The translations under genes were made by a program, and so were the position numbers. The notes under the pieces are model-generated. The model saw only the letters and a program-made list of their open reading frames with translations. It was not told where the DNA came from and ran no database searches. Of a stretch of 64,000 nucleotides of DNA, positions 1-64,000 are shown one piece after another. Position 1 is the stretch's first letter. Each line of letters starts with the position of its first letter. Origin of the DNA: Escherichia phage Ec_Makalu_002. The stretch lies in the sequence record MN709127.1. One strand, 5' to 3'.

Positions 1-134
1 GAGCAGGTGATCGCCGGAGATTGCCAAACATCAACATTAATTTGCTCAATCAGAGTAACACCGCCCTGATCAACTGCTTTGAATGCTTCGAACATTGCCT
101 TTTTCATTGCTACGTGGTTTTTACGGAATTTCAT
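1..134 (-). CDS. hypothetical protein, partial (N-terminal part in window; gene runs off the window start)
   Basis: ATG at about 134 preceded by GAGGTG RBS; open frame to position 1 (MKFRKNHVAMKKAMFEAF...). Confidence 0.3.
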   Translation of the reverse strand, partial: MKFRKNHVAMKKAMFEAFKAVDQGGVTLIEQINVDVWQSPAITC

Positions 135-180
135 AATTAGTCACCTCTATTGATTAGTTATTCAGAATATTAATTACAAA

Positions 181-456
181 TCAGGACATTGCCCGTTTGA
201 ATGCGTCCATTATAACAGTGTTATTTGGCTTGTCAACACGTTTTTGAACTTTATTTTTAAATTTTTTGTTTATGTGGTGTTTACGATAAACAACCTTTTC
301 ACGGCTGGCGTAAGCCTCGCGTGCATCTTTTACCATCAACCATGCCTTAGCCGCATCTTGTCCGCTGATCCCGCCAATCTTCTTAGCAATATCAACAAAA
401 TTAAGACCGTGATCTTCGCGTAGCATGTAAACCATTAACGCTGTTTTCTTGTCCAT
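181..456 (-). CDS. hypothetical protein (91 aa)
   Basis: ORF track; compact minus-strand arrangement downstream of hoc. Confidence 0.4.
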   Translation of the reverse strand: MDKKTALMVYMLREDHGLNFVDIAKKIGGISGQDAAKAWLMVKDAREAYASREKVVYRKHHINKKFKNKVQKRVDKPNNTVIMDAFKRAMS

Positions 457-653
457 TACTTCGCCTCATTGACGATTAACAGGATAGTGATCAGTACCGG
501 AAACTGGATCATGACAGTACCAATAAACCGGATAAACGCATTTTCTGACTTCCACACATGACATGCGACTAGCTGATAGACCATTGTTGCAACCAAAGCC
601 AGAAAATACATCTCGATTGGCGTTTCTTTGATCAATCGTACAATCTCATTCAT
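456..653 (-). CDS. hypothetical small membrane protein (65 aa)
   Basis: ORF track; hydrophobic segments; start overlaps stop of next gene. Confidence 0.4.
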   Translation of the reverse strand: MNEIVRLIKETPIEMYFLALVATMVYQLVACHVWKSENAFIRFIGTVMIQFPVLITILLIVNEAK

Positions 654-810
654 ACTTCACCTCATACATTCATAAACACAACAACGAATAGGACAGTAAC
701 AGTTATTAAAGCCATTTTCAACCCCATATTCATAATATTTTCTTCGCCTCACGATGACAGTAGCATGTCGATGCGTGCCATTATAGGCATCTAAATCGCT
801 CTGTCAAGCA

Positions 811-841
811 CAAAAACAAAAAAGCCACCCCGAAGGATGGC
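811..841 (-). terminator. rho-independent terminator after hoc
   Basis: Hairpin GCCATCCTTCGGGGTGGC on minus strand followed by T-run. Confidence 0.55.
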
Positions 842-853
842 TGATAGATTTCA

Positions 854-2056
854 TTAATCACGAATGCGTAGAACTCGCTCTAACGTCTCTCGGTCCAGTT
901 TATGTAACTCTTTGGAATGATACATGAAACCATTGCGAGATTCCATGCAAGTGCAATCACTATATTTTTCTTCCGCTGCCGCGATTGTCTCCAGATCTTT
1001 GGCGTACTTGCTGGTTGAATAAACTTCTCGGTTACGCCACTCTAACCCAGCCTCATTGAATTTAACAATCTCGTCAAATACCCACCATCCAATGTAGATA
1101 AATGAAGTTTTGCGCCACGGGATCGGGTGTACGTAACGAAACATTTTAACAACTTCCATTGAACATTTTCTACTTGTACTTGTTGCAACTTCTACTGTTT
1201 CATCTTCGATCTGTTGATATAGTTTAGCAACACACCAGAATTTGGCTGTGTCATCGTAAGTAGCACTCTCTTTGAACAGATGACCGTCTGGCATGATAGA
1301 AAATCCTTCCAGTGCTTCGCCGACCTCACTACCGATTAGAGTCGGTGACAGTTGTCCTTCGCGCTGCAAATACCAGTTATGTTTGATCGTCAATGTAGGC
1401 ATACCGCTAGAATCGCCTACAATGTCCTCTGACACAACATAATTAAGTGAGATCTCATTACCTAGTGCCACGGTCTTTGATTCCACCACATCCTGTTCTA
1501 CGTTCATTGTTGCCAGCATGATTTTAGTCGATGCGCTATCGGCTGAATCTTCCGACTCACCCCACACTTTTACAGTATACACGCCGTTTTTATCTGCTGT
1601 AAATTTTTGGATCGTAATATCCTGTGTTGTGTCTATAACTTCTTCGCCCTTACTCCAACTATAATGTAGTTCATAGTTGTCTGCTGGAGTCTTCCCACCC
1701 GAAAATTTTACTGTTGCATGTAATTCTACGTTTGTTTGTGATGATACGTAGAATTGCTGCGGTTCGGTGATATTTACGATTAATTCAGCTTCTTCCATGA
1801 GGAAAACTTCAGATTCTACTGATTCCATCGTATCGGTATCTTGTACCGTTACTTTATAGCTACCCGCATTTTCACTTGTTGCGTCTGCTACAGTTAGCGT
1901 AGCTGTGCTATTTTCATGCGGTTGGTCGTCTTTTGTCCATGTATATGTCAAATTGCTGGGTAATGGTTCGTCACCCGCTACAGTCGCCGTTAAGGTGAAA
2001 CCATCTCCAGCAAGAAAACATCTTTTGTTGGATTGTATTGATACTGTGAAAGCCAT
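854..2056 (-). CDS. hoc: Hoc-like outer capsid decoration protein (Ig-like repeats)
   Basis: 400 aa; repeated Ig-like segments; C-terminal YVHPIPWR...GWWVFDEI...ESRNGFMYH matches remembered T4 Hoc capsid-binding tail; position next to inh/uvsW. Confidence 0.85.
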   Translation of the reverse strand: MAFTVSIQSNKRCFLAGDGFTLTATVAGDEPLPSNLTYTWTKDDQPHENSTATLTVADATSENAGSYKVTVQDTDTMESVESEVFLMEEAELIVNITEPQQFYVSSQTNVELHATVKFSGGKTPADNYELHYSWSKGEEVIDTTQDITIQKFTADKNGVYTVKVWGESEDSADSASTKIMLATMNVEQDVVESKTVALGNEISLNYVVSEDIVGDSSGMPTLTIKHNWYLQREGQLSPTLIGSEVGEALEGFSIMPDGHLFKESATYDDTAKFWCVAKLYQQIEDETVEVATSTSRKCSMEVVKMFRYVHPIPWRKTSFIYIGWWVFDEIVKFNEAGLEWRNREVYSTSKYAKDLETIAAAEEKYSDCTCMESRNGFMYHSKELHKLDRETLERVLRIRD

Positions 2057-2154
2057 ATAAAGCCACTCCCATAGAAAATCCGAATTTAATTAATTGAAAT
2101 AGTTGATTGCCATCAACCAGATAACCATTGCGAGATTCCAATACATGAGTATTA

Positions 2155-2316
2155 GAATAGTGATGTAACGAGGCCGAAATAGTATCGATCTCGTCTTGGT
2201 ATTTGTTCTGTTATAAAGTCTGCTGTACTAACAACAATCTTTAACAGAAGTGGATGACCAACGGAGCCATAAACCGGACCTTCTGTTTGATGTAATACAT
2301 TGATTTTGTTAGACAT
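2155..2316 (-). CDS. hypothetical small protein (about 54 aa)
   Basis: Hand-translated minus ORF (MSNKINVLHQTEGPVYG...) between hoc and inh; below ORF-track size cutoff. Confidence 0.3.
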
Positions 2317-2394
2317 GTAGTATCCTCTTTTAATTGCATAACGGAACTACAATTAAAATTATAACAAATATTTCACAACTTTTATCACCCAAAA

Positions 2395-3120
2395 TTACTT
2401 GAGTGTGTGGAATTGGCTATGTTTAGTCTCTCGCACCTTGACAGACCCATCGCGTTTGATATAATAGATCAGTGACTTGAGGGTGTCGTGTACATACGCG
2501 TGCGGGAAACGCTCTGGATACTTCTTCCAATCTGGAGTATTAACGATCCAGTCGAAAATCCACCACGGGCAGGAGTAGTAACCACGACCGCCACCGATCA
2601 AGCAAATGGTCGGACGGAAACCAGTAAGATCACAAAATGAATCAGTGTCATGTGCAGGAGAACGATGCTCTGCTTCGTCAGAGAAAATGTTTGCTACCGG
2701 AGATTCCACTTTAACTTCCGGTGCTTCTTCAACATCTGACTTAACTTCTTCGACCACTGGTTCAACTGCTGGAGATTCTTCTTTTGTTTCTTCAATGACG
2801 ATCTCAGGTTCTTTCATTGCTTCAACCAGAGACGGATCAACTTCGTCGAATACCACTTTATCATCTGCGGTATCTGCTGCCAGAATAAGGTCGTTAATAC
2901 TGGTTCCTTCTGCCGGAGTTTCTTCTTCCATTTCGGAAGCCAGTTTAGTTAATTCGGTTTCTACGAACTCGATCATGTTCTCTAGTGATAAAGTCTTTTT
3001 GACCTTGATATCAAATTGTTTTGCATAGTCTGCTAATTCTGTTTTAGCTGTTTTCTGTGCTTCTTTGTCGTCGGACGCCGCAATAGCGCGGAGTTCTTCG
3101 AAATATTCTTTATCAAACAT
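2395..3120 (-). CDS. inh: Inh-like protein (putative prohead protease inhibitor); acidic middle, Hoc-like C-terminus
   Basis: 241 aa; C-terminal CPWWIFDWIV... resembles Hoc C-terminus; synteny between hoc and uvsW. Confidence 0.6.
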   Translation of the reverse strand: MFDKEYFEELRAIAASDDKEAQKTAKTELADYAKQFDIKVKKTLSLENMIEFVETELTKLASEMEEETPAEGTSINDLILAADTADDKVVFDEVDPSLVEAMKEPEIVIEETKEESPAVEPVVEEVKSDVEEAPEVKVESPVANIFSDEAEHRSPAHDTDSFCDLTGFRPTICLIGGGRGYYSCPWWIFDWIVNTPDWKKYPERFPHAYVHDTLKSLIYYIKRDGSVKVRETKHSQFHTLK

Positions 3121-3146
3121 GCTATTCTCCTGATTGGGGGTGTTTG

Positions 3147-3154
3147 TATAAATA
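3147..3154 (+). promoter_or_regulatory. T4-type late promoter box TATAAATA upstream of uvsW
   Basis: Exact TATAAATA about 37 nt upstream of the ATG at 3191. Confidence 0.55.
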
Positions 3155-3175
3155 TTTGTATACTGTATTTATTGA

Positions 3176-4693
3176 GTGAGGCTATTCGCTATGCAAGATA
3201 TTAAAATTCACTTTCTGAACTACTCCCACGTTCAAATTGAATGTAGCGATTCAATTTTATTAGAAATGCGAGATTATTTTAGTTTTGAAGTCGAGGGAGC
3301 GCGGTTTCAAAAAAGATTTAAGTATGGCGGATGGGATGGGCGTATTCGTCTTTTAGATTACAATGGAAAGTTGCCAATCGGACTAACTAAAACCGTTGGT
3401 ATCTTCGCTAAAAATATGGGTTATTCTGTTTGGGTAGACCCTCGCTTATTCGAGAAAGAACAGGTTACAGAAGAAGAGATCACAAAATGGTGTAACGACT
3501 TAGAATTATATTCCGGTGCTAACAGGATCACCCCGCATTGGTATCAATCAAAGGCTGTCTTTGAAGGTATTCATCATAAACGCCGTATGTTAGTTTTGCC
3601 TACGTCCGCTGGTAAATCTGCGATTGCTTGTATGTTGTCTCGCTGGTACTTAGAGAACTACGAAGGGAAAGTGCTGATCATCGTTCCTACCACGTCTCTA
3701 GTGCTGCAAATGCGAGATGACTTTGTTGATTATCGCCAGTTTCCTTATGAAGCAATTCATACTATCATGAGCGGTACTAGTAAACACGTAGGTGATCGCC
3801 TGATCGTTGTTAGTACGTGGCAATCTGCATGTAAACAACCTCGTGAGTGGTTCCAACAATTCGGGATGGTTATTGTTGACGAATGTCACAAGGCCACGGC
3901 TAAAAACCTGCTAAACATCGTTACTGATATGGATCATTGCCAATTTAAGATCGGTATGACTGGTTCCCCTCGTGACGGGAAAGCTAACATGATGCAGTAT
4001 GTCGGGCTTTTCGGTGATATTTCTAAGATCGTGAGTATTGACCGCCTGATGGAAGAAGGTCAAGTGACAAAACTGAAAATTAACTGTCTTTTTCTTCGTT
4101 ATACCGATGAGGAATGTAGCGCGGTTAAGGGGAGAGAATATGCGGAAGAGATCAAGTATATTACATCTAACCCACGACGTAATAAGTTTGCTTGCAATTT
4201 GGCGCTAAAACTCGCTAAGAAGGGCGAAAACGTATTCCTGATGTTCCGCAACACTAAGCACGGAAAACTTATGTATGATGCGTTACAGAAGGTACATGAC
4301 AAGGTTTATTATATTGACGGTGGAGTTAAGACAGAAGAACGTGATGAATTTAAGAAAATGGCGGAAGGTGACACCGGGATCATTTGTGTTGCGTCTTATG
4401 GTGTGTTCTCTACTGGTGTTTCCATCAAGAACTTGCATCATGTTATTTTCGGTCATCCAGTGAAGGAATCAACCATCGTTCGTCAGAGTATCGGTCGTGC
4501 ATTGCGTAAACATGGTTCTAAGGATATTGCTACCGTTTGGGATCTTATCGATCATTTGGCGGTGAAGACAAAGAGCAAGAATGCTAAGAAACAGTTTAGT
4601 CACCTTAATTATGCTCTTAAACACGCGCTTTTGAGGATACAGCTTTACAATACCGATAAATTTGAGTATGCCACGAAAACCATCGAGATTTAA
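3176..4693 (+). CDS. uvsW: UvsW DNA/RNA helicase (SF2)
   Basis: Aligns with remembered T4 UvsW from MQDIKIHF; Walker A LPTSAGKS, DECH box; track start 3176 is GTG, ATG at 3191 more likely. Confidence 0.9.
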   Translation: MRLFAMQDIKIHFLNYSHVQIECSDSILLEMRDYFSFEVEGARFQKRFKYGGWDGRIRLLDYNGKLPIGLTKTVGIFAKNMGYSVWVDPRLFEKEQVTEEEITKWCNDLELYSGANRITPHWYQSKAVFEGIHHKRRMLVLPTSAGKSAIACMLSRWYLENYEGKVLIIVPTTSLVLQMRDDFVDYRQFPYEAIHTIMSGTSKHVGDRLIVVSTWQSACKQPREWFQQFGMVIVDECHKATAKNLLNIVTDMDHCQFKIGMTGSPRDGKANMMQYVGLFGDISKIVSIDRLMEEGQVTKLKINCLFLRYTDEECSAVKGREYAEEIKYITSNPRRNKFACNLALKLAKKGENVFLMFRNTKHGKLMYDALQKVHDKVYYIDGGVKTEERDEFKKMAEGDTGIICVASYGVFSTGVSIKNLHHVIFGHPVKESTIVRQSIGRALRKHGSKDIATVWDLIDHLAVKTKSKNAKKQFSHLNYALKHALLRIQLYNTDKFEYATKTIEI

Positions 4694-4698
4694 TAAAT

Positions 4699-4722
4699 AG
4701 GGGCTTTAATGCCCCTTTATTC
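4699..4722 (+). terminator. terminator hairpin after uvsW
   Basis: AGGGGCTTTAATGCCCCT followed by TTTATTC. Confidence 0.5.
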
Positions 4723-4736
4723 TACGGAGATTAAAA

Positions 4737-4973
4737 ATGATTAGCTTTAAACGTTTTTTGGTTGAGGCCGCTATTGACGGTTTCATGAGTAAGATTTATT
4801 CTTGTAATACTATCGAGGGATTGAATGAACTTGAGGCATATTATGAGAAGCGCAAGAAAGAAACAGAATTGAAACCTGCTGATGATATTTCGATCCGTGA
4901 TGCCATCGCCGGACGCCGTAAGCAACTGGAGGCCGACAACGAGCCAGAAGAGGAGCCGGAAGAGGATTTTTAA
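4737..4973 (+). CDS. uvsW.1: UvsW.1-like small acidic protein
   Basis: 78 aa ORF immediately downstream of uvsW, same size and position as T4 UvsW.1. Confidence 0.6.
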   Translation: MISFKRFLVEAAIDGFMSKIYSCNTIEGLNELEAYYEKRKKETELKPADDISIRDAIAGRRKQLEADNEPEEEPEEDF

Positions 4974-4977
4974 GATA

Positions 4978-5003
4978 TAAAAAAGCCCCATCAATGATGG
5001 GGC
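4978..5003 (-). terminator. terminator hairpin for minus-strand small gene
   Basis: GCCCCATCAATGATGGGGC with U-run on minus strand. Confidence 0.45.
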
Positions 5004-5036
5004 AAAATAAACCAATTAAAATCGGTTATCAACAAA

Positions 5037-5213
5037 TTACATTAACAGCATTGTTTGCTCTACGAGTTGTTCTTGTTCTTCGCCGTTCGCATCTTCACTA
5101 ATCGAACGTTCTGTTACTAGCTGTAAGCAGTAGCCAGTGTGAACAACGCCGTTTTCTGTCTGGACGGCTAACGCATCCTCGACAGGTTGTTTACAACAAA
5201 TACAGATTTTCAT
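5037..5213 (-). CDS. hypothetical small Cys-rich protein (58 aa)
   Basis: Hand-translated (MKICICCKQPVEDALAVQTENGVVHTGYCLQ...); sits where T4 has small uvsY-adjacent ORFs. Confidence 0.4.
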   Translation of the reverse strand: MKICICCKQPVEDALAVQTENGVVHTGYCLQLVTERSISEDANGEEQEQLVEQTMLLM

Positions 5214-5233
5214 AAAATTCCTCCTGCATGTAT

Positions 5234-5641
5234 TTAGCGACCAGATTCCAGCATACGCAATTCTATTGCATTCTTGATCGCAAAGCCACGAGATTTAACG
5301 ATATCAAGTGCGCGACCAGCGAAATCCATTACCATCTGGTAATATGCAATTTTCGTATCAAGTGGTAAGATCTCGTCATCTGCTGCCATGACAACTTTCA
5401 ATTCTGATTTCTCATACTCAGCGCGACACCAGTCATCACTACGGTTAGTGTAAAAGTCAAGACGATTTTTCATAGCCTTTTTCTTTTTAGCCTCAAGAGC
5501 AATCGTCTCTCGCTTCGCCTCGCTGTAAATCCTTAACCACTTTGAGTATACTACCGGATTATTCAGCGCCTCCCATTGCAACTTAGTCGCATCGATCTTC
5601 ATGTCAGCTTCTAATTGTTCTTTCAAATCGTTTAGGTCCAT
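5234..5641 (-). CDS. uvsY: UvsY recombination mediator
   Basis: 135 aa; close match to remembered T4 UvsY along whole length (e.g. KSRGFAIK). Confidence 0.9.
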   Translation of the reverse strand: MDLNDLKEQLEADMKIDATKLQWEALNNPVVYSKWLRIYSEAKRETIALEAKKKKAMKNRLDFYTNRSDDWCRAEYEKSELKVVMAADDEILPLDTKIAYYQMVMDFAGRALDIVKSRGFAIKNAIELRMLESGR

Positions 5642-5688
5642 AATATCCCCTTATTCACACTAAGACCTATATCATATCACACGCAAAA

Positions 5689-6087
5689 TCATTTTGCAAG
5701 TCTTATGCGTAGTTGTTCAAGATCATCTGGGTTATCTATTACTGAAAAGTAGATTGATACTATGATTGAATTATCGTCGTACTGCGGAGTTACTTCTACT
5801 GTCAGGTTTCGGACCCGTGGTTCATAGTTTCGGATTGCCTCATTAATGTTTTTTGATAAGGTATCCACTGTCAGTGGGTTCATGTTCTCAAACAGTGATT
5901 TATTGAGGTCACATCCAAACAGTGGATCAAATGGACGAGATCCCTTGCGAGTAGTCACGATCAGTAGAATAGAATCCTTAACCGCTTTAATTCCTATGTT
6001 CTTTTTAACGTCGTTATTCCACGATCTGGATATATTGAGATCCAAATCAGTATACATCTGATTAATTGTTGCCATGTTATACCTCAA
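5689..6087 (-). CDS. 25: baseplate wedge protein gp25
   Basis: 132 aa; TTRKGSRPFDPLFGCDL and FSVIDNPDD match remembered T4 gp25. Confidence 0.9.
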   Translation of the reverse strand: MRYNMATINQMYTDLDLNISRSWNNDVKKNIGIKAVKDSILLIVTTRKGSRPFDPLFGCDLNKSLFENMNPLTVDTLSKNINEAIRNYEPRVRNLTVEVTPQYDDNSIIVSIYFSVIDNPDDLEQLRIRLAK

Positions 6088-6713
6088 AGAATTTTAAGGA
6101 AACTGGATAGACCTGATAATGAATATACACCAGATTCCCCGCATTCGCATTTGATCGGTACTGCCAGCGTGATTTGATTTCTTGTTAGCTCGTCGATCAC
6201 TTCTTCCACTTTATCCGTGGTAAGCATATCCAACACGCGGTCAAAGTCCTGCGCGTTCAGGTCGTCTATATTGAATTGCTGATCGCCGATCACGATATAT
6301 TCGATACATGCAATTACCATCTGCATAATATCAACATCTTCTGTAAACTTAGGTTGACGAAACTTGATTTTTACTTGTCCTAAGTCTAGAATATACGGTT
6401 CGACTTCTGGTATCTGTGTGCGTGAAACATCAAGAGAATATACTTTCTCTTTATTGCATACACCACACACCCAAGTAGCATCAATTTTCATCTTATTGAG
6501 GCTGTGACACCATAAGAGAAGAAAAATATATTCTGCTTCGCATTTCTCTAGCTCTAATGCATTGATCCCCGTACATTCGTATATAATCTCTATAACAACA
6601 TCTGACAGCTTGCCAGTCTCTTTTGCTGCTACCAGTTTTTGAAATTCGCCGAAGGTGAAAGCACGGGCGTGTATCAACTTTTCGCCTATTTGGATCTTGA
6701 AAAAGTATTGCAT
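6084..6713 (-). CDS. 26: baseplate hub protein gp26
   Basis: 209 aa; position between 25 and 51; Cys pairs; paralogous to adjacent gp51. Confidence 0.7.
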   Translation of the reverse strand: MQYFFKIQIGEKLIHARAFTFGEFQKLVAAKETGKLSDVVIEIIYECTGINALELEKCEAEYIFLLLWCHSLNKMKIDATWVCGVCNKEKVYSLDVSRTQIPEVEPYILDLGQVKIKFRQPKFTEDVDIMQMVIACIEYIVIGDQQFNIDDLNAQDFDRVLDMLTTDKVEEVIDELTRNQITLAVPIKCECGESGVYSLSGLSSFLKIL

Positions 6714-6755
6714 AATAAAACACCCTTTATAAACACATAGAATTATTTAGTATTT

Positions 6756-6763
6756 TATAAATA
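6756..6763 (+). promoter_or_regulatory. late promoter box TATAAATA upstream of gene 51
   Basis: Exact TATAAATA about 20 nt upstream of ATG 6784. Confidence 0.6.
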
Positions 6764-6783
6764 CCCGAAAGGGGGATTATACC

Positions 6784-7554
6784 ATGAATATTATCCGAAT
6801 AAAACTACCGGAAGGTGTACAGCGATTTAAACCATTCACGGTAAAAGATTATAGAGATTTCCTTCTGGTGTCAACTGAAATTAAGATGAATCCAGAAGAA
6901 GAACAAACTATACTGGATGAGCTACTAGAAGAAATATATCCAGACGTAGACCCTGCATTTCGTGAATATATTTTCCTGAACGTTTTTACTAGCTCAATAG
7001 GTAAAACAAAGATACCGCTTTGCTTTACTTGCCCGACTTGCAACAAAGAAAGAAAAATGTTGCTCAACTTACAGGTCGAAGCACTAAAACCAATCGTTCT
7101 GGAGGCCGCAGGGCTTAAAATAACTTTCCGGTATGTGAAACCATCAACCGACTATGCAAAAACGTTTCTAGATGCGATAGAGCGTGTCTCTGATGGTGTT
7201 AATGATTATCTATGGACTGAATTACCGGAAGAAGTTAGAGATCAGGTTATCGATTCAATCTCATTTGCTGAATTTGAAGAAGTTGTTAAGCAGATGCACA
7301 CGATCAAGATCGAACAAAAGATATCTTGCTGTGAAAGTCATGACCTGAAATACATAGGTCTTCTTCCATTATTCAAATTGTTGTTGAATCCAGATGAGTT
7401 ATTCATCTTTTATCGAATAAACCATCTATTGGCAAAATCAAATTATTCTATCAGTGATCTTATGGACATGTTACCCGTCGAGAGAAACATTGCACTGACA
7501 CTGGTCGAGAAAGACGTAAAAGAGGCAAACAATGCAAAGAACGGGGTTTCCTAA
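6784..7554 (+). CDS. 51: baseplate hub assembly protein gp51
   Basis: 256 aa; first gene of the 51-27-28-29-48-54 block; synteny and size. Confidence 0.7.
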   Translation: MNIIRIKLPEGVQRFKPFTVKDYRDFLLVSTEIKMNPEEEQTILDELLEEIYPDVDPAFREYIFLNVFTSSIGKTKIPLCFTCPTCNKERKMLLNLQVEALKPIVLEAAGLKITFRYVKPSTDYAKTFLDAIERVSDGVNDYLWTELPEEVRDQVIDSISFAEFEEVVKQMHTIKIEQKISCCESHDLKYIGLLPLFKLLLNPDELFIFYRINHLLAKSNYSISDLMDMLPVERNIALTLVEKDVKEANNAKNGVS

Positions 7555-8641
7555 TGTCTCAATAAAACTTTATCAGGATTATGAGGCATTTCTAAATCAT
7601 CGCTTTATAGAATTGGGTGCTACCTTTGTTACAATGACTCTGCGTGATTCGATTCGTGGGGTGAACGAAGGATTGTTGCAATTCTATGATAATAAAGCGA
7701 TGCATACAAAATTAAACGGGCGGGAGATCATTCAGATTTCGTTATCTACTGCCAACACAGATGAAGTGTTCAACCGAATCTATGGGATCTCTCATAGTAA
7801 TGTAACGATTGACCAAAAATCCGACAACATTTTAACATTCCAGTTAAAGAGCTATCACGAAACACTAAACCTTAAATTTTCTCGCGCATTGACAAATAAC
7901 GCTGTTAATAACGTAACCAGTATGATTGATGCCATCTATAAGGAAGTCCCTTTATGGAAACCAGCTATAAAAGGTGATAACGTTGTTATTCCTCGTTGTC
8001 CGTGGGTTAGTACCATAAATGACTATATGGATTTTGTGAGGGCATACGGGCAAAGCGTAGAAACCGAGTCTTTCGTGTATTGTTGGGAAGATTTTGATGG
8101 TATAACTATAGCCGGACACGATACAATATTAAAAAATGAGCCAATACCAGCTATAATCTGTGAGCCTAGACTCATGGGGCAATTTATTGATATGTCACCT
8201 AATCTGATGGTTTTTAATTTCGAGTGGCAGACTAAGAGCAATGCTAAAGTTAAAAATTCATTTAACAATGTGACATACACGACTATTGATTTTGTTACTA
8301 AGCAGTATAATAAAATTGTTGTTGGTAACGGGGATAACATTGCTCATTTTGCACATGGTGGCGCTTATGGGGAGTTGACTTATAAGAATGCATTTTTGGA
8401 AGGTTCTAAACTTGCCACAATAGAACAGTATGATTCATATGCTACCGCCGTGTGTCATGGTAATTTTTCATTGCGTCCTGGTATGGTAATTCGATTCTTT
8501 GACGAGAAGCAACAAGCACGCAATGATTTTATTGTTGACGAAGTGGTGCATGAAATTAGCCGAGAACAATCATTAACTCACCTGTATATGATCGGTAACA
8601 GCGAAGAATTACAGGAAGTCAAATTTGAAGGTAAGATATAA
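7532..8641 (+). CDS. 27: baseplate hub protein gp27
   Basis: N-terminus and HTKLNGREI...ISHSNVTIDQKSDNILT match remembered T4 gp27. Confidence 0.9.
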   Translation: MQRTGFPNVSIKLYQDYEAFLNHRFIELGATFVTMTLRDSIRGVNEGLLQFYDNKAMHTKLNGREIIQISLSTANTDEVFNRIYGISHSNVTIDQKSDNILTFQLKSYHETLNLKFSRALTNNAVNNVTSMIDAIYKEVPLWKPAIKGDNVVIPRCPWVSTINDYMDFVRAYGQSVETESFVYCWEDFDGITIAGHDTILKNEPIPAIICEPRLMGQFIDMSPNLMVFNFEWQTKSNAKVKNSFNNVTYTTIDFVTKQYNKIVVGNGDNIAHFAHGGAYGELTYKNAFLEGSKLATIEQYDSYATAVCHGNFSLRPGMVIRFFDEKQQARNDFIVDEVVHEISREQSLTHLYMIGNSEELQEVKFEGKI

Positions 8642-9159
8642 TGACAGAAACTAAACCTATGTTAAAATTTGTTGTTCCTGTAAAAACTTTAGAGATAAAC
8701 GGGAAACATATCAAGATCCCAAAAATGGGTATTAAGCAACATCGATTATTAAAAGATGTTCGTAGCTGCGATGAAACATTAAAGATTCTTCTTGATTCAA
8801 TCTGCCCTGGGTTAAACGCTGCTGAGTCTGAATTGGTTATGCTTAATCTTTGTGCGTTTAATGGTAAATGTCTGGAAGAAAAAGACGGTCTTAAACTATC
8901 TGATGTGTATATTTGTACAGAAACTGAATTTGATTTAAATGGCAAAACATTTAAATTTAAAAATCCGATGTATACTTCTGACCCCATTATCGATGACGCT
9001 GATTTCTTGAGTCATCATTATCACGATCCTAGTGTAGACTTCCATGACTTCCCAGCTTTTATTATGGATTGGGCTACAGGATTAAGAAAAACTATTGCAC
9101 TGGATACGCCGGAAGGTACTATCTATGGTGGAATTAACATATTGGATCGCCTATCATGA
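8641..9159 (+). CDS. 28: baseplate hub distal protein gp28
   Basis: 172 aa; INGKHIKI...KQHRLLKD...CDETL matches T4 gp28. Confidence 0.85.
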   Translation: MTETKPMLKFVVPVKTLEINGKHIKIPKMGIKQHRLLKDVRSCDETLKILLDSICPGLNAAESELVMLNLCAFNGKCLEEKDGLKLSDVYICTETEFDLNGKTFKFKNPMYTSDPIIDDADFLSHHYHDPSVDFHDFPAFIMDWATGLRKTIALDTPEGTIYGGINILDRLS

Positions 9160-10889
9160 ATGACGCATTAACATCATTTCGCGGGATGCGCAAGGAAGCG
9201 GAAGAAAATCCGATTGATAAACTTAACAAATTAGATAAACTTGATTCTATTGATAATTTGCAAGCCGCTACCGAATTGGTGGCGGAGACAGTAGAACAAA
9301 AATCTAATGAAGTTGTTGGTGCGGTAGAGGATAACACCGCAGCCAATGAATTAACGGCAGAGAATACACAATCTACCGCTGGCAATACCCAAAAAACTTA
9401 TGAAGAATTGCAAAAACTCAATAATTTCTCTTCTCAGATGAATGAGAAATTACGTGGTTTTGGCGTTATGATGGAACGTAGATTTGGTGTTGTCAGTAAA
9501 ATGGCGAGCGGTATTGGTGCGATTGAAGAAGCACTGAAAAAACCGGAACAACCGCAAACAATGCCATCACCTCAGCCAGTTTTGCCTACTGTACCGGAAC
9601 AGCCTAATAATGACAACTATCAAGGTCTTCCAAAGAAAAAACCAGATGTTGATGACCGAAAGAAAAAGAACGCCACAGATAAGCGTAATGCGGATTCTAT
9701 GGAGAATCTTATTAAAGTTGTTCGTGGTGGATTTAAAGAAACCATAGGAATCTCTAATAAGGTCTTAGGGATGTTATTTAAGATCACCTTAACCGCAATG
9801 GCAGAAGCCGCAAAATGGGGTGCTATTTTGATGGGTATTGTTTTCGTCATTGATACCCTGATGGTTCATTTCAGATATTGGAGCGATTTATTCGAAACAA
9901 AATTCGATGATTTTATGGATAAGGCCGGAGAATGGGCTGGACCAATTAGTGATATTCTAACAACTATTCGTCAAGTTCGAGATTATTGGTCTAAAGGCGA
10001 ATATGGAGAATTAATTAAATCTCTTGTTATGGGTATTGGTGATGCATTCTATAAAACCTTTATCCAACTTGATCGAATTATCACTACTGGTATTGCTAAA
10101 ATTCTTCGCATGATTCCTGGTATGGGTGATTATGCCGATAAGTTAGAATATGGTGCTTTAAAATCTGCTGTCGCTCAAGGATATACGCCAAATGAAAGAG
10201 AACTCGAATTAATGGATAAGGTCGAGTCTGAACACGAAAAAGACAAGTATGGAGAGCGCACAGGGTGGACCGGAAAAGCCCGTGATATTGGCGAAGCTAT
10301 CGGGGATTCTATTAAGGATAAAGTTAACGAAGGTCTTGTTAGTCTGGGTTGGCGAGATCAAAAGGATGTTGACGCAGAGAAGCGACAAGAAGAATTAAAG
10401 CGCGGAGAATATGAGTCTGTTTCTGCTGAACAACGATCTGCTAGTCGTAAACTTAGAATTAAAAGTGAGGGCGCGATCAACAATATTAATGAAGTTATGG
10501 AGAATTTGAGCGGTGACTATGACAAAGAAAGAATGGGAGAGTTGAAAAAGGATATTGATGTTTACCGTGAGAAAGTTCAAGATCCTACATTAGTTGAAAG
10601 TGATCGTTCTCAGTTAGAGCGTCTTATTGAAAAATTTGATGAGATGTATGCTGATAAAACTAAGGGTGTTGTGCAAACACAGCCAGTTCCTGCAACTGAA
10701 ACGGAAACAGCAAAACAAGCGGAACGTACTGAACAAATGCAGAAACAAGCTGCAATCCAGCAACAAACGACAAATCAGACCTCAAACGTAAATAATACAC
10801 AAATTGTAACAAACAATAGAACTATTAAACAGGGTGCACCAACAACTAGAATTGATGCCCCAGGTACAATTAATATGGGGAACTTTTAA
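9156..10889 (+). CDS. 29: baseplate hub / tail-length determinant gp29
   Basis: 577 aa; synteny, size, ATGA-coupled to gp28. Confidence 0.8.
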   Translation: MNDALTSFRGMRKEAEENPIDKLNKLDKLDSIDNLQAATELVAETVEQKSNEVVGAVEDNTAANELTAENTQSTAGNTQKTYEELQKLNNFSSQMNEKLRGFGVMMERRFGVVSKMASGIGAIEEALKKPEQPQTMPSPQPVLPTVPEQPNNDNYQGLPKKKPDVDDRKKKNATDKRNADSMENLIKVVRGGFKETIGISNKVLGMLFKITLTAMAEAAKWGAILMGIVFVIDTLMVHFRYWSDLFETKFDDFMDKAGEWAGPISDILTTIRQVRDYWSKGEYGELIKSLVMGIGDAFYKTFIQLDRIITTGIAKILRMIPGMGDYADKLEYGALKSAVAQGYTPNERELELMDKVESEHEKDKYGERTGWTGKARDIGEAIGDSIKDKVNEGLVSLGWRDQKDVDAEKRQEELKRGEYESVSAEQRSASRKLRIKSEGAINNINEVMENLSGDYDKERMGELKKDIDVYREKVQDPTLVESDRSQLERLIEKFDEMYADKTKGVVQTQPVPATETETAKQAERTEQMQKQAAIQQQTTNQTSNVNNTQIVTNNRTIKQGAPTTRIDAPGTINMGNF

Positions 10890-11947
10890 TGAAAATTAGT
10901 GTTATCAATGATGCCGTTGATAGCTTTAAAGCGGGGGTTAAAACCTCCGCTGGTTTTACCTCAAAAAATAAAGGGAAAACATTAACCGCTCAATTCCCCG
11001 CTGAACGTGCTAGCGGTAATGATGCTAGCGGTTATTATATCAACGACTTATATAATAATGGTCTGTTATTCACTGCATACGATTATACATCTCGTACTAC
11101 CGGATCGTTGCGTGATTTCAGGAAAAAGAAAAATGTTGCTAGTGGTTTTGGTGGTAGCGTTAATATCGCTGGTTTTGATTTAAATTTGGGTGGGAGAAAT
11201 GCTGCATTTGACCGAGAGGCAATTGCTAATATTCTTCTTCCTCGTAGTCAATCTGACGTTGACGCTGCTAGCCATAAGTTTAATGATGTTGGTGAATCTG
11301 TTATTTCTCGCGGTGGTGGTACTTTAGGAGGTGCTCTTTCTAATATGGCATCTACTGCCGTTTTTGGTGGTATCGAAAGTATTACTGGTGGATATCTTGC
11401 CGATCACGGTGAACAGATTTATAATACTGCTCGAAGCATGTATGCTGGTGCTGACGCACGAACTAAAAACTACGTATGGCATCTAACCCCACGTAGTATT
11501 GAAGACCTTCGCAATATTCTAATCATATACGAAACGTTTTTAGAATTGTCTTATGGTTCTAGTGGTATTTCCAGCACCGCAAAAGAATTAAAAGCGGAAG
11601 TTGATGCGTGGTATAAAAATACACTATTGAGAAAATCCACCCCAGAGGAAGCGAAGAGAAACGATACTCTGTTTGAAGGGATCACCGATTTTCTATCAAA
11701 CGTAATTACTGTATCTAACCCGACAATATGGATGATCTCTAACTTCGGCAAGCGTACATCGTTTGAAGGGCGTAGCGATGCATTTGGTCCCGCTCAGATC
11801 TCAAGTGTACGTCTGGACAAGTCGCCTGATGGTAAGTTTAATGGCCTTGCTATTTCTCCTAACTTGCCGAGTACCTTTGTTCTGGAAGTATCATTTAGAG
11901 AGATCTTGACACTTTCCCGTGGTACTATATTTGGGAGTGCGGCATAA
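10889..11947 (+). CDS. 48: baseplate tail-tube junction protein gp48
   Basis: 352 aa; synteny and size. Confidence 0.8.
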   Translation: MKISVINDAVDSFKAGVKTSAGFTSKNKGKTLTAQFPAERASGNDASGYYINDLYNNGLLFTAYDYTSRTTGSLRDFRKKKNVASGFGGSVNIAGFDLNLGGRNAAFDREAIANILLPRSQSDVDAASHKFNDVGESVISRGGGTLGGALSNMASTAVFGGIESITGGYLADHGEQIYNTARSMYAGADARTKNYVWHLTPRSIEDLRNILIIYETFLELSYGSSGISSTAKELKAEVDAWYKNTLLRKSTPEEAKRNDTLFEGITDFLSNVITVSNPTIWMISNFGKRTSFEGRSDAFGPAQISSVRLDKSPDGKFNGLAISPNLPSTFVLEVSFREILTLSRGTIFGSAA

Positions 11948-12879
11948 TGTTTGATTTAAATGACTTTAACGAACAAGCCGCTAACCTTGACTTTCAGCGA
12001 TCTAACTTATTCAGCGTGGCATTTGCCACCACTCCAAGTAATAAGACACAAGCGATCCTAGAAAGTATGGGCGGTGCGGTATATGATATTATACCAAATG
12101 CATTAAATGACTATTTCGGGATTACTCGTGGTGATTATACTGACGCATTAACAAATCTTGCTGTACAGGGTGTTAGGCGTGCTGTTGATTCATCCGGTGT
12201 CAAAAAGTATCTTTTAGGTGCAATGTCATCCCGCGTAGTTCAATCTCTTCTGGGGCAATTTGATGTTGGTACATATGCGCTTGACTGGTTCAATATGGCA
12301 TATAAGACAAGCGGTCTTCTGGTGTATGCTGTTAAGGTTCCAGAAAACAGATTGAATTATGAAATAGACCGCAACCACAATGCGCCAAACATTCGAATTA
12401 CGGGACGTGATTTTGATCCGCTTGTATTGAGCTTTAGAATGGACTCTAGCGCATCAAACTATAGAGCAATGCAGGATTGGGTTAACTCAGTAGAAGACCC
12501 CGTTACAGGGCTTCGTGCGCTTCCTGTTGACGTTGAAGCAGATATTCAGGTTAACTTACATAACCGAATGGGAGTTCCTCACACGATCATGATGTTTAAT
12601 GGTTGTGTTCCTGTTGGTGTGAGTGCACCGGAATTAACCTATGAAAATAACAACGAAATTACAACATTCGATGTTACTTTTGCGTATAGGACTATGCAAA
12701 CTGGTGCTGTAGGAGAGCAAGCCGCGCGAGAATGGATTGAGGATAAGGCAATAAACGCAATAACAAACACTTTCGGCAACAATTTACTTGATAGTGGGTT
12801 ATCTGCTGCTGGTAATGCTTTATCGCGTCTAAATGGCGTCGGTGGGCGTGTGGTGAATACTGTCACTAACTGGTTCTGA
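11947..12879 (+). CDS. 54: baseplate tail-tube initiator gp54
   Basis: 310 aa; synteny and size. Confidence 0.8.
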   Translation: MFDLNDFNEQAANLDFQRSNLFSVAFATTPSNKTQAILESMGGAVYDIIPNALNDYFGITRGDYTDALTNLAVQGVRRAVDSSGVKKYLLGAMSSRVVQSLLGQFDVGTYALDWFNMAYKTSGLLVYAVKVPENRLNYEIDRNHNAPNIRITGRDFDPLVLSFRMDSSASNYRAMQDWVNSVEDPVTGLRALPVDVEADIQVNLHNRMGVPHTIMMFNGCVPVGVSAPELTYENNNEITTFDVTFAYRTMQTGAVGEQAAREWIEDKAINAITNTFGNNLLDSGLSAAGNALSRLNGVGGRVVNTVTNWF

Positions 12880-12885
12880 TAAGCG

Positions 12886-12919
12886 AAAGGCGGGGGACAA
12901 TCCCCCGCCTTTTTATTTT
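12886..12919. terminator. strong GC-rich hairpin terminator (bidirectional)
   Basis: AAAGGCGGGGGACAATCCCCCGCCTTTTTATTTT between convergent gene 54 and lipoprotein gene. Confidence 0.6.
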
Positions 12920-13398
12920 GCTAAATCATTGCAATATTTTAGTGCCTTAGTTTGAAACTCTGCGCTGTTAAGTTCTTCATAACGGTCATAATCACCGTTT
13001 AATGCTGCCTTTCTTGCTTCTTGTTCTATCTGCATGTCAGACATGATAATACAACGATCCCGCGCTTTCATCTTCTCAAGTTGTATAGACTCTTCTTGTT
13101 GCTTGCGCAATTCTTCTTGATGCTTCTTTTCTTCTCGTGCTTTCTCTTCCCGCGCTTCTTTGATTGCATCTTTGAACATCTGCGTTTGTGGTGCTAAACC
13201 AACTTTAACGCGATCCACGTCTCGACGTTCCATTTTAGAAATAAAACATGATTCGATCTGGTCATCGCTTGCATATGCTGCTTTACATTCACGAAGCAAG
13301 AAAACCGGATCTGATTTAGCATTCATCATAGCTTCCATGTTAGTACAACCAGTAAGCATGAATGCAGCCGCAAGACCAATCAGTTTAATCATTTTCAT
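12913..13398 (-). CDS. predicted lipoprotein (signal peptide, lipobox LTGC), coiled-coil rich
   Basis: MKMIKLIGLAAAFMLTGC N-terminus; Lys/Glu-rich middle. Confidence 0.55.
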   Translation of the reverse strand: MKMIKLIGLAAAFMLTGCTNMEAMMNAKSDPVFLLRECKAAYASDDQIESCFISKMERRDVDRVKVGLAPQTQMFKDAIKEAREEKAREEKKHQEELRKQQEESIQLEKMKARDRCIIMSDMQIEQEARKAALNGDYDRYEELNSAEFQTKALKYCNDLAK

Positions 13399-14219
13399 TT
13401 AGTCACCTCACCGAAAATTGTAAATTGTCTACGATTCTCATCGCCGAAAGATTCTACTACGTCGTTTACCTTGATGCAAGTCCCGCGCGGTAAAATTACT
13501 TCACATTCGCAAGGATTCCATGCAATAGACCCAACAACAAAACCTTTATGATCTTTTACGTCAATTACCCATGATACATTACAAGAATGTTGCATCTTTC
13601 CGGTCATTGATTCATATCGATTCTCACAATAAAGGCTAGTGCTGTTTGAAAGCCATCCTCCAAAGATGATCGGTGTCATGCTGGTCGATACAAAGTTTTT
13701 AAAGGTAAATTCCTTATCTTCAATAATACGCTCTATTGTCTGAATGTCAAGATGTTGACCGCGATAAAGAGTACCGTTTAACTTTTCGGTTTTATCCATG
13801 ACACAATCCATCAAATCGACAATCTCTGATATCTCATCGGTCATGTCTTCTTCCCCTAAGAGAGCACCATTTACCCATTCGTATTGTTCAGACACATAAT
13901 CGCAGATTGCATTATATTCTGCTGGGGTTATGTTGTTATGTTTGTAATGTTTGAATACATTATCTCCAAAATCTTCGGAATGTACTTCATACATCACATT
14001 AATGATTTTCTTGACAAATCCATAATCTTGCGTTTCTTGCTCAAGGAAACGGATAACTTTCACGTAATCATCAAAGTTAATATGATCGCTGATCATTTCA
14101 GTGATCATGTAACCATTAATCCCCTCAATGCCATATGTTTCGATGTAATTATCCATACGTTCCATCATTGATTCGCGTGATTCTTCGGAAAGGCGAAAAT
14201 CCTGTAATTTCTTGAACAT
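13395..14219 (-). CDS. ADP-ribosyltransferase, Alt-like paralog
   Basis: LYRG...FVSTS...ECEVILPRG (R-S-ExE motifs) parallel the ART region of adjacent Alt. Confidence 0.7.
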   Translation of the reverse strand: MFKKLQDFRLSEESRESMMERMDNYIETYGIEGINGYMITEMISDHINFDDYVKVIRFLEQETQDYGFVKKIINVMYEVHSEDFGDNVFKHYKHNNITPAEYNAICDYVSEQYEWVNGALLGEEDMTDEISEIVDLMDCVMDKTEKLNGTLYRGQHLDIQTIERIIEDKEFTFKNFVSTSMTPIIFGGWLSNSTSLYCENRYESMTGKMQHSCNVSWVIDVKDHKGFVVGSIAWNPCECEVILPRGTCIKVNDVVESFGDENRRQFTIFGEVTK

Positions 14220-14240
14220 TTTAAACCTCCCATATAACAG

Positions 14241-14271
14241 AAAACGGGGCTAGTATAAAACTAGTCCCCGT
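14241..14271 (-). terminator. terminator hairpin after alt
   Basis: ACGGGGACTAGTTTTATACTAGCCCCGT followed by TTTTCTGTT on minus strand. Confidence 0.45.
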
Positions 14272-14298
14272 TTGAGTCAACCATTATTTCTTAAAAAA

Positions 14299-16350
14299 TT
14301 ACATTTTAAATTTATCCGGCATAGCGTCTACAGACACAAGATCAGCGATAAGCTGACGTAGAGTTGCCTTATCTGCTTTCTTACGTTCGGTTTTAGCTTC
14401 GGTAATGAAGCTGGAGAAAGACAGGTCAGAAGCAGGTTTAACAACACCTTCACGGATGAATGCATCACCGTCCGCGATCATCTCACCAGATTCTTGTAAT
14501 GCTGCCAGTTCATTTTTGTTCATAATATGTGCCTCGATGTAATAAGTTTCTTGTGAATCCGTCGATGCCGTAGCACGAGTTACCGTATCAAAGGATAACA
14601 CAACACCGCGAGGAAGTAAAATCTCGCATTCTTTGTAAGCAAATGCTTTGTTACCTACTGGCAATACAGGGATGTTTTCCGCGCCAGCAATGGAGAAAGC
14701 AACATTAGCGCCACCTTCACCGCGAGATCCCGCCATAGAATCAACACCAGCAACGGCACTAGCCACGTTTGCATTCCAGCCACCAAAAATATTAGGTGCA
14801 AGGGAAGTGCTCACATAGTTTTTAAAGTAAAACGCTTTTTGCTTACGTGCAGTTTCCCACATTTGCGACCGGAAGTCCATACCACGATACAAGATAGTAC
14901 CTGGATCAAGTTTAACACCATAGTTAGCAAATGCGTTATCCAGTGCATCACACATCTTGACCAATTCTTCTGGGTCTGCGATGCCTTCAAACTCTTCCAG
15001 CTTACGGTCGGTTAGGAAGTTGTTCATATTGATGTATGCTGCATCCGCATATTCGCTCAACACAAAACCTTCCGCGCCAGGCAGATCAAGATCAATATCT
15101 GCCATCATTTCACCCATGTTGCTAGCAATTGCTTCAAACATACCGGAAGCAACATTACGCAGGGCATCGGTTTTAATCTGCGTGATGTGACTACGCAGCA
15201 TTTCAGCTTTTACATCTGCTGGCATAGACTGGTCGACGCGATCCATTGCCAGGGCGGTGATCTTGTTTTCGAATACTTCCTCGCTCATGATTTCTTTTAA
15301 GCGTTTGATTGATGCTGCGATGACTTCCGCAGACAACGGATCATATTGATCCTGAACTTTTACCAGTTCGCTTACTGCATATTTTGCATCGGCTTCGCTT
15401 TCAAAAATAGTACGCATGAAACCATAGCGAGTGATAATATCACTTGTCCAGTCATTCAGAGAACGGGCGGTTGAACGTTCTAAGGCTTGACGGTCAATCA
15501 GAGTATTAAACTGTTTCTTAGGTTCTGCTTCGGTGATATCTTCTTCCGGTTTAAGATTAATTTTTTCTGGATGATTCACATAGTCGCTGTTATAGGTCGC
15601 TTGAGTTTTCAGCATTTCTTCTTTAGTCAAACGAGATTTAGCCGCTACGCGTTGTTCTGCTTCCGCGTTTCGTTCTTCTTCCGACACAAGACTAGCCGCA
15701 TACGCCTCATCTTTAGTCAGAGATTCACCAGTAGCCTTAGATACCCAGCGATCACCTAAATCACTTTCTACTTTAGTGAACAGGGATTCATCGAGTTTAA
15801 TCCCTTTAATCTTATCAATCGCCATCCCGCGACGTTTGACAACAACTAAAGCGATCTTTTTGCTGGTCATTACTTCCTGCTGGAATACTTCAAACTTCGG
15901 TGTACGACGCACCAAACGCTCTATAACGCGCTTAACCAGTTCGGTCTTACCTTTCATGCGGGATACGTTAAAACGGAACATAACAGCGTCTAATTGCGCT
16001 TTACGGGCTGTTTCCATGACCACATCAAAAGCACTTGACATAACTGCAATCGGGTTATCTCCTAGACCATTTTTAAGCTGTACAATACGACCGCTTTTGT
16101 TCATTTCGCACAGTACAACATGTGCGGTCTTGTCACCCATACGAATGATTTTAGGTGTTTTGTTGGTGAAGTTACAAAGACGGACAATCACATCTTTATC
16201 GCGTGTCTGTACTGCAAAAAGCTGTTTAGGATTCTGCTTAGGCTTTAAGCACTGTACCGGAGCAATACTGCCAAAGTTTTCTTCCTCTTCCGTCAACAGC
16301 CATTTCTCGAAAGATTCAATCATTAGATCGTCGATTTCTAAGTTAAACAT
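14299..16350 (-). CDS. alt: Alt ADP-ribosyltransferase (head-packaged)
   Basis: 683 aa (T4 Alt about 682); ART motifs YRG/STS/ECEILLPRG; position after gene 54. Confidence 0.85.
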   Translation of the reverse strand: MFNLEIDDLMIESFEKWLLTEEEENFGSIAPVQCLKPKQNPKQLFAVQTRDKDVIVRLCNFTNKTPKIIRMGDKTAHVVLCEMNKSGRIVQLKNGLGDNPIAVMSSAFDVVMETARKAQLDAVMFRFNVSRMKGKTELVKRVIERLVRRTPKFEVFQQEVMTSKKIALVVVKRRGMAIDKIKGIKLDESLFTKVESDLGDRWVSKATGESLTKDEAYAASLVSEEERNAEAEQRVAAKSRLTKEEMLKTQATYNSDYVNHPEKINLKPEEDITEAEPKKQFNTLIDRQALERSTARSLNDWTSDIITRYGFMRTIFESEADAKYAVSELVKVQDQYDPLSAEVIAASIKRLKEIMSEEVFENKITALAMDRVDQSMPADVKAEMLRSHITQIKTDALRNVASGMFEAIASNMGEMMADIDLDLPGAEGFVLSEYADAAYINMNNFLTDRKLEEFEGIADPEELVKMCDALDNAFANYGVKLDPGTILYRGMDFRSQMWETARKQKAFYFKNYVSTSLAPNIFGGWNANVASAVAGVDSMAGSRGEGGANVAFSIAGAENIPVLPVGNKAFAYKECEILLPRGVVLSFDTVTRATASTDSQETYYIEAHIMNKNELAALQESGEMIADGDAFIREGVVKPASDLSFSSFITEAKTERKKADKATLRQLIADLVSVDAMPDKFKM

Positions 16351-16417
16351 TTTATATCCTCTAGTTGATAACCTATAAACCTATATTTATGAAAAAGGGG
16401 CTTAACACCCCCATTTA

Positions 16418-16630
16418 TTATAATGCACCATCGAGCAATTGCTCTAAGGTGTATCCTGAATAGTCTTTTTCAATCAGGATATATTTTCCTACTCGTTTAA
16501 TACAACCGCGCATTTCAACGTATTCTGCGTAGTTGATGGTGCGAGTTGTTCCATCTTCTAGTAAAGCAGTACCGATTTCGTTAATGCGGTCATAAGTTAC
16601 GTCGGTAATGATGATTTCGATGTTAGCCAT
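16418..16630 (-). CDS. hypothetical small protein (70 aa)
   Basis: ORF track; ATG with RBS; own upstream promoter. Confidence 0.5.
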   Translation of the reverse strand: MANIEIIITDVTYDRINEIGTALLEDGTTRTINYAEYVEMRGCIKRVGKYILIEKDYSGYTLEQLLDGAL

Positions 16631-16666
16631 TTGATACTCCTTAGTAGTTCGTTTCGGTATGGGTGT

Positions 16667-16695
16667 ATTATGATATACACCCTCTGTTATGTCAA
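16667..16695 (-). promoter_or_regulatory. sigma70-like early promoter (TTGACA-17-CATAAT)
   Basis: -35/-10 hexamers at 17-nt spacing on minus strand, upstream of conserved leader and RBS. Confidence 0.45.
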
Positions 16696-16701
16696 CAACT
16701 T

Positions 16702-16881
16702 TTAGAACATTTTTGAAATTAATTCTGCTTTGATTTCGCAGAGAACATCTAAAGATTTCTCGTCACCCGCTTTTGCTGCTTCTGCTTGCATTTTTGAAAT
16801 GGCTTCAATGTCAGTGCAATTATAAGCCGCTTGAACTTTAGCGATTGCGATGATTGCCGATTCGATGGTTAAGTGTTTCAT
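16702..16881 (-). CDS. hypothetical small protein (59 aa)
   Basis: Hand-translated (MKHLTIESAIIAIAKVQAAYNCTDIEA...); RBS AGGAGA; own promoter. Confidence 0.45.
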   Translation of the reverse strand: MKHLTIESAIIAIAKVQAAYNCTDIEAISKMQAEAAKAGDEKSLDVLCEIKAELISKMF

Positions 16882-16913
16882 GTTTGATTCTCCTTTCGTT
16901 TCGGTATGTGTGC

Positions 16914-16942
16914 AGTATAGGGGATCGCCGATCCCCTGTCAA
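16914..16942 (-). promoter_or_regulatory. sigma70-like early promoter with palindromic spacer (TTGACA-GGGGATCGGCGATCCCC-TATACT)
   Basis: Consensus -35, 17-nt GC-rich palindromic spacer with two GATC, -10 TATACT. Confidence 0.5.
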
Positions 16943-16949
16943 CAACTTT

Positions 16950-17504
16950 TTAGTTATTTTTTAATTGCTCATCTTGCAATAATGCAATCACATGCTGGCG
17001 ATGTTCTTCCGATTGAGGAACACCGAAAAAGTTTGTTTTGTAGAAATACTCTAATCGGTCTTCTCGTGTGCTCTCTTCCATCATGATCGCGGGTAGTCCA
17101 AGATTTCGGAAACGTCGCTTTTCTGCTGGCGTAAAATCACTGTAATACAACATAGAATCATCATTACCAGCAATGCTAAACTCATCCTTCATAAAGGAGA
17201 ATATTGCGTTTAAACGCTGTTTACCGTCCACGATTTCGATCTCATAGCGAGAGCCATCATCAATCTTAGCCATTGCGATAGCACCAACCGGAAAATCATT
17301 AATCAGGTTTTCGATAAACATACGTTTGTTTTCGGTGTCCCATACCAAAGGACGCTGATAATCTGGGTTCATGTTGATATAGCCATCTTCTAACCACGCC
17401 TCATAAACAGAGATGACAAAGTTTTTAGTATTGGTATAGTAACGGCGTTTAGGCGTTAAACGGTTCATGTTATAGTCTCCTGAATGGATCATCACGTAAA
17501 TCAA
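16950..17504 (-). CDS. DUF262 / ParB-like nuclease-domain protein (GmrS N-terminal-like), short form
   Basis: PDYQRPLVWD and DGKQRLNAI motifs; track start is TTG, ATG at about 17468 with AGGAG RBS more likely (172 aa). Confidence 0.65.
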   Translation of the reverse strand: MIYVMIHSGDYNMNRLTPKRRYYTNTKNFVISVYEAWLEDGYINMNPDYQRPLVWDTENKRMFIENLINDFPVGAIAMAKIDDGSRYEIEIVDGKQRLNAIFSFMKDEFSIAGNDDSMLYYSDFTPAEKRRFRNLGLPAIMMEESTREDRLEYFYKTNFFGVPQSEEHRQHVIALLQDEQLKNN

Positions 17505-17802
17505 TATCTTTTAAGAACTCATCCCATGAATGGCGGATAATGTTCTTAATTCTCCAGATAAGCGCAGGGATTGAACGCTCTCCCATCTGGAAGTAAGGAT
17601 CATATGATCCATATGCCCAATATGCTACTACAATTCCACAATCGGCGCAATAATATTCTATTTCACTTGCTGGCGACCAAAGTCCATCAATATGATCACG
17701 GATCTTGCTTTCGATGTTATGGCTATGGCAATCAGGGCAACGGATGCAATGACCTTGTTTATCGTAATTTGACGTTAGCGAATACTTAAACAATCTCATC
17801 AT
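17470..17802 (-). CDS. zinc-ribbon protein (two CxxC pairs)
   Basis: CIRCPDC ... CADCG; ATGA-coupled to upstream gene. Confidence 0.5.
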   Translation of the reverse strand: MMRLFKYSLTSNYDKQGHCIRCPDCHSHNIESKIRDHIDGLWSPASEIEYYCADCGIVVAYWAYGSYDPYFQMGERSIPALIWRIKNIIRHSWDEFLKDIDLRDDPFRRL

Positions 17803-18515
17803 AGATCCTTATTGGCTTCAAATACTGCCTTTGCGAATCCTCGCGGGGTAAGTGACCTGATAGTCTTTGTTCTGGTTCCTTTCCCGCCTAGCTTAGAATG
17901 CTGTTTACTGTACCCTTTATTAATCTGCAACGGTTTCTTTTCTGGCATTATAAAGCCTTGTCCGGTCCATAAGCAAGTCTTTTTCGGGTACATATCACGG
18001 GCGGCAATATACTCAGGAAACGTAGGATGCTTATCATCTTCCGGCAAATAACCGCCATATTCCCACGGATGGAACATGTAATCAGGCTTACGCCACATGC
18101 TAGAGATAACGCTTACAGGATTCTCTATCATGTAGGGAACTCCTAGCCATTCACCCAAATAAGCGGTTATTTTAGCTGCCCTTACATCATGAACTTGAAT
18201 TAATGGTCCTTGTTCTCGTTTCTTTCGTTCAAAGTGCGCAGCGCCACTAACAGCTAAATTGGTGCATGGTGGGAATGCAAAGATAATATCCGGTTTCCCC
18301 CATTCAAGGTCCATTGCTCTTTCCAGCCAATTTAAATCAATCCATGTGTTTACATATGTAATGTTTGGATGTTCAAATCGGGTATTATATTTTTTGTATG
18401 TACCGTGGTCGCCATCGTCAGCATTAAAGCAGATCACCTTATGACCTGCTTTAGCCCATTCTAACCCCATTATCCCCGATCCGTCAAAGTTGCAGAATAT
18501 TAATTTTTGTTTCAT
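17799..18515 (-). CDS. C5-cytosine-methyltransferase-like protein (SAM-dependent MTase fold, no obvious target-recognition domain)
   Basis: Motif I-like FDGSGIMG, motif IV-like FPPC with catalytic Cys, motif VI-like IENP; 238 aa. Confidence 0.5.
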   Translation of the reverse strand: MKQKLIFCNFDGSGIMGLEWAKAGHKVICFNADDGDHGTYKKYNTRFEHPNITYVNTWIDLNWLERAMDLEWGKPDIIFAFPPCTNLAVSGAAHFERKKREQGPLIQVHDVRAAKITAYLGEWLGVPYMIENPVSVISSMWRKPDYMFHPWEYGGYLPEDDKHPTFPEYIAARDMYPKKTCLWTGQGFIMPEKKPLQINKGYSKQHSKLGGKGTRTKTIRSLTPRGFAKAVFEANKDL

Positions 18516-18757
18516 ATACGCCCCTTTAACCCAACACAGATTTTAGAAGGTTCTTTGCCGTGCCACATTAAGTAAATTCCGTTAATGCGTCCTTGTTTTG
18601 TATATGATTCTTTTCTGATCTTCTTATAGTGTCGTGCTTCCTCAGCCGATTGTTTAGAATGTCGATCATAAAGGAAGAGGAACAAAGGCCAACCATTAGC
18701 GGCCTTAATGCAGTTATTCAAAAATTCCTTATTTCGTTTAATTAATTTTCTTTTCAC
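18512..18757 (-). CDS. hypothetical basic protein (81 aa)
   Basis: ORF track; apparent GTG start overlapping upstream stop. Confidence 0.4.
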   Translation of the reverse strand: MKRKLIKRNKEFLNNCIKAANGWPLFLFLYDRHSKQSAEEARHYKKIRKESYTKQGRINGIYLMWHGKEPSKICVGLKGRI

Positions 18758-19005
18758 GCTGCCCCCATTGGTTTGATAGTAACAGAATCTAAAAGACCTT
18801 TGTTAGCCAGTTCGCGGCAAGTTTTCAGATCCGCAACTTCCCAGCCAGCCGCAATAAGGTTATCAATGAGGCTGTTAGCAACTTCTTCGCTCATGAAAGA
18901 GCACTGTTTGCCGATGGTGTAGCGTACACGCTGTAATTTCAGTTTACGGAAGCCTTTAACGTTCAGGTCTTTAGCGATTTTCTTTGCGGTTTCGATGTTA
19001 GCCAT
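18754..19005 (-). CDS. hypothetical protein (83 aa), first gene of the 5-gene operon
   Basis: ATG with RBS and promoter just upstream. Confidence 0.5.
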   Translation of the reverse strand: MANIETAKKIAKDLNVKGFRKLKLQRVRYTIGKQCSFMSEEVANSLIDNLIAAGWEVADLKTCRELANKGLLDSVTIKPMGAA

Positions 19006-19045
19006 TGTTTGATTCTCCTAAGTGGTATCTCGTCTTGATGGTTGT

Positions 19046-19074
19046 ATTGTAGGGGAGTTATCCTCCCCTGTCAA
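19046..19074 (-). promoter_or_regulatory. sigma70-like early promoter for the 19005-16950 operon (TTGACA-GGGGAGGATAACTCCCC-TACAAT)
   Basis: -35/-10 at 17-nt spacing; palindromic spacer; conserved leader. Confidence 0.5.
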
Positions 19075-19088
19075 CACTTTTTATAAAA

Positions 19089-19256
19089 TTATTTGTTAAT
19101 TTCTGGTGCGTTGCTAGGATAGTAACCTTCTTTAACTCCGAGGTATTTCGCAACCATCCCTACAATCTTCTGTGCTACTACAATGTCAAATTTCAGATAA
19201 TCTTCGCCGTGGGTTTCAATGATATATGCTTCACATGCTGCTTTAGTCTCGAACAT
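19089..19256 (-). CDS. hypothetical small protein (55 aa), paralog A of the 22372-22539 gene
   Basis: Hand-translated MFETKAACEAYIIETHGEDYLKFDIVVAQKIVGMVAKYLGVKEGYYPSNAPEINK. Confidence 0.5.
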   Translation of the reverse strand: MFETKAACEAYIIETHGEDYLKFDIVVAQKIVGMVAKYLGVKEGYYPSNAPEINK

Positions 19257-19289
19257 TTTGATTCTCCTATTTCGTTTCGGTATGTGTGT

Positions 19290-19318
19290 ATTATAGGGGA
19301 TCTCCCGATCCCCGTCAA
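19290..19318 (-). promoter_or_regulatory. sigma70-like early promoter (TTGACG-17-TATAAT)
   Basis: Palindromic GC spacer GGGATCGGGAGATCCCC. Confidence 0.5.
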
Positions 19319-19332
19319 CAACTTTTTTAAAA

Positions 19333-19614
19333 TTATTCGTGATTAGTTTCGATATTGTGCATTTTGCACCAGTTCAGCCAATCGCCAAGATCTTGATAGT
19401 TGATGCTTTTATCTGCTGCCATCGTTTTTGTCTTGATACCCATATGTGCGTTATGAGTAAGCATTTTTACAGTGAACTCAATTTTATCGCCTTTAGCTTT
19501 AACATCAACCAGTTTGGTCCACTGGCTACCAGCACCGCGAATGTTCATACCAACGATGTTTCCGATGTATGCTTCTTTGTTGTTCAGGATTTCGGTTGCT
19601 TTGATGAATTTCAT
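19333..19614 (-). CDS. hypothetical protein (93 aa)
   Basis: ORF track; ATG, RBS, own promoter. Confidence 0.5.
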   Translation of the reverse strand: MKFIKATEILNNKEAYIGNIVGMNIRGAGSQWTKLVDVKAKGDKIEFTVKMLTHNAHMGIKTKTMAADKSINYQDLGDWLNWCKMHNIETNHE

Positions 19615-19647
19615 TTTTGATTCTCCAGTTCGTTTCGGTATGGGTGT

Positions 19648-19676
19648 ATTATGCTATGTTCTTACTTTGGTGTCAA
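19648..19676 (-). promoter_or_regulatory. sigma70-like early promoter (TTGACA-17-CATAAT)
   Basis: Hexamers at 17-nt spacing upstream of conserved leader. Confidence 0.4.
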
Positions 19677-19684
19677 CAACTTTT

Positions 19685-19954
19685 TTAGATATTTTCAGAA
19701 ATAAATTTTAAAACTTGACGTAAATGTTTCTCATCTTTGATAGTCGCCGGAAGTTCTTCTTTTACTTCCTGTGCAAGATAGATATTTCCGTTCCAAGTGA
19801 AAGACCCGTCTTCGTTTACGCGATAGCTGAACATCCATTCGCAATCATTTTCGATTTCATATACACACAGAAGGGTGTAATCTTCAAAGCTATTGATTTC
19901 AAGGTCGAAGCCGTGGCGTTTTGCAAAGTTGGTAGTGGTTTTAGTCAGTGCCAT
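19685..19954 (-). CDS. hypothetical protein (89 aa)
   Basis: ORF track; ATG and RBS. Confidence 0.5.
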   Translation of the reverse strand: MALTKTTTNFAKRHGFDLEINSFEDYTLLCVYEIENDCEWMFSYRVNEDGSFTWNGNIYLAQEVKEELPATIKDEKHLRQVLKFISENI

Positions 19955-19994
19955 TGTTTGATTCTCCTAAGTGGTATCTCGTTTCGATGGGTGT

Positions 19995-20023
19995 ATTATG
20001 CTATAGGCGTGATCAGGTGTCAA
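19995..20023 (-). promoter_or_regulatory. sigma70-like early promoter (TTGACA-17-CATAAT)
   Basis: Hexamers at 17-nt spacing. Confidence 0.4.
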
Positions 20024-20047
20024 TGCCTTTTTTAAAATTTTATGCAA

Positions 20048-20072
20048 TAAAAAAGCCGACACTAAGGTCGGC
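20048..20072 (-). terminator. rho-independent terminator
   Basis: GCCGACCTTAGTGTCGGC followed by TTTTTTATT on minus strand. Confidence 0.55.
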
Positions 20073-20080
20073 TAATAAAA

Positions 20081-20536
20081 TCATTTAGACAAATAATCAT
20101 TCAGTGCAATCCGGTCGGCATGTTCCGGCGTTACATCAATCGCAATCACTTTAACGCGTGCTTTCTTGCGACCTGGGTTTTCTCGTAACCAGTGCTCATG
20201 ACCGTGAACATTTTTATACTGCGATGCTTCTTCGAAGGTACGGATCGGACCAGGGTAATCAGCGTAAAGGATCTCTAGGTCATCGGTGATGTAAAAATAT
20301 ACGTTGTAATTACTGTTCTCTAGCTTAAGCAGAGACTTTCGGAACATTGGGAGATTTTCGCGGGTAAATTCAAAAGTAATATCTTTCATAGTATTATCCT
20401 CAATAGTTGGATGAAAAGGGGGCTTAACGCCCCATATATTAAAACAGTCCTTCCTGTACACCGTAGTAGAGTTCGTCGCTGATAATTTCATTAATGCGAC
20501 GGTGTGCATATTCCTGATTTGCGAAGTTGTCAGCAA
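20081..20536 (-). CDS. His-motif family small protein, member 1
   Basis: YFYITDDL ... HGHEHW ... VIAIDV; ATG at about 20389 with GAGGA RBS more likely (102 aa). Confidence 0.5.
   Translation of the reverse strand: MLTTSQIRNMHTVALMKLSATNSTTVYRKDCFNIWGVKPPFHPTIEDNTMKDITFEFTRENLPMFRKSLLKLENSNYNVYFYITDDLEILYADYPGPIRTFEEASQYKNVHGHEHWLRENPGRKKARVKVIAIDVTPEHADRIALNDYLSK
20414..20433 (-). terminator. terminator-like hairpin
   Basis: GGGGCGTTAAGCCCC followed by CTTTTC on minus strand. Confidence 0.4.
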
Positions 20537-20726
20537 GTTCTACTTTAGTTTCACCGTCATGAGTCCATTTAGTGATAACTTTACCATCTGCAAATTTGAA
20601 GTTGAACTCTTTAGCTACTGCATCGCGTACCAGACGTGCGAACTTGTTGTTACGGATTGCATTATCGGTTTCGTGTGCAGCGTGAGCAAATTTGTTAACT
20701 TTCAGAGTGATAGTGATGTATGCCAT
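20439..20726 (-). CDS. hypothetical protein (95 aa)
   Basis: ORF track; ATG, RBS, own promoter. Confidence 0.5.
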   Translation of the reverse strand: MAYITITLKVNKFAHAAHETDNAIRNNKFARLVRDAVAKEFNFKFADGKVITKWTHDGETKVELADNFANQEYAHRRINEIISDELYYGVQEGLF

Positions 20727-20772
20727 AATTTGATTCTCCTAGTTAGAAAGTGTATCTCGTTTCGATGGGTGT

Positions 20773-20801
20773 ATTATGCTATACACCCGATCTTATGTCA
20801 A
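20773..20801 (-). promoter_or_regulatory. sigma70-like early promoter (TTGACA-17-CATAAT)
   Basis: Hexamers at 17-nt spacing; palindrome GGGTGTAT..ATACACCC. Confidence 0.4.
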
Positions 20802-20809
20802 CACTTTTT

Positions 20810-21103
20810 TTATAAAATAATTTTTTGATATTTTTCTATGATGTTTGTGTAATCCACATCAACCGCTATCACCGTTGCTTCGAATCCACCGTTTAGCCAA
20901 TGGCTATGGTCATGATCGTGAAAGAAACCAAGACCAGTACGAAGACCTTCTTTATATTCGGCGCGTACATTTAGATCATCATCGATAAACAGATAAAACC
21001 ATGAATTTTTACTAGGATTGATGATACAACCTTTCAGATTAGGGAGAATATCACGACTAAGAATAAACTTATCACCTACTTTGAACATAATATTAGTCCT
21101 CAC
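20810..21103 (-). CDS. His-motif family small protein, member 2
   Basis: FYLFIDDDL ... HDHDHSHW ... VIAVDV; ATG at about 21088 more likely. Confidence 0.5.
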   Translation of the reverse strand: MRTNIMFKVGDKFILSRDILPNLKGCIINPSKNSWFYLFIDDDLNVRAEYKEGLRTGLGFFHDHDHSHWLNGGFEATVIAVDVDYTNIIEKYQKIIL

Positions 21104-21494
21104 TTATAAGGTCAAACCAATTGTTTTTCGCATAATGCTTAATGCGTGCTTGATCTGCTTCCGCTGGTGATAGATTCCATGCAACCACTACAACTTCTGA
21201 CGCGTCGTCATCCGTTTCTGATACCCAATGATTGTGATTCATACAGTTATTTGCGATCGAGTGAGCAAATGATTTCATCACTGGAGACGTATAATCATAG
21301 TAACGGATTTTCAGATTTTCATCAACATACAAGTAGATCGTATAAGGTTTATATTCAGTAACCAGTAACAGACAGTTACGCAATTCTGGGAAAATCTTTT
21401 TAGTTAATTTCATTTTATAATCCTCGGTCGCGGCTATAGTACACGGTACGCCATACAATTTCATGTTTCGTGTCGCTCCAGCACACGATCTCAT
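21093..21494 (-). CDS. His-motif family small protein, member 3
   Basis: IYLYVDENL ... NHNHW ... VVVVAW; ATG at about 21413 more likely (106 aa). Confidence 0.5.
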   Translation of the reverse strand: MRSCAGATRNMKLYGVPCTIAATEDYKMKLTKKIFPELRNCLLLVTEYKPYTIYLYVDENLKIRYYDYTSPVMKSFAHSIANNCMNHNHWVSETDDDASEVVVVAWNLSPAEADQARIKHYAKNNWFDLISED

Positions 21495-21654
21495 TTACTC
21501 TTAAATCTTTGTTATCAACAAAAGATGAACATTGTGACGCTTCTTTCATCATTTTATCTGCTGTTTTCTCATCAAATACAGCACAGATTTCTTTATACAC
21601 TCGATAATCTTTGAATTGACTCTGGATACCCATAATTAACACCATTCCAACCAA
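21415..21654 (-). CDS. hypothetical small protein, tandem paralog of 21593-21850
   Basis: Shared motif FKDY.VYKEI...F(D/A)EK.A(D/E)KMM(K/E)(E/D)AS.C.SF; likely start about 21633. Confidence 0.45.
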   Translation of the reverse strand: MVGMVLIMGIQSQFKDYRVYKEICAVFDEKTADKMMKEASQCSSFVDNKDLRVNEIVCWSDTKHEIVWRTVYYSRDRGL

Positions 21655-21850
21655 TTGTTTTTGAGAAAACGTTTATCCACTGTTGAGTGTAGCATGTTTC
21701 TTTCCATGATACAATACGAGTAGAATAATGGTTTTTGTTTCCAGAAAAGGACGGGCATTTTGATGCATCTTCCATCATCTTTTCGGCGAACTCCGCGTCA
21801 TATACCCGCAGGATCTGTTGATATGCTTTATAATCTTTAAATTTGCTCAT
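21593..21850 (-). CDS. hypothetical small protein, tandem paralog of 21415-21654
   Basis: ORF track; see paralog. Confidence 0.45.
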   Translation of the reverse strand: MSKFKDYKAYQQILRVYDAEFAEKMMEDASKCPSFSGNKNHYSTRIVSWKETCYTQQWINVFSKTIGWNGVNYGYPESIQRLSSV

Positions 21851-22115
21851 AATTGTTAACTACCTTATCAGCTTCTTTTATTGTTTTTACATCAACTGCG
21901 ATAATCCGTAAAGGTTCGTCGAAGGTCCACCAGTGGTCATGAATATCAGCTTGTGATTTATCACCAAAGGAATCACGAATATCATTTTTACATTTATAGC
22001 TAATATGGCCTTCATAGTCAACATAAAGGTAATTATCGAAAATCGGCGTTTTTAAGATCATACCGAAAAATCTTTCTTTGTGTGTCTTATCAAGTGTTGC
22101 AGTAATTCGCATCAT
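21837..22115 (-). CDS. His-motif family small protein, member 4
   Basis: YLYVDYEG ... HDHWW ... IIAVDV; ATG with GAGGA RBS. Confidence 0.55.
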   Translation of the reverse strand: MMRITATLDKTHKERFFGMILKTPIFDNYLYVDYEGHISYKCKNDIRDSFGDKSQADIHDHWWTFDEPLRIIAVDVKTIKEADKVVNNYEQI

Positions 22116-22127
22116 AATATATTCCTC

Positions 22128-22307
22128 TTAGAAAGGGATGGTCATTTCTTGAGCTTGTACATTCTCGTTAGGATTAAACTTCATCCAACCGATATTGTCT
22201 ACCAGCATATGTACATTTTTATCATATCCTACGTGAGTAGTCAACACTAAATGTGCTTTACCTTCAACGATGATTTCCATGTACTTCTGAACTTCGATAG
22301 CTTTCAT
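22128..22307 (-). CDS. hypothetical small protein (59 aa)
   Basis: Hand-translated (MKAIEVQKYMEIIVEGKAHLVL...); RBS GGAGAA; own promoter. Confidence 0.4.
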   Translation of the reverse strand: MKAIEVQKYMEIIVEGKAHLVLTTHVGYDKNVHMLVDNIGWMKFNPNENVQAQEMTIPF

Positions 22308-22339
22308 TTTGATTCTCCGTTTGTTGTCTTGATGGGAGT

Positions 22340-22368
22340 ATCTTACTACTCCCTTTAATCATTGTCAA
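22340..22368 (-). promoter_or_regulatory. sigma70-like early promoter (TTGACA-17-TAAGAT)
   Basis: Hexamers at 17-nt spacing; palindrome GGGAGTA..TACTCCC around -10. Confidence 0.4.
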
Positions 22369-22371
22369 CTA

Positions 22372-22695
22372 TTATTTGTTAATTTCCGGTGCGTTGCTCG
22401 GATAGTAACCTTCTTTAACACCCAGATATTTTGCAACCATTCCGGTGATCTTCTGTGCTACTACGATATCGAATTTCAGGTAGTCTTCACCGTGGTTTGC
22501 TACAATGTATGCTTCGCATTCTGCTTTAGTCTGGAACATTTTTGATTCTCCTATATCTCGTTGGTATGTGTGCATTATAGGGGATCGGTGATCCCCTGTC
22601 AACAACTTTTTATGATTTTTCTTTATATGCGTATTGAATAAATTGGTCCGCCACTTCGTCGGCTTTTTCGGGTTTGACTTCTGACGCCAGGACAA
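22372..22695 (-). CDS. hypothetical small protein, paralog B of the 19089-19256 gene
   Basis: Upstream part of track ORF is read-through of the leader (MHTY..GES); real gene probably 22372-22539 (55 aa, 49/55 identical to paralog A). Confidence 0.5.
   Translation of the reverse strand: MSWRQKSNPKKPTKWRTNLFNTHIKKNHKKLLTGDHRSPIMHTYQRDIGESKMFQTKAECEAYIVANHGEDYLKFDIVVAQKITGMVAKYLGVKEGYYPSNAPEINK
22574..22602 (-). promoter_or_regulatory. sigma70-like early promoter (TTGACA-GGGGATCACCGATCCCC-TATAAT)
   Basis: Consensus hexamers, 17-nt palindromic spacer. Confidence 0.5.
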
Positions 22696-22906
22696 TAGCT
22701 AGATCGGTTTCGTCGTTCCCGTCATACCAATGATTATGAGTGTCTTTTTCTTTGATATAGAATGAGTCATTTGGAGTTGGACGACAATATACGTCTAAAT
22801 TCTCGTCGATGTAAAAGATCCAATCTTCATAAAGAATAACCGTATTAGCAAGGTTCTTATTACCTTCAACGAAAGGTTCGGTTACAAACAAATCAGTACG
22901 TTCCAT
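22610..22906 (-). CDS. His-motif family small protein, member 5
   Basis: WIFYIDENL ... THNHW ... AIVLASEV. Confidence 0.55.
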   Translation of the reverse strand: MERTDLFVTEPFVEGNKNLANTVILYEDWIFYIDENLDVYCRPTPNDSFYIKEKDTHNHWYDGNDETDLAIVLASEVKPEKADEVADQFIQYAYKEKS

Positions 22907-22921
22907 AGTATTTTCCTCAAA

Positions 22922-23083
22922 TTAAGAAAAAGCGTTGAAAACAACCGCCAACACAACTACGTTAGCGATAAGGCTTAAAAAGCATTTCTTGAAACTTTCA
23001 GTGCAGATACCAATACTGGCAGGAATTACACCGATCACGATAGCATAAAGAATAACTGCGATTTCTTGAAATACACCGTTCAT
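22922..23083 (-). CDS. hypothetical small hydrophobic protein (53 aa)
   Basis: Hand-translated (MNGVFQEIAVILYAIVIGVIPASIG...); predicted membrane peptide. Confidence 0.35.
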   Translation of the reverse strand: MNGVFQEIAVILYAIVIGVIPASIGICTESFKKCFLSLIANVVVLAVVFNAFS

Positions 23084-23140
23084 AATATTATCCTCAAAGT
23101 ATGGGAGAGTGTTACCCCTCCCGATGATTGTTATATTGCA

Positions 23141-23473
23141 TCACACAAAATGGCGTGTCAATGCTTCTTTTGCGGTTCCGCTAAGATTCTCGATCTCTCC
23201 TGGCATAACATCAACCGCCAGAACTTCTACAACATCCTCTGTTCCTAACCAGTGAGTATGACCTTTGTAGAACTTGATGCCCATATTGCCTTCTTCGTCC
23301 CATTTAACGCCCCATTTAACGTTATCACTAGCCCACCACACATCACCGTCGATAAAGTTGATGTAAAGCACACTACGCCACATTGAATTAGTTACTTTCA
23401 ATACCGCGCCTTTCATCTCTTCCACGGTGTGGTCTTCCATTTTGAAGACCTCGCCTACCTGAACTTTTGCCAT
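23141..23473 (-). CDS. His-motif family small protein, member 6
   Basis: LYINFIDGD ... GHTHW ... VLAVDV. Confidence 0.55.
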   Translation of the reverse strand: MAKVQVGEVFKMEDHTVEEMKGAVLKVTNSMWRSVLYINFIDGDVWWASDNVKWGVKWDEEGNMGIKFYKGHTHWLGTEDVVEVLAVDVMPGEIENLSGTAKEALTRHFV

Positions 23474-23490
23474 TTAGTCACCTCTCTTTA

Positions 23491-23706
23491 TTACATAACA
23501 ATCACGCCAGCCGTTGAAAGTTGATGTTTCAACTGAGCATTTTCTGCTACTGTCAAATCAATGATTTCTTGTGACGCTGCAATCATATAGCCATTGGTGA
23601 TATTGTTTTGCATCAGTTCAATGGTTTCTTCGTTGTAGCGGATTTTAGCGATGATTTCGTTGAAGTTCATGTTTGATTCTCCTAGTTCGTTTCGGTATGT
23701 GTGCAT
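23491..23706 (-). CDS. hypothetical small protein
   Basis: Track ORF includes leader read-through; likely ATG at about 23670 (59 aa, MNFNEIIAKIRY...). Confidence 0.45.
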   Translation of the reverse strand: MHTYRNELGESNMNFNEIIAKIRYNEETIELMQNNITNGYMIAASQEIIDLTVAENAQLKHQLSTAGVIVM

Positions 23707-23734
23707 TATAGGGGATCTCCCGACCCCCTGTCAA
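23705..23734 (-). promoter_or_regulatory. sigma70-like early promoter (TTGACA-18-TATAAT)
   Basis: Palindromic GC spacer GGGGGTCGGGAGATCCCC. Confidence 0.45.
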
Positions 23735-23747
23735 CAACTTTTTTGAA

Positions 23748-24224
23748 TTATTTTTCTTGATGCTCGCGCTCGTACTTTTCGAAATAAAATTCTACTGGCT
23801 GATCGTGGATTGAAAGCAAGCCAAAGCGTTTAGCCGCACGTAATCCCATGTTACGTTGAATGTACTTCTGGAAGTTCTCGCGTATACACTTACGCCAGTA
23901 TTCTAAGCCCATACAGCTTTTGTAAAGATTGCATTGCACACAAGCCGGATTCATGTTGTCAAGTATATCGTGCTCCGGTTTATGCATTCCTACAACCTTA
24001 TACTTCCACGACCCATCATCATTACGGGCAATTCGTCCATTTTCATCATAGACTACTTTTGAGCGTCGCAATACTGGTTTGATGTGGTCTGCGTGCCAGC
24101 GATCCCCTAGTTCCTCGCCACAATAGGCACAACGTCCACCGTATTTCATTTTCAGGATCTGGCGTTGCTCTTTCTTTGACAATTTTTTAGGTTTAGGGGC
24201 TTTCGCCCCTTCATTATCACACAT
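23748..24224 (-). CDS. HNH endonuclease
   Basis: CAYCGEEL...WHADHIKP...N...CVQCN (HNH with Zn-ligand Cys pairs); 158 aa. Confidence 0.7.
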   Translation of the reverse strand: MCDNEGAKAPKPKKLSKKEQRQILKMKYGGRCAYCGEELGDRWHADHIKPVLRRSKVVYDENGRIARNDDGSWKYKVVGMHKPEHDILDNMNPACVQCNLYKSCMGLEYWRKCIRENFQKYIQRNMGLRAAKRFGLLSIHDQPVEFYFEKYEREHQEK

Positions 24225-25719
24225 CGAATACCTCTTTTACTGTATTTGCAGTGGTCTTGTCGTAGCGAATACGTTTGATGATTGGGAGAAATAAAGAGAA
24301 CTCCGGTTCATCTTCTTTACGTGATTTGCTGCGGATATATCCGTTGCATGTCATCTCAATGACTTTTCCAATCAGGTTATGACGGTCAGCCCATAACATT
24401 TCTCGGTCAAGTTCATTTCGACGATCGAACGGAATTACACGTTCAATACCATCATCACCTTTTTCGGTTGTGGTGTCTGTCAATCCCGATCCGGTGTTAG
24501 TCATCATTCGTCCGCACGCACTACGGACAGTAAAACCGCCTACCTTGTTAGGTTCTTTACTGTGCGGATATACATCAACAATTTCCGCGTCGAAGTCAAT
24601 CACTTCTTTAAATTTAACCTGGTCTTTACTGCGACGATCTTCAAATACACCATGTAAATTTTTAAGGATAATACCTTCTAATCCCATGTTGACATAACGA
24701 TGATATACTTCGCGAGCTTCATCGATATTGTTAACTACAGTATTTTCGATTATCTGAACACGAGGATCGTTAAGTTCTTCAACAATCTGTTTTAGTTCTT
24801 CGAATCGATCTTTATATTGCTTCGTTGCTTTCTCGTTTCCGTAATACACATCACGGTCGATAACATCCCAGACAGTGTAAACAATACATTGGGCTTCTTC
24901 TTTTGGAATAGTTCCTTTCAGTGATTTGTTGAGGATACCATTTCCGGTCTGACGGTCTGCAACAACGGATTCTTTCACTGCTTCCGCTACTGGCGTTAAT
25001 GGCATTTCCTCTTCTTCAAATATCCATGATAGAGTACCATCATAAACGCTCTCAACGAAGTTCTGCGCTGGTGTTTGAGAAAGGGTAGGCATATATACCA
25101 ACTCACCATCTAAAACAATTCCACGGCCTCGTAGACGCTCTAAAACAGCAAACAAATCATCCAGCCCCTGATAGGTATTACCTGAACGGGTATAGATTGC
25201 TAATGTTTCTCCGTCAATATCAGCCATACCACGAGCGCCATCGCTTTTAAGTTGTGCATACGCCGGATATTTGATATTGGCAATAGTCTTATCAGAACAT
25301 GACGATGCAAGGTGGCACGGCTGCTGAGGAATCAGCTTCTTCCATACCTTGTTTGCGGTGGTAGCGGAACAACCGCATTCCAGATCACGATTCAGGACCA
25401 TCATTGCAACTTTAGCATCATCTTCTGACAAGCAAGTCAGAGTATCGGTAACTAGCTGTAATGCAGCATTACCAGTTACTTGACGCGTGGCAAGTTTATT
25501 TTTAAAGACCTGTAATGCACCGGATAAAGACAATACAGACGAATAGCGAGACGGTTTATCGTATTTCTTTACGCCAAACGTAACCTGCTTGCAATATGCC
25601 AGATAAAAGCATTCTTTCAGCGTTTCATTGCTTGCAGATTCTTTCAGGATCTTTTCTTTCAGCGATGTTTTGTCAGTAGCTGCAAGCTGATTAATGATAT
25701 TAAGAATTGACATTTTCAC
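24217..25719 (-). CDS. 30: ATP-dependent DNA ligase gp30
   Basis: AQLKSDGARG adenylation motif with catalytic Lys; aligns with remembered T4 ligase; ATG at about 25713 likely. Confidence 0.9.
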   Translation of the reverse strand: MKMSILNIINQLAATDKTSLKEKILKESASNETLKECFYLAYCKQVTFGVKKYDKPSRYSSVLSLSGALQVFKNKLATRQVTGNAALQLVTDTLTCLSEDDAKVAMMVLNRDLECGCSATTANKVWKKLIPQQPCHLASSCSDKTIANIKYPAYAQLKSDGARGMADIDGETLAIYTRSGNTYQGLDDLFAVLERLRGRGIVLDGELVYMPTLSQTPAQNFVESVYDGTLSWIFEEEEMPLTPVAEAVKESVVADRQTGNGILNKSLKGTIPKEEAQCIVYTVWDVIDRDVYYGNEKATKQYKDRFEELKQIVEELNDPRVQIIENTVVNNIDEAREVYHRYVNMGLEGIILKNLHGVFEDRRSKDQVKFKEVIDFDAEIVDVYPHSKEPNKVGGFTVRSACGRMMTNTGSGLTDTTTEKGDDGIERVIPFDRRNELDREMLWADRHNLIGKVIEMTCNGYIRSKSRKEDEPEFSLFLPIIKRIRYDKTTANTVKEVFDV

Positions 25720-26179
25720 CTCGTTTTGTTAAACGTTCACGAATATCGTTTAGGATACTACAAAATTCCGATTCGGTCAATATGGTCTTTAACGGATCAG
25801 TTCCACCTATGCTATGACGCAATTTCTTATTTCCGGTAGCGAGCAATGCTTTACAAAAATCTGGGTTATTTCGTGCCATCGTAACAAATGCCAGATGTAC
25901 CAGTCTGTAATAATGCTCACTCATTCGATGAATCGGGCGACCCTGAAAATATAGCATGTGATTCTCTATCTTTTCAGTCCTTCCGGTTCTTTTTGCTTTG
26001 CAGCCGTGCATCAAAAAGATTTCTCTTTGTCTCTGAGGGTTCTTAAATCTTAGCCCCTGTAAAAATCCTTCTGTGCTGTTAATATCGCAACCAAATAGAC
26101 GGAATGGCCTTTTATTGAAATTACTCAACTCGCCAGATGGATAAGGTCCACCCGCATAGATATCAATTTCAGAAGTCAT
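25700..26179 (-). CDS. NADAR-domain (YbiA-like) protein
   Basis: GELSNF...P...STEGF.QG.RF and ALLATGNKKL resemble remembered E. coli YbiA; 159 aa. Confidence 0.6.
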   Translation of the reverse strand: MTSEIDIYAGGPYPSGELSNFNKRPFRLFGCDINSTEGFLQGLRFKNPQRQREIFLMHGCKAKRTGRTEKIENHMLYFQGRPIHRMSEHYYRLVHLAFVTMARNNPDFCKALLATGNKKLRHSIGGTDPLKTILTESEFCSILNDIRERLTKRGENVNS

Positions 26180-26333
26180 TGAAACTAATCTCGCTAATCA
26201 GAGAGAACGGATCATAATCGTCATGAGGAATATCGATAGTAATCGAGTGAGGATTTACCCATACACCAAACTGGTCTTCTTCGGTGAATACTTCGGTATG
26301 GATTTCGTGGATGTTTACATTCATAGTTTTCAT
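26169..26333 (-). CDS. hypothetical small protein (54 aa)
   Basis: Hand-translated (MKTMNVNIHEIHTEVFTEED...); overlaps start of downstream gene by about 11 nt. Confidence 0.3.
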   Translation of the reverse strand: MKTMNVNIHEIHTEVFTEEDQFGVWVNPHSITIDIPHDDYDPFSLISEISFNDF

Positions 26334-26378
26334 AATAAAAATTCCTTAATAATCAATAACTTACAAAATCATATAGCC

Positions 26379-26405
26379 AAAATATAGGCGGGATTATTTC
26401 CCGCC
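26379..26405 (-). terminator. terminator hairpin after gene 31
   Basis: GGCGGGAAATAATCCCGCC followed by TATATTTT on minus strand. Confidence 0.45.
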
Positions 26406-26416
26406 GTTTAAACTCA

Positions 26417-26740
26417 TTAACCGTAAACTACCACAATATTCTGTTTGTGTGTTACAGTCCATTTCAGGTCGATCTCTTCTTCCTTCTTAACGCCGTTAAT
26501 AACGTCTGGATGAGGAACTTTATTCATCTTGCCGTGTGGCAGTAGAACAGTTTTACCCAGCAATTCTTTATCTACAGTTTCACCAATATCAATAATCTTA
26601 CCTACCAGCGGAATCTCGCCCATAGTGCGCTTTTGCTCAATAATGATCCCCATAGAGCTTTTTACTTCGGTTCCTGCGCTTTCTGCTTTAGCTTCGATAA
26701 TTACATAATCACCAAGTGCTTTAGGAGTTTTAACGGTCAT
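26417..26740 (-). CDS. 31: co-chaperonin gp31 (GroES-like)
   Basis: 107 aa; GroES-like pattern; position between cd and gene 30 as in T4. Confidence 0.75.
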   Translation of the reverse strand: MTVKTPKALGDYVIIEAKAESAGTEVKSSMGIIIEQKRTMGEIPLVGKIIDIGETVDKELLGKTVLLPHGKMNKVPHPDVINGVKKEEEIDLKWTVTHKQNIVVVYG

Positions 26741-26780
26741 AATTTCTTACCTCTTCAAATCAATACAGTTTAATGATGAA

Positions 26781-27101
26781 TTATTTATAAATTTCGACGA
26801 TCTGCGCTGGAGTCAGCCCGTCTACATTAATCAGACTATCAAGCCCAAAACTACGGAAACCTTCAACTGCAATTTCATATACTGGCAAAGATGTTTCTGA
26901 TTCTTTACGCGGTTTTTCTACATTAGGAACTAACCACTTTTCGTATGTTTCAAAAGGCATCAGTGCCGGATCTCGCGTGGCGATCATCTCGCGGACAGTA
27001 CCATCTTTCTTAGTAAACTGCAAAGAGTGAGTACCGACCGAAAACATTTTCTTTAGTGCTTCACGAAGTGCGATAATATCAATTTGTTCAGTCATTATCA
27101 A
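26781..27101 (-). CDS. hypothetical protein (about 104 aa)
   Basis: ORF track; ATG at about 27095 likely; overlaps cd stop. Confidence 0.5.
   Translation of the reverse strand: MIMTEQIDIIALREALKKMFSVGTHSLQFTKKDGTVREMIATRDPALMPFETYEKWLVPNVEKPRKESETSLPVYEIAVEGFRSFGLDSLINVDGLTPAQIVEIYK
26782..26789 (-). promoter_or_regulatory. late promoter box TATAAATA upstream of gene 31
   Basis: Exact TATAAATA on minus strand about 40 nt upstream of gp31 ATG, inside 3' end of upstream ORF. Confidence 0.4.
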
Positions 27102-27615
27102 TACCCTTCAAATCAGTCAGTAATGCTTTTGGAATACGCGTAACCGTAATGTCGGCTTTATCCAAAATATCAGCCCAATCACGCCCACCATTTCGATCAT
27201 ATGTGTCGCAATAGTATAGATGTTTAATTCCACTGTTTGCAATTGCTTTAGCGCAATCTGGACACGGTGAAGCCGTACACCACATACTAGCTCCTTCAAT
27301 CGATACACCGCTACGGGCAGCAAACAAAATAGCATTTAATTCAGCATGGATCTCGTTTTTCTGTGACCATGCACTATGCTCTGGTCGTTTTTCTGGGATC
27401 ATTTTACCTTCATCATCCAGCCAACCGCTTTTATGTGCATGACAGCTACAGTTTTCTTGTCCTGCTGGAGTACCATTAAATCCAGTAGAAATGATTCGCC
27501 CGTCTTTTTCAATTAGTGCGCCTACCTTCCACGAAACACATTTAGAGTTCTTTGCGATCAGGTAGGCGATCTGCATGTAAGTTTGTGATAACATAATATA
27601 ATCCTCACATATCAA
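27088..27615 (-). CDS. cd: dCMP deaminase
   Basis: HAELNA ... PCPDCAK zinc-binding motifs; aligns to T4 Cd from internal Met (about 27594). Confidence 0.85.
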   Translation of the reverse strand: MICEDYIMLSQTYMQIAYLIAKNSKCVSWKVGALIEKDGRIISTGFNGTPAGQENCSCHAHKSGWLDDEGKMIPEKRPEHSAWSQKNEIHAELNAILFAARSGVSIEGASMWCTASPCPDCAKAIANSGIKHLYYCDTYDRNGGRDWADILDKADITVTRIPKALLTDLKGIDND

Positions 27616-27819
27616 TTAACCGTATACGCGAAAGTATTCTACTGACCCGTCGCTATACTGTTTTACATTGAATGTATTCACACCATGATTATTTCTCATG
27701 ATGACATATAAACTACGACGTTCATCGCTAAACGGCATAACTGGTGCTGGTTCAATGTCAACATTAAAACCACGTTTAGCAAGTGCGTCGCCTAATTTCT
27801 TGATTTTATCGGTAAACAT
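27616..27819 (-). CDS. hypothetical small protein (67 aa)
   Basis: ORF track; between pseT and cd. Confidence 0.45.
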   Translation of the reverse strand: MFTDKIKKLGDALAKRGFNVDIEPAPVMPFSDERRSLYVIMRNNHGVNTFNVKQYSDGSVEYFRVYG

Positions 27820-28697
27820 TAAAAGTCTCCGTAGTTAACCTGAAAACATTCTACACCGATTGTGCGGTACATGTCAACCACTTGGTCACGGTCATCCACT
27901 GCCAAAACAACATGATAACGTGGTGCAATTTCCGAGAAAAAGATCTCTTTCTTCACTTCATGATCTGGACGTCGATCATTAGTTTCACGTTGAAAGTGAT
28001 CGCTAGGTTCAATACCCTGTTCACGCAACCATTGCAGAGTATCTTCTTCGCAAACATCCTCACGCCCTGAGCATGTAATGATACGATAACCATTATCACG
28101 ATACAGTTTAAGCATTTCGATCACTTGCGGACGCGGTTTATCTTCTTTGACCTTTGTCCAGTCAAACGGATGACGACCGCCCTTATCCGCTAATGTTCCA
28201 TCAATATCAAAGATCACTGCCTTTGGCAGCATGGTATTCGGTTTGTATACTTCTTGACCCATATATTCCTGCATCAGATAAAATTGGTTACGTAAATGAG
28301 ATAGCGGAATTGCTTTCTCGCCGCGATAGAAATTACGTTTCTTTAGTGTCTCAAACGGTTCATTGAACACTTGTTCAGTATACACCGCGTTAAATTCTTT
28401 TGCAAGTTCTTTGTAGAATACACGATGTTTTTCTTTCAGGTTGGTATCAGAGATAATTATACTCAATCCGCGCGATAGAGTCTCGCGAGCAATCATTCTC
28501 TGAACAGACTCTACCAGCTTTTCCTTTTCCTTAGTATATTTGTATTTCAAAGGTGAGTCAACACCAAACAACATAAGACGAAGATCATCACGATTCACAT
28601 TACGATAATTACTAAACCGTTTACACGTTTCCATAGCCCATGTAGTTTTACCGGACCCAGAACAACCAACGGTTAAAATCACTTCACATTTCGGCAT
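27819..28697 (-). CDS. pseT: polynucleotide 5'-kinase / 3'-phosphatase
   Basis: P-loop GCSGSGKTT; phosphatase DxDGT (FDIDGTLA); aligns with remembered T4 Pnk. Confidence 0.9.
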   Translation of the reverse strand: MPKCEVILTVGCSGSGKTTWAMETCKRFSNYRNVNRDDLRLMLFGVDSPLKYKYTKEKEKLVESVQRMIARETLSRGLSIIISDTNLKEKHRVFYKELAKEFNAVYTEQVFNEPFETLKKRNFYRGEKAIPLSHLRNQFYLMQEYMGQEVYKPNTMLPKAVIFDIDGTLADKGGRHPFDWTKVKEDKPRPQVIEMLKLYRDNGYRIITCSGREDVCEEDTLQWLREQGIEPSDHFQRETNDRRPDHEVKKEIFFSEIAPRYHVVLAVDDRDQVVDMYRTIGVECFQVNYGDF

Positions 28698-29149
28698 TAT
28701 TTCTCCTTCGGTTTACACCGTTCCTCATTGAGTTCTTTGCGATAATAACACATGATCAACTTACTTTCAAGTGTATATCTCTTAATATCAGCCAACCAGA
28801 CTCTAAATTTTTGGGAGTCCTCCCATGACATAGAAACTCTAGGCTTACCGTCTATTGTATCCACATTCAGGTCAATGTCAACTTTTTCTATTGGTGCTGG
28901 TAGTGGTGGATGTAATTTCGGTTCCTGTGAATAATGGTCCAGTGTACACGAAGAAAGCGCAAATACAATAGGCACAGCGAAGACATGGATTATGGCGGTC
29001 TGAAAATTCTTATGTGCTTTCTTAAATATCCAGTGTATCACGAAAATTGAAAACACCATCAGGATAATAATGCTTGCACCTATCCACAGATAATCAACCA
29101 GATTAAAATTGCTTATCTGCTCTTGCGTAGGCAATATTTCTATGCTCAT
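28697..29149 (-). CDS. hypothetical membrane protein (150 aa)
   Basis: Two hydrophobic segments; where T4 has alc, but no similarity I can assert. Confidence 0.45.
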   Translation of the reverse strand: MSIEILPTQEQISNFNLVDYLWIGASIIILMVFSIFVIHWIFKKAHKNFQTAIIHVFAVPIVFALSSCTLDHYSQEPKLHPPLPAPIEKVDIDLNVDTIDGKPRVSMSWEDSQKFRVWLADIKRYTLESKLIMCYYRKELNEERCKPKEK

Positions 29150-29520
29150 TTAGTAGCCTCCTTTAATTCTTCGGTAAACTCCTTAAATGAGTCATTAAGC
29201 TGTTTCTCTACCAACTTGGGTTTTTGTGCTACTACATAGCCTCGTGTAGCGTCTTTCATTGCTTTGTTTTGTTCTTCTGCAAACTTAGTTCTTATTCCGT
29301 ACATATCCTTTTGTAGTGAGTCTACGACCTTCATCTTTTCATCTGTCTTTTTCTTATACTCTGTAAATTCCTGATTCAGTCGATCTACCTCCTTTTTATT
29401 TTCCCACCACATATTGCCACCTACCCCCAGCAACACAGATATGATAACAATGTATATCAGCTTTGACATATTACCCCCAACGACAAAAGGCGGGGAACTA
29501 GCCCCGCTTATTATTACCAA
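29146..29520 (-). CDS. hypothetical membrane-anchored protein
   Basis: Likely ATG about 29469 (MSKLIYIVIISVLLGVGG...), N-terminal TM helix then charged domain. Confidence 0.45.
   Translation of the reverse strand: MVIISGASSPPFVVGGNMSKLIYIVIISVLLGVGGNMWWENKKEVDRLNQEFTEYKKKTDEKMKVVDSLQKDMYGIRTKFAEEQNKAMKDATRGYVVAQKPKLVEKQLNDSFKEFTEELKEATK
29485..29507 (-). terminator. GC hairpin (terminator-like) after rnlA
   Basis: GCGGGGCTAGTTCCCCGC followed by CTTTTG. Confidence 0.4.
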
Positions 29521-30683
29521 TCAATCTTATCAGCCGGAATAAGTTTCTTATAATTCCGTAGATAGTAAGTTTTCATTGAATCCAGAATACGGTCATAATC
29601 AAGACCATCAAATGCAATCATCAGACACATGAAAATATATGCTTGTGCATCACCATGTTTACGTGATTCGATAGTCGCATTGGATGCATATGTCTTTCTG
29701 TCTTCTCCCGCGTGTGCGTTATAAAATTCTGTTGCTGTCGTGAATGCATTGCGAAGAATAGACCTGAATGCTTCCTCGAATAGCTCGATTCGTTCCAGTG
29801 CTTCCGGTTCACCTTCATATGCAGCACGCAAATCATCGGTTTCGCTTTCTACGACATAGTAGATCAGGTTATTAGGAAACATCGATGTGTTTTTAATGTT
29901 ATGCACACCAATATACCATTCACTTTTCACCTTGAACATCTGACCGTCTTTGGTTCGTGCAACAATTCCCTCGATACCTTCCGCTACCCGAACTTCATCA
30001 AGAATATTGCTAAAACGCGCTGAATCAACCTGTAACGCATTTACCAGATGAGGACGCAGGATTGCATCAGCGAATAGTATTTGATGCGGTACATACTCTC
30101 CTGTGACGTTATGGCGTACATTCAGAAGTGTTAGCGACGGTTCAGAATATTCTACAACAATTCGGTTGCTGGGTGCTGTATATTCAAAGTTGAAAGTATA
30201 ATCAGATCCAATATCGGCGATCTTAGCACGTAGTTCCGCATACTTCTCTGAATACAGAAGACCGTTTGCTCTCTCTGCCTGGCTTGAGTACAAGGCCGCT
30301 TTAGACTTCAACTGAACATAGCCGTTATCAATGTATGTGCTTACTAGACTACCGTCCATTTTGTCCATGACCATTTCCACATCTTCCGGCTTAAAGCGAG
30401 CGCGATCATTCTCGCCTAAATTAAAAAACTTCTCCATAGGACGAGATGCAATGCGGACCGGACGACCTTTATCGTCAATTTCAAACATGATCCCGCGACA
30501 CTCTAACGCATCTGGTTTATTCCACATTTCCGGTTTGCTCAAGTACAGATAGCTAAAAATGCGCATATGGGTTTGCATCGCCGTAATTTCATCTTTGTAA
30601 TAGAACGTATCAGATCCGTCACATAGTGCCATCAGATTTTTGAACAATGCTAAAACTTTTTTGTTGTTTTCTTTTGTTGACAT
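29514..30683 (-). CDS. rnlA: RNA ligase 1
   Basis: Aligns with remembered T4 Rnl1 (ECRGIMFE, EDGSLVS region); 389 aa. Confidence 0.9.
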   Translation of the reverse strand: MSTKENNKKVLALFKNLMALCDGSDTFYYKDEITAMQTHMRIFSYLYLSKPEMWNKPDALECRGIMFEIDDKGRPVRIASRPMEKFFNLGENDRARFKPEDVEMVMDKMDGSLVSTYIDNGYVQLKSKAALYSSQAERANGLLYSEKYAELRAKIADIGSDYTFNFEYTAPSNRIVVEYSEPSLTLLNVRHNVTGEYVPHQILFADAILRPHLVNALQVDSARFSNILDEVRVAEGIEGIVARTKDGQMFKVKSEWYIGVHNIKNTSMFPNNLIYYVVESETDDLRAAYEGEPEALERIELFEEAFRSILRNAFTTATEFYNAHAGEDRKTYASNATIESRKHGDAQAYIFMCLMIAFDGLDYDRILDSMKTYYLRNYKKLIPADKIDW

Positions 30684-31080
30684 AATTTGTGTTCCATTCT
30701 GGTTTAAATTTGGTGATCAAAACAGGTTCTTCGATATCGGCAGTGCTTATAATATCCTTACCCGTTGGATTCTCAATATATAACTCAAAGCACTGGCGGT
30801 AATAGAATGTTACTGTCTTACCTTCCTCTAGCGCCTTATGAATATTCTTACTCTTGCGAGTATCCGCTGTTGGTGTTTGTCTGTTAATGCTAGTCCGATA
30901 ATAATTGATCCTCTTTCTGAGATTGACAGTCTGACCAATGTATACCAGTTCATCATCAACCGCAATAGCGTAAAGAACGTTTAAACGGTTCTTCTGAGGA
31001 GGCAGAATCACATCACCATCTTTACACTCTAAACATGAATATTTAACGAATCCATAGTTTTCTATTAGCTCATTAACCAT
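30619..31080 (-). CDS. denA: endonuclease II (GIY-YIG)
   Basis: NVLYAIAVDDELVYIGQTVNLRKRINYYRT nearly identical to remembered T4 DenA; 3' end overlaps rnlA start by about 65 nt. Confidence 0.85.
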   Translation of the reverse strand: MVNELIENYGFVKYSCLECKDGDVILPPQKNRLNVLYAIAVDDELVYIGQTVNLRKRINYYRTSINRQTPTADTRKSKNIHKALEEGKTVTFYYRQCFELYIENPTGKDIISTADIEEPVLITKFKPEWNTNYVNKRKQQKSFSIVQKSDGTM

Positions 31081-31100
31081 TATCCTTTCCTCACGTCACA

Positions 31101-31123
31101 ACAAAGGCGGGATTTCTCCCGCC
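31101..31123 (-). other. intergenic GC hairpin
   Basis: GGCGGGAGAAATCCCGCC between upstream ORF and denA. Confidence 0.35.
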
Positions 31124-31130
31124 CACCTTA

Positions 31131-31529
31131 TTAACTTTCCAGAATATCGCGAGCTTCGTTACGCTCCTTGATGATTTTCAGGACAAATTCCAGTTTTTCT
31201 TTGTTTAGTGTTCCGTTTTCCATTGCTTCTTTGACGGTAAACACTCCGCCACCTTGCCCGTATACAGTGACAGTGATTTCACCTAACATCGTGGTATGAA
31301 AACCTCCAATTTTCGGTGATTCGAAAGAAACAATTACCTCGCGGACAGTATTACCGTCGTTGATTTCTGAGAGGGTAATGTCGTTTTTGTAGGCGGTTGC
31401 TTTAACCATACGGATCAACATAGTCTGATCTGGGGAGATGGTCATTTTGTCCATTGCATGTTGCAATGCAGCGTAACCGAAAACTTTAACGAAGTCCAGA
31501 ACGTCTTTGCGAGTTTGAAATTTAATCAT
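31131..31529 (-). CDS. hypothetical protein (132 aa)
   Basis: ORF track; ATG, own promoter. Confidence 0.5.
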   Translation of the reverse strand: MIKFQTRKDVLDFVKVFGYAALQHAMDKMTISPDQTMLIRMVKATAYKNDITLSEINDGNTVREVIVSFESPKIGGFHTTMLGEITVTVYGQGGGVFTVKEAMENGTLNKEKLEFVLKIIKERNEARDILES

Positions 31530-31562
31530 CTTGATACTCCTTAGTTGTTTTGGGATGGGAGT

Positions 31563-31591
31563 ATCTTACTACTCCCGTGATATGCTGTCAA
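31563..31591 (-). promoter_or_regulatory. sigma70-like early promoter (TTGACA-17-TAAGAT)
   Basis: Hexamers at 17-nt spacing. Confidence 0.4.
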
Positions 31592-31599
31592 CTGCTTTT

Positions 31600-31749
31600 T
31601 TATGCAACCGCAAACATCAACATTTGAACATTCTTGGCTGTCTGGCTTTCAAAGTTCTGACATTCTTTGATAATGTCCTCTACTTTCTCGCCGGAGATCT
31701 CCGCGTAAGTTTCGATTGCCATTTTCAGTACCGCGTCAAAGTTGTTCAT
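31600..31749 (-). CDS. hypothetical small protein (49 aa)
   Basis: Hand-translated (MNNFDAVLKMAIETYAEISGEKVEDII...); RBS GGAGAA. Confidence 0.35.
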   Translation of the reverse strand: MNNFDAVLKMAIETYAEISGEKVEDIIKECQNFESQTAKNVQMLMFAVA

Positions 31750-31787
31750 TTGATTCTCCTTAAAGTGTATTTCGTTTCGATGGGGGT

Positions 31788-31816
31788 ATATTAATACCCC
31801 CGTTTCATGCTGTCAA
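31788..31816 (-). promoter_or_regulatory. sigma70-like early promoter (TTGACA-17-TAATAT)
   Basis: Hexamers at 17-nt spacing. Confidence 0.35.
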
Positions 31817-32035
31817 CTACTTTTTAATGACAAGTTCGAATTTTGCTACCTTGCGTCCTCGTTTATTGAAAGCAACCCACGGACGGTTTTCAATGTAGAA
31901 CAATTCTTCGCCAATAATGAATACTGGCTGATTGTAAAGGCGACCCATCAGGTCACGCTGGCGAATGGTATTAGATTCGTATACTTCGCCTACTACAAAG
32001 TGCTTGCTGATAGAGTCGGTGCAAGTAAATTTCAT
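31817..32035 (-). CDS. hypothetical small protein (72 aa)
   Basis: ORF track; ATG, RBS. Confidence 0.45.
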   Translation of the reverse strand: MKFTCTDSISKHFVVGEVYESNTIRQRDLMGRLYNQPVFIIGEELFYIENRPWVAFNKRGRKVAKFELVIKK

Positions 32036-32068
32036 TTTGATTCTCCTTTGTTTCGTTTCGATGGGAGT

Positions 32069-32097
32069 ATCTTACAACTCCCAATATTCAGTGTCAA
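32069..32097 (-). promoter_or_regulatory. sigma70-like early promoter (TTGACA-17-TAAGAT)
   Basis: Hexamers at 17-nt spacing. Confidence 0.4.
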
Positions 32098-32104
32098 CTG
32101 CTTT

Positions 32105-32323
32105 TTACTTGTTGTATTCATTCCACCAACGAGTAAGTTTATCGATTATTTTTGTGTTTCTATCCAATTTCTCCCACCGTTTACGCGGGTTTATAAGCCG
32201 GAATAGGTAGGGTGTACTTGTTAAGTGAACTCGGTCAAAATAATGGTTGATAAGCTGGCATTCAATTCTCAATTTCATCTTTTTACGATGAAAATATGCA
32301 ATTACTTGTTCTTCTGTTTCCAT
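32105..32323 (-). CDS. hypothetical small protein (72 aa)
   Basis: ORF track; ATG, RBS. Confidence 0.45.
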   Translation of the reverse strand: METEEQVIAYFHRKKMKLRIECQLINHYFDRVHLTSTPYLFRLINPRKRWEKLDRNTKIIDKLTRWWNEYNK

Positions 32324-32347
32324 ATGTTCCTCCGTTTCGATGCGTGC

Positions 32348-32376
32348 ATTATGCTATGGCAAGATCCGATTGTCAA
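32348..32376 (-). promoter_or_regulatory. sigma70-like early promoter (TTGACA-17-CATAAT)
   Basis: Hexamers at 17-nt spacing. Confidence 0.4.
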
Positions 32377-32382
32377 CACCCA

Positions 32383-32412
32383 ATAACAAAAAAGTCGCCA
32401 CTATGGGCGACT
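32383..32412 (-). terminator. rho-independent terminator
   Basis: AGTCGCCCATAGTGGCGACT followed by TTTTTGTTATT on minus strand. Confidence 0.5.
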
Positions 32413-32423
32413 TAGGTTAAACA

Positions 32424-32900
32424 TTAATCATGACCGTGGTTGGCAAGATCCGCTCGTGTCTTATCTTTGTGATTTCCTACGTCAAAGACACGATAGCCGT
32501 TTTCTCGGAGAACTTTAATCACTTCTGGGTTATCCTCAAAGACTCCCACCACTTCATCTTTATCAAATGATTTAATTACCTCTAATTTGATGTGATAGTC
32601 TTTACGGGAATCGGTACGGCCTCTCATAAAGATTTTATCAAAACACACCCCGTTAGAAATTAACCAATCAATTGTTTCCATGTAAGCATGTGAACTTCGT
32701 CCGGTGAGGATGTAAATCAAATGACCGTTGTCCGAAAGAGCATTGATAACACGAATTACATCGTAAATGGGGGAATCTCCCCCACATGCCTTGTTATATT
32801 CGATCCATGACTCGACTTTATCAAGATTTTCGGTTGGCATCTTTGCTAGTCGATGCGTTGGATCTGTGATCGTAAAATCTAAATCGACAAAATATATCAT
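32424..32900 (-). CDS. HAD-superfamily phosphatase-like protein
   Basis: N-terminal DxDxT motif (VDLDFTIT), later GRSS and terminal GD; ATGA-coupled to nrdB. Confidence 0.5.
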   Translation of the reverse strand: MIYFVDLDFTITDPTHRLAKMPTENLDKVESWIEYNKACGGDSPIYDVIRVINALSDNGHLIYILTGRSSHAYMETIDWLISNGVCFDKIFMRGRTDSRKDYHIKLEVIKSFDKDEVVGVFEDNPEVIKVLRENGYRVFDVGNHKDKTRADLANHGHD

Positions 32901-34057
32901 AGATATTTCCCGAATCGGTTGTAGTCGTCGTCTGTTAAATCGGTATTAACCTGAGATACCAGATACATAATCTCTACTTCTTGCGCCGCGTTTTGAACTT
33001 CGTCAGAGTTTAACCACTTACGCATCCACGGTAAAGGATGACGACGAACACTAAACGGGCTTTTCAGTCCGGCAGCACGCATACGGGAATCTGCCAGGTA
33101 TTCTACATAGGTTTTCAGAATTTCCGGTGACAGGTTAGGAATTGCCCCCATTGCGAATAAGTGATCTACCCATTCTTTTTCTTGCTCGACAACATCCAGA
33201 AAGATTTTCGTTGCTTCGTCTTCAAGTTCTTCCGCAATCTGTTTCCACTCATCACCATCAGCCCCCGTTTGCCATTGACGAATAATGTATTGTGTTCCTT
33301 TTAAGTGAAGTTGTTCATCACGCGCAATAAATTTCATGATCTTCGCGTTACCTTCCAGTAAACCACGTTCGGCAAAGCTGAAAGTACATGCAAAGGACAC
33401 ATAAAAACGGATTGCTTCCAAAGCATTAACGCAGTGTGCACACAGATAAATCGACGCCATCAGATCTCGTTTTGTATCTTCAAAAACTCTTCTTGCATCA
33501 TCTAATGCTGTCTGGTCGTCTCGTTCTTCCCAATAGCGGAGATCTTCTTTTGCGTTCTCATACTTACGAATCCAATAAAGAACATCATCATAATATTGCC
33601 CGATAGATTCCGCTCGCTTCATGATCGCAGGGTTATCGATGATCTGGTCAAACTCACTAGCCGGATCAATGAAACAGTTACGCATGATGTGAGTATAACT
33701 GCGGCTATGAATTGTCTCGCTGAATGTCCAGGTTTGTAACCATGTATCGAGAGTTGGATCAGATACAATTGGACCAAAGGCTGCGGACGGTGCGCGACCT
33801 TGAATAGAATCAAGTAATGTCTGATACTTCAAGTTTTCTGTAAAGAAACGTTTTTCAACATCGCCCATATTCAGATATTGAATGCGGTCGGTTGCAAGTG
33901 AAATCTCTTCTGGACGCCAGAAAAATGACAGAGATTTTTCAATTAATTCTTCAAATACTTGATGACGCTGAATGTCATAGCGAGCAATCCCTAAATCACT
34001 ACCCAGAAACATTGGTTCGTTCATAATATCAACATGTTCGCGGTTAAATACGCTCAT
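32897..34057 (-). CDS. nrdB: ribonucleotide reductase small subunit
   Basis: 386 aa; di-iron/tyrosyl radical R2 pattern; next to nrdA. Confidence 0.9.
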   Translation of the reverse strand: MSVFNREHVDIMNEPMFLGSDLGIARYDIQRHQVFEELIEKSLSFFWRPEEISLATDRIQYLNMGDVEKRFFTENLKYQTLLDSIQGRAPSAAFGPIVSDPTLDTWLQTWTFSETIHSRSYTHIMRNCFIDPASEFDQIIDNPAIMKRAESIGQYYDDVLYWIRKYENAKEDLRYWEERDDQTALDDARRVFEDTKRDLMASIYLCAHCVNALEAIRFYVSFACTFSFAERGLLEGNAKIMKFIARDEQLHLKGTQYIIRQWQTGADGDEWKQIAEELEDEATKIFLDVVEQEKEWVDHLFAMGAIPNLSPEILKTYVEYLADSRMRAAGLKSPFSVRRHPLPWMRKWLNSDEVQNAAQEVEIMYLVSQVNTDLTDDDYNRFGKYL

Positions 34058-34060
34058 TAA

Positions 34061-34240
34061 TTCACCTCACTATCACTTTTTAATACAAAAGAACTTAGTA
34101 TTTCTGTTTATGTCTCTATCCTGTTGCAATTCCTGCATGGCTTCAAAACAACTTTGATGTGATGAAAACTCTACGCTGGTAACAGTTCCTTTATTATATA
34201 CCCCGACACTAACGGACAGCAATAACCATAATGTAGCCAT
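34061..34240 (-). CDS. hypothetical small protein with hydrophobic N-terminus (59 aa), tandem paralog
   Basis: Hand-translated MATLWLLLSVSVGVYNKGTVTSVEFSSHQSCFEAM... Confidence 0.35.
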
Positions 34241-34413
34241 TAGTTCACCTTCTGCTTTTCAATGCAATACAGATTCATAAAGCGTTTATTGTCTTCGCGG
34301 ATAATCTCGCGAGCTTTAACGCAATCCTGCTTTGTTGCAAACTCAATGCTTGACATATTTCCGTAATTATACATTGAATTGCTTATTGCAATCAATAACC
34401 ATACAGTAGCCAT
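34240..34413 (-). CDS. hypothetical small protein with hydrophobic N-terminus (57 aa), tandem paralog
   Basis: Hand-translated MATVWLLIAISNSMYNYGNMSSIEFATKQDCVKAREII...; TAATG overlaps on both sides. Confidence 0.35.
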   Translation of the reverse strand: MATVWLLIAISNSMYNYGNMSSIEFATKQDCVKAREIIREDNKRFMNLYCIEKQKVN

Positions 34414-34643
34414 TATCCGACAACCTCAAAACATTTATCATCAGGAAGAATAGCCCATTCTACGCCGTATTCATCCTTAACGTAGTAGCAAGTCCCATCA
34501 TGTCGAGCATCATATTCATCACCGACAACAAAGCTATCAGCTAGCTCAAAATCTACAGCAACACATTTTAATTTTGCCATAATAAAATCCTCATTTGTTT
34601 TTGATGGTTGCATTATAGCGGGGATTTCTCCCCGCGTCAACAC
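34413..34643 (-). CDS. hypothetical small protein
   Basis: Track ORF starts upstream of the promoter; likely ATG about 34580 (MAKLKCVAVDF..., 55 aa). Confidence 0.45.
   Translation of the reverse strand: MLTRGEIPAIMQPSKTNEDFIMAKLKCVAVDFELADSFVVGDEYDARHDGTCYYVKDEYGVEWAILPDDKCFEVVG
34612..34640 (-). promoter_or_regulatory. sigma70-like early promoter (TTGACG-CGGGGAGAAATCCCCGC-TATAAT)
   Basis: Consensus -10, 17-nt palindromic spacer. Confidence 0.5.
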
Positions 34644-34648
34644 TTATT

Positions 34649-36892
34649 TTACAGTTTGCAAGATGAACATTCGCTAGCGTCTTCCGTACCATCAGCACCA
34701 TCACGCACGTTAGCGTAATACAGTGTCTTGAGGCCGTAATATTGAGCAAACAGCATATCATCTAACACATCAGCAATATCGACTTTACCAGTCTTATAAG
34801 TGCTTGGATCGTAGGATGTATTGGAACTAATCGCCTGATCTACAAACTTCTGCATGATCGCTGCCAGTGTCAGATAAGGTTTGTTACCTTTCTTGATCAG
34901 TGTCCAAAGCAGGTCAATAACATCAGCATTATTCTCTACGTTCGGAATAACCTGATTAAATTGTCCTTCCTTTGATCCTTTAACCGATACAATCCCGCGA
35001 GGCGGTTCTATTCCATTGGTGCTATTAGATACCTGAGAAGACGACTCACAAGGCATCAGCGCCGATAGTGTACTGTTACGAATGCCATATTTTTTCAGGT
35101 CTTCGCGCAGTTCTTCCCAATCCATCTCATACACCGGGTCAACCAGTTCATCTACTGTCTTTTTGTACCAGTCAATAGGAAGTTCACCGCGACCATAACG
35201 TGTTTCGTGCATCAGTTCGCAAGCGCCCTTCTCTTTTGCTAGCTGCACACTAGCTTTAATCAGAGCATATTGCAAGCGTTCAAACGTTTTATGCGTAAAC
35301 TCGTTAGCGTCTTCATATGTGAAGAAATTATCCGCCAGATATGATGCAAAGTTAGTCACACCAACACCCAGAGAGCGACGTTTCTTAGCTGTCAGTGCTT
35401 GTTTTACAGGATAATCCTGATAATCTAACAGGTTATCAAGTGCACGCACCATAACCATAGCGATCCGCTCTACTTCTTCCATGTTTTCGATATCGAAATT
35501 ACCTAAAACATATGCTGCCAAAGTGCATAGGCTGATCTCTGAATCATCACGACCCATCGGTTTTGTCGGCAGAGCGATTTCACAACACAGGTTAGATTGT
35601 TTAATCGGTGCTACATTACGAATAAACGCCCCGTGATTGTTCATGTTGTCTGTGAACGCTGGATAGATTCGACCAGTGTTAAAACGTTCAATTGCCACCG
35701 CTAAAAACAGGTCTTCGGCTTTAACACGAGTTTTACGCACACTCGGATCTTTTTCCAGTTTTTCGTAAAGCTGGCGGAAACCTTCCTCATCTCGGAAGTA
35801 CAGATCCCACAACAAGCCACCCGCAACATCTGGACTAAACAGAGTAATGTAATCGCGTTTAAGGAATCGCTCTACCATCAGGTTATTAATCTGTACGCCG
35901 TAGTCAAGATGACGAATGCGGTTATCTTCTACCCCTTTGTTGTTCTTCAACACAATAAGACTTTCAAACTCTAAATGCCACATTGGGTAATAGAGAGTCG
36001 CCGCCCCGCCACGAATACCGCCTTGTGAGCATGACTTAACAGCAGTCTGAAAATGTTTCCAGAATGGGATAACGCCAGTATGACGAACTTCACCATACCC
36101 GATCTTAGATCCTTCCGCTCGAATCATACCAGCATTGATACCGATACCAGCACGCTTACTAATATACTTGATGATTGCATTTGCTGTTTCGTTGATGCCC
36201 TGCAATGAGTCATCACTTTCAATCACCACACACGAACTAAATTGTCGTGTTGGAGTACGCACACCAGCCATGATCGGAGTAGGCAGAGAAATTTGCTTAT
36301 TCGCAACAGCATTATAAAAATCAATCACATGTTCAAGTCGATTTTCTGTCTCTTCTTGATGTAAGCACATACCGATCAGCATATAAGCAAATTGCGGTGT
36401 TTCAATGATTTTCTTAGTGCTGCGATCCTGAACAAGATATTTCTCTTTTAACTGCATTGCACCAGCATAGGTCATTTTAAAATCAAGTTTATGATCGATG
36501 AATTTCTCCAGATATTCCACTTCTTCACGGGAATACTTTTGCAGAATTTCGCGATCATATTTTCCGGTTGCAATATTACGCTCAATATGGCTATAAAAAT
36601 CAATCGGTTGGAATTGACCGTATACTGATTTACGAAGCGCGAACATTGCAAGGTTACTTGCTACATATTGATAATCAGGTGTTTCTACAGTAATGTTATC
36701 TGCGGCGACCTTAATCAATACTTTCTGGATATCGTTAGTAGACATACCTTCTGTCAGAAGTGGTTCAACCATATCAAACAATTCATATGGATCAACGTTA
36801 TGACCTTCGGCTGCCGCTTCCAGAATTTTCATTACTTTTTCTTTTTCAAACGGAACAGTCAGACCGGAAGACTTAACAACATTTTTAATCAT
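34649..36892 (-). CDS. nrdA: ribonucleotide reductase large subunit
   Basis: 747 aa; N-terminal ATP-cone region; active-site NLCCEIALPT; C-terminal CSSC. Confidence 0.95.
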   Translation of the reverse strand: MIKNVVKSSGLTVPFEKEKVMKILEAAAEGHNVDPYELFDMVEPLLTEGMSTNDIQKVLIKVAADNITVETPDYQYVASNLAMFALRKSVYGQFQPIDFYSHIERNIATGKYDREILQKYSREEVEYLEKFIDHKLDFKMTYAGAMQLKEKYLVQDRSTKKIIETPQFAYMLIGMCLHQEETENRLEHVIDFYNAVANKQISLPTPIMAGVRTPTRQFSSCVVIESDDSLQGINETANAIIKYISKRAGIGINAGMIRAEGSKIGYGEVRHTGVIPFWKHFQTAVKSCSQGGIRGGAATLYYPMWHLEFESLIVLKNNKGVEDNRIRHLDYGVQINNLMVERFLKRDYITLFSPDVAGGLLWDLYFRDEEGFRQLYEKLEKDPSVRKTRVKAEDLFLAVAIERFNTGRIYPAFTDNMNNHGAFIRNVAPIKQSNLCCEIALPTKPMGRDDSEISLCTLAAYVLGNFDIENMEEVERIAMVMVRALDNLLDYQDYPVKQALTAKKRRSLGVGVTNFASYLADNFFTYEDANEFTHKTFERLQYALIKASVQLAKEKGACELMHETRYGRGELPIDWYKKTVDELVDPVYEMDWEELREDLKKYGIRNSTLSALMPCESSSQVSNSTNGIEPPRGIVSVKGSKEGQFNQVIPNVENNADVIDLLWTLIKKGNKPYLTLAAIMQKFVDQAISSNTSYDPSTYKTGKVDIADVLDDMLFAQYYGLKTLYYANVRDGADGTEDASECSSCKL

Positions 36893-36903
36893 ATTACCTC
36901 ACT

Positions 36904-37206
36904 TCATATATCAAGCGTATTTTCTGGAGTATCGCCGAAAACTCTATTAACGAGATCCGCCAATACTTCACCGTGGCATTTCTTAGGGTAGCAAGTACAA
37001 CCTAAGCGCATATGTCTTAATACTTCTAAATGCGCCCGTGTTATCTCACCATTTCGAATCTTATTATACAACCACTCTTTGTATAATGCAATAGCTTTCT
37101 CTCGTCCGTATTCTTTGGCGGTGTATGGATTTCCCCACATAGTACCACGCTGAATATTAACATCAAAATCGCTATTGTATTTGTTTACAACGCGGCATAT
37201 TTTCAT
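36904..37206 (-). CDS. hypothetical protein, DUF4326-like
   Basis: WGNPY ... LGCTCYPKKCHG pattern as I recall for DUF4326; RBS AAGGAG. Confidence 0.45.
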   Translation of the reverse strand: MKICRVVNKYNSDFDVNIQRGTMWGNPYTAKEYGREKAIALYKEWLYNKIRNGEITRAHLEVLRHMRLGCTCYPKKCHGEVLADLVNRVFGDTPENTLDI

Positions 37207-37218
37207 TTGATACTCCTT

Positions 37219-37236
37219 GCGGGGATTCCTCCCCGC
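37219..37236 (-). other. intergenic GC hairpin (no U-tract) between td and downstream gene
   Basis: GCGGGGAGGAATCCCCGC directly upstream of RBS. Confidence 0.35.
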
Positions 37237-37242
37237 ATTTGT

Positions 37243-38475
37243 TTATACTGCCATTTGAGCGGTGATTGCCGGATGGCTTTGATAGTTGTGAATTTTAAAG
37301 TCTTTCGGAGTTTTTGTCAATACCTCATCTAAAGATTTAAATTCCGGCAACTCAATTGTTGGTTTATCAAACGGAACACGGCTTAACTGTTCCATCACTT
37401 GGTCAAAGTGATTTTTGTAAATGTGAGTATCTCCGCCGGAGAAAATCAGTTCTCCTACTTCGAGATCACACATTTTCGCTATGATGTGAGTTAACAGCGC
37501 ATAGCTGGCGACGTTAAAGGGCAAGCCCAAAAAGCTGTCTACGCTTCGCTGAAACCACATACAAGACAGTTTACCCTCATTGACATAGAATTGCACGAAC
37601 GGATGACATACACCTAATACAGCATTATGTGTTCCTTGTACGTTCCATGAGTCAATAATGATCCGGCGATCCGTTGGATTGTTTTTAATTTGTTCAATCA
37701 CGTTTTGTAACTGGTCTTCCCAAATCTTCGGGCGATAGACATATTCTTCATCGTCTTTAGTGCTCGATGTGTCTATGTCCATACTAGCAAAGATCGTGGT
37801 ATCTGGCGCTAAAATATCCCCGCCTAGATAATCACTATCAAGCAGATAACCGAAATAACCATCATCTACCCATTCCTGGAATCCCCACAAGCAATATGCA
37901 TCATTAACAAAATTAGATTGAGTCTTCCAGTGGTCTGCTACTAAGAATTGATTATATTCAGAATCAAACTCTTCATAACGCATACCACGCCAGATAGCAC
38001 ATAAACGGTCTTCTGTGTCGTTGGTTGGCGTAAAGTCTTCTACCCACGGGTGTTTAAATGTATGTGTATATTTGCTCTTAACGCGCTTAATTTTGATTTC
38101 ACCGTGTGGATGAATCGGTTTGCGTCGCCACGCCATACCATACATATTGCCGACATTATAACCATTGAATCGCAAGGGATTCTTTTCTTTCATATCAAGA
38201 CAGTTGCCGCGCCAAATATCAAATGCTTCCTCGTCAAACTTTCCGCGTGTAATTTCCTGTAAGCGACGGCGGTCAAGTGATCCCTCCATAAACCATAGCA
38301 ATTCGCCAATTACAGAGGCTGTAGCCATCTTTTTAGTGGTCAGTAATGGGAAACCCTTGCTTAAATCAATTCGCATCTCTGTGCCGAATTTAGAGAGCGT
38401 ACCTACCCCCGTTCGGTCTTCACGAGGCCAGCCATTATCAAGAACATCACGCAATAGTTTCAAATATTCTTTCAT
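37243..38475 (-). CDS. td: thymidylate synthase with about 125-aa internal insertion
   Basis: DRTGVGT, DRRIIIDSWN, catalytic CH, QRSVDSFLGLPFNVASYALL, GGDTHIYKNH; 410 aa vs about 265-286 for typical ThyA. Confidence 0.85.
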   Translation of the reverse strand: MKEYLKLLRDVLDNGWPREDRTGVGTLSKFGTEMRIDLSKGFPLLTTKKMATASVIGELLWFMEGSLDRRRLQEITRGKFDEEAFDIWRGNCLDMKEKNPLRFNGYNVGNMYGMAWRRKPIHPHGEIKIKRVKSKYTHTFKHPWVEDFTPTNDTEDRLCAIWRGMRYEEFDSEYNQFLVADHWKTQSNFVNDAYCLWGFQEWVDDGYFGYLLDSDYLGGDILAPDTTIFASMDIDTSSTKDDEEYVYRPKIWEDQLQNVIEQIKNNPTDRRIIIDSWNVQGTHNAVLGVCHPFVQFYVNEGKLSCMWFQRSVDSFLGLPFNVASYALLTHIIAKMCDLEVGELIFSGGDTHIYKNHFDQVMEQLSRVPFDKPTIELPEFKSLDEVLTKTPKDFKIHNYQSHPAITAQMAV

Positions 38476-38743
38476 CCCACATCACCTTTTTCTTATTGAT
38501 TGCTTTCTTACGCAGTTTTGCTACTGTCTCGTCAATATCGATAAAGACAACGCCACGGTTGAATATAGTAGCAGGTCTTGAGATATCGCTATTTTCTTGC
38601 ACAGGAAGCCATGATGCGCTCGCTTCATCATAGAGATATTGTAAACCGTAATAATCTACGGCTACTGCGTAGTTTTCACTGGTAGCCGTCCATAATTGAA
38701 TAATACCGACTTTCATTATTGTTCCCGTCCGCAATGTAAGCAC
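38447..38743 (-). CDS. hypothetical protein
   Basis: ORF track; likely internal start (MKVGIIQLW...). Confidence 0.4.
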   Translation of the reverse strand: MLTLRTGTIMKVGIIQLWTATSENYAVAVDYYGLQYLYDEASASWLPVQENSDISRPATIFNRGVVFIDIDETVAKLRKKAINKKKVMWDERIFETIA

Positions 38744-38809
38744 CGACTACCAGCAAACATCAAAGATTCACCACAATGTTTGCACTCATAATCTGTAAGA
38801 ATTTTCATG

Positions 38810-39379
38810 TTACGCCTTCTTACGTTCTAAAATTTGTTCGCTGATCAGGTAATTATCAAGGAAGTAATTATGTTCTTCTTTGGTTACAAAGTCAAAATAC
38901 AATTCCTGAATCATTTCCTTAGAGATACCAACATCATATTCAAATGGATCGTTGATCCCTGAACGCTGAACATACGTTAACACAATACGGTCCGCAAAGT
39001 CAACCGCTTTTTCAATCAGGGAAGGTCCGCCGATAACACTTACCAAACCTTGCGTTTTCTCCAGGACTTTTAACAGATCCTTTAATTCAATTCCAGTATA
39101 CACATTAGGCTGGTCGCCGTTTTTGGCTTTCGGTGTCGGCTTGCTGGCATCGGTACTAATAACCACATTAAGACGACCTTCCAGTGCTTTAGGGAGACTT
39201 TCAAAGGTATTACGTCCCATTACAACCGCCGCAAGATCAACATCTCCCATAGTGCGCATTTTAAAGTTTTCCATGTCCTTTTTGATTGGACGACCCCACG
39301 GTAAACCACCTTTAAAACCAAAAGCCCAATTTTCATCTGACATTTTAGTGTCACCAATCGCAAATACACATTGAATCAT
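38810..39379 (-). CDS. frd: dihydrofolate reductase
   Basis: 189 aa; GLPWGR-type motif; adjacent to td. Confidence 0.8.
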   Translation of the reverse strand: MIQCVFAIGDTKMSDENWAFGFKGGLPWGRPIKKDMENFKMRTMGDVDLAAVVMGRNTFESLPKALEGRLNVVISTDASKPTPKAKNGDQPNVYTGIELKDLLKVLEKTQGLVSVIGGPSLIEKAVDFADRIVLTYVQRSGINDPFEYDVGISKEMIQELYFDFVTKEEHNYFLDNYLISEQILERKKA

Positions 39380-39394
39380 AATATAAATCTCCCA

Positions 39395-39724
39395 TCAAAT
39401 CAGTTTGAAATAGTTTTCGTTTACATTTTCTTCTGTGATTGCTGTCTTAAATTCAGCTTCATCATCAGGCGAAACATAATAGCGTTCGGAATAATCACGC
39501 CACATTTTCAGTAAGCTAACACCAACATTAACACCGTTTTCCCAGAAACGGAATACAATTTTATGTGCGGTGTAACGGTAATCACTTTGAATCAAGCTAC
39601 CATCCCCGCGACGGGCTTCATAAACCGTAATACATTCACGATTAGCGGCTTTAAGGCATTCTTCAATAGTTCCGCATGAGACAATTTCGGTTGATTCGTC
39701 TACGATTTTTTCTACTGTCCACAT
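39395..39724 (-). CDS. hypothetical protein (109 aa)
   Basis: ORF track; between frd and gene 32. Confidence 0.45.
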   Translation of the reverse strand: MWTVEKIVDESTEIVSCGTIEECLKAANRECITVYEARRGDGSLIQSDYRYTAHKIVFRFWENGVNVGVSLLKMWRDYSERYYVSPDDEAEFKTAITEENVNENYFKLI

Positions 39725-39779
39725 AATATAATCCTCTCTTTGTTTCGATGTTTGTATTATACATCATCTGTATTCGGTG

Positions 39780-40148
39780 TCAACCTTTTTGTTCCATGAA
39801 AAGCGGTGCTGTTTCTTCTTTCAGTTTAATAACTAGCGCGGAAACTTCATCAAGAAAATCTTTTTCCATATGAGCAAGCATTGATTTAGAATCTTTGATG
39901 ACTTTCAAAGAATATTCACTTAGATTTCCTTTTCCTAACAATAATGCAGGATACACACTATGTGGGATCTCGATTTCATGATATTCGCTCATAGTATAAT
40001 ATTTGTGAATTTTTAAATCTATATTTCTTCGTTGTACGTCCACATCAGCAATGACATACAGAAGTTCGATTTTATCACTTTTCTGGGAAAGGGTAGCATT
40101 CAAAAACATTGTTAATCCTCCGTTGTTTCGATGTGTGGTATTATACAT
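39780..40148 (-). CDS. hypothetical protein (122 aa)
   Basis: ORF track. Confidence 0.45.
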   Translation of the reverse strand: MYNTTHRNNGGLTMFLNATLSQKSDKIELLYVIADVDVQRRNIDLKIHKYYTMSEYHEIEIPHSVYPALLLGKGNLSEYSLKVIKDSKSMLAHMEKDFLDEVSALVIKLKEETAPLFMEQKG

Positions 40149-40192
40149 TACCGCGCCAGAATGTCAATACATTTTCATAAAATTTTAGGCAA

Positions 40193-40216
40193 TAAAAAAG
40201 CCTCCCCGAAGGGAGG
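40193..40216 (-). terminator. rho-independent terminator after gene 32
   Basis: GCCTCCCTTCGGGGAGGC followed by TTTTTTATT on minus strand. Confidence 0.6.
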
Positions 40217-40228
40217 CCATAAAATTCA

Positions 40229-41203
40229 TTACATCGCTAACAGAGAATCCAGGTCATCCAGATCAGAAGCGGAGGAAGTACCGCCACCCAGGTCCAGAGA
40301 TGCCATCAGGTCATCAGCGGAAGAATCTAACGCCGTGCTAGCTGCGTTAATACCAACTACAGTGCTAGCTGCGGTAGTACCAGCGTCGAATGCATTCATC
40401 TGTGCGTCAAAATCATCAAGCTGGCTGTTAATCGCTGCCGCAGCACTGGAAGCCGCAGCACCAGCTACCATAGAAACGCCCATAGTTTTCTTAAATTTGG
40501 TTTCCAGTTCATCGAACGGTTTAAACTGGCTAGGCGCTACAATCTCACTCAGATCAACCATGTTTTCCATCAGATATTTCTGATATGCTTCGTCTTCAAT
40601 TTTCGGAAGCTGTGATTGCTGCATGAAACGAGAATCATCATAGTTCTGGTGTTTATCAACCTTCTTAGCTTTCAGGAGGAAGTTAGCACCGGAGAACACA
40701 CAAGTTACATCTACCGGAACTTCGCCCATGTCGGTATTCACGTTAACCATCGCAACGATCTTATCATAAATTTTCTGACCGAAGCGGAATTTAAATACCT
40801 TACCTTCGTTTTCTGGTGCTTGAGGATCTTTCAGTACCAGAATGTTTGCGTAGTAAGACGCTTTACGCTTAATCAGTTGCCATTCGGTTTTATCGGTATT
40901 GTACAAATCTTTTTCGTTAATATATTTGCACACAGGGCAAGAATCAAAATCACCGTGGGTGCTGGAGCAGTTTTCCCAATACCATTTTCCATTAACTTTG
41001 AAGGAATGGTTTACCAGTTTCACAATCGGCAGACCGTCTTCTGTCTTAGACGGCAGGAAGCGAATCAGGGCTTCACCGTTACCTGCTGCATCAGTCTTAA
41101 TCTTCCACTCTTTCGGGTCTTCTTTGGAGAAACCGTTGCCACCTTTCAGTGCGGCCAGTTGAGCTTGCAGTTTGGAAGAATCTTGACGACGGAACATGTT
41201 CAT
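40229..41203 (-). CDS. 32: single-stranded DNA-binding protein gp32
   Basis: FLPSK, zinc site HGD.DSCPVC, acidic C-terminus; aligns with T4 gp32. Confidence 0.95.
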
Positions 41204-41263
41204 AATTATACCTCTTTATATATTAACTATTGATTAATTTACGTTTTATACTATATCAGATAC

Positions 41264-41860
41264 TTAATTGCTTGTCAATATTTTATCAATTATATCTAAC
41301 AGTTTTGGTTTTCTATTTTCAAATTCTAACATCTCTTCGGGAGAAATGTCAACTACTTCTGTTTTGTTGAAAAAGTTTGGGTCTATAGCATCAGCAACAA
41401 AGTTTCTCGCAAGTGCTGCCGCTTTCTCATGAACATATATTCCCAAATATATCAACTTCTTTCTTTCGACCTGAATATTGGCAACATATTTACCATCTCG
41501 TTTATAAAGACTAACGCCGATATATTCAGATGATCGACCTTTCTGTTTACCCATATTTCTTGAGTTTTGTTGCTCGTTCGCATCTCTCAAGTTTTCAATC
41601 CGATTATCTGTTATAATTCGGTTAATATGGTCAACGTATTTTGGCATGTATCCATGATGCATAAAGAAAATTATTCTATGCTCCTTATGATGTTTACCAT
41701 CGATACACACCAATCTGTATCCATGACTAGGATTAACTCCACCCGCTCTAGATCCGACTTTATGCTTTCTGTTTGTCGATATCTTGCGAATCAGCTTACC
41801 GTTATCATATTTAAAGAGTTCATGACAACGGGCATACAATTCAGGATCATATGTTTTCAC
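41264..41860 (-). CDS. HNH homing-type endonuclease with AP2-like DNA-binding domain
   Basis: HHGYMPKYVDHINRIITDNRIENLR (HNH) plus SEYIGVSLYKRDGKYVANIQ (AP2-like); 198 aa. Confidence 0.7.
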   Translation of the reverse strand: MKTYDPELYARCHELFKYDNGKLIRKISTNRKHKVGSRAGGVNPSHGYRLVCIDGKHHKEHRIIFFMHHGYMPKYVDHINRIITDNRIENLRDANEQQNSRNMGKQKGRSSEYIGVSLYKRDGKYVANIQVERKKLIYLGIYVHEKAAALARNFVADAIDPNFFNKTEVVDISPEEMLEFENRKPKLLDIIDKILTSN

Positions 41861-42524
41861 CTTTTAACCTCGATATTTCTTTACACTCTTTAACTACTTT
41901 AACAAATAATGCTCTTGCTTTTGTGGCGTCAATAACAAGTAGTTTCTTGTACGCCTTCATTTTAACACTATAAGTTTGCCAAATCAAGTCTTTGGCTACC
42001 TTGTCGTGTTCGTCGATTATATTTAGAAAGCTATCTAACAACATAAACGACTCAAACGATATAATCCGATTTTGCAGTAGTTTAAAGATACCGCTAGTTT
42101 CGGTTGCGGGATTGTATGTAATTAGCTCTTTAAGAGTAACCCCGCGTTTCTCTGAGAAATATACAAGACTTTTAATGTCATCGTCAAATCGTGTTGCCGC
42201 ATCGGTTATCTTTCCTATGTATTCCATATAAAAGCCGTATGCGTCAACATCAGTGATTTCACCTACCCATGCATCGGTATTAGCTACCAGATTGCTTAGG
42301 AATAGGAAGTATAATTCTCTTAGATTGTACTTTTCCGCTAATTTCGCGAAATAATACTTATCTCTGCGTTTATTGAATGCGGCATCAGATAACCGCATCC
42401 TCCAATTGTATTTTACGCAATCATAACGCCCGTTCATATGAGCTTTCATCATGCAATATAACATATACACAGATTTAGCATTAATTCGCATATCTGGATC
42501 TGGAGGAAGACGGTTTCTGATCAT
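41847..42524 (-). CDS. 59: helicase loader gp59
   Basis: Strong match to remembered T4 gp59 (KSVYMLYCMMKAHMNGRYD, ISFESFMLLDSFLNIID). Confidence 0.9.
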   Translation of the reverse strand: MIRNRLPPDPDMRINAKSVYMLYCMMKAHMNGRYDCVKYNWRMRLSDAAFNKRRDKYYFAKLAEKYNLRELYFLFLSNLVANTDAWVGEITDVDAYGFYMEYIGKITDAATRFDDDIKSLVYFSEKRGVTLKELITYNPATETSGIFKLLQNRIISFESFMLLDSFLNIIDEHDKVAKDLIWQTYSVKMKAYKKLLVIDATKARALFVKVVKECKEISRLKGENI

Positions 42525-42533
42525 ACATACCCC

Positions 42534-42803
42534 TTAAATATCGAGAGTGTTGGTCGGTTCGTCGATCACTCCCTTCCTGAGCGTTCTATTTACTATACAT
42601 TCTTGTGTGATCTTGTCAATAATGGACACCGGAATATACTTCTGATAGTGACCATATTCGATAGAGTTTTCCTCTACAAACTGAGTGGTCGCTTCAAGAT
42701 AAGTCAATCCCTCTTCAACAACCAGTTTTTCGATTGCAAGACCGTTTGCTGTTTTGTTCGCGGCTTTTACCGCATGTTCATTAAGCATTGAACACCCGAT
42801 CAT
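42534..42803 (-). CDS. 33: late-transcription co-activator gp33
   Basis: EEGLTYLEATTQFVEENSIE matches T4 gp33 core; synteny. Confidence 0.75.
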   Translation of the reverse strand: MIGCSMLNEHAVKAANKTANGLAIEKLVVEEGLTYLEATTQFVEENSIEYGHYQKYIPVSIIDKITQECIVNRTLRKGVIDEPTNTLDI

Positions 42804-43056
42804 AGAGTTCTACCGCTTCGTCGCGTTCTGCTTCGAAGGTTTCGCGCTGTTGCTGGTGATATAGTTTAAACAGAATACCCCACATTTTACCATCTACGCC
42901 TAATTCTTCTTTAGCACGCTGTTTGATCTCTTTGATCTTATCGCCATATGCTTCTTGAATGGTTTTCTGATCGCTGGCTTCTTTAATCAGTTGTGCCAGT
43001 GTATTTCCGTGTACTGCTTCATCAAATACTACTTTTTCTTTTTTCTGTTCAGTCAT
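42781..43056 (-). CDS. dsbA: DsbA-like dsDNA-binding protein
   Basis: 91 aa ORF in the T4 dsbA position between 33 and rnh. Confidence 0.55.
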   Translation of the reverse strand: MTEQKKEKVVFDEAVHGNTLAQLIKEASDQKTIQEAYGDKIKEIKQRAKEELGVDGKMWGILFKLYHQQQRETFEAERDEAVELYDRVFNA

Positions 43057-43060
43057 AATA

Positions 43061-43657
43061 TTAACCCTCTTTAGTCATTAATTGAAAACCACGTTCAGCT
43101 TTTGAGATTTCGCTAGGACTTAAATCGTCACCCACATATTCTAGCATCATTTCTCGGATAATGTCAAGTGCTTTTTCATCACCTGATTTTAACTCGAACT
43201 CAAGTTCATAGTGAGCCTCTCCCATTCTTTCGCCGACTTTGCAATAATAGAAAGTGTCTTTGCACATTTCCACTATAGCACCCTCAAGGTCAAGTGTCAA
43301 TGACTTGCGGTATGTCATTACTTGCAATAAAGGAACGATAAGGTCGGAGTTTACGCCTAGACTATCAACATAATGATAGAAATCATCCATTGTTGAAAAA
43401 GTGATTTCTTCTCGGTTGAATAGTCCAGATTCACTATCACCTATTTTGACCATGATCAATGATCTATTAACGTCAAGTCGAGCATAAATTCCTTTTCGAC
43501 GCAGTGCATGATCTTCGGTATCATAATAAAATTCGTGTTTTAGTGTGTTAGCATGATCTACGATATTGTACCCGTCATACATTGCTACCAACAAATCACA
43601 GATTGTTTCGACGCCAATTTGTGAGTGTGCATAGTATTTTAATTCAAGTTCTTTCAT
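43061..43657 (-). CDS. CYTH-like (triphosphate tunnel metalloenzyme) domain protein
   Basis: N-terminal ELELK (ExExK) and C-terminal ELEFE acidic strand; 198 aa. Confidence 0.5.
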   Translation of the reverse strand: MKELELKYYAHSQIGVETICDLLVAMYDGYNIVDHANTLKHEFYYDTEDHALRRKGIYARLDVNRSLIMVKIGDSESGLFNREEITFSTMDDFYHYVDSLGVNSDLIVPLLQVMTYRKSLTLDLEGAIVEMCKDTFYYCKVGERMGEAHYELEFELKSGDEKALDIIREMMLEYVGDDLSPSEISKAERGFQLMTKEG

Positions 43658-43667
43658 ATGTCAACCC

Positions 43668-44615
43668 TTAGAACTCACCAATTTTCTGCAACATTTTAAC
43701 TAACGCATTTGTTACAAAATAGTTATAAATTTTACCGCGTGGTGCTGGTTTAGATTTCTCCCATGCTAACAAAATTTCATATTCGATGTTATCAGGAATA
43801 AATTCAAAATCAATAAGTTCGCGGTTTTCGTCAAAGCGTCGTGCTTCTTCCTCTGTCATCAAAGACTTTGGATCTTCGGCATCGAAAATTTGCTCTAACC
43901 ATTTGGTTGCAATTGGTTTAGCTCGTTCCCCTTCCAGTCGTGAGATAATGAAATCACTACGGCACTTGATAGAAGCTACACCGTCTTTTGCGTCACCCTT
44001 AACACATTTTACCATAAGGTCTTTGTAAGGACTACCATATTTGCATTTCTTCCATGCTTTCTGTACTGGTGCCCACTGTTTCACATTTTTGTATTTGTGC
44101 AACTGTGTGTAGTCACCATCGCCGGAGTTGATTAGCACTTGGCGACCTTCTACAGAAAACTTTTTAGTTAACACAGCGATTATATCATCCGCTTCAACTT
44201 TGTCAACCTTAATAACGTGATAAGGCATGTTCTCTTTAAACTCTTCGGTGATCTTATTGATCGCAGCAAAGATCATATCCCAATCACGCGGATCTGCGTC
44301 TCGTTTTTCCTTACGGTTGCGTTTATAGTAAGGTGCGATATCACGTCGCCAGTAACCTTTGCTTGAATCAAAGGCAAGTACCGTAATTGGGTATTGCTCT
44401 TTGAATTTTGTCATATTATAACGCATGGTGTCAAGAATAAGATGACGGATCATACCTTCACTAATAGGATCTTCCGGTTTAAAGGTATGCGAGATAGTAG
44501 CAATCATAAGCTGCGACATATCAATCAAATGCACACCTTCCGGTAGTTTATCTTCTGGATCATCGAAGAAATCATTAAGTGTAGCGGTCGTTTTTGTAAA
44601 CGGGTTATACGTCAT
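43668..44615 (-). CDS. rnh: RNase H / flap endonuclease
   Basis: Aligns with remembered T4 RNase H (SGYWRRD, INSGDGDYTQLHKYKNVKQW). Confidence 0.9.
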   Translation of the reverse strand: MTYNPFTKTTATLNDFFDDPEDKLPEGVHLIDMSQLMIATISHTFKPEDPISEGMIRHLILDTMRYNMTKFKEQYPITVLAFDSSKGYWRRDIAPYYKRNRKEKRDADPRDWDMIFAAINKITEEFKENMPYHVIKVDKVEADDIIAVLTKKFSVEGRQVLINSGDGDYTQLHKYKNVKQWAPVQKAWKKCKYGSPYKDLMVKCVKGDAKDGVASIKCRSDFIISRLEGERAKPIATKWLEQIFDAEDPKSLMTEEEARRFDENRELIDFEFIPDNIEYEILLAWEKSKPAPRGKIYNYFVTNALVKMLQKIGEF

Positions 44616-44617
44616 AA

Positions 44618-44803
44618 TTAAGTTCTCTCCACTCTCACAACAACAGACTCATCAAACGAGTTAGATACTTCACGGTCATACCCGTATTTCTCCATAACTC
44701 GCAGAATTGCATTGTTTAATTCGGCACGGAAATAATTATAATCCTTATCAGGGATTCTGTCAACTACCCATTTTGCACCTTCTGACAAATCAACTTTAAC
44801 CAT
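44618..44803 (-). CDS. hypothetical small protein (61 aa)
   Basis: ORF track; ATGA-coupled upstream of rnh. Confidence 0.4.
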   Translation of the reverse strand: MVKVDLSEGAKWVVDRIPDKDYNYFRAELNNAILRVMEKYGYDREVSNSFDESVVVRVERT

Positions 44804-44841
44804 AATATATCATCCTCTTTTGTTTCTATCAAGCCTCATTT

Positions 44842-44849
44842 TATAAATA
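44842..44849 (+). promoter_or_regulatory. late promoter box TATAAATA upstream of gene 34
   Basis: Exact TATAAATA about 29 nt upstream of ATG 44878. Confidence 0.65.
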
Positions 44850-44877
44850 TGAACATACTATAAAAGGAGACCCAATA

Positions 44878-47800
44878 ATGGCAGATTTTTCTCAACATTT
44901 CAAGGCCACATTTGGCTTTGACGCTGGTAATGAAAAGGTCGTCAATGTAGCATTGGCTGATAAAAACACATCAACGGATGCGGTCAACGTTGAGTTTTTC
45001 AATTACCATAATGGTATTACTCAGTATGACACAACTCGCGGTTATGATCAATACGGAACTACAATCTATCAAAACCGTCCGTATTATGCAAAAGAAGATA
45101 TCACAAAGCCAGCAGGTGATTTTGACCCGACTAAATGGCAAGCACTGCGCACGGACCCACGTTGGGATTATATTGCAGCAACTTCCGGTGATACTCCTTT
45201 AAAGTCTGGTGATTATATCGCAGCAGATGGTCAATTTGCAAACTTGACTTTCTCTATGCCAACTAAACCAGCAGAGGGAGACACTATAACAGTAAAAGAT
45301 ATCGGTGGCAAGTGTGGTGTTAACGAATTATCGTTCTTGAGTTCAGGACATGAGTTTTACCATAACGGTAATGTGTATAACCGAAAATGGTATTGCACTA
45401 CCCCGTATGCAATGAACTATTTCATCTTTGTTCGTAATCGTTGGCATGTTTATCAGACAGGAACAGAGCCACGCGGTGTGTACGCACAGCCAGCGATTGA
45501 TGCTATTCAAATGCAGAATGGTGATCAGGTATTTCGTCGTAGTTCTTTGGGTAATATTACCTTAGTGCTTCCTAAGTTTGCCAACAATGGCGACATGATC
45601 CAGACTACAGACCTTGACGGATTAACCGTAACCAACCACGTTACGGTTAAAGTTCATGAGCACGCAGAAGAACAATCAATTGGCACGTCCGGTCTAAAAG
45701 AGATTATCGGTAAGCGTAGCGGTCATGGTGTATTCATCTTTGACAAGACGGAAAACTTATGGCGTTTGTGGGATGGTGATCAGTCTGTTCGTCTTAAACC
45801 GATCATCGATGACACTCGCTTGCAACCTAATAGCTATGTTGCCGTATTTGGTGATCGTGATGTTACTCTGACGCTGCCGACCAATGTCGAGCCGGGTGAT
45901 CGTATTCAAGTTTCTATGCAGTATATGCACGGAAACCAGAATTGCCGTATTATCACCGCCACAGAGGATACAAAAATCCTCATGTCGAAAAACATGGTTC
46001 AGTTTCCGAAGCGTAGCGAGTACCCATTCAACGGGACCGACACATGGAAGGAAGTGTCTGAATTGTCGTTCAATGCGGCTAGTGATTATGTACCTTATCT
46101 GGAGTTCTCTTATTCAGAAGGTGATGATGGTAAGAAACATTGGCTGGTAGCACACTCTCATCCGATCGTCGAACGAGTAGACCCTACTCGTAAAGATCGT
46201 GTTGGTGTCATTGCACTGGCTACCCAGACTGAAACGAATAAAAACCATGAAGAGAATCCTAGCGACGAAGTTGCCGTAACACCAAAAATGCTGGCTAATA
46301 AAACAGCCAACGAAACTCGACGCGGTATTGCTCGTATTGCTACTCAGGCGGAAACGCATCAAGATACTGGTTCCAGCTTCCTGGATGATGTTATCGTTAC
46401 ACCTAAAAAGTTAAATGACTGTGTTGCTACCGAAGCCCGTCGTGGTGTGATGGAAATTGCAACCCAGCACGAAACCAATGAAGGTTTAGACGATACACGC
46501 GCTATTACTCCTAAGAAATTAGAAGAACGTCGCGCTTCCGAAGACCTCGCTGGTATTGCTGAAATTGTTCAGGTAGGCGGTCGTGCTGCCGCTCGACGTG
46601 GTGAAGCTGGTACAGGGATCTATAACATCAATGACCATGCTAAAATTGTTACACCACAAAACATCAACGAGGTCAAGGCGACCGAAACTTCCCGTGGTGT
46701 TGGCTATCTGGCAACTGACGCGGAAGTGCAAGGGGCTACAGAATCAACACCGCAAGATGCTTTACTAATCACGACTCGCACGCTAACGAAACGTACTGCT
46801 ACCGAATCGCGCACTGGTATCGCTGAAATTGCAACTCAGGAAGAAACAAACTTAGGTCAAAGTGATAACCATATCATCACGCCTAAAAAGCTGCATACTC
46901 GCCGTGCGACGGAAACTCTACACGGTTTAGCAGAAATTGCAACTCAGCCGGAATTTGACGCAGGTCTTGACGATGCTCGCATTTCTACCCCATTGAAGAT
47001 TAAAACCTTCTTTGAGAATGCACAGCGTTTGAAAGTAGATCCGACTCAGGGGCTTAACCTTACTGGTGATTTGTGGCAAGGTATCATGATCAGCGGTCTG
47101 GACGCAACCGAAGACACAAAAGGTGTCGCTAAAGTTGCTACTACTCAGCTTACTGACGCTGGTCAAGATGATACTACAATCATCACGCCTAAAAAGCTGC
47201 AAGGCAAAAAGGCCACCGAAGGTAAAGAAGGTATTATCCGAGTTGGTACTCAAGCCGAAACCGTGGCTGGTACACTGGCTAATGTAGCAATTTCTCCGAA
47301 GAACTTCAAATATGTTGTTCAGACAGAGGATACATGGAAAGCAACCGAAGCTCGTCGTGGTTTCTTGAAAGTTGCTACTCAGGAAAACTGTTTTGTTGGT
47401 GACAATCTGCAAGGTTCTACTCAAGAACTAGGAAACTACCAGCATGACGGAATTGCTGTTACTCCGAAAGGATTAAACTACGCACTTGCTAATTTCTTGC
47501 CTAAGATGGCAACCGCTCAGAATAGTTTGAAATTGGGTAACGTAGAGGCCGCTAAATGGGCGCGTAGAGACATTGACCAGACCATAGAGAGCAATTACAC
47601 GTTTAATAAAAACGTTAACGTGAAGGGCGATTTAGAGTGCTTAAAATCAGGTTCCTTTGAAACTCTGTATGTGACTAAGAACTCTACTGATGATCCGAGT
47701 AATGGTCATCTGGTGTTGGGTGAGCGTGGAGTTGACGGTCACACCGGAATTACTCTGCATGGCACAACCGCATCGGAAGGCATGAAAAACTCCTGGTCTA

Positions 47801-48618
47801 TTATCGTTGGTGGTACTGGAACGGCGCAAGCAGTTAATAGTGGCGCTATCGCTTTCGGTCAAATCAATGATGGTGGAGTCGTCGAGCATTACGCCTTTGC
47901 TATGGAACACAATGGCGACGCGACAGCATATAGAGACTTTATTGCAGGTCGTAACCTGTATGCGAAACAAGGCGGTTTATACATTGTTGACCAGTCTAAT
48001 CCGGCAATGACTCGTTCCCCAGATGGTATGCTGAATATCGGTCACGGTGGAAGTGTTAACATCAAGGCAGGTTCTCAAACGTTAACTACAGAGATCGCCG
48101 GACAGAAATATCAGATCGTACACGCAGGAAACGCCGACGAAGTTCTTAACCGTCGGTTTGTTAAGAATGCTGGCGATACAATGGTCGGTAAGCTGACTAT
48201 GGATAATGCGCCTATTGTTTCTGTTAAACATGAAGCTAGCGCGGCAACCGCTCCGGCAATTGGTAACATCGGTTTCTGGAATATGCGAGTTACTACCCAG
48301 AACATCAAAGAAACTTATCCAGAGAAGAAAAACGGTACTCTGATGCAATGGGGTACTGACGCGGACGGGCTTACCCAGCTTTGGTCCCCTGATGGTACTC
48401 ATAAACATTATATCCGTTCCGGTACTGGTGGTCAATGGACCGCATGGGGTGAAATTTACACCAAACAGAATAAGCCTACCGCTCAGGAAATCGGGGCGGT
48501 AGTTGCAGAAGGTGGTTTAATGAACTCTATGACGGTTCGTGATTGGATTAAAGTTGGTAATGTTAAAATCATCGCCAATAATCTGACTCGTACCGTAGAC
48601 TTTATCTGGGAAGACTAA
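44878..48618 (+). CDS. 34: long tail fibre proximal subunit gp34
   Basis: 1246 aa; repetitive ITPKKL segments; synteny rnh-34-35-36-37. Confidence 0.9.
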   Translation: MADFSQHFKATFGFDAGNEKVVNVALADKNTSTDAVNVEFFNYHNGITQYDTTRGYDQYGTTIYQNRPYYAKEDITKPAGDFDPTKWQALRTDPRWDYIAATSGDTPLKSGDYIAADGQFANLTFSMPTKPAEGDTITVKDIGGKCGVNELSFLSSGHEFYHNGNVYNRKWYCTTPYAMNYFIFVRNRWHVYQTGTEPRGVYAQPAIDAIQMQNGDQVFRRSSLGNITLVLPKFANNGDMIQTTDLDGLTVTNHVTVKVHEHAEEQSIGTSGLKEIIGKRSGHGVFIFDKTENLWRLWDGDQSVRLKPIIDDTRLQPNSYVAVFGDRDVTLTLPTNVEPGDRIQVSMQYMHGNQNCRIITATEDTKILMSKNMVQFPKRSEYPFNGTDTWKEVSELSFNAASDYVPYLEFSYSEGDDGKKHWLVAHSHPIVERVDPTRKDRVGVIALATQTETNKNHEENPSDEVAVTPKMLANKTANETRRGIARIATQAETHQDTGSSFLDDVIVTPKKLNDCVATEARRGVMEIATQHETNEGLDDTRAITPKKLEERRASEDLAGIAEIVQVGGRAAARRGEAGTGIYNINDHAKIVTPQNINEVKATETSRGVGYLATDAEVQGATESTPQDALLITTRTLTKRTATESRTGIAEIATQEETNLGQSDNHIITPKKLHTRRATETLHGLAEIATQPEFDAGLDDARISTPLKIKTFFENAQRLKVDPTQGLNLTGDLWQGIMISGLDATEDTKGVAKVATTQLTDAGQDDTTIITPKKLQGKKATEGKEGIIRVGTQAETVAGTLANVAISPKNFKYVVQTEDTWKATEARRGFLKVATQENCFVGDNLQGSTQELGNYQHDGIAVTPKGLNYALANFLPKMATAQNSLKLGNVEAAKWARRDIDQTIESNYTFNKNVNVKGDLECLKSGSFETLYVTKNSTDDPSNGHLVLGERGVDGHTGITLHGTTASEGMKNSWSIIVGGTGTAQAVNSGAIAFGQINDGGVVEHYAFAMEHNGDATAYRDFIAGRNLYAKQGGLYIVDQSNPAMTRSPDGMLNIGHGGSVNIKAGSQTLTTEIAGQKYQIVHAGNADEVLNRRFVKNAGDTMVGKLTMDNAPIVSVKHEASAATAPAIGNIGFWNMRVTTQNIKETYPEKKNGTLMQWGTDADGLTQLWSPDGTHKHYIRSGTGGQWTAWGEIYTKQNKPTAQEIGAVVAEGGLMNSMTVRDWIKVGNVKIIANNLTRTVDFIWED

Positions 48619-48623
48619 TTAAA

Positions 48624-48639
48624 GGGGGCGAAAGCCCCC
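48624..48639 (+). other. intergenic GC hairpin between genes 34 and 35
   Basis: GGGGGCGAAAGCCCCC, no clear U-tract. Confidence 0.3.
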
Positions 48640-48651
48640 TATGGGGTTATT

Positions 48652-49791
48652 ATGACACAAGATATAGAATTACGCAACACTGGAATTAGGTTTGCGCATT
48701 TCGATGAGGACTCCGCGACATTTACCAGCATTTCAGAAAACAACTCTGTGATGTATAAGCTGGAAGTGCGCGGATCTAATGCGGATTCTACCAAACCAGC
48801 AAGGATTAGATTTAATGGAGTGGAGATCGTTGGCACTGGCTATGAAAATGGCCTAAATTTTAAAGTTCTTACTCCAACTGGACAACTACACGAAGAAAAG
48901 GTATTCTATGGTCGCGGTGCTGTTTTGGCAATGCGTGATTATCTTTCTTTGCTGAAAGGCGACTATATCATTGCGATGGCAACGCATGGAGAATTGTTCG
49001 CAGATCCGATAAGTGATGTTGTATTTTCTAAGATGGGATCTGTATCATTCCCGAATCACATTTTGTTACAGCAAATGCCTCGTGTATCATATGCAGCAAT
49101 TTATTCTACTAAAATGGGTAAAATTGTTTGTGAGGGTATGCAAGCGACCCACGGGGAAGGACAAGATTCGTCTATACAAATTGAGAAGGTTTATGATACT
49201 ATAGATGATCTTGCGATCACAGGAACACCGCAGAGATTTTTAGATTATCCGGTTGAGTATGTTAGCGAAGATGCCGAACATTTCGAGCTAATACAATGGC
49301 CTCACGATGAGATCAGCGCCCCACTTGAGGATTTTAACATAAAGGCAGGTGACAAACTATCAATATCCTTTGAATTGTTCCGTGATAGTGCCGCAGCCGC
49401 AGCCAACGTAACAGCGCGTTTCTATCACAACTACTTCACCGATGGACAATATAAAACTGGTGTTCGATACAATGCCAGCAAAAAAGATCAATGGGAAAAG
49501 TTTGAAGCCGTCTATACCGTACCGGAAGGAGTTGATAGTGTAGTAACTGGTTGTATCAGATATCCAACCAACTCAAATGAAGGTATTGTTAAAATTAGAA
49601 ACATACTAATAACGCCGATCAGTGGAGTCGTCAAAACTACTGGTCCTACTTCATTTGGTGTTAATGGTGTTAGAACAACTCATATTCAGGATAACGGTGA
49701 TTTTACTAACCCTGTAATGAGTCTTCTTAAGCTGCCTAGAGACAATAAACATATCACATCCAACAACTTTAAAGAGTTCGATGTTGATTAA
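48652..49791 (+). CDS. 35: long tail fibre hinge protein gp35
   Basis: 379 aa; synteny and size. Confidence 0.8.
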   Translation: MTQDIELRNTGIRFAHFDEDSATFTSISENNSVMYKLEVRGSNADSTKPARIRFNGVEIVGTGYENGLNFKVLTPTGQLHEEKVFYGRGAVLAMRDYLSLLKGDYIIAMATHGELFADPISDVVFSKMGSVSFPNHILLQQMPRVSYAAIYSTKMGKIVCEGMQATHGEGQDSSIQIEKVYDTIDDLAITGTPQRFLDYPVEYVSEDAEHFELIQWPHDEISAPLEDFNIKAGDKLSISFELFRDSAAAAANVTARFYHNYFTDGQYKTGVRYNASKKDQWEKFEAVYTVPEGVDSVVTGCIRYPTNSNEGIVKIRNILITPISGVVKTTGPTSFGVNGVRTTHIQDNGDFTNPVMSLLKLPRDNKHITSNNFKEFDVD

Positions 49792-49812
49792 CATTTTTTA
49801 CAAGCCGATCCA

Positions 49813-49842
49813 TGTGGTCGGCTTTATTTTTATACAGTTGGT
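49813..49842 (+). terminator. rho-independent terminator after gene 35
   Basis: AGCCGATCCATGTGGTCGGCT followed by TTTATTTTTAT. Confidence 0.6.
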
Positions 49843-49952
49843 TAAAATGTAACCAAAACGAAGAAAGATCTTTAGAATAATAGAAAATTTGTTTCGGTTA
49901 AAAATTAGTCAGTGCCTACGGCACGTCGCGAAGCGATATTTTGTTAACATTC

Positions 49953-49960
49953 TATAAATA
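49953..49960 (+). promoter_or_regulatory. late promoter box TATAAATA upstream of gene 36
   Basis: Exact TATAAATA about 34 nt upstream of ATG 49994. Confidence 0.65.
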
Positions 49961-49993
49961 CTCGGAACTATAACTAATTTTTGAGGTTACTTT

Positions 49994-51484
49994 ATGGCAG
50001 ATTTGAAATATGGATCTACTGTAGGTGGATCTCCCATTTGGACGCAAGGAAACTTGACGATCCAGCCAGCGGGGGACCAGCTTTTCTACAAAGGTCATAA
50101 AATATATACCGCTTTTGATAGACCTTCGGCTACCGATTTTGATGCTGTTAGTGCATCCGAAGGTGGCACATTTCAAAAGCAAGTTCATTTCGAGGAAGGT
50201 TTAAGCGTAGGTAGCGCATCGGCTGGAGAAACCAAAAAGAATGGTATCTTTAAAGGTCAGAGTGACGCTGCTAATTTTGACGGTGTAAGCTGGGGTTTTC
50301 ATTCATGGAAGTCAATCGGCTTTGTTAATGCCCGTGATGGCGTTATCATGGCTTATATTGACACCACAACGGGCGAATTTAAGTCTAAAGGGACTATCGA
50401 AGGGACAACCATTAAAGACACAGGTCAACGCGTCTATAGCCCTGTTAATAAACCAACGAATAATGATTTAGATTTGGTGTCTCGTCGCGGTGATACCCTC
50501 ACAGGAACATATAATTTAAACACTGTCACTGTTAAACTATCGGTTGATTCGAAATTAATTGCAAGGGAACGTGATTTAATTAATTTTGATGCGACTAAGA
50601 TCTATTATGGTAACGTTCTTGATACGTTGGTATTCCGAAGTAAAGATGAGCCTACCATTTTTGTTAATGGCAAAGAAGGTCGTTTTTATCACACCAACAA
50701 TAAACCAACTAAAGCCGATGTGGGACTAGGCAATGTCACCAATGATGCACAGGTTAAACGTGCTGGTGATATTATGGAAGGTAACTTGCAAGCGCCTAGA
50801 ATGTTGGCGACAAACGATCCTGGTGGTCCGAATGAATTGGTTCGTTTGAGCTACTTTGAGAGAAAATCAATGGTAGCAAATCCAACCATCATAGGAAACG
50901 TTGATTGGAACACTCTTATTAATCGCGGTATCTATCGTGTGGAAAATGCGGGATCAGGTACTAATAAACCGTCTGATAGCTATTATAACGGCGTTTTGAT
51001 GGTATACCGCCCAGAAGATGCGGTCGGTACTCGTCGAATTGTTCAGGTGTATTATCCTGAATCTATTGACCATCCGATGTGCTGGCGTTCTTGTTCTAAT
51101 GAATCATGGACTGCATGGAACTATGTAGATCACCGTAAATTAGCCGATATTCGCTATGTTAACGTAACTGGCGATACCATGACAGGACCGTTAACTGTTC
51201 CGGCTGCAAACGGTGTTAGAACGGCTAGAGGTGCATATAATGGTGATAACTATTATGCCGGGTTAAATAGTGCTGATGGTACTGCTATGATTCACCGCAT
51301 TAGTGATATTAAAGGGACCGAAAAGCTGGGGATCACCCACGACTCAAAGGTCGTGTTTTTCCGTTCTAGAAACAATACTCAAACCGTGGATCGCTATCAG
51401 CTTTATCATGAAGGTAATAAACCTACTCCGGCTGATGTTGGTGCGGTTCCACTTAATGCGGTGATTGATTTTGGTACTTTCTAA
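49994..51484 (+). CDS. 36: long tail fibre distal connector gp36 (expanded, 496 aa)
   Basis: N-terminus MADLKYGSTVGGSPIWTQGN matches T4 gp36; about twice the T4 length. Confidence 0.8.
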   Translation: MADLKYGSTVGGSPIWTQGNLTIQPAGDQLFYKGHKIYTAFDRPSATDFDAVSASEGGTFQKQVHFEEGLSVGSASAGETKKNGIFKGQSDAANFDGVSWGFHSWKSIGFVNARDGVIMAYIDTTTGEFKSKGTIEGTTIKDTGQRVYSPVNKPTNNDLDLVSRRGDTLTGTYNLNTVTVKLSVDSKLIARERDLINFDATKIYYGNVLDTLVFRSKDEPTIFVNGKEGRFYHTNNKPTKADVGLGNVTNDAQVKRAGDIMEGNLQAPRMLATNDPGGPNELVRLSYFERKSMVANPTIIGNVDWNTLINRGIYRVENAGSGTNKPSDSYYNGVLMVYRPEDAVGTRRIVQVYYPESIDHPMCWRSCSNESWTAWNYVDHRKLADIRYVNVTGDTMTGPLTVPAANGVRTARGAYNGDNYYAGLNSADGTAMIHRISDIKGTEKLGITHDSKVVFFRSRNNTQTVDRYQLYHEGNKPTPADVGAVPLNAVIDFGTF

Positions 51485-51488
51485 TTTT

Positions 51489-51513
51489 AGCGGGGATTAT
51501 CTCCCCGCTTTTC
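51489..51513 (+). terminator. terminator hairpin after gene 36
   Basis: AGCGGGGATTATCTCCCCGCT followed by TTTTCT. Confidence 0.5.
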
Positions 51514-51554
51514 TAAATAATGTTATTCTAATAACCGTTTAAGGATTTTATAAA

Positions 51555-54323
51555 ATGGCAGATTTAAGCAGAATCCAATTTAAACGTACTAGCACTAAAG
51601 GCCGTCGACCTGATGCTGGTACGATGAATCCGGGGGAATTGGCAATCAACCTTGCGGATCAATATCTTCTTACTAAAAATGATTCCGGCGCTATTATCAA
51701 TTTAAGTTGTCCTCCGGTTTATGACCGTGATGTTACAATGGCGGGTAAGGTTAAAGGAAATAATTATATTTTAAGTAAAACCGCCAATTATCTGGAAGAC
51801 CAGACAGCGAGAGATCTTAACTACTTTGGTGCTTTCCGTACCAATAGTCTAGATGGACTCATGGATCTAACCCTTAACGTTCCTCACTCTTCCGGTAAAG
51901 CGCATGGTCGAGGATTTACTTTCCGTTATGGGACTGGCGGATCTCGTGTTGAAACCTATGGTTTTGATGTTCAGGGACAAAAAGCATTTAGTTATAAAAT
52001 GTATCATGAAGGGGATAAACCGACTCCCTCAGAATTGAACGTTTATAGCAAACAAGAAGTTGACCGTATGTTTGTTAAAACCGTTAAACTTGCTACAGTT
52101 CCTGTTGATATCGTTGACGGTTATTTTAAATTAGCAACTGCATTGATTCCGCAAAACGGTCGTAGTGTATTTTTCCGTATTCATGGTGGTAACGGATATA
52201 ACGTTACTGCATACGATCAAGTTGATATTGTAGAAATTGTTATTCGCAGTGGAAATAATCGTCCTAAAGGTGTTAACGTTATTGCATACCGCCGAAATAC
52301 AAACAAAGCATTTGATGTTTTGGCTGTTAATACTTCTGGTGATAACTATGATATCTACGTGAAATATCAGCGTTACACTGATAACGTTATTGTTGAATTT
52401 GGTAAAAGTGTTGATGTTGATCTGGTAGTCCATGACGTTCCAGACTTTGTTGTTGATCGTCCTGTTGGCGATAATGTTATTGGCGGTCGCGCGGTAACTC
52501 TTTTTAACACCGAAAACAAACGAGGTGTGTTGAGTTTTGACGATAACACACAAAATAGTTATGATATTGTTCACTTGAGTAATGATAAAGGTACTGGACG
52601 GAAATATATTCGTAAATTCCGTAGTAACTATAATGAAATGATCTGGCATGAGACTGTTCAAGGTTCTACTTATCGACTCGCCACGGGTAGTACAGATGCT
52701 CAGGAAATTATAACTATTGAATCTAGTAGCTCAATTGCTGGAACTCATAAAGGTAATATTATTTCTGGTCGTATGCTGTTAAATGGCGGATCTAATGCCA
52801 TTACACTACGCCGACCTGCTGGTCAATCTAATCATATTGCGTTTCAAGATAATCGTACTGGAGATATTACCCGTCAAGGTTGGCTGGGCTACGCAAACGC
52901 CGATACTGACGTTTTTGAATGGTATAGTGATGTAGGTGGCAGTTCTATTCGTCAACATATCGACGGACAGATCGAATTTCAGACAGGTAACATGAAGCGA
53001 GTCTATACCAACGGTCAATTCATTTCTTTATATGCTGATGGCTTCCGTACTGTATATGGTAACTATGGTTCATGGTGGCGAAATGACGGCAGCAACGTTT
53101 ATCTGATGAGCACAAAATCAGGCGACACTATGGGTCCGTGGAATACCTTTAGGCCGTTCATCTATAGCCTAGCCAATGGAAACGTTACACTAGGTGGTAG
53201 CGACGCTGGCAACCATTTAATGCGTCTCAACAATGAAAATCGTCAAGTAGAAATAAATGCAACAACACATTTAGGGTCTCGATTATATTGGGAAGGTAGC
53301 GAAGGTTCTGCATCTAGATTTTTTATTAAGAATTGGGGTGATGGAACTTCTCGCGCTCAGGTGTGGGAACTTGCAGACGAAACAAGCTATCATCTATATT
53401 CTCAGCGTGATTCTAACGGTTCGATTCAATTCCGAGTTGCTGGTAGTTTAGAAACGGGTGGTCGTGCTCAGATAAATGGTGATTTGGTGGTTACTAATGT
53501 TTTGCGTACCAATAACCAAATTCAGATTTATCGCGATAACAACAAAGAAATCTGGTTTAAGGATGCTGATGGTACTAACCGTGGTGTTATCTGGGGTGGC
53601 GCTGACGGTAAAATGAGACTGCGCAATTATTCTAGCGGAGAGTATGACCATGTGTTTGAAGCTGGTATGATTCGCCTTGAGCGTGGTTATGCTAATGGAC
53701 AAGGTGCTGGCTTGATTCGTGGTGAGGTTCAAGGTGGAGCGTGGTCCGACTGGAGAACTCGTGCTGCTGGTTTATTAGTTGACTGCCCTAATGCTCAAAC
53801 TTCCGCATATAACGTATGGAAAGCGACCAAATGGGGATTAGACCACATCGCGGCAATGGGCGTTCATATTCCTAGCGGTGTTGTTGGTAACTCTATTGCG
53901 CGTTTGCATGTTGGTGGCACTAACTTTGATTTTAGCGCTACTGGTGACTTTACCGCAGGTCGTAACGGTTCGTTTAACGATGTGTACATTCGTTCTGATG
54001 CTCGCCTGAAAATCAATAAGGAAGAGTATAAAGAGAATGCCACCGATAAAGTTAATCGCTTGACTGTGTACACCTACGATAAGGTTAAGTCTTTGACGGA
54101 CCGCACTGTTATCGCTCATGAAGTTGGTATTATTGCTCAGGATCTTGAGAAAGAATTGCCGGAAGCAGTAACAACTTCTAAGGTCGGCGATCCTGATAAG
54201 CCAGAAGAGATCTTAACAATTTCTAACTCTGCTGTCAACGCTCTTTTAATTAAGGCGTTTCAGGAAATGAGCGAAGAATTGAAAGCCGTTAAAGCTGAAC
54301 TAGCGGAACTTAAAAAGAATTAA
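51555..54323 (+). CDS. 37: long tail fibre distal subunit gp37 with C-terminal intramolecular chaperone-like domain
   Basis: N-terminus matches T4 gp37; C-terminus SDARLKINKEE...IIAQDLEKELPEAV...coiled coil resembles S74-type auto-cleaving chaperone. Confidence 0.85.
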   Translation: MADLSRIQFKRTSTKGRRPDAGTMNPGELAINLADQYLLTKNDSGAIINLSCPPVYDRDVTMAGKVKGNNYILSKTANYLEDQTARDLNYFGAFRTNSLDGLMDLTLNVPHSSGKAHGRGFTFRYGTGGSRVETYGFDVQGQKAFSYKMYHEGDKPTPSELNVYSKQEVDRMFVKTVKLATVPVDIVDGYFKLATALIPQNGRSVFFRIHGGNGYNVTAYDQVDIVEIVIRSGNNRPKGVNVIAYRRNTNKAFDVLAVNTSGDNYDIYVKYQRYTDNVIVEFGKSVDVDLVVHDVPDFVVDRPVGDNVIGGRAVTLFNTENKRGVLSFDDNTQNSYDIVHLSNDKGTGRKYIRKFRSNYNEMIWHETVQGSTYRLATGSTDAQEIITIESSSSIAGTHKGNIISGRMLLNGGSNAITLRRPAGQSNHIAFQDNRTGDITRQGWLGYANADTDVFEWYSDVGGSSIRQHIDGQIEFQTGNMKRVYTNGQFISLYADGFRTVYGNYGSWWRNDGSNVYLMSTKSGDTMGPWNTFRPFIYSLANGNVTLGGSDAGNHLMRLNNENRQVEINATTHLGSRLYWEGSEGSASRFFIKNWGDGTSRAQVWELADETSYHLYSQRDSNGSIQFRVAGSLETGGRAQINGDLVVTNVLRTNNQIQIYRDNNKEIWFKDADGTNRGVIWGGADGKMRLRNYSSGEYDHVFEAGMIRLERGYANGQGAGLIRGEVQGGAWSDWRTRAAGLLVDCPNAQTSAYNVWKATKWGLDHIAAMGVHIPSGVVGNSIARLHVGGTNFDFSATGDFTAGRNGSFNDVYIRSDARLKINKEEYKENATDKVNRLTVYTYDKVKSLTDRTVIAHEVGIIAQDLEKELPEAVTTSKVGDPDKPEEILTISNSAVNALLIKAFQEMSEELKAVKAELAELKKN

Positions 54324-54363
54324 GGAAACTCCCAGGGAAGGGAACTACTAAGGAGAAACGGCT

Positions 54364-54603
54364 ATGGTCTATAATATCGTCATTGGTGCTTTGTCTAATT
54401 TCGGAATGAAATTATTGTCAAAGTTAATTAGTGAAAAGATGCTCACTAAAATTTTCTTCTATTGCGCTCGTCGTCTTGCGGCTTATACCAATACGCCAAT
54501 TGATGATCGTTTTGTGGAAGAACTTTATAAGGAGTTTAATAAAGATCAGTCAGAAGATAGTAACGAGCAAGATAAACCTAGTGATAGTCAACTACCTAAA
54601 TAA
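54364..54603 (+). CDS. hypothetical small protein (79 aa) in the gene 38 position
   Basis: ORF track; hydrophobic N-terminus, acidic C-terminus. Confidence 0.4.
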   Translation: MVYNIVIGALSNFGMKLLSKLISEKMLTKIFFYCARRLAAYTNTPIDDRFVEELYKEFNKDQSEDSNEQDKPSDSQLPK

Positions 54604-54636
54604 GAGTACACTGTCATAGTTATCTTAGGGCATTAT

Positions 54637-55293
54637 ATGCAAGTTTCTGAAAAAGGGAAAGACTTTGCTATCTCAAATGTCCTGCGCGCTATTTTCACAA
54701 CTAAAAGCACGGAGTTGCTCGTACTTCGTGTTTTTGCTGCCGTCGTGTTGTCCATATTAGCATTTGTCGTTTATAGTAAAAACGAGTTATTCGCGCTTTA
54801 TAAAGAGACTCGTTATGAGACTTATGCTCACATTCTCCAGGTAGAGAAAGACCGCAATTTTGATAATGCAGCACAGGAGCAGTTACAGATAGTTCATGTA
54901 TCGGCTGATGCCGATTTTTCTGCTGTTTTTAGTTTTCGTCCGAAAAACCTAAACTATTTTGTTGATTTGGTGGCATATGAAGGAAAGCTACCGCATACAA
55001 TCGATGAAAAAAATTTAGGCGGATTCCCTATCAATAAAACGAGTGAAGAATATCGTAGGCATCTTTTAGGTAAATCATATTTTACCGATAAAGATTTCCA
55101 GTATATTCCATCAAGAGAAAAGAAATTAGAGAATATCGATATAGGTTTCATGTATTCTTGTCCTATATTCAATCTCGATAATGTCTATTCTGGTAGTATC
55201 GCCATTTCATGGAAGAATAAACCGGATATTGACATTGAGAATTTAGATACTCTTTGCAATCAATCTGCCAGAATCCTCGGAAGGATTAGATAA
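54637..55293 (+). CDS. t: holin
   Basis: 218 aa; one N-terminal TM; EQLQIVH.SADADFSAVFSFRPKNLNYFVDLVAYEGKLP nearly identical to T4 T. Confidence 0.9.
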   Translation: MQVSEKGKDFAISNVLRAIFTTKSTELLVLRVFAAVVLSILAFVVYSKNELFALYKETRYETYAHILQVEKDRNFDNAAQEQLQIVHVSADADFSAVFSFRPKNLNYFVDLVAYEGKLPHTIDEKNLGGFPINKTSEEYRRHLLGKSYFTDKDFQYIPSREKKLENIDIGFMYSCPIFNLDNVYSGSIAISWKNKPDIDIENLDTLCNQSARILGRIR

Positions 55294-55299
55294 ATTAAA

Positions 55300-55330
55300 G
55301 GGGAAGCCTTTCGGCCTCCCCTTCTTTTTT
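55300..55330 (+). terminator. rho-independent terminator after t
   Basis: GGGGAAGCCTTTCGGCCTCCCC followed by TTCTTTTTT. Confidence 0.55.
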
Positions 55331-55577
55331 ATTGGCGCATAGAAGCCCCTGAATCGCATTTTGACGCTGTATGATGAAAACAGGTAGCGTACCAGTCATC
55401 GGCTTGTTTGTCTTCGTCAGAAAACGCGTAATTTCGTTGTATGTCGTTTTCTACTTTGACCAGTGCAATAGCTGTTTCTGGAAGATCAATTAATCTGACA
55501 AAATCACCATCTTCCCACTCTACACGAGCAATATCATAGCCCATCTCAAAGTATACAATCGCTTGTTCTAGTTTCAT
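55329..55577 (-). CDS. hypothetical protein (82 aa)
   Basis: ORF track. Confidence 0.4.
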   Translation of the reverse strand: MKLEQAIVYFEMGYDIARVEWEDGDFVRLIDLPETAIALVKVENDIQRNYAFSDEDKQADDWYATCFHHTASKCDSGASMRQ

Positions 55578-55906
55578 TTTGGAAACTTCCCGTAAATGTT
55601 TTCTGCCAGCTTACGTGCATCGATGATAATGTCATTCATGCTATGCCCGTAGTGTTCAGCCATTGACATAATACAATCAACAAAGAAATTATATCGGCAA
55701 CGATTCAAGATTTGCTCTTTGCTGTAAACTTCATACTTGACGGTCGCGTGTACTTTCTCGATTGCCTTAATCGCTGTATTGACTTCACTGATAATGGTTT
55801 TCGCATTGTATGCACCACGACGGATCAGGATTTGAGTCAATTCTCTTGCAATATCTTGCATTTCTTCATATTCATGTTCAAGCATAATTAACCTCTCAAA
55901 ATACAA
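55574..55906 (-). CDS. hypothetical protein (110 aa)
   Basis: ORF track; ATGA coupling. Confidence 0.45.
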   Translation of the reverse strand: MYFERLIMLEHEYEEMQDIARELTQILIRRGAYNAKTIISEVNTAIKAIEKVHATVKYEVYSKEQILNRCRYNFFVDCIMSMAEHYGHSMNDIIIDARKLAENIYGKFPK

Positions 55907-55909
55907 TAA

Positions 55910-56242
55910 TTACAGATGAAACCCTGTTACGATCACCGCGTCGATCATACCGCTAGGGATAAACGGTTCACCCTCTTTTATCTCAACTTTGAATTGATGC
56001 CATTTCGCTAATACTTCTTCCGGTACACCCAGCGATTCGGCATCTGCTTTAGTTTCATCCATAATCCAGCTAGGATGCATGAGAGCATAGTTTACATAGT
56101 CCATTTCTGGGGTCATGTCATCAATGTTAATATATTTGCAGTTGACGCGTTTCAGAATTTCAAATTCTTTTTCATCAACCTGTACCATGTATAATTCAGT
56201 AGTTTCTGGAATCAGTTCCCACACAATCAGTACATTTTTCAT
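55910..56242 (-). CDS. hypothetical protein (110 aa)
   Basis: ORF track. Confidence 0.45.
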   Translation of the reverse strand: MKNVLIVWELIPETTELYMVQVDEKEFEILKRVNCKYINIDDMTPEMDYVNYALMHPSWIMDETKADAESLGVPEEVLAKWHQFKVEIKEGEPFIPSGMIDAVIVTGFHL

Positions 56243-56250
56243 AGTTCACC

Positions 56251-56619
56251 TCACTTAACAAAGATTTTCTTTAATGCTTTCAGGATCGTTGCTTCCGGCG
56301 CTTCTTCCGGTGGAGGAAGCAATTCTACCACTTCCTCTTCCAACTCGATATAGTCTACCAGATATTCTACATAGAATGCAAGTGCTTCCATGAAATTAGA
56401 TGCTACATCCGATTCACCACAAGCGCCTACATGCATTGTATAAACATCACTGCGATCAAGTTTGTGGATGCTTCCCAGATAGTTCCGGTTATACCAGACT
56501 TCCCACACTTTCAGTTTTCCGGTTTTGGTTGCTGTCTTATAATCTGTTTCGTAGTGGTGCAGTTGACGTTGCAGATCATTGATAATAACACATTTTTCGT
56601 AATTGTTTTGAATTTCCAT
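56251..56619 (-). CDS. hypothetical protein (122 aa)
   Basis: ORF track. Confidence 0.45.
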   Translation of the reverse strand: MEIQNNYEKCVIINDLQRQLHHYETDYKTATKTGKLKVWEVWYNRNYLGSIHKLDRSDVYTMHVGACGESDVASNFMEALAFYVEYLVDYIELEEEVVELLPPPEEAPEATILKALKKIFVK

Positions 56620-56629
56620 GATGTAATCC

Positions 56630-56821
56630 TCACTTATCGTTAAGAAGTTCTAAAACTTTCTGTCGTACTTTGTCAATATTAGTTGACTCAAATACTGTAC
56701 GGTATCCCCAACTTTGACCGTATGATCGAGAGCAATCCCCGTATCCCCATTGTTCAACCTGATAGTATTCAAGGAATGGGTGTTGCCGAACTATGATACC
56801 ATCGCGATTAAAAATTACCAT
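56630..56821 (-). CDS. hypothetical protein (63 aa)
   Basis: ORF track. Confidence 0.4.
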   Translation of the reverse strand: MVIFNRDGIIVRQHPFLEYYQVEQWGYGDCSRSYGQSWGYRTVFESTNIDKVRQKVLELLNDK

Positions 56822-56844
56822 AATATAATCCTCACGTCAACAAA

Positions 56845-57123
56845 CTATTTTCGGTTATACTTCTGCCACTTTCGGTAATACTGCTTGTAATGTTGTTTAA
56901 TGTTTGGCGGTTCGTCACTATACATGTTATCAACCATCATGTCAATAAGACCCTCCGGTGTTTGATAGCTCCCCGCTCGAATAAGTTCCTTAATTAAAAG
57001 ATCTTGTGTCGCTTTATACTCTACAATAACAACTGTCTTTTCTGCCTTTCCAATTCCGATCCGGTCGTTAGCTCTCATAGCATCCCACCAGTCTTTTTTA
57101 AACTTCATGTTATTGAATTGCAT
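56845..57123 (-). CDS. hypothetical protein (92 aa)
   Basis: ORF track. Confidence 0.45.
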   Translation of the reverse strand: MQFNNMKFKKDWWDAMRANDRIGIGKAEKTVVIVEYKATQDLLIKELIRAGSYQTPEGLIDMMVDNMYSDEPPNIKQHYKQYYRKWQKYNRK

Positions 57124-57134
57124 AATTTAACCTC

Positions 57135-57893
57135 TTACTTGCAAACGTATTGATCTACATCAATTGCGCCACCGAATGTAGGATGACGTTTTTCAAATCG
57201 AATAGTTCCGTCGTTTGGTTCGAAAACGGAGTATTCATATAGATCTTTCTTGCCAACATTCTTATAAAACCCGCCTTTAGTCATAACGGTTTCTTGTACG
57301 TTTGCTTTGTGTACATTGTATTCATCAATGTACACAAAATCAACCATCTTCCCATTTTTAATAGTTACTTTAAGATCCCCTGGCTGGTTTCCATATTTTG
57401 CATACAGTGGAGATTCTTTAATTTTGGTGGAAATTCCATCTTTCATACTCCACTCATAACGAACGGTGCATTGATAGGTAAAAGTTTCGACCTTCGGTTC
57501 TTCCACCACTTTTGCTTCCTGTTTCGGTTGTTCTTCTTCAACCTTCGCAGAAGTCTCTGAATCGCTTTCTGACGCGGTTTCTTCTTTAGGTAATACATTC
57601 ATCAAGTTTTGGATTTGAGCGTTATATACAGCCTCCAGTGGCTGAATCTGCCCGATATTGATCATTGTATCACGAACAGTTTTATTCCAGTTGCGTTGCT
57701 CTTGTTTCAGAGACGGATCAATCTTAACAGCCTTAACATATACTTCATGAAGTTTAGAATCAAGTGCGGAGATTGACTCGTTAGCACAAATAAACTTCTC
57801 TGATTTGGTAGTAGCCTTAGTGCAATCAAAGGACGCAGCATTAGCACCGATGGCAGTAGCAGAAAGAAAGATAGCAGCGATAATGTTTTTCAT
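57135..57893 (-). CDS. secreted protein with LprI/DUF1311-like N-terminal domain and Cys-bracketed C-terminal domain
   Basis: Signal peptide MKNIIAAIFLSATAIGANA; CANESISALDSKLHEVY...QRNW pattern; C-terminal domain bounded by Cys. Confidence 0.5.
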   Translation of the reverse strand: MKNIIAAIFLSATAIGANAASFDCTKATTKSEKFICANESISALDSKLHEVYVKAVKIDPSLKQEQRNWNKTVRDTMINIGQIQPLEAVYNAQIQNLMNVLPKEETASESDSETSAKVEEEQPKQEAKVVEEPKVETFTYQCTVRYEWSMKDGISTKIKESPLYAKYGNQPGDLKVTIKNGKMVDFVYIDEYNVHKANVQETVMTKGGFYKNVGKKDLYEYSVFEPNDGTIRFEKRHPTFGGAIDVDQYVCK

Positions 57894-57927
57894 AATATAT
57901 TCCTCAATGTCTTGTCTTGATGGGAGT

Positions 57928-57956
57928 ATCTTACTACTCCCTTAATCCGGTGTCAA
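57928..57956 (-). promoter_or_regulatory. sigma70-like early promoter (TTGACA-17-TAAGAT)
   Basis: Hexamers at 17-nt spacing. Confidence 0.4.
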
Positions 57957-57963
57957 CTACTTT

Positions 57964-58119
57964 TTAAATTTCTTCTACAGTAAAGTCTTCAATGTTGTTG
58001 TGCTCGGAGAACGTTGCCAGACCAGCATTCCATGCATCATCCTCAGAGAAGAATACACCGTAACGTTCATATCCTTTAGCGCCTTCAAATTTAATCATTA
58101 ATTTGTGAGTATGTTTCAT
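57964..58119 (-). CDS. hypothetical small protein (51 aa)
   Basis: Hand-translated (MKHTHKLMIKFEGAKGYERYGVFF...); RBS GGAGAA. Confidence 0.35.
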   Translation of the reverse strand: MKHTHKLMIKFEGAKGYERYGVFFSEDDAWNAGLATFSEHNNIEDFTVEEI

Positions 58120-58150
58120 TTTGATTCTCCATCGTTGTCTTGATGAGTTT

Positions 58151-58179
58151 AGTATAGGGGATCACCGATCCCCTGTCAA
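58151..58179 (-). promoter_or_regulatory. sigma70-like early promoter (TTGACA-GGGGATCGGTGATCCCC-TATACT)
   Basis: Same palindromic-spacer architecture as 16914 and 22574. Confidence 0.45.
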
Positions 58180-58188
58180 CAACTATTT

Positions 58189-58401
58189 TTAATTTTTACC
58201 CACGCGTAAATTAATGCGCATTTTCTGCATAGCCATGATCTGGTTTACTGCTTCTTCTTTACGCTCTTTCGTGATAATGTGACCAGATTCCGCAAACGCT
58301 CCCGCAACTTCTTCTACGATCTCGCGAACTTGAGAACGTCCAAAGATGCGATTTCCTTCGTAGCTCATAAACTCGGTTACTACTTGCTCAATAGATTTCA
58401 T
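58189..58401 (-). CDS. hypothetical small protein (70 aa)
   Basis: ORF track. Confidence 0.45.
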   Translation of the reverse strand: MKSIEQVVTEFMSYEGNRIFGRSQVREIVEEVAGAFAESGHIITKERKEEAVNQIMAMQKMRINLRVGKN

Positions 58402-58470
58402 GTGATTCTCCTTCTTTCGTTTCGGTGTGGGAGTATGTTAATACTCCCGTTTCTTTACATCAACCAGTTT

Positions 58471-58776
58471 TTAGAAATTTTTCGCTTCTTCTTCGGTCAT
58501 CATAACCGCGCATTCGTGCATAACTTTGAAAACCGGATCAATCATGTCGAATGCTTCGCGAGACAGTTTACGAGAAGCGATTTTGATTGCTTCAACGTCT
58601 TCTACTACAGGAACAAAAACAGTTTTCAGTTCATCGAGCACAGCAGCTTCTTTTTCATTCAGGAAGATTCCAGCGTCGTACAGTGCAACTTCGATAACAT
58701 TAACTTTAACCATTTTTATTTCCTCCAGTTCGTTTCGGTATGTGAGTATAATACTACCGATGACCTTTGGCGTCAA
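58471..58776 (-). CDS. hypothetical small protein
   Basis: Track ORF includes leader read-through; likely ATG about 58713 (MVKVNVIEV...). Confidence 0.4.
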   Translation of the reverse strand: MTPKVIGSIILTYRNELEEIKMVKVNVIEVALYDAGIFLNEKEAAVLDELKTVFVPVVEDVEAIKIASRKLSREAFDMIDPVFKVMHECAVMMTEEEAKNF

Positions 58777-58977
58777 CTAGTTTTTGTTATTTTCGTGAAA
58801 ATTTTTCGTCGCCTCATGTGCTTTTCGCTGGGCTTCTTGTTGTGCTTGCTGGCGTGCTGCCTCTTGTGAAGCCATAACGGAAGCATTTGCAGCAGTTACA
58901 GCCGCTACCATCGCTGCGGTATTAGCATTTACAGTACATGCACTAGCCAGCAAAGCAATTGCAATCATTTTCTTCAT
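58777..58977 (-). CDS. small secreted or lipoprotein-like Ala/Gln-rich protein (66 aa)
   Basis: Signal peptide MKKMIAIALLASAC. Confidence 0.45.
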   Translation of the reverse strand: MKKMIAIALLASACTVNANTAAMVAAVTAANASVMASQEAARQQAQQEAQRKAHEATKNFHENNKN

Positions 58978-59159
58978 AGTTTCCCCTTTAGGTTATCTTC
59001 GACCTTCATCCATTCCGCGTATTCTTGCGCAGCTACTTTCGGATTTAGTCCGTCTTCGTACATTGCATCGAGTAATTCTTCGTCGGTGGGCTTATACCCT
59101 AGATAAGCCTCCACCTGATTTTTCCAAATTTTATACCAGTTCATATTATCACCAATCAA
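58974..59159 (-). CDS. hypothetical small protein (61 aa)
   Basis: ORF track; ATGA coupling. Confidence 0.4.
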   Translation of the reverse strand: MIGDNMNWYKIWKNQVEAYLGYKPTDEELLDAMYEDGLNPKVAAQEYAEWMKVEDNLKGKL

Positions 59160-59481
59160 GAGCGCGTGTCTCTGCGTCTTCCCATGCTTGATCCATTACA
59201 GCCTTAAAAACATACTCTAAGGTATCATCTTTAGAGAATCCGAAGACTTTAGACGGAATATCTTCGATTGCCACTCCCGAAACTTCTGCATTACGCGCTT
59301 GGCAATAATGCAACTCTAAGTTATCGAGATAGCGACCGCCTAATTTCTCCATATCGTCCCAGCATTTCCAATAACCGACTTTATCGGCAATTGCTAACAC
59401 TTTGCTGTTTTTGTTGCTCATCTTTGATTCTCCTTTTGTTTGGTGTGGGAGTATTTTACTACTCCCTTGTTCTGGTGTCAA
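59149..59481 (-). CDS. hypothetical small protein
   Basis: Leader read-through in track ORF; likely ATG about 59421 (MSNKNSKVLAI...). Confidence 0.4.
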   Translation of the reverse strand: MTPEQGSSKILPHQTKGESKMSNKNSKVLAIADKVGYWKCWDDMEKLGGRYLDNLELHYCQARNAEVSGVAIEDIPSKVFGFSKDDTLEYVFKAVMDQAWEDAETRALDW

Positions 59482-59487
59482 TAGACT

Positions 59488-59736
59488 TTATTTGATTATT
59501 TCAAATTTTGCTACCGGGTCGCCGTTTCTTTTGTTGGCAGTAAGTTGTTGCTTGTCAAAGTAAAACCAAATATAGTCACCATGAACTACATCAAATGTAT
59601 TTCCGCTATTGTCCGTGAATACATCAACATCATAATCACACCCGACACTAAAGCTATAATTGATGTGGTCGGTTTCAATGCAACGTACTTTCATTTTTTG
59701 ATTCTCCTGTTGTTTCAGTTTGGGTGTATTATGCAA
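59488..59736 (-). CDS. hypothetical small protein
   Basis: Likely ATG about 59694 (MKVRCIETDH...). Confidence 0.4.
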   Translation of the reverse strand: MHNTPKLKQQENQKMKVRCIETDHINYSFSVGCDYDVDVFTDNSGNTFDVVHGDYIWFYFDKQQLTANKRNGDPVAKFEIIK

Positions 59737-59768
59737 TGTTTGATTATGGGAGTCAACAACTTTTCAAA

Positions 59769-59795
59769 TAAAAAAGCCGACCACAAGGATCGGCT
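59769..59795 (-). terminator. rho-independent terminator
   Basis: AGCCGATCCTTGTGGTCGGCT followed by TTTTTTATTTG; near-identical stem to terminator at 49813. Confidence 0.55.
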
Positions 59796-59805
59796 TAATA
59801 ATCAA

Positions 59806-60201
59806 TTACTTACTAAATTTCTTTTTGGCTTCGTCTACTGCATGAGATGCTAGTACCGCTGCCGCATGTGCACTTTTATCTGTGTTACAGAGAACACCCA
59901 GATAAACATCACGCCAAAGTTTAATCATCTCGTAGATCATATCAATATCATTTTCTTGTTTGTTGGCGATGTTATTCGTCGTTATCTGGTAAGGCAACGG
60001 TTTGATCTGTACTGGTTCCGCCATCGGGCTAATCGGTTTCGGATCGGTCATAATAGGTGCTGTTGTCGGTGATGTTTTCCATACGCCATTATCCCACGGT
60101 TTAATCGTTGTATCGTACAGTTTATAAGGATTTTTGTCTGGATTAACCATCCATGCATGATGATTACCCAAACCATTTGCAGTGATGCGTCGTTCAGTCA
60201 T
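59806..60201 (-). CDS. hypothetical protein (131 aa)
   Basis: ORF track; downstream of gene 52. Confidence 0.45.
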   Translation of the reverse strand: MTERRITANGLGNHHAWMVNPDKNPYKLYDTTIKPWDNGVWKTSPTTAPIMTDPKPISPMAEPVQIKPLPYQITTNNIANKQENDIDMIYEMIKLWRDVYLGVLCNTDKSAHAAAVLASHAVDEAKKKFSK

Positions 60202-60204
60202 AAT

Positions 60205-60408
60205 TTATTTCCTCTCTGATAATTCTTTCATCAAGCTGTCGATCTTTGCTCTGTGTTCTGGCGTGTTTGTCATCTCTGCTAATTTGCTCAGAGATTCACT
60301 GGTGATCCGGTTGGATTCTTCCAGTGTTTCAACGACCATTGGCACAATCTTTTTATTATTGTACACAAATGCAATATAACCGCCTTCTGGATACTCTTTC
60401 ATAATCAA
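60205..60408 (-). CDS. hypothetical small protein (67 aa)
   Basis: ORF track; ATGA-coupled to gene 52. Confidence 0.4.
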   Translation of the reverse strand: MIMKEYPEGGYIAFVYNNKKIVPMVVETLEESNRITSESLSKLAEMTNTPEHRAKIDSLMKELSERK

Positions 60409-61784
60409 CCCTTCTTAAGTTCTTTAAGATCTTTCTTATATTCCTTCATTGCGGTCGTCTTTGTCCAATACTCATATTCACTATGATGTTTATCGGCATC
60501 TTTGACCAGTCGATCATACTCTTCTTGGGTAACGCTGTACAATGGCATAGAAACTAGCTTATCGGCGTATGGACGCAGTTTTTCATGTCCATTGATGGAT
60601 TGCATTACCTCGGCCTTTTTCTTTCCCTGTAGCTCGATTTCGCCCTTAATTACGCGATCGATAAATTCTGCTTTAGCCATTGCATAATTGTATGCTTCCA
60701 GCGTTTCGGCTTGCATCAATTCAATGCGTTTATCTACATAGCCTAATCGGATTTCGACGAATCGACGGATCAGATCGCTCGCTTTCTCGAATACTTCAAC
60801 TAAACCACGTTCGTTAACTACTACGATATTTTGGGCTACTAACTGCGTTAGTTTAAAATCCTTCATGATTTGCTCATGTCGAGCGGATTCATCTTCGCTT
60901 TTGAAATAATCGCGTTTCAGTGTTACTTCAAATCTGAATCCATCCTTAGAGCAACGGTCATTATACGATACAATCAGATCTTTTTCTTCCAGTGCATCCA
61001 GTACCGCTACATATTCTTCACGGTCGAACTTATAAGGAACTTCCGTTATTGTCAGCTTAGTCTTGCCGTTTAGTTCATATGTACCCTCAAGAATCACACC
61101 ATCGCGATCATCTCGCGGGATAACTTTACCCGTGAATTTCGGGAATTGAACAGTAGGTTCTTTATCCAGTTTTCCGGCAAGTGCTAGCTCTGTGCATTCG
61201 ATGAGGCTTTCCAGTGAATGCGGTAAAATGTCAGTTTTATACCCTGTAGCAATACCACTAATACCATTAGCCAATACCATTGGTACAACTGGCAAGTAGA
61301 ATGCTGGCGGGATGTGTTCCAGATCTTCGTGCTTAGGTGCGCAATTCATATCTTTATAGATTTTAAAGAAGTTTTCATGCACACGAGCAAAGATATAACG
61401 TGCTGCCCCCGCTTTCTGGACTAAACGCGATCCAAAGTTACCTTGACCGTCAAGCAGCGGAGTATTATTGCTCCATGTATTCGCCATGAGTGATCCGGCT
61501 TCTACGGCATTAGTTTCCCCGTGATGATAACCTAACTCAGCAACACCAGATCCAATATCTGCCATCTTACGGAATTTTTTACGGTCGCCTTTACTCTTTT
61601 GCAAAGCACATTCCATAACAAAGCGTTGCACTGGTTTAAGCCCATCTACTAATTGAGGAATCCCGCGTTCCTCGGCAGAATAGATCGCATATTCCTTAGC
61701 TTCATTGTGTACAATGCTTTCAAGGCTACGGTAAGTAATTGTGTTTATAATTTGACTAATTTTATCCATCTTCACCTCATACAC
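60405..61784 (-). CDS. 52: DNA topoisomerase II medium subunit gp52
   Basis: GLKPVQRFV and GQGNFGS GyrA/ParC-type motifs; 459 aa. Confidence 0.9.
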   Translation of the reverse strand: MYEVKMDKISQIINTITYRSLESIVHNEAKEYAIYSAEERGIPQLVDGLKPVQRFVMECALQKSKGDRKKFRKMADIGSGVAELGYHHGETNAVEAGSLMANTWSNNTPLLDGQGNFGSRLVQKAGAARYIFARVHENFFKIYKDMNCAPKHEDLEHIPPAFYLPVVPMVLANGISGIATGYKTDILPHSLESLIECTELALAGKLDKEPTVQFPKFTGKVIPRDDRDGVILEGTYELNGKTKLTITEVPYKFDREEYVAVLDALEEKDLIVSYNDRCSKDGFRFEVTLKRDYFKSEDESARHEQIMKDFKLTQLVAQNIVVVNERGLVEVFEKASDLIRRFVEIRLGYVDKRIELMQAETLEAYNYAMAKAEFIDRVIKGEIELQGKKKAEVMQSINGHEKLRPYADKLVSMPLYSVTQEEYDRLVKDADKHHSEYEYWTKTTAMKEYKKDLKELKKG

Positions 61785-62139
61785 GCTTACAAATCACATT
61801 CTTTACTTTATCAGATTTATCAGCCCAATCCAATAGCCATTTTAACGGAAGGATTGAAACAATAAACGGGGCAGCAATCAAAGCAAACATGATACACCGG
61901 ATAATCAGGAAAACGCAAGTAACAAAGCTAGCGATAGTGATCCCGACAAAACAAAATACCATAGAAAACAGAGTAATGATATAGAAAGGCCAGAATACCC
62001 ACTCCCGCATCTTAACGCCTTTGTATTCCCTGAATTGCTTAAAATCTACAAACAACTCTCGGATAGACGCATACAGAACAGAAAAATCATCTTTCATTGC
62101 TCTGAATGAGCAATCTTCTATTTTAGAATGACCTAGCAT
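61777..62139 (-). CDS. hypothetical membrane protein (120 aa)
   Basis: Several hydrophobic helices. Confidence 0.45.
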   Translation of the reverse strand: MLGHSKIEDCSFRAMKDDFSVLYASIRELFVDFKQFREYKGVKMREWVFWPFYIITLFSMVFCFVGITIASFVTCVFLIIRCIMFALIAAPFIVSILPLKWLLDWADKSDKVKNVICKRV

Positions 62140-62141
62140 TA

Positions 62142-62435
62142 TTAACCGCCTTTCATCATTGATACTGGAATTGTTTTCTGGTTTGTGTATAGGTGTCCTA
62201 CTTCAAATTTTTCTTGAATCACCACAACGTTACAATATCCGCTGTCTTTAAGTTTTCTGATAATGTCTCGCTTTTGTTCGTCGGTGATAGGATTGACGGT
62301 TCGAACAAGTTCACCGCAAATAATAGCACCATCTTTACAATTACCAGTAACTTTCATGCTACGACCGTGAACAACAACCACATCACCGTAAATCACATTT
62401 TCGTCGTCGTACTTGGTAATAATCGTGACCGTCAT
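62142..62435 (-). CDS. hypothetical protein (97 aa)
   Basis: ORF track. Confidence 0.4.
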   Translation of the reverse strand: MTVTIITKYDDENVIYGDVVVVHGRSMKVTGNCKDGAIICGELVRTVNPITDEQKRDIIRKLKDSGYCNVVVIQEKFEVGHLYTNQKTIPVSMMKGG

Positions 62436-62480
62436 AATATATTCCCTCTAAGAAAGGCCGCGCAAAGCGGCCTACGTTGA

Positions 62481-62804
62481 TTATTGTTCTACAGTATAAC
62501 CGTTGTTTTCAAGCCATGCAATAACAATCTTTTCGCCAATTTCATCGAGCATTTCATCAGCGCCATATTCTTTAATGAAAGTCGATGGGTCATTATTGCT
62601 TACTACATGCTGAATAACAACATGTTCAGGGATTGCGTCTAACAGTTCATCATGGTCATACTCGTTAGCAATATCTTCAACGGTAACATTATTAGCCAGA
62701 TCCACATCGTCTAAAGTCACCGTAACGCGATGAGATGGATATAATACCTGTTCTACTTCAACATGTGCACTTTCGCAAGTAACCTTCATATCAATCATAA
62801 TCAA
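62481..62804 (-). CDS. hypothetical acidic protein (107 aa)
   Basis: ORF track. Confidence 0.4.
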   Translation of the reverse strand: MIMIDMKVTCESAHVEVEQVLYPSHRVTVTLDDVDLANNVTVEDIANEYDHDELLDAIPEHVVIQHVVSNNDPSTFIKEYGADEMLDEIGEKIVIAWLENNGYTVEQ

Positions 62805-62812
62805 TTCCTCTG

Positions 62813-63814
62813 TTAGTAATGGCTAAAACCTTCGGTTACATCTTCAACCACATAGTAACGATGACAGCGCATTTTGGCATTCGCATAATCTTTCGGGATA
62901 CTTACAACGTGACGCGGGTCAACTTTACATTTAATGATTCGGCCTCGTCCACCGCCATAGTGTGGAATATAGTGTTTCGCTGCAACGTGGAGGCCATTAG
63001 AGCAAGTGCGATCATCATCTGGGTCCACGTCTTTACGCTTCATTTTAACCGTGCGCCCTGGGCTATTATCAAACGTATGCGTAAAGAAATCTTTATAATC
63101 AACATCAACACGTTTCCATGCATAGAAACAACCATCTTCCCCGATCTCAATGTCGTTGTGCTCTAAGAAGTCAAACAGACGATCTACCGCCTTACGGCTA
63201 GGATTCTTCTTGCACTTCTCAAAGAAGTTCAGATAGTGCGTATATGGCTTATTCTCTTTAATCGACTCAACAACTCGACGAGTCAGATTATTATCAAGAA
63301 CAATATTATGATAATACACAATACCATTTTCGATACGGAAAGCGCCGTGATAATATACTTCAACCGCTTTCTTAATGTCAATCAGCGTAATAGCTTTGAT
63401 GAAATCATTTTGTTTAATCGCTTCCAGTGCTTCATTAAAGTTAACATGTGATGGGTCAGCAGTATAAACAATGTCACCACATGTAATAGTAATGAATTTA
63501 GATGAGGCTATTGCTACGATTTTTGAGGAAGTGGTCACGGGCTTTTTTGCGCGTTCACCGCCTTTTCCTTTACTGGTTTTACGGCGTGCTTTACGGTTTT
63601 CCAGTGCCTTGCGACCTTCCGCTACTGCGTCTTTCTGAATCAGTAATACACGGGAGGCAGTGCGACGAGATACACCAAATGCTGCCGCAAGTGCTTCGCG
63701 GGTAGTAAACTTACCTTCGCCCCACTGTTTAGCCAGTTTGATTTGTTTCGCAGAGTCCAGGCATTGAACGTTACGGTCAGAGACGGTGATTTTTGCTTTA
63801 GTCATAGTATTCAT
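62813..63814 (-). CDS. rIIB: rIIB membrane-associated protein
   Basis: C-terminal two-thirds match remembered T4 rIIB (RLFDFL..NDIEI.EDG.FYAWK, TFDN.PG..V.M, CS.GLHV); N-terminal HTH. Confidence 0.85.
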   Translation of the reverse strand: MNTMTKAKITVSDRNVQCLDSAKQIKLAKQWGEGKFTTREALAAAFGVSRRTASRVLLIQKDAVAEGRKALENRKARRKTSKGKGGERAKKPVTTSSKIVAIASSKFITITCGDIVYTADPSHVNFNEALEAIKQNDFIKAITLIDIKKAVEVYYHGAFRIENGIVYYHNIVLDNNLTRRVVESIKENKPYTHYLNFFEKCKKNPSRKAVDRLFDFLEHNDIEIGEDGCFYAWKRVDVDYKDFFTHTFDNSPGRTVKMKRKDVDPDDDRTCSNGLHVAAKHYIPHYGGGRGRIIKCKVDPRHVVSIPKDYANAKMRCHRYYVVEDVTEGFSHY

Positions 63815-63866
63815 TCCTCTATTAGTGGGCGACTATCGCCGCCCGATTCACAACATTATACCAGAA

Positions 63867-63998
63867 TTATTTTGCTTCGACAACCTTGCGGATCGTGCGG
63901 TCTGATACATTATAGATTCGTGCCAGTTCGCCTTTAGTCAAGCCGCGAGCGTATTGTTTACGGATGGTTTCTTTCTGGATAGCGGTCAGTTTAGTCAT
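63867..63998 (-). CDS. small HTH ORF resembling the rIIB N-terminus (may extend past window end)
   Basis: Hand-translated MTKLTAIQKETIRKQYARGLTKGELARIYNVSDRTIRKVVEAK; pattern like remembered T4 rIIB N-terminus; ATG only 2 nt from window edge. Confidence 0.3.
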   Translation of the reverse strand: MTKLTAIQKETIRKQYARGLTKGELARIYNVSDRTIRKVVEAK

Positions 63999-64000
63999 AA

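Follow-up and report, generated by a model that had tools for sequence, protein, structure and literature searches.

The ADP-ribosyltransferases (ARTs) of bacteriophage T4 are a model of viral cell reprogramming, in which three enzymes each have distinct targets. One of them, Alt, which belongs to the Alt/VIP2 family of the R-S-E clade, is injected and acts on RNA polymerase. The original prediction made from the present sequence stated that T4 has only small ORFs adjacent to alt, and this was confirmed for alt.-1, alt.-2 and alt.-3. Of these, alt.-1 and alt.-2 (61 and 67 aa) are copies of Alt N-terminal residues 1-117 that do not include its catalytic domain. The 96-aa alt.-3 is unrelated and has no signal peptide. 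Phages JS98 (alta/altb) and 44RR have two full-length Alt genes each, which in 44RR are in tandem. In RB49, RB49ORF183c was named an alt paralogue in 2006 and explicitly grouped with the alt duplications of other T4-like phages (PMC1524935). RefSeq annotates RB49ORF183c as an ART.

Several phage systems act at the cell envelope. T4 Imm gives superinfection immunity, and T4 Sp is a periplasmic inhibitor of the tail lysozyme gp5. In the lytic phage T5, Llp is an early-expressed outer-membrane lipoprotein whose gene adjoins the receptor-binding protein gene. The outer-membrane subunits of spanins are lipoproteins as well, the o-spanins being short and Pro-rich. Among bacterial proteins, E. coli Lpp is an outer-membrane-anchored lipoprotein with a long periplasmic alpha-helix, and many ART toxins, e.g., Tre1-Tri1, are paired with a downstream immunity gene.

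The ART-lipoprotein locus

The window analyzed here is a 64,000-nucleotide stretch of Escherichia phage Ec_Makalu_002 (MN709127.1), a T4-like coliphage belonging to Krischvirus (RB49/Phi1/GEC-3S group). Both ORFs under study were found on the minus strand, flanked by gp54 and alt:

11947-12879, plus strand: gp54, the neighbour that is convergent with the lipoprotein gene
12913-13398, minus strand: lipoprotein precursor, 161 aa, phrog_16112 (PHROG match and lipobox)
13395-14219, minus strand: standalone Alt/VIP2-type ADP-ribosyltransferase (RB49ORF183c orthologue), 274 aa, 32 kDa, pI 4.6, here called ART274 (PF03496, phrog_15144, AF2/Foldseek)
14299-16350, minus strand: full-length alt, 683 aa, the parent paralogue of ART274 (phrog_802 over its full length, E=1e-179; PF03496)

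Both ORFs are real genes rather than chance ORFs, since they match their PHROGs from end to end (ART to phrog_15144, E=1e-195; lipoprotein to phrog_16112, E=4e-108), are present in 58/58 Krischvirus records and are under purifying selection. The dN/dS of ART274 is 0.05-0.09 (0.09 against the sister lineage) and that of the lipoprotein is 0.14 against the sister lineage. The ART stop and lipoprotein start codons overlap (ATGA), and in every lineage found they overlap or abut. Every complete contig recovered has the order Alt, ART, lipoprotein and convergent gp54, and synteny of the two genes is kept in all relatives found, the most distant of which has 45% ART identity. Short or cut contigs are compatible with the Alt-ART-lipoprotein-gp54 order.

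The two genes were originally described as inserted between gene 54 and alt. Their position is as described, but the term "inserted" is misleading because the gp54/alt junction carries alt duplicates in many T4-like phages. The alt duplicates of T4, JS98 and 44RR occupy the same locus as ART274 and have the same origin by tandem alt duplication. While JS98 and 44RR hold full-length copies, ART274 keeps the catalytic half.

Both genes are already known and annotated and are not new discoveries. Within the functional, proteomic and transcriptomic literature searched for them, including that on the Krischvirus virion proteome, only the 2006 genome note (PMC1524935) was found. What is new here is the synteny of the pair, the cassette exchange of lipoprotein alleles, the uncoupling of these alleles from the ART, the gp37 tip and gp5, and the lack of detectable Imm and Sp homologues in the genus.

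Transcription signals

The following signals surround the two genes and alt:

14252-14281, minus strand: early sigma70-type promoter GTTGACT-N17-TATACT preceded by an A/T-rich stretch, forming the promoter part of a PeSL (scan match 10/12)
14242-14273, minus strand: stem-loop overlapping the -10 box and followed by a U-run, forming the terminator part of this PeSL (folding energy -20.6 kcal/mol, z=-2.5)
14226-14231, minus strand: Shine-Dalgarno (SD) sequence GGGAGG, placed 6 nt before the start codon of ART274 (read from the sequence)
12885-12913, both strands: bidirectional intrinsic terminator common to the convergent gp54 and lipoprotein transcripts (13-bp stem, 8 GC pairs)
16384-16412, minus strand: terminator at 16396-16412, then CATAAATA at 16384-16391 (T4 late-promoter motif with one mismatch)

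Sites of the form GTTGAC-N17-19-TAnnnT occur 28 times in the window compared to 2.1 times in shuffles, 27/28 being on the minus strand, and the promoter class of GTTGACT-17-TATACT is enriched 13-fold on the early strand. The -35 box, spacing and -10 box of the ART promoter are invariant in five lineages whose ARTs are 45-62% identical. In the PeSL stem, 97.8% of cells pair compared to ~44% in slid controls, and both variable pairs change compensatorily, among only 5 distinct sequences. The stem-loop should stop transcripts arriving from alt, and transcripts from the PeSL promoter would escape it because their start falls inside the 3' arm. The lipoprotein gene has its own SD sequence (GAGGTG). 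At its downstream end, the terminator at 12885-12913 folds with -22.9 and -25.1 kcal/mol on the two strands (z=-4.4 and -4.5), and the GEC-3S annotation places a terminator on both strands at the counterpart position.

With its sigma70-like boxes, A/T-rich stretch, stem-loop, SD sequence and ATG, the ART element fits the PeSL definition given by Arbiol et al. (2010; PMC2839356), who also reported experimental promoter and terminator activity for other PeSLs. The main text of PMC2839356 does not mention the ART PeSL. Its architecture is the same as that published for the RB49/phi1 PeSLs, in the "-10-overlapping" variant (PMC2839356; Comeau et al., 2014, PMC4122927), and like the published PeSLs the whole element fits an intergenic gap of ~80 nt. 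In contrast to PeSL cassettes, the recombination breakpoints at this locus lie at the lipoprotein signal-peptide codons and at the terminator, and not inside the PeSL.

The signals differ from those of alt, where CATAAATA is found ~34 nt upstream of the ATG and no sigma70-type promoter was found in the upstream region around 16384-16412. Unlike alt with its late-type motif, ART274 has the early PeSL promoter, and the late motif TATAAATA was found neither within nor near the ART-lipoprotein locus. These promoter and terminator signals point to early-only timing of ART274. The PeSL, in which a stem-loop terminator is joined to a strong sigma70-type early promoter, would then end alt transcription and start the predicted ART-lipoprotein transcript, and the bidirectional terminator would close the unit, such that the Krischvirus ART and lipoprotein may form a self-contained early two-gene cassette. 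We lean slightly towards this explanation as a whole, i.e., an early cassette encoding an ART enzyme and an outer-membrane envelope factor.

The ADP-ribosyltransferase

The 274-aa protein had been proposed to be a second Alt-like ART with a complete R-S-ExE core, and both proposals agree with our results. ART274 matches PF03496 (ADPrib_exo_Tox) with 58.1 bits (E=1e-15, profile positions 2-187 of 196), above the cutoff of 23.4 bits, and has an intact core and no counterpart in T4. The core is encoded at three sites:

13761-13763, minus strand: codon of the catalytic Arg153 (YRG motif), invariant in the alignments, Alt domain included
13680-13688, minus strand: codons of Ser178-Thr179-Ser180 (STS motif), invariant and aligned to the STS of Tre1
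13500-13508, minus strand: codons of Glu238-Cys-Glu240 (ExE of the ARTT loop, arginine-specific type), invariant, with SpvB and Tre1 aligning at their ExE regions

R153, S178-T-S180 and E238-C-E240 are invariant in 9/9 aligned sequences, comprising standalone homologues and the Alt domain; the check for a loss of the catalytic Arg or Glu in the alignment thus revealed none. Tre1 is the top sequence match of ART274. The AF2 model (pLDDT 85, pTM 0.83) has Vis, C3bot2, Certhrax, iota Ia and CDTa as its best Foldseek matches, with a probability of 1.00, and for Vis, C3bot2, iota Ia and CDTa the E-values are 4e-11 to 1e-8 and the target-normalised TM values 0.6-0.67. ART274 shares the ExE ARTT motif with the arginine-specific members of these C3/Vis/iota-Ia/CDTa toxins. 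However, identity to them is 15-20%, a larger helical N-terminal region (residues 1-145) is common to ART274 and Alt, and ART274 has no secretion or translocation component. On the basis of its motifs and predicted fold, ART274 is very probably an active ART, and its arginine specificity is suggested because of the ExE motif.

ART274 could instead be a decaying remnant of an alt duplication without enzymatic function, like alt.-1 and alt.-2, as alt remnants do accumulate at this locus in T4. This is highly improbable considering that the catalytic residues are all invariant, that dN/dS is 0.05-0.09 and that the catalytic fold is modelled confidently. Additionally, the protein is full length and at least 97.4% identical across 58 Krischvirus genomes, and both ART274 and its own conserved promoter are kept in lineages down to 45% identity.

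ART274 can be compared with Alt. Residues 413-593 of T4 Alt are 31% identical to ART274 over 181 aa (E=4e-23), and the Alt of the window is 37% identical over 109 aa. The YRG, STS and ExE motifs and the genomic neighbourhood are shared with T4 Alt. Unlike Alt, ART274 consists of the catalytic half and lacks the ~330-aa N-terminal region and the C-terminal tail, and it matches phrog_802 (Alt) at positions 331-602 only. In related contigs, the Alt genes carry a record of PF26846 (Tevenvirinae_ADPRT), which the ~275-aa ARTs lack. The leader L(N/T)E(V/L)FD, which is common to full-length Alts, is absent from ART274. Since ART274 has the catalytic half only and an early promoter, it is probably made in the cell and not injected.

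The consensus of T4 prohead-protease sites includes an L-x-E type tripeptide, and the N-terminus of ART274, MFKKLQDFRLSE, contains such a tripeptide and loosely resembles the Alt leaders. As an Alt paralogue adjoining alt, ART274 might therefore be regarded as a second capsid-packaged effector, made late and delivered with the DNA as Alt is, and head packaging is frequent among the ARTs of myoviruses (PMC9503650). Nevertheless, ART274 has neither the conserved leader nor the rest of the ~330 N-terminal residues of Alt, and the N-termini are not conserved among the homologues of ART274 itself. An [LI]xE tripeptide within 20 residues is also expected fairly often by chance. Moreover, a terminator lies between ART274 and alt, and the gene is preceded by an early promoter of its own, with no late motif present. 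Packaging and injection of ART274 are thus improbable, whereas early synthesis without packaging is likely.

ART274 is in a similar size class to T4 ModA and ModB, shares their predicted early expression and, like them, would be synthesised after infection. As a ModA/ModB orthologue it was rejected, as blastp gave E=4.8 for ModA and no match for ModB, and a separate Mod gene exists. This Krischvirus Mod-type gene adjoins srd and encodes 167 aa with E=8e-10 to ModB. Because ART274 has no similarity to Mod and a separate Mod gene is present, ART274 is an additional ART of the Alt lineage. In our proposed model, ART274 would be an arginine-specific mono-ADP-ribosyltransferase which is synthesised in the cell early in infection and which may target host (or phage) proteins, beside a presumably virion-delivered Alt and a single Mod-type ART.

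The lipoprotein

The 161-aa protein had been described as a lipoprotein with the lipobox LTGC and a coiled-coil region. Three parts of the precursor can be distinguished:

13345-13398, minus strand: signal peptide MKMIKLIGLAAAFM and lipobox L-T-G-C18, conserved in homologues
13054-13164, minus strand: highly charged central helix, aa 79-115, 73% E/K/R/D/Q (composition, AF2)
12925-13062, minus strand: conserved C-terminal module RDRC(I/L)IMSD...G(D/N)Y...S.E(F/Y)..K..YC with Cys116 and Cys156 (invariant columns)

The signal peptide has K2/K5 followed by a hydrophobic stretch and LTGC ending at Cys18. The lipobox is kept as LTGC, LNGC, MTGC, LVGC or LFGC in all alleles and in distant members, including those at ~30% identity. 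Signal peptide and lipobox are thus retained in every homologue, as expected for a lipoprotein-type precursor, and the first part of the description appears to be right. By the Lol rule of E. coli, the outer membrane is the destination of lipoproteins without Asp at position +2. This position is Thr here and T, A or S, but never Asp, in every homologue examined, and outer-membrane sorting is predicted for this reason. We therefore regard the 161-aa protein, with good confidence, as a true outer-membrane lipoprotein. The genome has one other lipobox ORF, i.e., this lipoprotein is one of two candidates. The family is small: a set of 1.84 billion proteins yields just 11 cluster representatives, and of these the eukaryotic P0058 is spurious.

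AF2 models the lipoprotein as all-helical (pLDDT 88), with a 62-residue helix at residues 72-133 (pLDDT >90). Although this long helix is present, the coiled-coil description did not hold, as the occupancy of a/d positions by hydrophobic residues is low and residues 79-115 are 73% E/K/R/D/Q. By a simple count, which is not a dedicated coiled-coil predictor, the best-register a/d occupancy is 0.27-0.33 in the allele of the window and 0.31-0.50 in other alleles. The central helix resembles a single-helix spacer of the ER/K type more than it does a heptad coiled coil. Lpp offers an architectural analogy, with an outer-membrane lipid anchor followed by a long periplasmic alpha-helix. However, there is no homology, the heptad occupancy of 0.27-0.33 compares with 0.75 for E. 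coli Lpp, and Lpp lacks the Cys-containing terminal modules.

Four Cys residues are invariant (Cys38, Cys51, Cys116 and Cys156) and probably form two periplasmic disulfides. The C-terminal motif is also kept in the distant members P0052-P0057. After export and lipidation at Cys18, the lipoprotein would thus reach the outer membrane, where the long charged helix may hold a disulfide-stabilised C-terminal module out in the periplasm.

Lipoprotein alleles and cassette exchange

The mature lipoprotein exists in at least three alleles (A, B1 and B2) with 32-50% identity, and the ARTs beside these alleles are 98-100% identical. The exchanged segment is delimited as follows:

12930-13365, minus strand: exchangeable cassette, the coding region of the mature lipoprotein (blastn HSPs stop at 12929 and start again at 13366)

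Phage E26 (allele B2) has a replaced cassette between flanks that are 97-98% identical at the DNA level, and in the sister lineage the synonymous divergence jumps at the ART/lipoprotein junction. Gene-wide positive selection on the lipoprotein was rejected by the dN/dS of 0.14; the diversity therefore reflects old alleles swapped by recombination and not rapid change in place.

The lipoprotein allele was checked against gp37, gp5, gp29, gp48, gp54 and the ART, including a comparison with the gp37 tips of nine phages. JK32 (B1) and GEC-3S (A) have gp37 tips that are 98% identical but different alleles, and the same is seen for Whisky (B1) and ECD7 (A) with 96% identical tips. Conversely, JK32 and Whisky have the same allele (B1) and gp37 tips that are only 66% identical. 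Throughout Krischvirus, gp5 is at least 98.8% identical whatever the lipoprotein allele. Collectively, the distribution of alleles does not follow that of the ART, the gp37 fibre tip or gp5.

Possible roles of the lipoprotein

No Imm or Sp homologue was detectable in the genus when a composite full Krischvirus genome was searched, which leaves that role open in Krischvirus. The lipoprotein resembles T4 Imm and Sp in being a predicted early envelope or periplasmic protein of a T4-type phage. It has no sequence similarity to either, and Imm and Sp are not lipoproteins. A Sp-like matching to the tail lysozyme gp5 was rejected, and the allele diversity is not explained by such matching because gp5 is near-invariant across alleles. 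T4 alt.-3, which has no signal peptide and no similarity, was also rejected as a counterpart of the lipoprotein.

Receptor masking was considered as well, i.e., a Llp/Cor-type superinfection-exclusion factor that blocks the phage's own outer-membrane receptor and whose alleles are matched to receptor specificity. Like T5 Llp, the lipoprotein looks early-expressed and outer-membrane-located, and its phage is lytic; receptor switching would predict allelic replacement. There is also a weak match to the Cor PHROG (phrog_1119, E=0.008), but this is limited to residues 1-45, which comprise the signal peptide and the stretch that follows. The predicted co-variation fails, as the allele is uncoupled from the gp37 tip, and unlike llp the gene lies ~40 kb from the fibre genes. 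The all-helical protein has no similarity to known exclusion proteins, and no structural match to Cor, Llp or known exclusion proteins was found. The likeness to T5 Llp and to Cor of phi80/T1/N15, as a phage lipoprotein precursor apparently expressed early in a lytic phage, would thus be a functional analogy only: compared with Llp/Cor, the lipoprotein is twice the size, all-helical and without homology beyond the signal peptide, and is neither linked to the receptor-binding protein nor co-varies with it. This Llp/Cor-like version of superinfection exclusion is disfavoured, and we consider such a receptor-masking factor improbable.

A periplasmic, helical lipoprotein might also act in lysis, as an o-spanin, a u-spanin or a lysis-timing factor, given that outer-membrane spanin subunits are lipoproteins. 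It is not a u-spanin because it has no C-terminal transmembrane segment (the C-terminus is ...KALKYCNDLAK). No i-spanin gene is adjacent or embedded, and the 144 mature residues are acidic and helical, unlike the short Pro-rich o-spanins. In addition, the gene is under an early promoter and far from holin t (54637-55293), and the periplasmic holin partner is 97-100% conserved, unlike the divergent lipoprotein alleles. A lysis role is thus very unlikely. The ORF at 54637-55293 was also considered as gp38, but this was rejected as it is holin t.

According to the original prediction, the ART and the lipoprotein together may be a host-modifying effector and a surface-acting or superinfection-exclusion factor. 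Since recombination breakpoints fall exactly between the two genes, which are predicted to be co-transcribed, acting together would here mean shared expression rather than a joint mechanism. Strict synteny with overlapping or abutting stop and start codons in every lineage found could indicate a functional pair, either a toxin with its immunity protein or antidote, as for the many ART toxins accompanied by a downstream immunity gene, or an enzyme with a dedicated partner. However, the lipoprotein cannot neutralise a cytoplasmic, NAD+-dependent ART because it carries an export signal. Alleles that are 32-50% identical beside ARTs that are 98-100% identical are also the opposite of partner co-variation, and the breakpoints separate the two genes. 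Toxin-immunity coupling was rejected on the different compartments and the lack of co-variation, and a functional pair of any kind is hardly to be expected.

In our model, the lipoprotein would work at the envelope without depending on the ART. Exclusion or protection would be its most plausible role, although this is at present a tentative suggestion.

Implications for Krischvirus biology

A more far-reaching interpretation is that the lipoprotein founds a new family of early exclusion or envelope-protection factors that act in the periplasm, are confined to the genus and fill the Imm/Sp role, and that the Alt copy is a third ART with distinct targets. We regard this as speculative and rather unlikely. 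If true, the lipid anchor and the rigid charged helix would set the depth of a disulfide-bonded head module in the periplasm, and the interchangeable alleles would specify different targets, e.g., the injection machinery of competitor phages or variable components of the host envelope. The cut-down Alt copy would then be an intracellularly made ART with targets distinct from those of Alt and Mod. Only a new mechanism of the lipoprotein would change current concepts.

Therapeutic cocktails include Krischvirus phages, and mutual exclusion among cocktail members would be a practical concern for this genus. The cassette-like exchange of alleles supplies natural variants for specificity tests. Likewise, a natural Alt paralogue reduced to the catalytic domain, with an early promoter of its own and just one Mod-type gene in the genus, would offer a simple test of how ARTs evolve after duplication, both in the range of their targets and in their delivery, by injection or by synthesis in the cell.

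Identity of the locus and its ADP-ribosyltransferase

The window aligns end to end with Krischvirus genomes (58 records, DNA identity 96.8-99.8%), and is closest to Ec_Makalu_001 and Ec_Makalu_003, followed by RB49, Phi1, JSE, GEC-3S and others. The original prediction placed two ORFs between gp54 and alt, and their positions proved exact, both on the minus strand:

12913-13398, minus strand, 161-aa lipoprotein ORF
13395-14219, minus strand, 274-aa ADP-ribosyltransferase (ART) ORF

The neighbours are confirmed as gp54 (PF06841 and phrog_45) and alt (phrog_802, full length). The ART ORF corresponds end to end to phrog_15144 'ADP-ribosyltransferase', which is also its RefSeq label, and the lipoprotein ORF end to end to phrog_16112 'unknown function'; the 161-aa protein has already been labelled 'lipoprotein' by the submitter of phage W115 and by UniProt (KFS-EC). 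The ART orthologue RB49ORF183c is among the alt paralogous duplications listed by Nolan et al. 2006 (PMC1524935). Hence, the annotation of both genes and the paralogy of ART to alt are already known. New here are the conserved PeSL-driven two-gene module (PeSL, a stem-loop terminator fused to an early promoter), the finding that the mature lipoprotein is exchanged precisely, as an allelic cassette, and the co-variation tests, which came out negative.

ART matches Pfam PF03496 with 58 bits (cutoff 23). The R-S-ExE core claimed for it is present, as R153, S178-T-S180 and E238-x-E240 are invariant when the few standalone homologues (45-82% identity; search of 5.8 billion proteins) are aligned with one another and with the catalytic region of the window's Alt; none of the aligned sequences has lost the catalytic Arg or Glu (R153, E238, E240). 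AlphaFold gives a confident structure (pLDDT 85, pTM 0.83), whose fold matches Vis, C3, Certhrax, iota-Ia and CDTa at probability 1.00; the best PDB sequence matches are Tre1, SpvB and Vis. Only the catalytic half of Alt is matched by ART (PHROG 802 positions 331-602), with 31% identity to T4 Alt residues 413-593 and 37% to residues 487-593 of the window's Alt. While full-length Alts carry an N-terminal region and a common leader, ART has neither. It might be taken for a remnant of alt, but a dN/dS of 0.05-0.09 rejects this and shows that ART is a maintained gene. The proposed role as a host-modifying effector is reasonable.

No relationship of ART to ModA or ModB was found. Krischvirus has, beside srd, a single Mod-type gene of 167 aa in place of T4's tandem modA and modB. 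It lies outside the window (L027, Makalu_001 9118-9621) and most resembles T4 ModB (E=8e-10). Since ART is unrelated to ModA/ModB and a separate Mod-type gene is present, the phage has three ARTs; T4 likewise has three, but of a different make-up.

As originally claimed, T4 has only small ORFs adjacent to alt (alt.-1, alt.-2 and alt.-3), none of them with a counterpart of the catalytic domain or of the lipoprotein. Between gene 54 and alt, alt.-1 and alt.-2 are copies of Alt residues 1-117 without the catalytic domain, and alt.-3 has neither a signal peptide nor any relationship to the lipoprotein. JS98 has two full-length Alt genes and alt.-3, 44RR has two full-length Alt genes, and a Raoultella phage has one Alt and an alt.-3-like ORF. 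With extra copies in T4, JS98 and 44RR, alt is thus widely duplicated at this junction.

Promoter architecture and timing

The 79-nt gap between alt and ART contains, in order, an A/T-rich stretch, GGTTGACT, 17 nt, TATACT, GGGAGG and ATG, with a GC stem-loop covering the -10 box, followed by a U-run. The motif GTTGAC-N17-19-TAnnnT occurs at 28 sites in the window versus 2.1 in shuffles (both strands together), and 27 of the 28 lie on the minus strand, i.e., the early-gene strand. Many of these minus-strand promoters have a GGGGATC...GATCCCC stem-loop in the spacer. Examples of the type are:

16914-16943, minus strand, PeSL-type promoter
19046-19075, minus strand, PeSL-type promoter
19290-19319, minus strand, PeSL-type promoter
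22574-22603, minus strand, PeSL-type promoter
23705-23735, minus strand, PeSL-type promoter
34612-34641, minus strand, PeSL-type promoter
58151-58180, minus strand, PeSL-type promoter

By sequence, these minus-strand sites and the element upstream of ART are identified as PeSL cassettes of the type described for RB49/phi1, in which the stem-loop lies either between the boxes or over the -10 (PMC2839356). Other PeSLs have shown strong promoter activity and rrnB-T1-like termination experimentally (PMC2839356). The ART PeSL is kept across five lineages, in which ART protein identity is 45-62%, and its -35, -10 and spacing are invariant. Both variable stem pairs are compensatory, and 97.8% of cells pair compared to ~44% in slid controls, although this is a small sample of only five distinct sequences. 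Transcripts coming from alt would include the entire hairpin and terminate, while those starting at the PeSL promoter would have their 5' end inside the 3' arm of the hairpin and escape termination.

Upstream of alt lies a different element:

16384-16412, minus strand, terminator followed by CATAAATA, a late-promoter motif one mismatch from that of T4

No sigma70-type or early promoter was found before alt, and no TATAAATA near ART. The terminator and CATAAATA without an early promoter would fit late expression of a packaged Alt. From sequence motifs of this kind, we infer that Alt is probably late and packaged, and ART and the lipoprotein early. The ART stop and lipoprotein start overlap (ATGA), and on the gp54 side the unit ends in a strong bidirectional terminator.

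Four other minus-strand ORFs were observed in the window:

16950-17504, minus strand, 184-aa ORF carrying the N-terminal domain of GmrSD (DUF262, PF03235), E=5e-20
17799-18515, minus strand, 238-aa ORF, counterpart labelled DNA methyltransferase in the GEC-3S and E26 annotations
57135-57893, minus strand, 252-aa ORF encoding a classical signal peptide (MKNIIAAIFLSATAIGANA); its N-terminal segment contains Cys
58777-58977, minus strand, 66-aa Ala/Gln-rich ORF (MKKMIAIALLASAC...) with a lipobox

The first two lie in one early block; the phage-borne GmrSD_N-domain ORF lies just upstream of the alt region and in the same place in relatives (L029-L031). The 252-aa product is probably secreted or periplasmic. 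The 66-aa ORF, directly preceded by a PeSL-like promoter (58748-58777), is the sole other credible lipobox ORF of the composite genome.

Linkage and exchange of lipoprotein alleles

Alt is followed by ART (271-282 aa), then by the lipoprotein (155-174 aa) and convergent gp54, in every complete contig recovered, and the shorter or cut ones fit this order. It persists at 45% ART identity and around the most divergent lipoprotein detected. ART is at least 97.4% identical across Krischvirus (58/58 records). The lipoprotein falls into class A, at least 93% identical to the window's copy (50 of 58 records), and class B, about 30% identical to it (the other 8), with subtypes B1 (Whisky, JK32) and B2 (E26, others) that are ~50% identical to each other. 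In E26, the flanking DNA is 97-98% identical to the window as far as 12929 and from 13366 onward, and the segment replaced between them is exactly the part coding for the mature lipoprotein. A sister lineage shows synonymous divergence of 0.15-0.19 in ART and Alt but of 0.72-1.0 in the lipoprotein, gp54 and gp48; this step again places a recombination boundary at the ART/lipoprotein junction. Rapid evolution in place could also produce divergent alleles, but is rejected by a gene-wide dN/dS of 0.14 and because allele A shares more with the lipoproteins of remote lineages (43-48%) than with allele B (34-38%); the alleles are thus old and were swapped in.

In Whisky (L003 7017-8695) and JK32 (L005), which carry the B1 allele, the genes gp29-gp48-gp54 of the baseplate block have diverged strongly as well (53-87% identity), and Alt and ART are still 98-100% identical. 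The Whisky gp29 is annotated as two ORFs.

Properties and possible role of the lipoprotein

The LTGC lipobox of the original prediction holds, as the precursor has K2, K5, a hydrophobic core and L-T-G-C18, with lipidation predicted. The +2 residue is Thr, and no homologue has Asp. Four more Cys (38, 51, 116 and 156) and the C-terminal motif RDRC(I/L)IMSD...G(D/N)Y...S.E(F/Y)..K..YC are kept family-wide. The AlphaFold model is all-helical (pLDDT 88) with one 62-residue helix. The earlier account of the sequence was accurate overall (ORFs, ART core, lipobox) except for the coiled coil: residues 79-115 are 73% E/K/R/D/Q, and the long helix shows poor heptad character, so that we read it as a charged single-helix spacer. 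The family is tiny, with 11 profile-search matches among 1.84 billion cluster representatives, one of them spurious (eukaryotic). The lipoprotein had no match in Pfam, NCBIfam or PADLOC, and fold searches returned generic helices or its own family members only.

The surface-acting or superinfection-exclusion role originally suggested is speculative. If the lipoprotein blocked the phage's own receptor as Llp/Cor do, its allele should co-vary with the receptor-binding protein. This prediction fails, as the gp37 tips are 98% identical between JK32 (B1) and GEC-3S (A) and 96% between Whisky (B1) and ECD7 (A), whereas JK32 and Whisky have the lipoprotein allele in common and tips only 66% identical. 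Nor is there any indication of an Sp-like inhibitor matched to gp5, because gp5 is at least 98.8% identical in all records, and toxin-immunity coupling with ART is excluded by compartment and absent co-variation. Spanin features are absent from the lipoprotein.

The window's own gp37 tip shows that the tail fibre is mosaic and does not follow the remainder of the genome:

53268-54320, plus strand, gp37 C-terminal region

It is only 60-65% identical to those of Makalu_001 and Makalu_003, the closest genomes; identity is higher with JEP8 (93%) and with GEC-3S and JK32 (86%).

The remaining case for exclusion or protection is circumstantial, and comprises probable early expression, a predicted outer-membrane anchor, a rigid helix that would carry a disulfide-bonded head in the periplasm, the cassette exchange, and the lack of any detectable Imm or Sp homologue in the composite full genome. 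The most plausible reading, still a tentative one, is that the lipoprotein may act as an envelope-level exclusion or protection factor.

Follow-up and report, generated by a model that had tools for sequence, protein, structure and literature searches.

A repeated cassette precedes small accessory genes

The window analyzed here, a 64,000-nucleotide stretch of Escherichia phage Ec_Makalu_002 (MN709127.1), is part of a Krischvirus (RB49-like) genome, with 94–99% identity to Krischvirus genomes. Its main interval corresponds to the alt-gp30 hyperplastic region, the ortholog of ORF185-212 of RB49 and phi1 and the locus at which promoter-early stem-loops (PeSLs) were defined and tested by Arbiol et al. 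(2010) (PMC2839356). We counted 24 minus-strand cassettes in the window, each ~90 nt long and lying between a small accessory gene's stop codon and the start codon of the next such gene (Table 1). Their order is an A-rich tract, (G)TTGACA, 16–18 nt, a TATAAT- or CATAAT-like −10, an A/C-rich leader, GGAGAATCAAA and ATG. A sequence-only reading had reported about 20 of them; these are present exactly where it placed them, and the limits of its intervals agree to the nucleotide with the ends of −10 elements and the starts of −35 elements. Ten cassettes fall in 16667-23734, four in 31563-32376, one at 34612-34640 and six in 57928-59756, one of the latter with a degenerate −35 (58463). Those at 14280, 39783 and 40167 were absent from the earlier list, and probable extra cassettes lie at 807 and 236.

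Table 1 Minus-strand cassettes of the window, with promoter elements, stem-loops and downstream reading frames.
Cassette	Span	Promoter	Stem-loop	ATG, ORF	Remarks
p807 (probable)	720..840	TTGACA-16-TATAAT	Upstream terminator CCATCC-ttcg-GGGTGG + TTTTTT		Leader GCACGCATCGA
p14280	14217..14305	TTGACT 14280-14275; TATACT 14257-14252	Bulged CGGGGaCTAG/CTAGCCCCG, across −10, then TTTTC	14219, 274 aa (ADP-ribosyltransferase-like)	Kept in 11/11 relatives
p16695	16628..16720	TTGACA 16695-16690; CATAAT 16672-16667	GGGTGTAT/ATACACCC, 16682-16661, across −10; z = -3.7	16630, 70 aa	
p16942	16879..16967	TTGACA; TATACT 16919-16914	Spacer, GGGGATC-ggc-GATCCCC, 16937-16919; 2 GATC; z = -2.6	16881, 59 aa	
p19074	19003..19099	−10 TACAAT	Spacer, GGGGAG-gataa-CTCCCC, 19069-19051; no GATC; z = -3.6	19005, 83 aa	
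p19318	19254..19343	−35 TTGACG	Spacer, GGGGATC-ggga-GATCCCC, 19313-19296; GNRA loop; 2 GATC	19256, 55 aa	AT-rich edge 19326-19337 is insertion point (ORF192 in RB49, different ORF in JSE)
p19676	19612..19701	TTGACA-17-CATAAT	None, 5′ arm decayed; 0 kcal/mol	19614, 93 aa	
p20023	19952..20073	TTGACA-17-CATAAT	None in promoter; upstream canonical terminator AGCCGAC-cttagt-GTCGGCT + TTTTTT, 20073-20054	19954, 89 aa	19976-20072 in two copies in RB49 and JK32, flanking ORF195/196 insertion
p20801	20724..20826	−10 CATAAT	GGGTGTAT/ATACACCC, 20788-20767, across −10; z = -5.0	20726, 95 aa	
p22368	22305..22393	−10 TAAGAT	GGGAGTA/TACTCCC, 22353-22334, across −10; z = -4.1	22307, 59 aa	
p22602	22537..22627	TTGACA-17-TATAAT	Spacer, GGGGATC-acc-GATCCCC, 22597-22579; 2 GATC; z = -4.1	22539, 55 aa	Ortholog of RB49/phi1 PeSL206/205
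p23734	23668..23759	TTGACA-18-TATAAT	Spacer, GGGGGTC-ggga-GATCCCC, 23729-23710; one G.U pair; 1 GATC	23670, 59 aa	AT-rich edge (23761/23764) is junction of ORF210+211 in RB49, FL37, JSE, PHB13
p31591	31527..31616	−10 TAAGAT	GGGAGTA/TACTCCC, across −10	31529, 132 aa	
p31816	31747..31841	−10 TAATAT	GGGGGTAT/ATACCCCC, across −10; z = -3.9	31749, 49 aa	
p32097	32033..32122	−10 TAAGAT	TGGGAGT/ACTCCCA, across −10	32035, 72 aa	
p32376	32321..32413	TTGACA-17-CATAAT	Upstream canonical terminator AAGTCGCC/GGCGACTT + TTTTT, 32413-32392	32323, 72 aa	
p34640	34578..34665	TTGACG-17-TATAAT	Spacer, GCGGGGA-gaaa-TCCCCGC, 34635-34618; GNRA loop; no GATC; z = -4.3	34580, 55 aa	
p39783	39722..39808	TTGACA-16-TATAAT	None	39724, 109 aa	Leader ACATCGAAAC
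p40167	40107..40192	TTGACA-16-TATAAT	None of at least 6 bp	40109, 109 aa	Leader ACATCGAAAC
p57956	57891..57981	−10 TAAGAT	GGGAGTA/TACTCCC, across −10	57893, 252 aa	Type-2 ribosome-binding site
p58179	58117..58204	−10 TATACT	Spacer, GGGGATC-ggt-GATCCCC; 2 GATC	58119, 51 aa	
p58463	58399..58488	TTGATG (degenerate); TAACAT	GGGAGTAT/ATACTCCC, across −10	58401, 70 aa	
p58776	58711..58801	TTGACG-17-TATTAT	No clean stem	58713, 80 aa	
p59481	59419..59506	−10 TAAAAT	GGGAGTA/TACTCCC, across −10	59421, 90 aa	
p59756	59692..59796	TTGACT-17-CATAAT	Upstream canonical terminator AAGCCGATC/GGTCGGCTT + TTTTTT, 59796-59774	59694, 68 aa	

Promoters and leaders

TTGACA-N16-18-TATAAT occurs nine times against 0.09 expected, and each of the nine best sigma-70 matches within 16300-24400, with 11–12 of 12 positions agreeing, belongs to a minus-strand cassette. 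Their earlier designation as host-type early promoters is borne out by the RB49 ortholog of p22602, PeSL206/205, which drives lacZ to ~13,000 Miller units (PMC2839356), and by 5′-end mapping that, as Desplats 2002 is cited in PMC1524935, accords with the RB49 early-promoter consensus. Orthologous sites are annotated as promoters in GEC-3S. Whereas T4 has GTTTAC as its early −35, the cassettes carry TTGACA, a difference already pointed out in the sequence-only reading and consistent with RB49 early promoters, which prefer G at −33, T or C at −12 and a C-rich stretch at −3 to −1 (Nolan 2006). Reading by the host polymerase early in infection has been shown in the literature for orthologous cassettes, and we infer it for each copy in the window.

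GGAGAATCAA is found exactly 14 times, always on the minus strand and within cassette leaders, and 20 times when up to one mismatch is allowed, compared with 5.75 expected. GGAGRAYNRAA likewise occurs 14 times, every one in a cassette leader. This motif nearly matches (10/11) the T4 RegB/S1 cleavage consensus GGAGRAYARAA, and regB is functional in RB49 (PMC3014915); judging by the motif match, the leader is probably a RegB/S1 cleavage site.

Stem-loops are conserved in pairing, not in sequence

A stable stem-loop is present in 20 of the 24 cassettes. Perfect palindromes had been described in several spacers, and the four spacers quoted (p16942, p22602, p19318 and p34640) were found verbatim; they are inverted repeats (7–8 bp, 3–5 nt loops) rather than strict palindromes, and the spacer holds the stem in seven cassettes, the others having it across the −10 (10), as a canonical terminator upstream (3) or not at all (4). 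Measured in 55-nt windows, the folding energy of 14/23 cassette cores falls in the lowest window-wide decile (p = 3e-9), and ten stems tested against shuffled sequence gave z-scores from -2.1 to -5.0.

At orthologous junctions stems are swapped wholesale. Pairing is conserved, while the stems vary in sequence, in loop and in where they sit with respect to the promoter. The p20801 stem GGGTGTAT/ATACACCC is replaced in RB49, GEC-3S and Phi1 by GGGGATAT/ATATCCCC, amounting to two compensatory pair swaps, and GGGAGTA/TACTCCC versus GGGGGTA/TACCCCC forms a second compensatory pair. Non-Watson-Crick pairs of the main stems are G.U and spacer tetraloops are GNRA, both on the sense strand, although the asymmetry of G.U (4–5 cases) over A.C (one case) and the GNRA loops come from small, non-independent samples.

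The stem-loop has been published as a terminator or attenuator of upstream transcription (PMC2839356), with PeSL211/210 the one spacer-type stem tested for this by experiment. Purely terminating palindromes, which the sequence-only reading had set against its own proposal, are not what is seen: promoter function coexists. By the canonical intrinsic-terminator rule, none of the promoter-embedded stems is followed by a T-run on the sense strand, so that "attenuator" may fit better than "terminator"; separate canonical terminators lie in the region at 20073-20054, 20433-20419 and 16412-16396. By analogy with PeSL211/210, we infer that the remaining stems may attenuate as well.

Cassettes are favored sites of rearrangement

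Each of the 40 repeat pairs within the window involves cassettes, more than 20 copies of which share 70–90% identity over ~90 nt (at most 90% over 90 nt), making crossover between them possible. Comparison with 11 relatives revealed cassette-bounded losses of ORF186 and ORF191 and cassette-bounded insertions of ORF192, ORF195/196 (flanked by the duplicated cassette) and ORF210/211. A module of p19318 and its 55-aa ORF (19088..19327, minus strand) is duplicated at 22371-22611 as p22602 with a 55-aa ORF, the two being 84% identical over 242 nt, and phage FL04 carries a 3.3-kb deletion between these module copies. Seven of 17 breakpoint clusters lie inside cassettes, which span 12% of the region (p = 0.004); the enrichment is modest when gene junctions alone serve as the null, and about half of the rearrangement breakpoints are ordinary gene junctions outside cassettes. 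Crossovers are located at the AT-rich edge, in the −10 region and in the leader, but not in the stems; junctions have exchanged cassette alleles with one another, and some cassettes are chimeric. Cassettes are favored but not exclusive sites of rearrangement. PeSLs are published as recombination points for gene shuffling (PMC2839356), and the same suggestion in the sequence-only reading is reproduced by these breakpoints; cassette-joined mini-circles are shown in the literature only.

Alternative explanations

The sequence-only reading had further remarked that the spacer palindromes often hold two Dam sites, and GATC is indeed present in five of the seven spacer stems, twice in four and once in one. 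Such pairs could render promoters or hairpins Dam-sensitive, methylation state tuning early transcription, or the un-, hemi- or fully methylated state could mark cassettes for MutH- or methylation-directed processing. The 23 promoter cores contain 12 GATC versus 4.4 expected, several cassettes of different stem classes have the site at a common offset ~3 nt after the −35, and the PeSL paper (PMC2839356) never takes up Dam. However, 9 of these 12 belong to a single stem allele, GGGGATC/GATCCCC, that is present in five nearly identical copies, and because GATC is self-complementary, its doubling is necessary in an inverted repeat. Two of the seven stems in spacers lack GATC, as do nearly all those across the −10, and the site shows no genome-wide enrichment (342 observed, 334 expected in the window). 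At orthologous junctions, stems with GATC give way to stems without it: the p23734 junction reads GGGGAG/CTCCCC in JSE, FL04, PHB13 and ELT4, losing GATC and keeping the stem, and other losses include GGGGGTC G.U variants and GATA and GAAC in SFHK24. No Dam-like (DPPY-motif) ORF was found in the window. We consider methylation-tuned transcription very unlikely and methylation-directed processing equally so; the sites would be a mere part of the commonest stem allele. A Dam role, the sole new idea of the sequence-only reading, is not supported.

Arbiol et al. speculate that the GGGG...CCCC stem might be a protein target and draw attention to GGGC/GCCC motifs found at the endpoints of T4 deletions (PMC2839356). 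A repressor bound there as at an operator would occlude RNA polymerase, and the G-run/C-run character recurs among stem alleles; the protein, of phage or host, could also be a dedicated recombinase or helper directing recombination to the cassettes, but no recombinase has been identified in RB49/phi1 (PMC2839356) and crossovers miss the stems. The arms come in at least five distinct sequences and the loops in many (ACC, GGT, GGC, GCC, ATC, ACA, GGGA, GAAA, GATAA and others), stem position is inconstant (spacer, across the −10 or upstream), and changes that are compensatory rather than sequence-preserving are characteristic of a structure, as opposed to a site recognized by its sequence. The earlier idea of regulator sites is not supported, and a protein-binding role is unlikely. 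DNA cruciforms at which a structure-specific nuclease, for example endonuclease VII, makes breaks that start recombination would suit the perfect, GC-rich arms and the coupling of breaks to recombination-dependent replication in T4-type phages. Yet 7–8 bp stems are short for cruciform extrusion, p19676 and p20023 lie at breakpoints with stemless promoters, and the restriction of G.T pairs and GNRA tetraloops to the sense strand argues for structure at the RNA level; cruciforms are extremely unlikely. There is practically no chance that these are strong promoters of independent origin that converged on the sigma-70 consensus without shared descent or a role in shuffling. Any early gene with high expression should be preceded by a sigma-70 consensus and a good Shine-Dalgarno, but identity of up to 90% over 90 nt extends to positions that play no part in the consensus (spacer, discriminator, leader and AT-tract), the flanking genes are unrelated, and convergence is contradicted by repeat identity, by allele exchange with chimeric cassettes, and by breakpoints coinciding with cassettes.

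Promoter-early stem-loops of the RB49/phi1 lineage

A PeSL comprises a strong host-type early promoter, a stem-loop and a stereotyped leader before small accessory genes of RB49-like T4-type coliphages (PMC2839356). Alignment and table agree with this definition feature by feature, including all sequence-level traits open to testing: a sigma-70 promoter with AT-rich upstream tract, a stem-loop, placement before ORFans, ~90-nt homology among copies, and indels in 11 relatives whose breakpoints fall at cassettes. The window repeats are therefore very probably PeSLs, composite regulatory cassettes of the RB49/phi1 lineage, a concept known since 2010 and hence not new with the sequence-only reading. 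Look-alike cassettes were also seen in an Otagovirus and an Erwinia jumbo phage.

As PeSLs, the cassettes would act in four steps. The A-rich tract and (G)TTGACA-17-TATAAT/CATAAT would form a near-consensus sigma-70 promoter, read by unmodified host RNA polymerase immediately after infection. In read-through transcripts from the upstream cassette, the GC-rich inverted repeat would fold into an RNA hairpin that attenuates or terminates them, the −10 hexamer (UAUAAU) serving as a weak U/A tail where the stem is in the spacer, and each ORFan would become an insulated transcription unit. The leader, which is A/C-rich, free of structure and closed by GGAGAAUCAAA, would allow efficient translation initiation and, as a candidate RegB/S1 cleavage site, may also shut off early messages. 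Finally, the phage homologous recombination machinery would cross over between cassette copies, leading to deletion, duplication, insertion (via mini-circles) and swapping of cassette-ORF modules.

Early promoter cassettes at the PeSL type locus

The window carries 24 promoter cassettes, all on the minus strand, counted by a scripted search and a check of the sites left over; a composite IUPAC pattern covering the entire cassette was too strict and returned zero matches, hence the scripted census. Two more cassettes, at 807 and 236, are probable. The array described by the sequence-only reading is present, its interval coordinates matching, base for base, the ends of -10 and the starts of -35 elements (cassettes are named here by the latter, e.g., p22602), and the four spacers that it quoted were all found verbatim. 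MAFFT alignment of 23 cassettes yielded the consensus AAAAAGTTGTTGACA-N17-TATAAT-ACACCCATC..GA.AA...GGAGAATCAAA..ATG, in which the invariant positions are TTGAC, A and T in the -10, and G in the Shine-Dalgarno. A -35 of the host type, TTGACA rather than T4 GTTTAC, had likewise been read correctly, a contrast that is also published: TTGAC is found in all 23 aligned cassettes, and the T4-type early-promoter -35 GTTTAC in none of them. The AT-rich tract at the upstream edge (consensus AAAAAGTTGTTGACA) has the stop codon of the upstream gene 6-25 nt from the -35, and Shine-Dalgarno and start codon close the 3' end, homology being spread over ~100 bp.

The promoter signals exceed chance by a wide margin. 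TTGACA-N16-18-TATAAT was observed nine times, compared with 0.09 expected, and the nine best sigma-70 matches in 16300-24400 (11-12/12 positions) are all minus-strand cassettes; weaker matches in the same interval show no excess over shuffles. In 23 of the 24 cassettes, TTGAC(A/G/T) is separated by 16-18 nt from a -10 that matches in at least 4/6 positions, and GGAGAATCAA has exactly 14 copies, all on the minus strand and every one inside a cassette leader. Searched against Rfam at gathering thresholds, the whole window had zero matches.

Krischvirus comprises RB49-like T4-type myoviruses, and nearly all of the 63 phage records matching 16500-24000 (94-99% identity) are Escherichia or Shigella Krischvirus. 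A wider query (13500-26500) showed that alt (RNA polymerase ADP-ribosyltransferase) and the gp30 DNA ligase gene flank the interval, which corresponds to ORF185-ORF212 of RB49/phi1 according to the annotation of GEC-3S, Phi1 and RB49. Coverage varies from 45 to 99% among 64 relatives although shared segments are ~96% identical, identifying the interval as a hyperplastic region. The ORFs that follow the cassettes encode 49-132 aa without a Pfam family, so that the cassettes lie directly before ORFans in a hyperplastic region, and the GEC-3S annotation lists promoters with -35 and -10 signals at orthologous sites. Makalu_002 lacks the ORF192, ORF195/196 and ORF210/211 modules here and has its own mix of cassette alleles.

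These cassettes are textbook members of the promoter-early stem-loop (PeSL) family, which was published in 2010, and lie at its type locus. PeSLs were defined in phi1 and RB49, at about 52 per genome (Arbiol, Comeau, Kutateladze, Adamia, Krisch 2010, Genome Biol Evol 2:140; PMC2839356), as composites of an AT-rich tract holding the upstream stop codon, the -35 and -10 of a sigma-70 consensus promoter, a stem-loop, a Shine-Dalgarno and a start codon. The stem-loop, frequently polyG/polyC, has five possible positions, mostly the -35/-10 gap or an overlap with the -10, and the elements occur mainly in hyperplastic regions, 5' of ORFans (PMC2839356). In vivo promoter or terminator activity is published for PeSL206/205, PeSL193/192 and the PeSL211/210 stem: PeSL206/205 gave a lacZ activity of ~13,000 Miller units, other clones were obtained only with promoter-down mutations, and the PeSL211/210 stem-loop cut lacZ read-through as strongly as rrnB T1 (PMC2839356). 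Of these, PeSL206/205 has p22602 as its ortholog in the window. The tested PeSL211/210 stem (GGGGAT-cacgt-ATCCCC, then TATACT) is of the spacer type, like the palindromes of the sequence-only reading. Lineage, locus, anatomy and ORFan/indel association are all shared with the RB49/phi1 PeSLs, and there is no essential difference. The original observation is confirmed, its interpretation partly supported, and the element already known.

Location of the cassettes and associated features (window positions unless a record is named)
Feature	Position	Strand	Remark
Cassettes, n=10	16667-23734	minus	census
Cassettes, n=4	31563-32376	minus	census
Cassette, n=1	34640	minus	census
Cassettes, n=6	57928-59756	minus	census
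Cassettes, n=3, additional to the sequence-only reading	14280, 39783, 40167	minus	census
ORF186 absent in JK32, PHB13	via p16942 x p16695		cassette-bounded
ORF191 absent in JK32	via p19318 x p19074		cassette-bounded
ORF192 (RB49) or a different ORF (JSE) inserted	AT-rich edge of p19318, 19326-19337		cassette-bounded
ORF195/196 in RB49, JK32	between two copies of what is here the single p20023, 19976-20072		cassette-bounded
ORF210+211 in RB49, FL37, JSE, PHB13	edge of p23734, 23761/23764		cassette-bounded
3.3-kb loss in FL04	between two paralogous cassette+ORF modules		cassette-bounded
TTGAGGAtAATAtTATG sites at gene starts	23083, 22906, 22115, 21088, 20389; also 34580, 57893, 39724	minus	
Six paralogous ORFs	23473-23141, 22906-22610, 22115-21837, 21413-21093, 21088-20810, 20389-20081	minus	
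238-aa DNA methyltransferase	16950-18515 block	minus	phrog_757
110-aa zinc-ribbon protein	16950-18515 block	minus	
172-aa protein, GmrSD N-terminal (DUF262) domain only	16950-18515 block	minus	
Look-alike cassettes	L019 400-477; L020 ~420-505		
PE09 cassettes	L021 (PE09 49500-99455): 16619, 18967, 21630, 25904, 34827, 42370, 42901, others		

Position, pairing and evolution of the stems

Among 55-nt folding energies, 14 of 23 cassette cores rank in the lowest decile (p = 3e-9), and in shuffling tests ten stems had z-scores between -2.1 and -5.0 and two stemless cassettes z-scores of about +0.6; the stems are beyond chance, singly and as a group. What had been noted as perfect palindromes in several spacers are not strict palindromes but inverted repeats with 7-8 bp arms and 3-5 nt loops, and the spacer holds the stem in seven of the 24 cassettes. 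Elsewhere it lies across the -10 (ten cassettes, e.g., GGGTGTAT-agcata-ATACACCC and GGGAGTA-gtaaga-TACTCCC) or is replaced by a canonical T-tract terminator just upstream (three), and four cassettes have none.

In a terminator scan of the sense (minus) strand, none of the promoter-embedded stems qualified, and none is followed by a T-run. Hairpin plus T-run was limited to hairpins set apart upstream of the promoter in p20023, p32376, p59756 and p807, with p14280 a rough match; the region also holds separate canonical terminators. Since the embedded stems lack a T-run, and the sole U/A-rich tail of spacer-type cassettes is the -10 hexamer (UAUAAU), the sequence makes attenuation, not full termination, likely in many copies. 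The stems resemble intrinsic (Rho-independent) terminators in the GC-rich nascent-RNA hairpin directly after the stop codon and differ from them in the missing T-run. By analogy, all stem classes would act as the single reporter-tested stem does. Two stem-only remnants were also seen on the minus strand, at ~37255-37205 and 23125-23100. One reads GCGGGGA-gga-ATCCCCGC and lies directly 5' of GGAGTATCAAATG without a recognisable promoter, the other reads GGGAGGG-gtaaca-CTCTCCC and follows a weak TTGACA-17-CAATAT within the terminal part of the preceding ORF. Probably, these represent cassettes that have decayed or the "stem downstream of the -10" class.

Because stem alleles occupy different registers, they were listed per orthologous junction, that is, upstream of the same gene. 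Coding flanks are 95-99% identical at these junctions, yet the cassette core is swapped wholesale, and the p23734 gene has six core versions upstream. Pairing is preserved in every compared orthologous junction, with compensatory changes at the ORF198 junction (GGGTGTAT/ATACACCC vs GGGGATAT/ATATCCCC) and between GGGAGTA/TACTCCC and GGGGGTA/TACCCCC. Comparison of sense and antisense whole-core folding energies was discarded as an indicator of the functional strand, as the A/C-rich leader yields a G/U-rich antisense that forms spurious G.U pairs; strand inference was limited to mismatches inside main stems and to loop types. Imperfect main-stem pairs are sense-strand G.U in four to five variants and A.C in one, and the 4-nt spacer-stem loops GGGA and GAAA are GNRA on the sense strand. 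These G.U pairs and GNRA loops, in small samples, favour an RNA-level hairpin in read-through transcripts. A chimeric cassette in Makalu_003 (L009, ~27112) combines a p31591-type 5' arm, GGGAGTA, with a p31816-type 3' arm, TACCCCC; the resulting A.C mismatch is as expected if adjacent cassettes had undergone crossover or gene conversion within the loop.

Dam sites within the stems

The one new element of the sequence-only reading was a role of Dam methylation at the GATC sites of the palindromes, and the evidence is against it. GATC is not enriched in the window (342 observed vs 334 expected under a second-order model), and the excess in promoter cores (12 vs 4.4 expected) includes nine sites from five near-identical copies of a single stem allele, GGGGATC/GATCCCC, where doubling follows from pairing, as a self-complementary tetramer in one arm must recur in the other. 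At orthologous junctions the site is replaced by GGGGAG/CTCCCC, the G.U variant GGGGGTC, GATA or GAAC; it is absent from two of the seven spacer stems and from nearly all stems across the -10. No Dam-like ORF was found in the window ([DNS]PP[YFW] motif, ORFs of at least 120 aa), and the PeSL paper mentions neither GATC nor Dam and does not discuss RegB (PMC2839356).

A minus-strand block of three genes, at 16950-18515 inside the hyperplastic region, encodes a DNA methyltransferase, a zinc-ribbon protein and a GmrSD N-terminal domain. The first of these had no sequence match in Pfam, NCBIfam or PDB and is named as a DNA methyltransferase by phrog_757 alone; judging from its FPPC and ENP motifs, it may be a C5-cytosine enzyme. 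The block possibly serves in anti-restriction or self-protection. The Dcm site CCWGG was counted 27 times in the 64 kb, compared with roughly 60 in a crude by-hand estimate from base composition.

Cassettes as boundaries of gene gain and loss

Comparison of the window with itself returned 40 repeat pairs (36-130 nt, 70-94% identity), all involving cassettes and ending near the start codon and the AT-tract; a longer pair (242 nt, 84%; 19088-19327 vs 22371-22611) is a duplicated cassette+ORF module. Breakpoints were determined by comparing the region with 11 relatives, corrected from full HSP lists. Six indel events are bounded by cassettes, as described for PeSLs, and five are not (17465, 18514-18741, 20846-21631, 22921-23081, 23472). 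By a first-pass, approximate count, 7 of 17 breakpoint clusters lie within cassettes, which make up 12% of the region (p = 0.004), and the excess is modest when gene junctions only are taken as the null. The suggestion that cassettes serve as recombination points for gene shuffling is borne out by the six cassette-bounded indels, and it was published before: inter-PeSL recombination has been put forward for the ORF192 and ORF210 loci, where mini-circles were also detected (PMC2839356).

Junctions without a promoter cassette carry a second stereotyped ribosome-binding region, TTGAGGAtAATAtTATG. In 11/11 relatives, an unrelated allele takes the place of a 53-aa membrane-like ORF (23083-22922), and the replacement runs exactly from one TTGAGGAtAATAtTATG site to another (breakpoints 22921 and 23081), so that short ribosome-binding-site homology may also provide a crossover point. 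The region further contains six tandem paralogous small ORFs (20081-23473, minus strand; 92-110 aa, 17-26% identity) with an invariant H-x-H-W motif followed by a V-I-A-V-D-V-like strand. Two of the six match phrog_9345 (unknown function), and three tested members had no Pfam family; the six make up a locally amplified accessory gene family.

The leader as a putative RegB/S1 site

The T4 endoribonuclease RegB/S1 targets GG*AGRAYARAA, and RB49 regB is divergent yet functional (PMC3014915). The 3' end of the cassette leader, GGAGAAUCAAA, agrees with this consensus at 10/11 positions, with C instead of A at position 8, and the conserved GGAGAATCAAA likewise matches GGAGRAYARAA at 10/11 (e.g., 23682-23672, 22551-22541 and 16893-16883, minus strand). 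GGAGRAYNRAA has 14 copies in the window, all in cassette leaders and none elsewhere, and the leader match lies in the translation initiation region of early genes. The mechanism that we propose is the published PeSL model, refined in that stems would act as attenuators and the leader as a putative RegB/S1 site that would also program early-mRNA inactivation.

Relation to other systems and distribution

PeSL-like elements have been described in T4/PST and KVP40/nt-1 (Comeau, Arbiol, Krisch 2014; PMC4122927). Together with those of the T-even IP locus, they are likewise composite promoter/terminator motifs bounding variable hyperplastic genes and proposed for modular shuffling; they differ in their lineage-specific early promoters (T4 -35 GTTTAC) and weaker, AT-richer stems, and are analogues, not sequence homologues, of these cassettes. 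T4 early promoters share the A-rich UP-like tract, the TATAAT -10 and use of host sigma-70 polymerase right after infection, but have GTTTAC (-36 to -31) in place of (G)TTGACA with G at -33. In RB49, G is preferred at -33, T or C at -12 and C-rich sequence from -3 to -1, and a MotA-type middle mode is lacking (PMC1524935). Lambdoid morons and integron gene cassettes are likewise single accessory genes travelling with their own expression signals, the latter through a circular intermediate and recombination at a structured site; here, there is no integrase or attC-type site, and mobility depends on the homology that the regulatory cassettes share with one another.

With one cassette from the window as the query, blastn recovered 58 Krischvirus records with 6-10 places each, and an exact pattern scan of IMG/VR found the cassette on two Krischvirus-sized contigs only. 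Two weak blastn outliers proved to be true look-alikes, in Pseudomonas phage PE09 (Otagovirus; taaAATAGTTGTTGACAccGGGGGC-gaaa-GCCCCCATACT...CATCGAAACGAACTAGAGGAAACAACATG) and the 366-kb Erwinia jumbo phage Hallingskeid (TTGACA-GGGAGTAT...TATAATACTCCC-ATACCAAACGAGAT). In each, an A-tract and GTTGACA are combined with a hairpin that occupies the spacer or extends over the -10, and the A/C-rich leader is in part identical to that of Krischvirus (CATCGAAACGAAC). PE09 has at least 16 intergenic cassettes, in six of which the hairpin falls into the lowest energy decile of that phage (p = 0.003), and one Otagovirus indel, an ORF at L021 42432-42896 that is absent from phiPsa374, lies between two of them. 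The literature mentioning PeSLs concerns T4-type phages only. As a lead, not a result, we tentatively raise the rather doubtful possibility that the design (A-tract, GTTGACA, hairpin, ...CATCGAAACGA... leader) is not confined to T4-type phages.

PeSLs are among the few concrete mechanisms proposed for gain and loss of accessory genes without damage to core modules in large virulent phages, giving each ORFan its own promoter and insulator and also a portable homology patch. The window confirms them independently, from genomes sequenced after 2010, and adds nothing fundamental. If the leader is a RegB/S1 target, cassette-driven expression would be tied to early-mRNA shut-off. If the design were general, by convergence or horizontal spread, PeSL-type shuffling would be a more widespread route of accessory-gene turnover in virulent phages, and the common leader, to which the RegB/S1-like GGAGAAUCAAA of Krischvirus belongs, would have a function as an RNA element and not be a mere spacer.

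Follow-up and report, generated by a model that had tools for sequence, protein, structure and literature searches.

A PeSL-bounded early unit in a Krischvirus: five accessory genes, probably of separate origin, including a Dcm-like methyltransferase and a stand-alone ParB-DUF262 protein

Escherichia phage Ec_Makalu_002 (sequence record MN709127.1), source of the 64,000-nucleotide stretch of DNA analysed here (the window), is a Krischvirus of the RB49/Phi1/GEC-3S group. Five of its minus-strand genes, called A to E below, lie in the hyperplastic region between alt and DNA ligase, enclosed by two PeSL cassettes, i.e. promoters with an embedded stem-loop. Our present results indicate that these genes probably constitute an early unit of independently acquired or mobile accessory genes, which share the timing of their expression and not a pathway. 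The original prediction, which saw in them one integrated module for DNA modification or anti-restriction, is weakly supported.

The region contains the following features:

14299-16350, alt, one flank of the region, named from its GEC-3S homologue, which is annotated as Alt-like
16914..16942, minus strand, downstream PeSL cassette (motif and folding): hairpin together with the promoter that serves the next gene; the unit ends here on its 3' side
16950-17468, minus strand, gene E, 172 aa, ATG start
17470-17802, minus strand, gene D, 110 aa, overlapping C at ATGA
17799-18515, minus strand, gene C, 238 aa, overlapping B at ATGA
18512-18757, minus strand, gene B, 81 aa, GTG start, overlapping A at GTGA
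18754-19005, minus strand, gene A, 83 aa, ATG start
19046..19074, minus strand, upstream PeSL cassette (motif and folding): strong early sigma-70 promoter TTGACA-17-TACAAT with a GGGGAG...CTCCCC hairpin in its spacer
24217-25719, DNA ligase, the other flank, identified by PF01068

All five predicted open reading frames (16950-19005) and their location in the alt–gene 30 interval were confirmed. The ATGA/GTGA overlaps described earlier are present at the A/B, B/C and C/D junctions; D and E do not overlap, their junction being a gap of 1 nt (TAA-C-ATG). Gene E had been assigned a product of 172-184 aa. The 172-aa form is retained, as its ATG is preceded by a GGAG Shine-Dalgarno sequence and the GEC-3S annotation has the same length, and the 184-aa form with TTG start is unlikely.

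A single promoter had also been proposed for the five genes, and the sequence agrees with it. The upstream promoter is strong and has an annotated counterpart at the homologous site of the GEC-3S record, and the next promoter of equal strength (16942-16914) starts only past the stop codon of E. Promoter-like and terminator-like matches inside the unit are weak; the overall number of promoter-like sites is at the level of shuffled sequence (11 found, shuffle mean 10.3). The hairpins embedded in the two flanking promoters are stable, with dG of -19.4 and -14.1 kcal/mol and z of -4.6 and -2.9, and the PeSL motif occurs in six copies in the window where none are expected. Transcription from the upstream sigma-70 promoter would yield a polycistronic mRNA of five genes, whose translation would be coupled through the overlapping stop and start codons.

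In RB49 and phi1, PeSLs have been described as promoter-terminator cassettes on either side of shuffled ORFans (Arbiol et al. 2010, PMC2839356). The same motif, TTGAC-GGGGA...TCCCC-TAYAAT, stands on both sides of the present unit, in a phage of the same genus, and the neighbouring units of the window are single small ORFans, each behind its own PeSL, as in RB49 and phi1. The gene following E, a 59-aa open reading frame with its own promoter, lies just beyond the downstream cassette. The unit differs from the described cassettes in two respects: five genes are placed between two PeSLs instead of one or two, and genes have been gained and lost inside it at start/stop overlaps and not at PeSLs.

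The five genes have different distributions among phages. Gene A is an ORFan (phrog_14908) present in 56 records, all of Krischvirus type, with a weak PADLOC match to the C-terminal region of RT_UG35 (E=2.6e-5). Gene B codes for a basic 81-aa protein (phrog_7065) occurring in 172 records, Dhakavirus-, Karamvirus-, T5- and Vi1-like phages included. It is found in 48 Krischvirus records, against 56 for each of the other four genes, and is precisely deleted in L003; B is thus the dispensable and most variable member of the unit. The zinc-ribbon call for D (phrog_2993) holds on the visible CxxCxxC...CxxC pattern, though the match to PF08271 is weak and under the cut-off (E=4e-4). Homologues of D exist in Felixounavirus, in phages of ~57-60 kb (SP8, BRET, SE1Kor) and in others, none of them adjoining a homologue of C or E. 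No role is assignable to A, B or D.

Linkage of the genes is confined to Krischvirus. At 78 C loci from other phages, no homologue of any of the other four genes lay within 2.5 kb (tblastn 1e-3; phmmer E<=10), a result based on sequence methods, which would miss structurally analogous partners beside C or E. Around the E homologues of RB43, Matisse, UPF_BP1 and Salmonella prophages lie unrelated genes, with neither C nor D among them. In the first three phages, the upstream neighbour of the E homologue was considered as a homologue of D and rejected on comparison. Within Krischvirus the content of the unit varies, as in kaaroe, which carries an additional open reading frame between D and E. 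In 56 Krischvirus records genes A, C, D and E all occur jointly, with identities of 95-100%; because these genomes are ~97% identical overall, their co-conservation reflects shared ancestry and is not independent evidence of a common function. Co-occurrence across unrelated genomes, the mark of a conserved multi-gene system, was not found in these searches, which speaks against the one-module reading. The tight translational coupling, together with the co-conservation of A, C, D and E, is compatible with co-function.

Gene C had been described as C5-methyltransferase-like, and this assignment is borne out. Its product belongs to the family of Dcm-like orphan C5-cytosine DNA methyltransferases with minimal target-recognition region, as shown by a match to PHROG 757 (phrog_757, 2e-90). 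The match to PF00145 covers only residues 10-100 and falls below the gathering threshold (13.9 versus 22 bits), since the profile fails to capture a family so divergent and so short. In 16 diverse homologues, the SAM-binding motif I (F10-D-G12-S13-G14, FxGxG), P83-C84 of motif IV and E131-N132-P133-V134 of motif VI are invariant, as are K178-K179 and the RSLTPRGFA segment; a 45-residue insert is conserved as well. The AF2 model of C (pLDDT 84, pTM 0.85) adopts the C5-methyltransferase fold, and its top 25 PDB matches in Foldseek are all DNMT3A, DNMT3B or DNMT1 (best E 1.5e-7). Direct sequence searches of the PDB with C and with E, and with a profile of C, yielded no useful match, and NCBIfam has no model matching A, C or E. 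With the catalytic domains of DNMT3A and DNMT3B (PDB 4u7t, 6kdt), C shares the Rossmann core and the very small size of the target-recognition region (Foldseek E about 1e-7, prob 1.0), at an identity of only 14-17% and a TM of about 0.45-0.5. The eukaryotic enzymes differ in working as tetramers that include regulatory domains, and C shows no sign of comparable partners.

The family is large, with 7,317 homologues of ~230 aa and 1,524 phage records, and one of its members has been characterised experimentally. According to a preprint, the dcm gene of phage K42 (711 bp) raised 5mC on msDNA, as measured by LC-MS, and triggers retron Ec86, whereas phage that lose dcm escape Ec86; supplied alone from a plasmid, K42 Dcm is enough for both effects (10.1101/2023.08.16.553469). 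The K42 genome is closely related to that of KarlJaspers (Bas06), with 95% identity, and the 236-aa KarlJaspers Dcm (Bas06 gene 0055) is 56% identical to C over the full length (E=4e-92). Residues C82, E128, K175 and K176 of the K42/KarlJaspers Dcm, the trigger of Ec86 (Eco1), align with C84, E131, K178 and K179 of C. The two proteins are alike in length class, in catalytic Cys, Glu and Lys-Lys, in having DNMT3A as closest structural neighbour and in being orphans without cognate nuclease. They differ in context: KarlJaspers is a member of Drexlerviridae and has its gene among small hypothetical genes near a helicase, C lies in a PeSL cassette. Gene C therefore belongs to a very common phage family with a characterised member and is not novel, which speaks against the undescribed module envisaged in the original prediction.

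From its intact motifs, C is expected to be an active-type Dcm-like orphan methyltransferase. It would use SAM and flip out the target cytosine, with Cys84 attacking C6 and Glu131 assisting; its target would be a short motif in duplex DNA, possibly CCWGG, as proposed for the K42 relative. Such methylation would probably shield phage DNA during its replication against cognate restriction enzymes, at the cost of triggering retron Ec86.

Data on a close relative bear on this question. The operon region of phage TB34 is 97.8% identical to that of the window. Its virion DNA contains no modified nucleoside detectable by HPLC-MS and is not cut in vitro by BrxU, an enzyme that cleaves 5mC DNA (PMC13390438). 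This counts against the one-module reading and leaves C a putative methylase of phage DNA; sparse, site-specific 5mC would still be compatible with the HPLC-MS result. Phage SAP, in contrast to TB34, was reported as modified. We considered the operon as the cause of this difference and rejected it, since SAP and TB34 have the same five coding sequences, without any difference, and diverge here only in indels of the promoter region and in an 80-bp tandem duplication of the downstream PeSL in SAP. CCWGG is depleted in the window (27 sites, 68 expected), which would be unexpected if C fully protected CCWGG. A check for a signature of 5mC deamination at CCWGG found CTTGG/CCAAG depleted rather than enriched, and the depletion therefore looks like restriction-site avoidance; the specificity of C is not settled by it.

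The DUF262/ParB-like call for gene E was upheld by profile search (PF03235, E=4e-20, 73.2 bits versus a cut-off of 33.2). Its product contains the three nucleotide-binding motifs of DUF262, defined as QRxxxW, DGxQR and FxxxN (PMC12065111), at Q38-R39...W43, D81-G82-K-Q84-R85 (DGKQR) and F142...N146, and they are invariant or nearly so across 54 family members. The AF2 model (pLDDT 95.5) matches ParB, Noc, PadC, BrxU, KorB and Srx folds, and aligns with models of viral DUF262 proteins at TM 0.75-0.81. E consists only of a compact ParB-DUF262 domain of ~140 residues and ends at residue 172; the DNA-binding (ParBDB) and nuclease domains are absent. A word-indexed search returned 7 homologous proteins only, and exhaustive and profile searches were required to reveal its family, which comprises at least 1,159 (pro)phage proteins of ~170 aa, all stand-alone. 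In temperate phages, members of this family are found among the early-left accessory genes, next to genes for recombination and anti-RecBCD functions.

Sensor domains of GmrSD/BrxU, SspE, DndB and Menshen NsnA share with E the PF03235 domain, the three motifs and the ParB/Srx fold. Among PADLOC-type profiles, E matches Menshen NsnA (1e-20, over only positions 47-188 of 385) and PD-T4-2_A (5e-12). It differs from these proteins in being phage-encoded and early expressed, and in having neither ParBDB nor DUF1524/HNH nor NsnB/NsnC-like neighbours. No C-terminal DUF1524/HNH, whether in E itself or as the product of a neighbouring gmrD gene, and no nuclease family of any kind was found in the five products; E cannot alone be a GmrSD-type enzyme because it has neither a ParBDB DNA-binding nor a nuclease domain. 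Searches with Pfam, NCBIfam and PADLOC detected no dndACDE, sspABCD or dpdA/C among operon and flanking open reading frames, and the unit has no gene for an ATPase (NsnB) or effector (NsnC) of Menshen. The literature we found on DUF262 function deals with host defence systems only and contains no experimental work on the family of E. Within a cassette of separate accessory genes, we tentatively suggest that E could act apart from C, as an NTP-dependent early factor interfering with the host or its defences.

A rival proposal, which we consider unlikely, makes E an effector unrelated to C, i.e. an NTPase or nuclease of ParB/Srx fold acting on host or competitor DNA in shut-off or superinfection exclusion, in the manner of the plasmid fertility inhibitor Osa. 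The invariant nucleotide-binding motifs, the early expression and the position of prophage copies in accessory regions, where exclusion genes are frequent, are in line with it, and Osa and the N-domain of pNOB8 ParB are among the structural matches of E. The matches to Osa are weak, however (prob 0.30-0.35, TM about 0.3), no nuclease motif is identifiable in E, and the literature we found reports no experiment on a protein of this family.

It is improbable that all five genes serve one task, in which C methylates phage DNA, E guards the 5mC genome as a dominant-negative decoy, a nuclease-less copy of the GmrSD/BrxU/SspE/Menshen sensor, and D, A and B are accessory. Such a scheme draws on the motifs that E shares with defence DUF262 domains, on its NsnA and PD-T4-2_A profile matches, on the BrxU N-domain among its structural matches and on the anti-RecBCD and recombination genes beside its temperate-phage homologues. 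ParB_n-only proteins are partners of GmrSD enzymes in two-gene Type IV systems (PMC12373910), BrxU would provide a 5mC-directed threat, and C and E are co-transcribed in the window. Yet outside Krischvirus C and E are never linked, many phages having the family of E with no C nearby and vice versa, and the unmodified, BrxU-resistant DNA of TB34 leaves little 5mC to protect. The strictly kept nucleotide-binding residues of E moreover suggest an enzyme or switch over an inert decoy. A broader version is a long shot as well: E and its at least 1,159 relatives would form a new anti-defence class, nuclease-less and NTP-dependent mimics of sensor domains that poison GmrSD/BrxU, SspE, Menshen, PD-T4-2 and Dazbog, with the co-expression of E and Dcm in Krischvirus offsetting the liabilities of 5mC.

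Two-subunit C5 methyltransferases, for example M.AquI, are known. A split enzyme of this kind, in which C is the catalytic core only and the zinc-ribbon protein D provides target recognition in trans, would suit the length of C (~100 aa below classical bacterial C5 methyltransferases), the position of D directly after it with an ATGA overlap and the nucleic-acid binding common among zinc ribbons, but is very improbable. All 78 C homologues elsewhere have no D homologue nearby, and Felixounavirus and other phages carry D homologues that do not adjoin a C gene. K42 Dcm suffices without a partner (10.1101/2023.08.16.553469), and C, with its conserved 45-residue insert and RSLTPRGFA segment, superposes on DNMT3A, an enzyme with a small recognition domain of its own.

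What appeared to be a new modification module of T-even phages is thus probably a set of unrelated accessory genes in a PeSL cassette, and it does not explain the published difference in DNA modification between SAP and TB34. The family membership of C predicts that Krischviruses are potential triggers of retron Ec86, which is mildly puzzling, as E. coli B was the isolation host of several of them. The large, uncharacterised phage family of DUF262-only proteins, with its intact nucleotide-binding motifs, is a reasonable anti-defence candidate and would be a sensible target for anti-defence screens.

The five early genes A to E of Escherichia phage Ec_Makalu_002, lettered in transcription order, lie where the original prediction had placed them, in the interval from alt (14299-16350) to the DNA ligase gene (24217-25719). 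Across 16700-19400 it shares 99.9% identity with Escherichia phage Ec_Makalu_003 and 97-98% with some 55 further Krischvirus genomes, among them RB49, Phi1, JSE, GEC-3S and TB34.

Features of the operon and its flanks
19074-19046, minus strand: upstream promoter, near-consensus TTGACA-17-TACAAT
18754-19005, minus strand: gene A, 83 aa, ATG start
18512-18757, minus strand: gene B, 81 aa, GTG start, GTGA overlap with A
17799-18515, minus strand: gene C (Dcm-like methyltransferase), 238 aa, ATGA overlap with B
17470-17802, minus strand: gene D (zinc-ribbon protein), 110 aa, ATGA overlap with C
16950-17468, minus strand: gene E (stand-alone ParB-DUF262 protein), 172 aa, ATG after GGAG, 1 nt past the TAA of D
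16942-16914, minus strand: downstream promoter, equally strong, beginning directly past the stop of E

The upstream early sigma-70 promoter would yield a single polycistronic mRNA for A-E, whose start/stop overlaps may couple translation. Such overlaps had been claimed for the whole operon; they are present at the first three junctions, whereas D and E are separated by the 1-nt gap. Of the 172-184 aa proposed for the DUF262 protein, the shorter form stands and 184 aa is unlikely. Spacers of both flanking promoters hold a G+C hairpin (dG -19.4 kcal/mol upstream, -14.1 kcal/mol downstream), and the composite promoter/hairpin motif occurs six times in the 64-kb window against zero expected. These two elements are promoter-early stem-loop (PeSL) cassettes of the type known from the hyperplastic regions of RB49 and phi1 (PMC2839356). 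The adjoining units of the alt-ligase interval (16418-16881 and 19089-19954, minus strand) are single small ORFans of 55-93 aa, each served by a PeSL or early promoter of its own, so that a unit of five genes is unusually long by the standards of this hyperplastic region.

The product of E matches PF03235 (GmrSD_N/DUF262) at 4e-20 and retains, invariant, all three DUF262 motifs, QRxxxW, DGxQR and FxxxN (PMC12065111). Its structure model is very confident (pLDDT 95.5) and matches ParB/Noc CTPase domains, PadC, the BrxU N-domain, KorB and sulfiredoxin, as well as viral DUF262 models at TM ~0.8. Its relatives number 6,168 in an exhaustive search, and a profile search gave at least 1,159 stand-alone proteins of ~170 aa, encoded by phages and prophages whose hosts include enterobacteria and vibrios. 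Many relatives (P0145, P0152, P0157, P0163 and others) have 260-290 aa with the compact DUF262 domain C-terminal; their N-terminal region of ~120 aa gave no match in a Pfam search. Of the 385-position Menshen NsnA profile, E covers only positions 47-188, and neither a ParBDB DNA-binding domain nor a nuclease domain was found in it. E thus belongs to the DUF262 family but is ruled out as a GmrSD, Menshen or Dnd/Dpd component. It may act alone as an NTP-binding ParB-DUF262 switch, our best guess for its role being early defence or host interference. That E is an independent NTPase/nuclease effector seems unlikely, as no nuclease motif could be recognised in it. A literature search found no experimental work on the stand-alone phage family.

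The original prediction named the domains correctly, and the feature is real. Its further proposal, an integrated modification/decoy or anti-restriction module, is improbable, for all the translational overlaps. In 78 viral loci from outside Krischvirus, no homologue of A, B, D or E lies within 2.5 kb of the C homologue (tblastn; phmmer at E<=10). Stand-alone E homologues with 35-39% identity occur in RB43, Slopekvirus Matisse, P22-like UPF_BP1 and Salmonella lambdoid prophages, with unrelated neighbours; the temperate phages among these carry the gene in the early-left accessory region, past erf/abc or recET. Homologues of D are found in Felixounavirus, in SP8, BRET and SE1Kor (~57-60 kb genomes) and in others, those of B in Dhakavirus-, Karamvirus-, T5- and Vi1-like phages, while A is confined to Krischvirus. 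Gene content varies even inside this genus: B is present in 48 records against 56 for A, C, D and E. In an IMG/VR genome (L003, 5822-6001) B is removed exactly at the GTGA/ATGA junctions, which leaves C with a GTG start, and the N-terminus of A differs; in kaaroe (L087, 1069-1248) an additional ORF of 59 aa, joined by an ATGA overlap of its own, stands between D and E. Gain and loss of genes in the operon happen at start/stop overlaps, not at PeSLs. The five genes probably form a mosaic, not one system.

A comparison with PADLOC profiles also aligned the product of A (18754-19005, minus strand) with the C-terminal region of RT_UG35, a defence reverse transcriptase (positions 722-785 of 938, E=2.6e-5). 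The match may be fortuitous, or A may be a phage copy of a domain from a defence protein.

Gene C scores under threshold with the Pfam C5-methylase profile (13.9 bits) and matches PHROG 757 "DNA methyltransferase" at 2e-90. Its homologues number 7,317 proteins of ~230 aa, with the family present in 1,524 phage records (Drexlerviridae, T1-like Klebsiella siphophages with genomes of ~49-52 kb, rV5-like phages and others) and the motifs FDGSG, PPC, ENPV, KK and RSLTPRGFA invariant throughout. The AlphaFold model (pLDDT 84) is structurally nearest to the catalytic domains of DNMT3A/3B (E ~1e-7), C5 methyltransferases with a minimal target-recognition region; a split enzyme whose target recognition is supplied by D is hardly plausible, the 78 C loci examined outside Krischvirus having no D homologue within 2.5 kb. 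From end to end, C shares 56% identity (E=4e-92) with bas06_0055, the 711-bp "Dcm-like" gene of phage KarlJaspers. For K42, a close relative of KarlJaspers, it is reported that the phage escapes retron Ec86 when its 711-bp dcm is lost, that the plasmid-expressed enzyme, structurally closest to DNMT3A, raises 5mC on msDNA by LC-MS, and that a C82A/E128A/K175A/K176A mutant is inactive; the enzyme's CCWGG specificity was assumed from host Dcm, with site mutagenesis as sole support (preprint 10.1101/2023.08.16.553469). These residues align with C84, E131, K178 and K179 of C. Judged by full-length identity and aligned catalytic residues, C belongs to a family in which one protein has been characterised by experiment. 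It would methylate a short DNA motif and so protect from cognate restriction, possibly at the cost of sensing by Ec86. The family is a reported Ec86 trigger, yet E. coli B was the isolation host of several Krischviruses (MIZ2, MIZ3 and MIZ6). BL21(DE3) is a derivative of E. coli B. The native Ec86 operon is carried by BL21(DE3) (10.1101/2023.08.16.553469).

Restriction sites are strongly avoided across 1-64000: GAATTC, GGTACC and CTGCAG are absent against 37, 17 and 12 expected, GGCC and CCCGG stand at 0.43 and 0.2 of expectation, and GATC is at expectation. CCWGG, with 27 sites against 68 expected, is the most strongly depleted of all NNWNN words, which would be surprising were this site protected by the phage Dcm-like enzyme. 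HPLC-MS of the Krischvirus TB34 shows canonical DNA, and BrxU leaves it uncut, while hmC and glucosyl-hmC were reported for its 99.96% identical sibling SAP (PMC13390438). In TB34, bulk modification by C is excluded, an exclusion that does not reach sparse site-specific 5mC. Over the operon and 1.5 kb either side, SAP and TB34 show no substitutions; SAP differs only by an 80-bp tandem PeSL duplication just 3' of E (L085 1683-1763; window 16914-16942) and by indels of one base at three further early-promoter regions. As the five coding sequences are identical, the operon is ruled out as the cause of the reported modification difference; published SNP analysis (Snippy) of the pair gave no leads.

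The operon is a lineage-specific PeSL cassette, ordinary in kind, and its headline gene C comes from a family of which one member has been studied experimentally. What remains of interest in it is the uncharacterised phage family of DUF262-only proteins.
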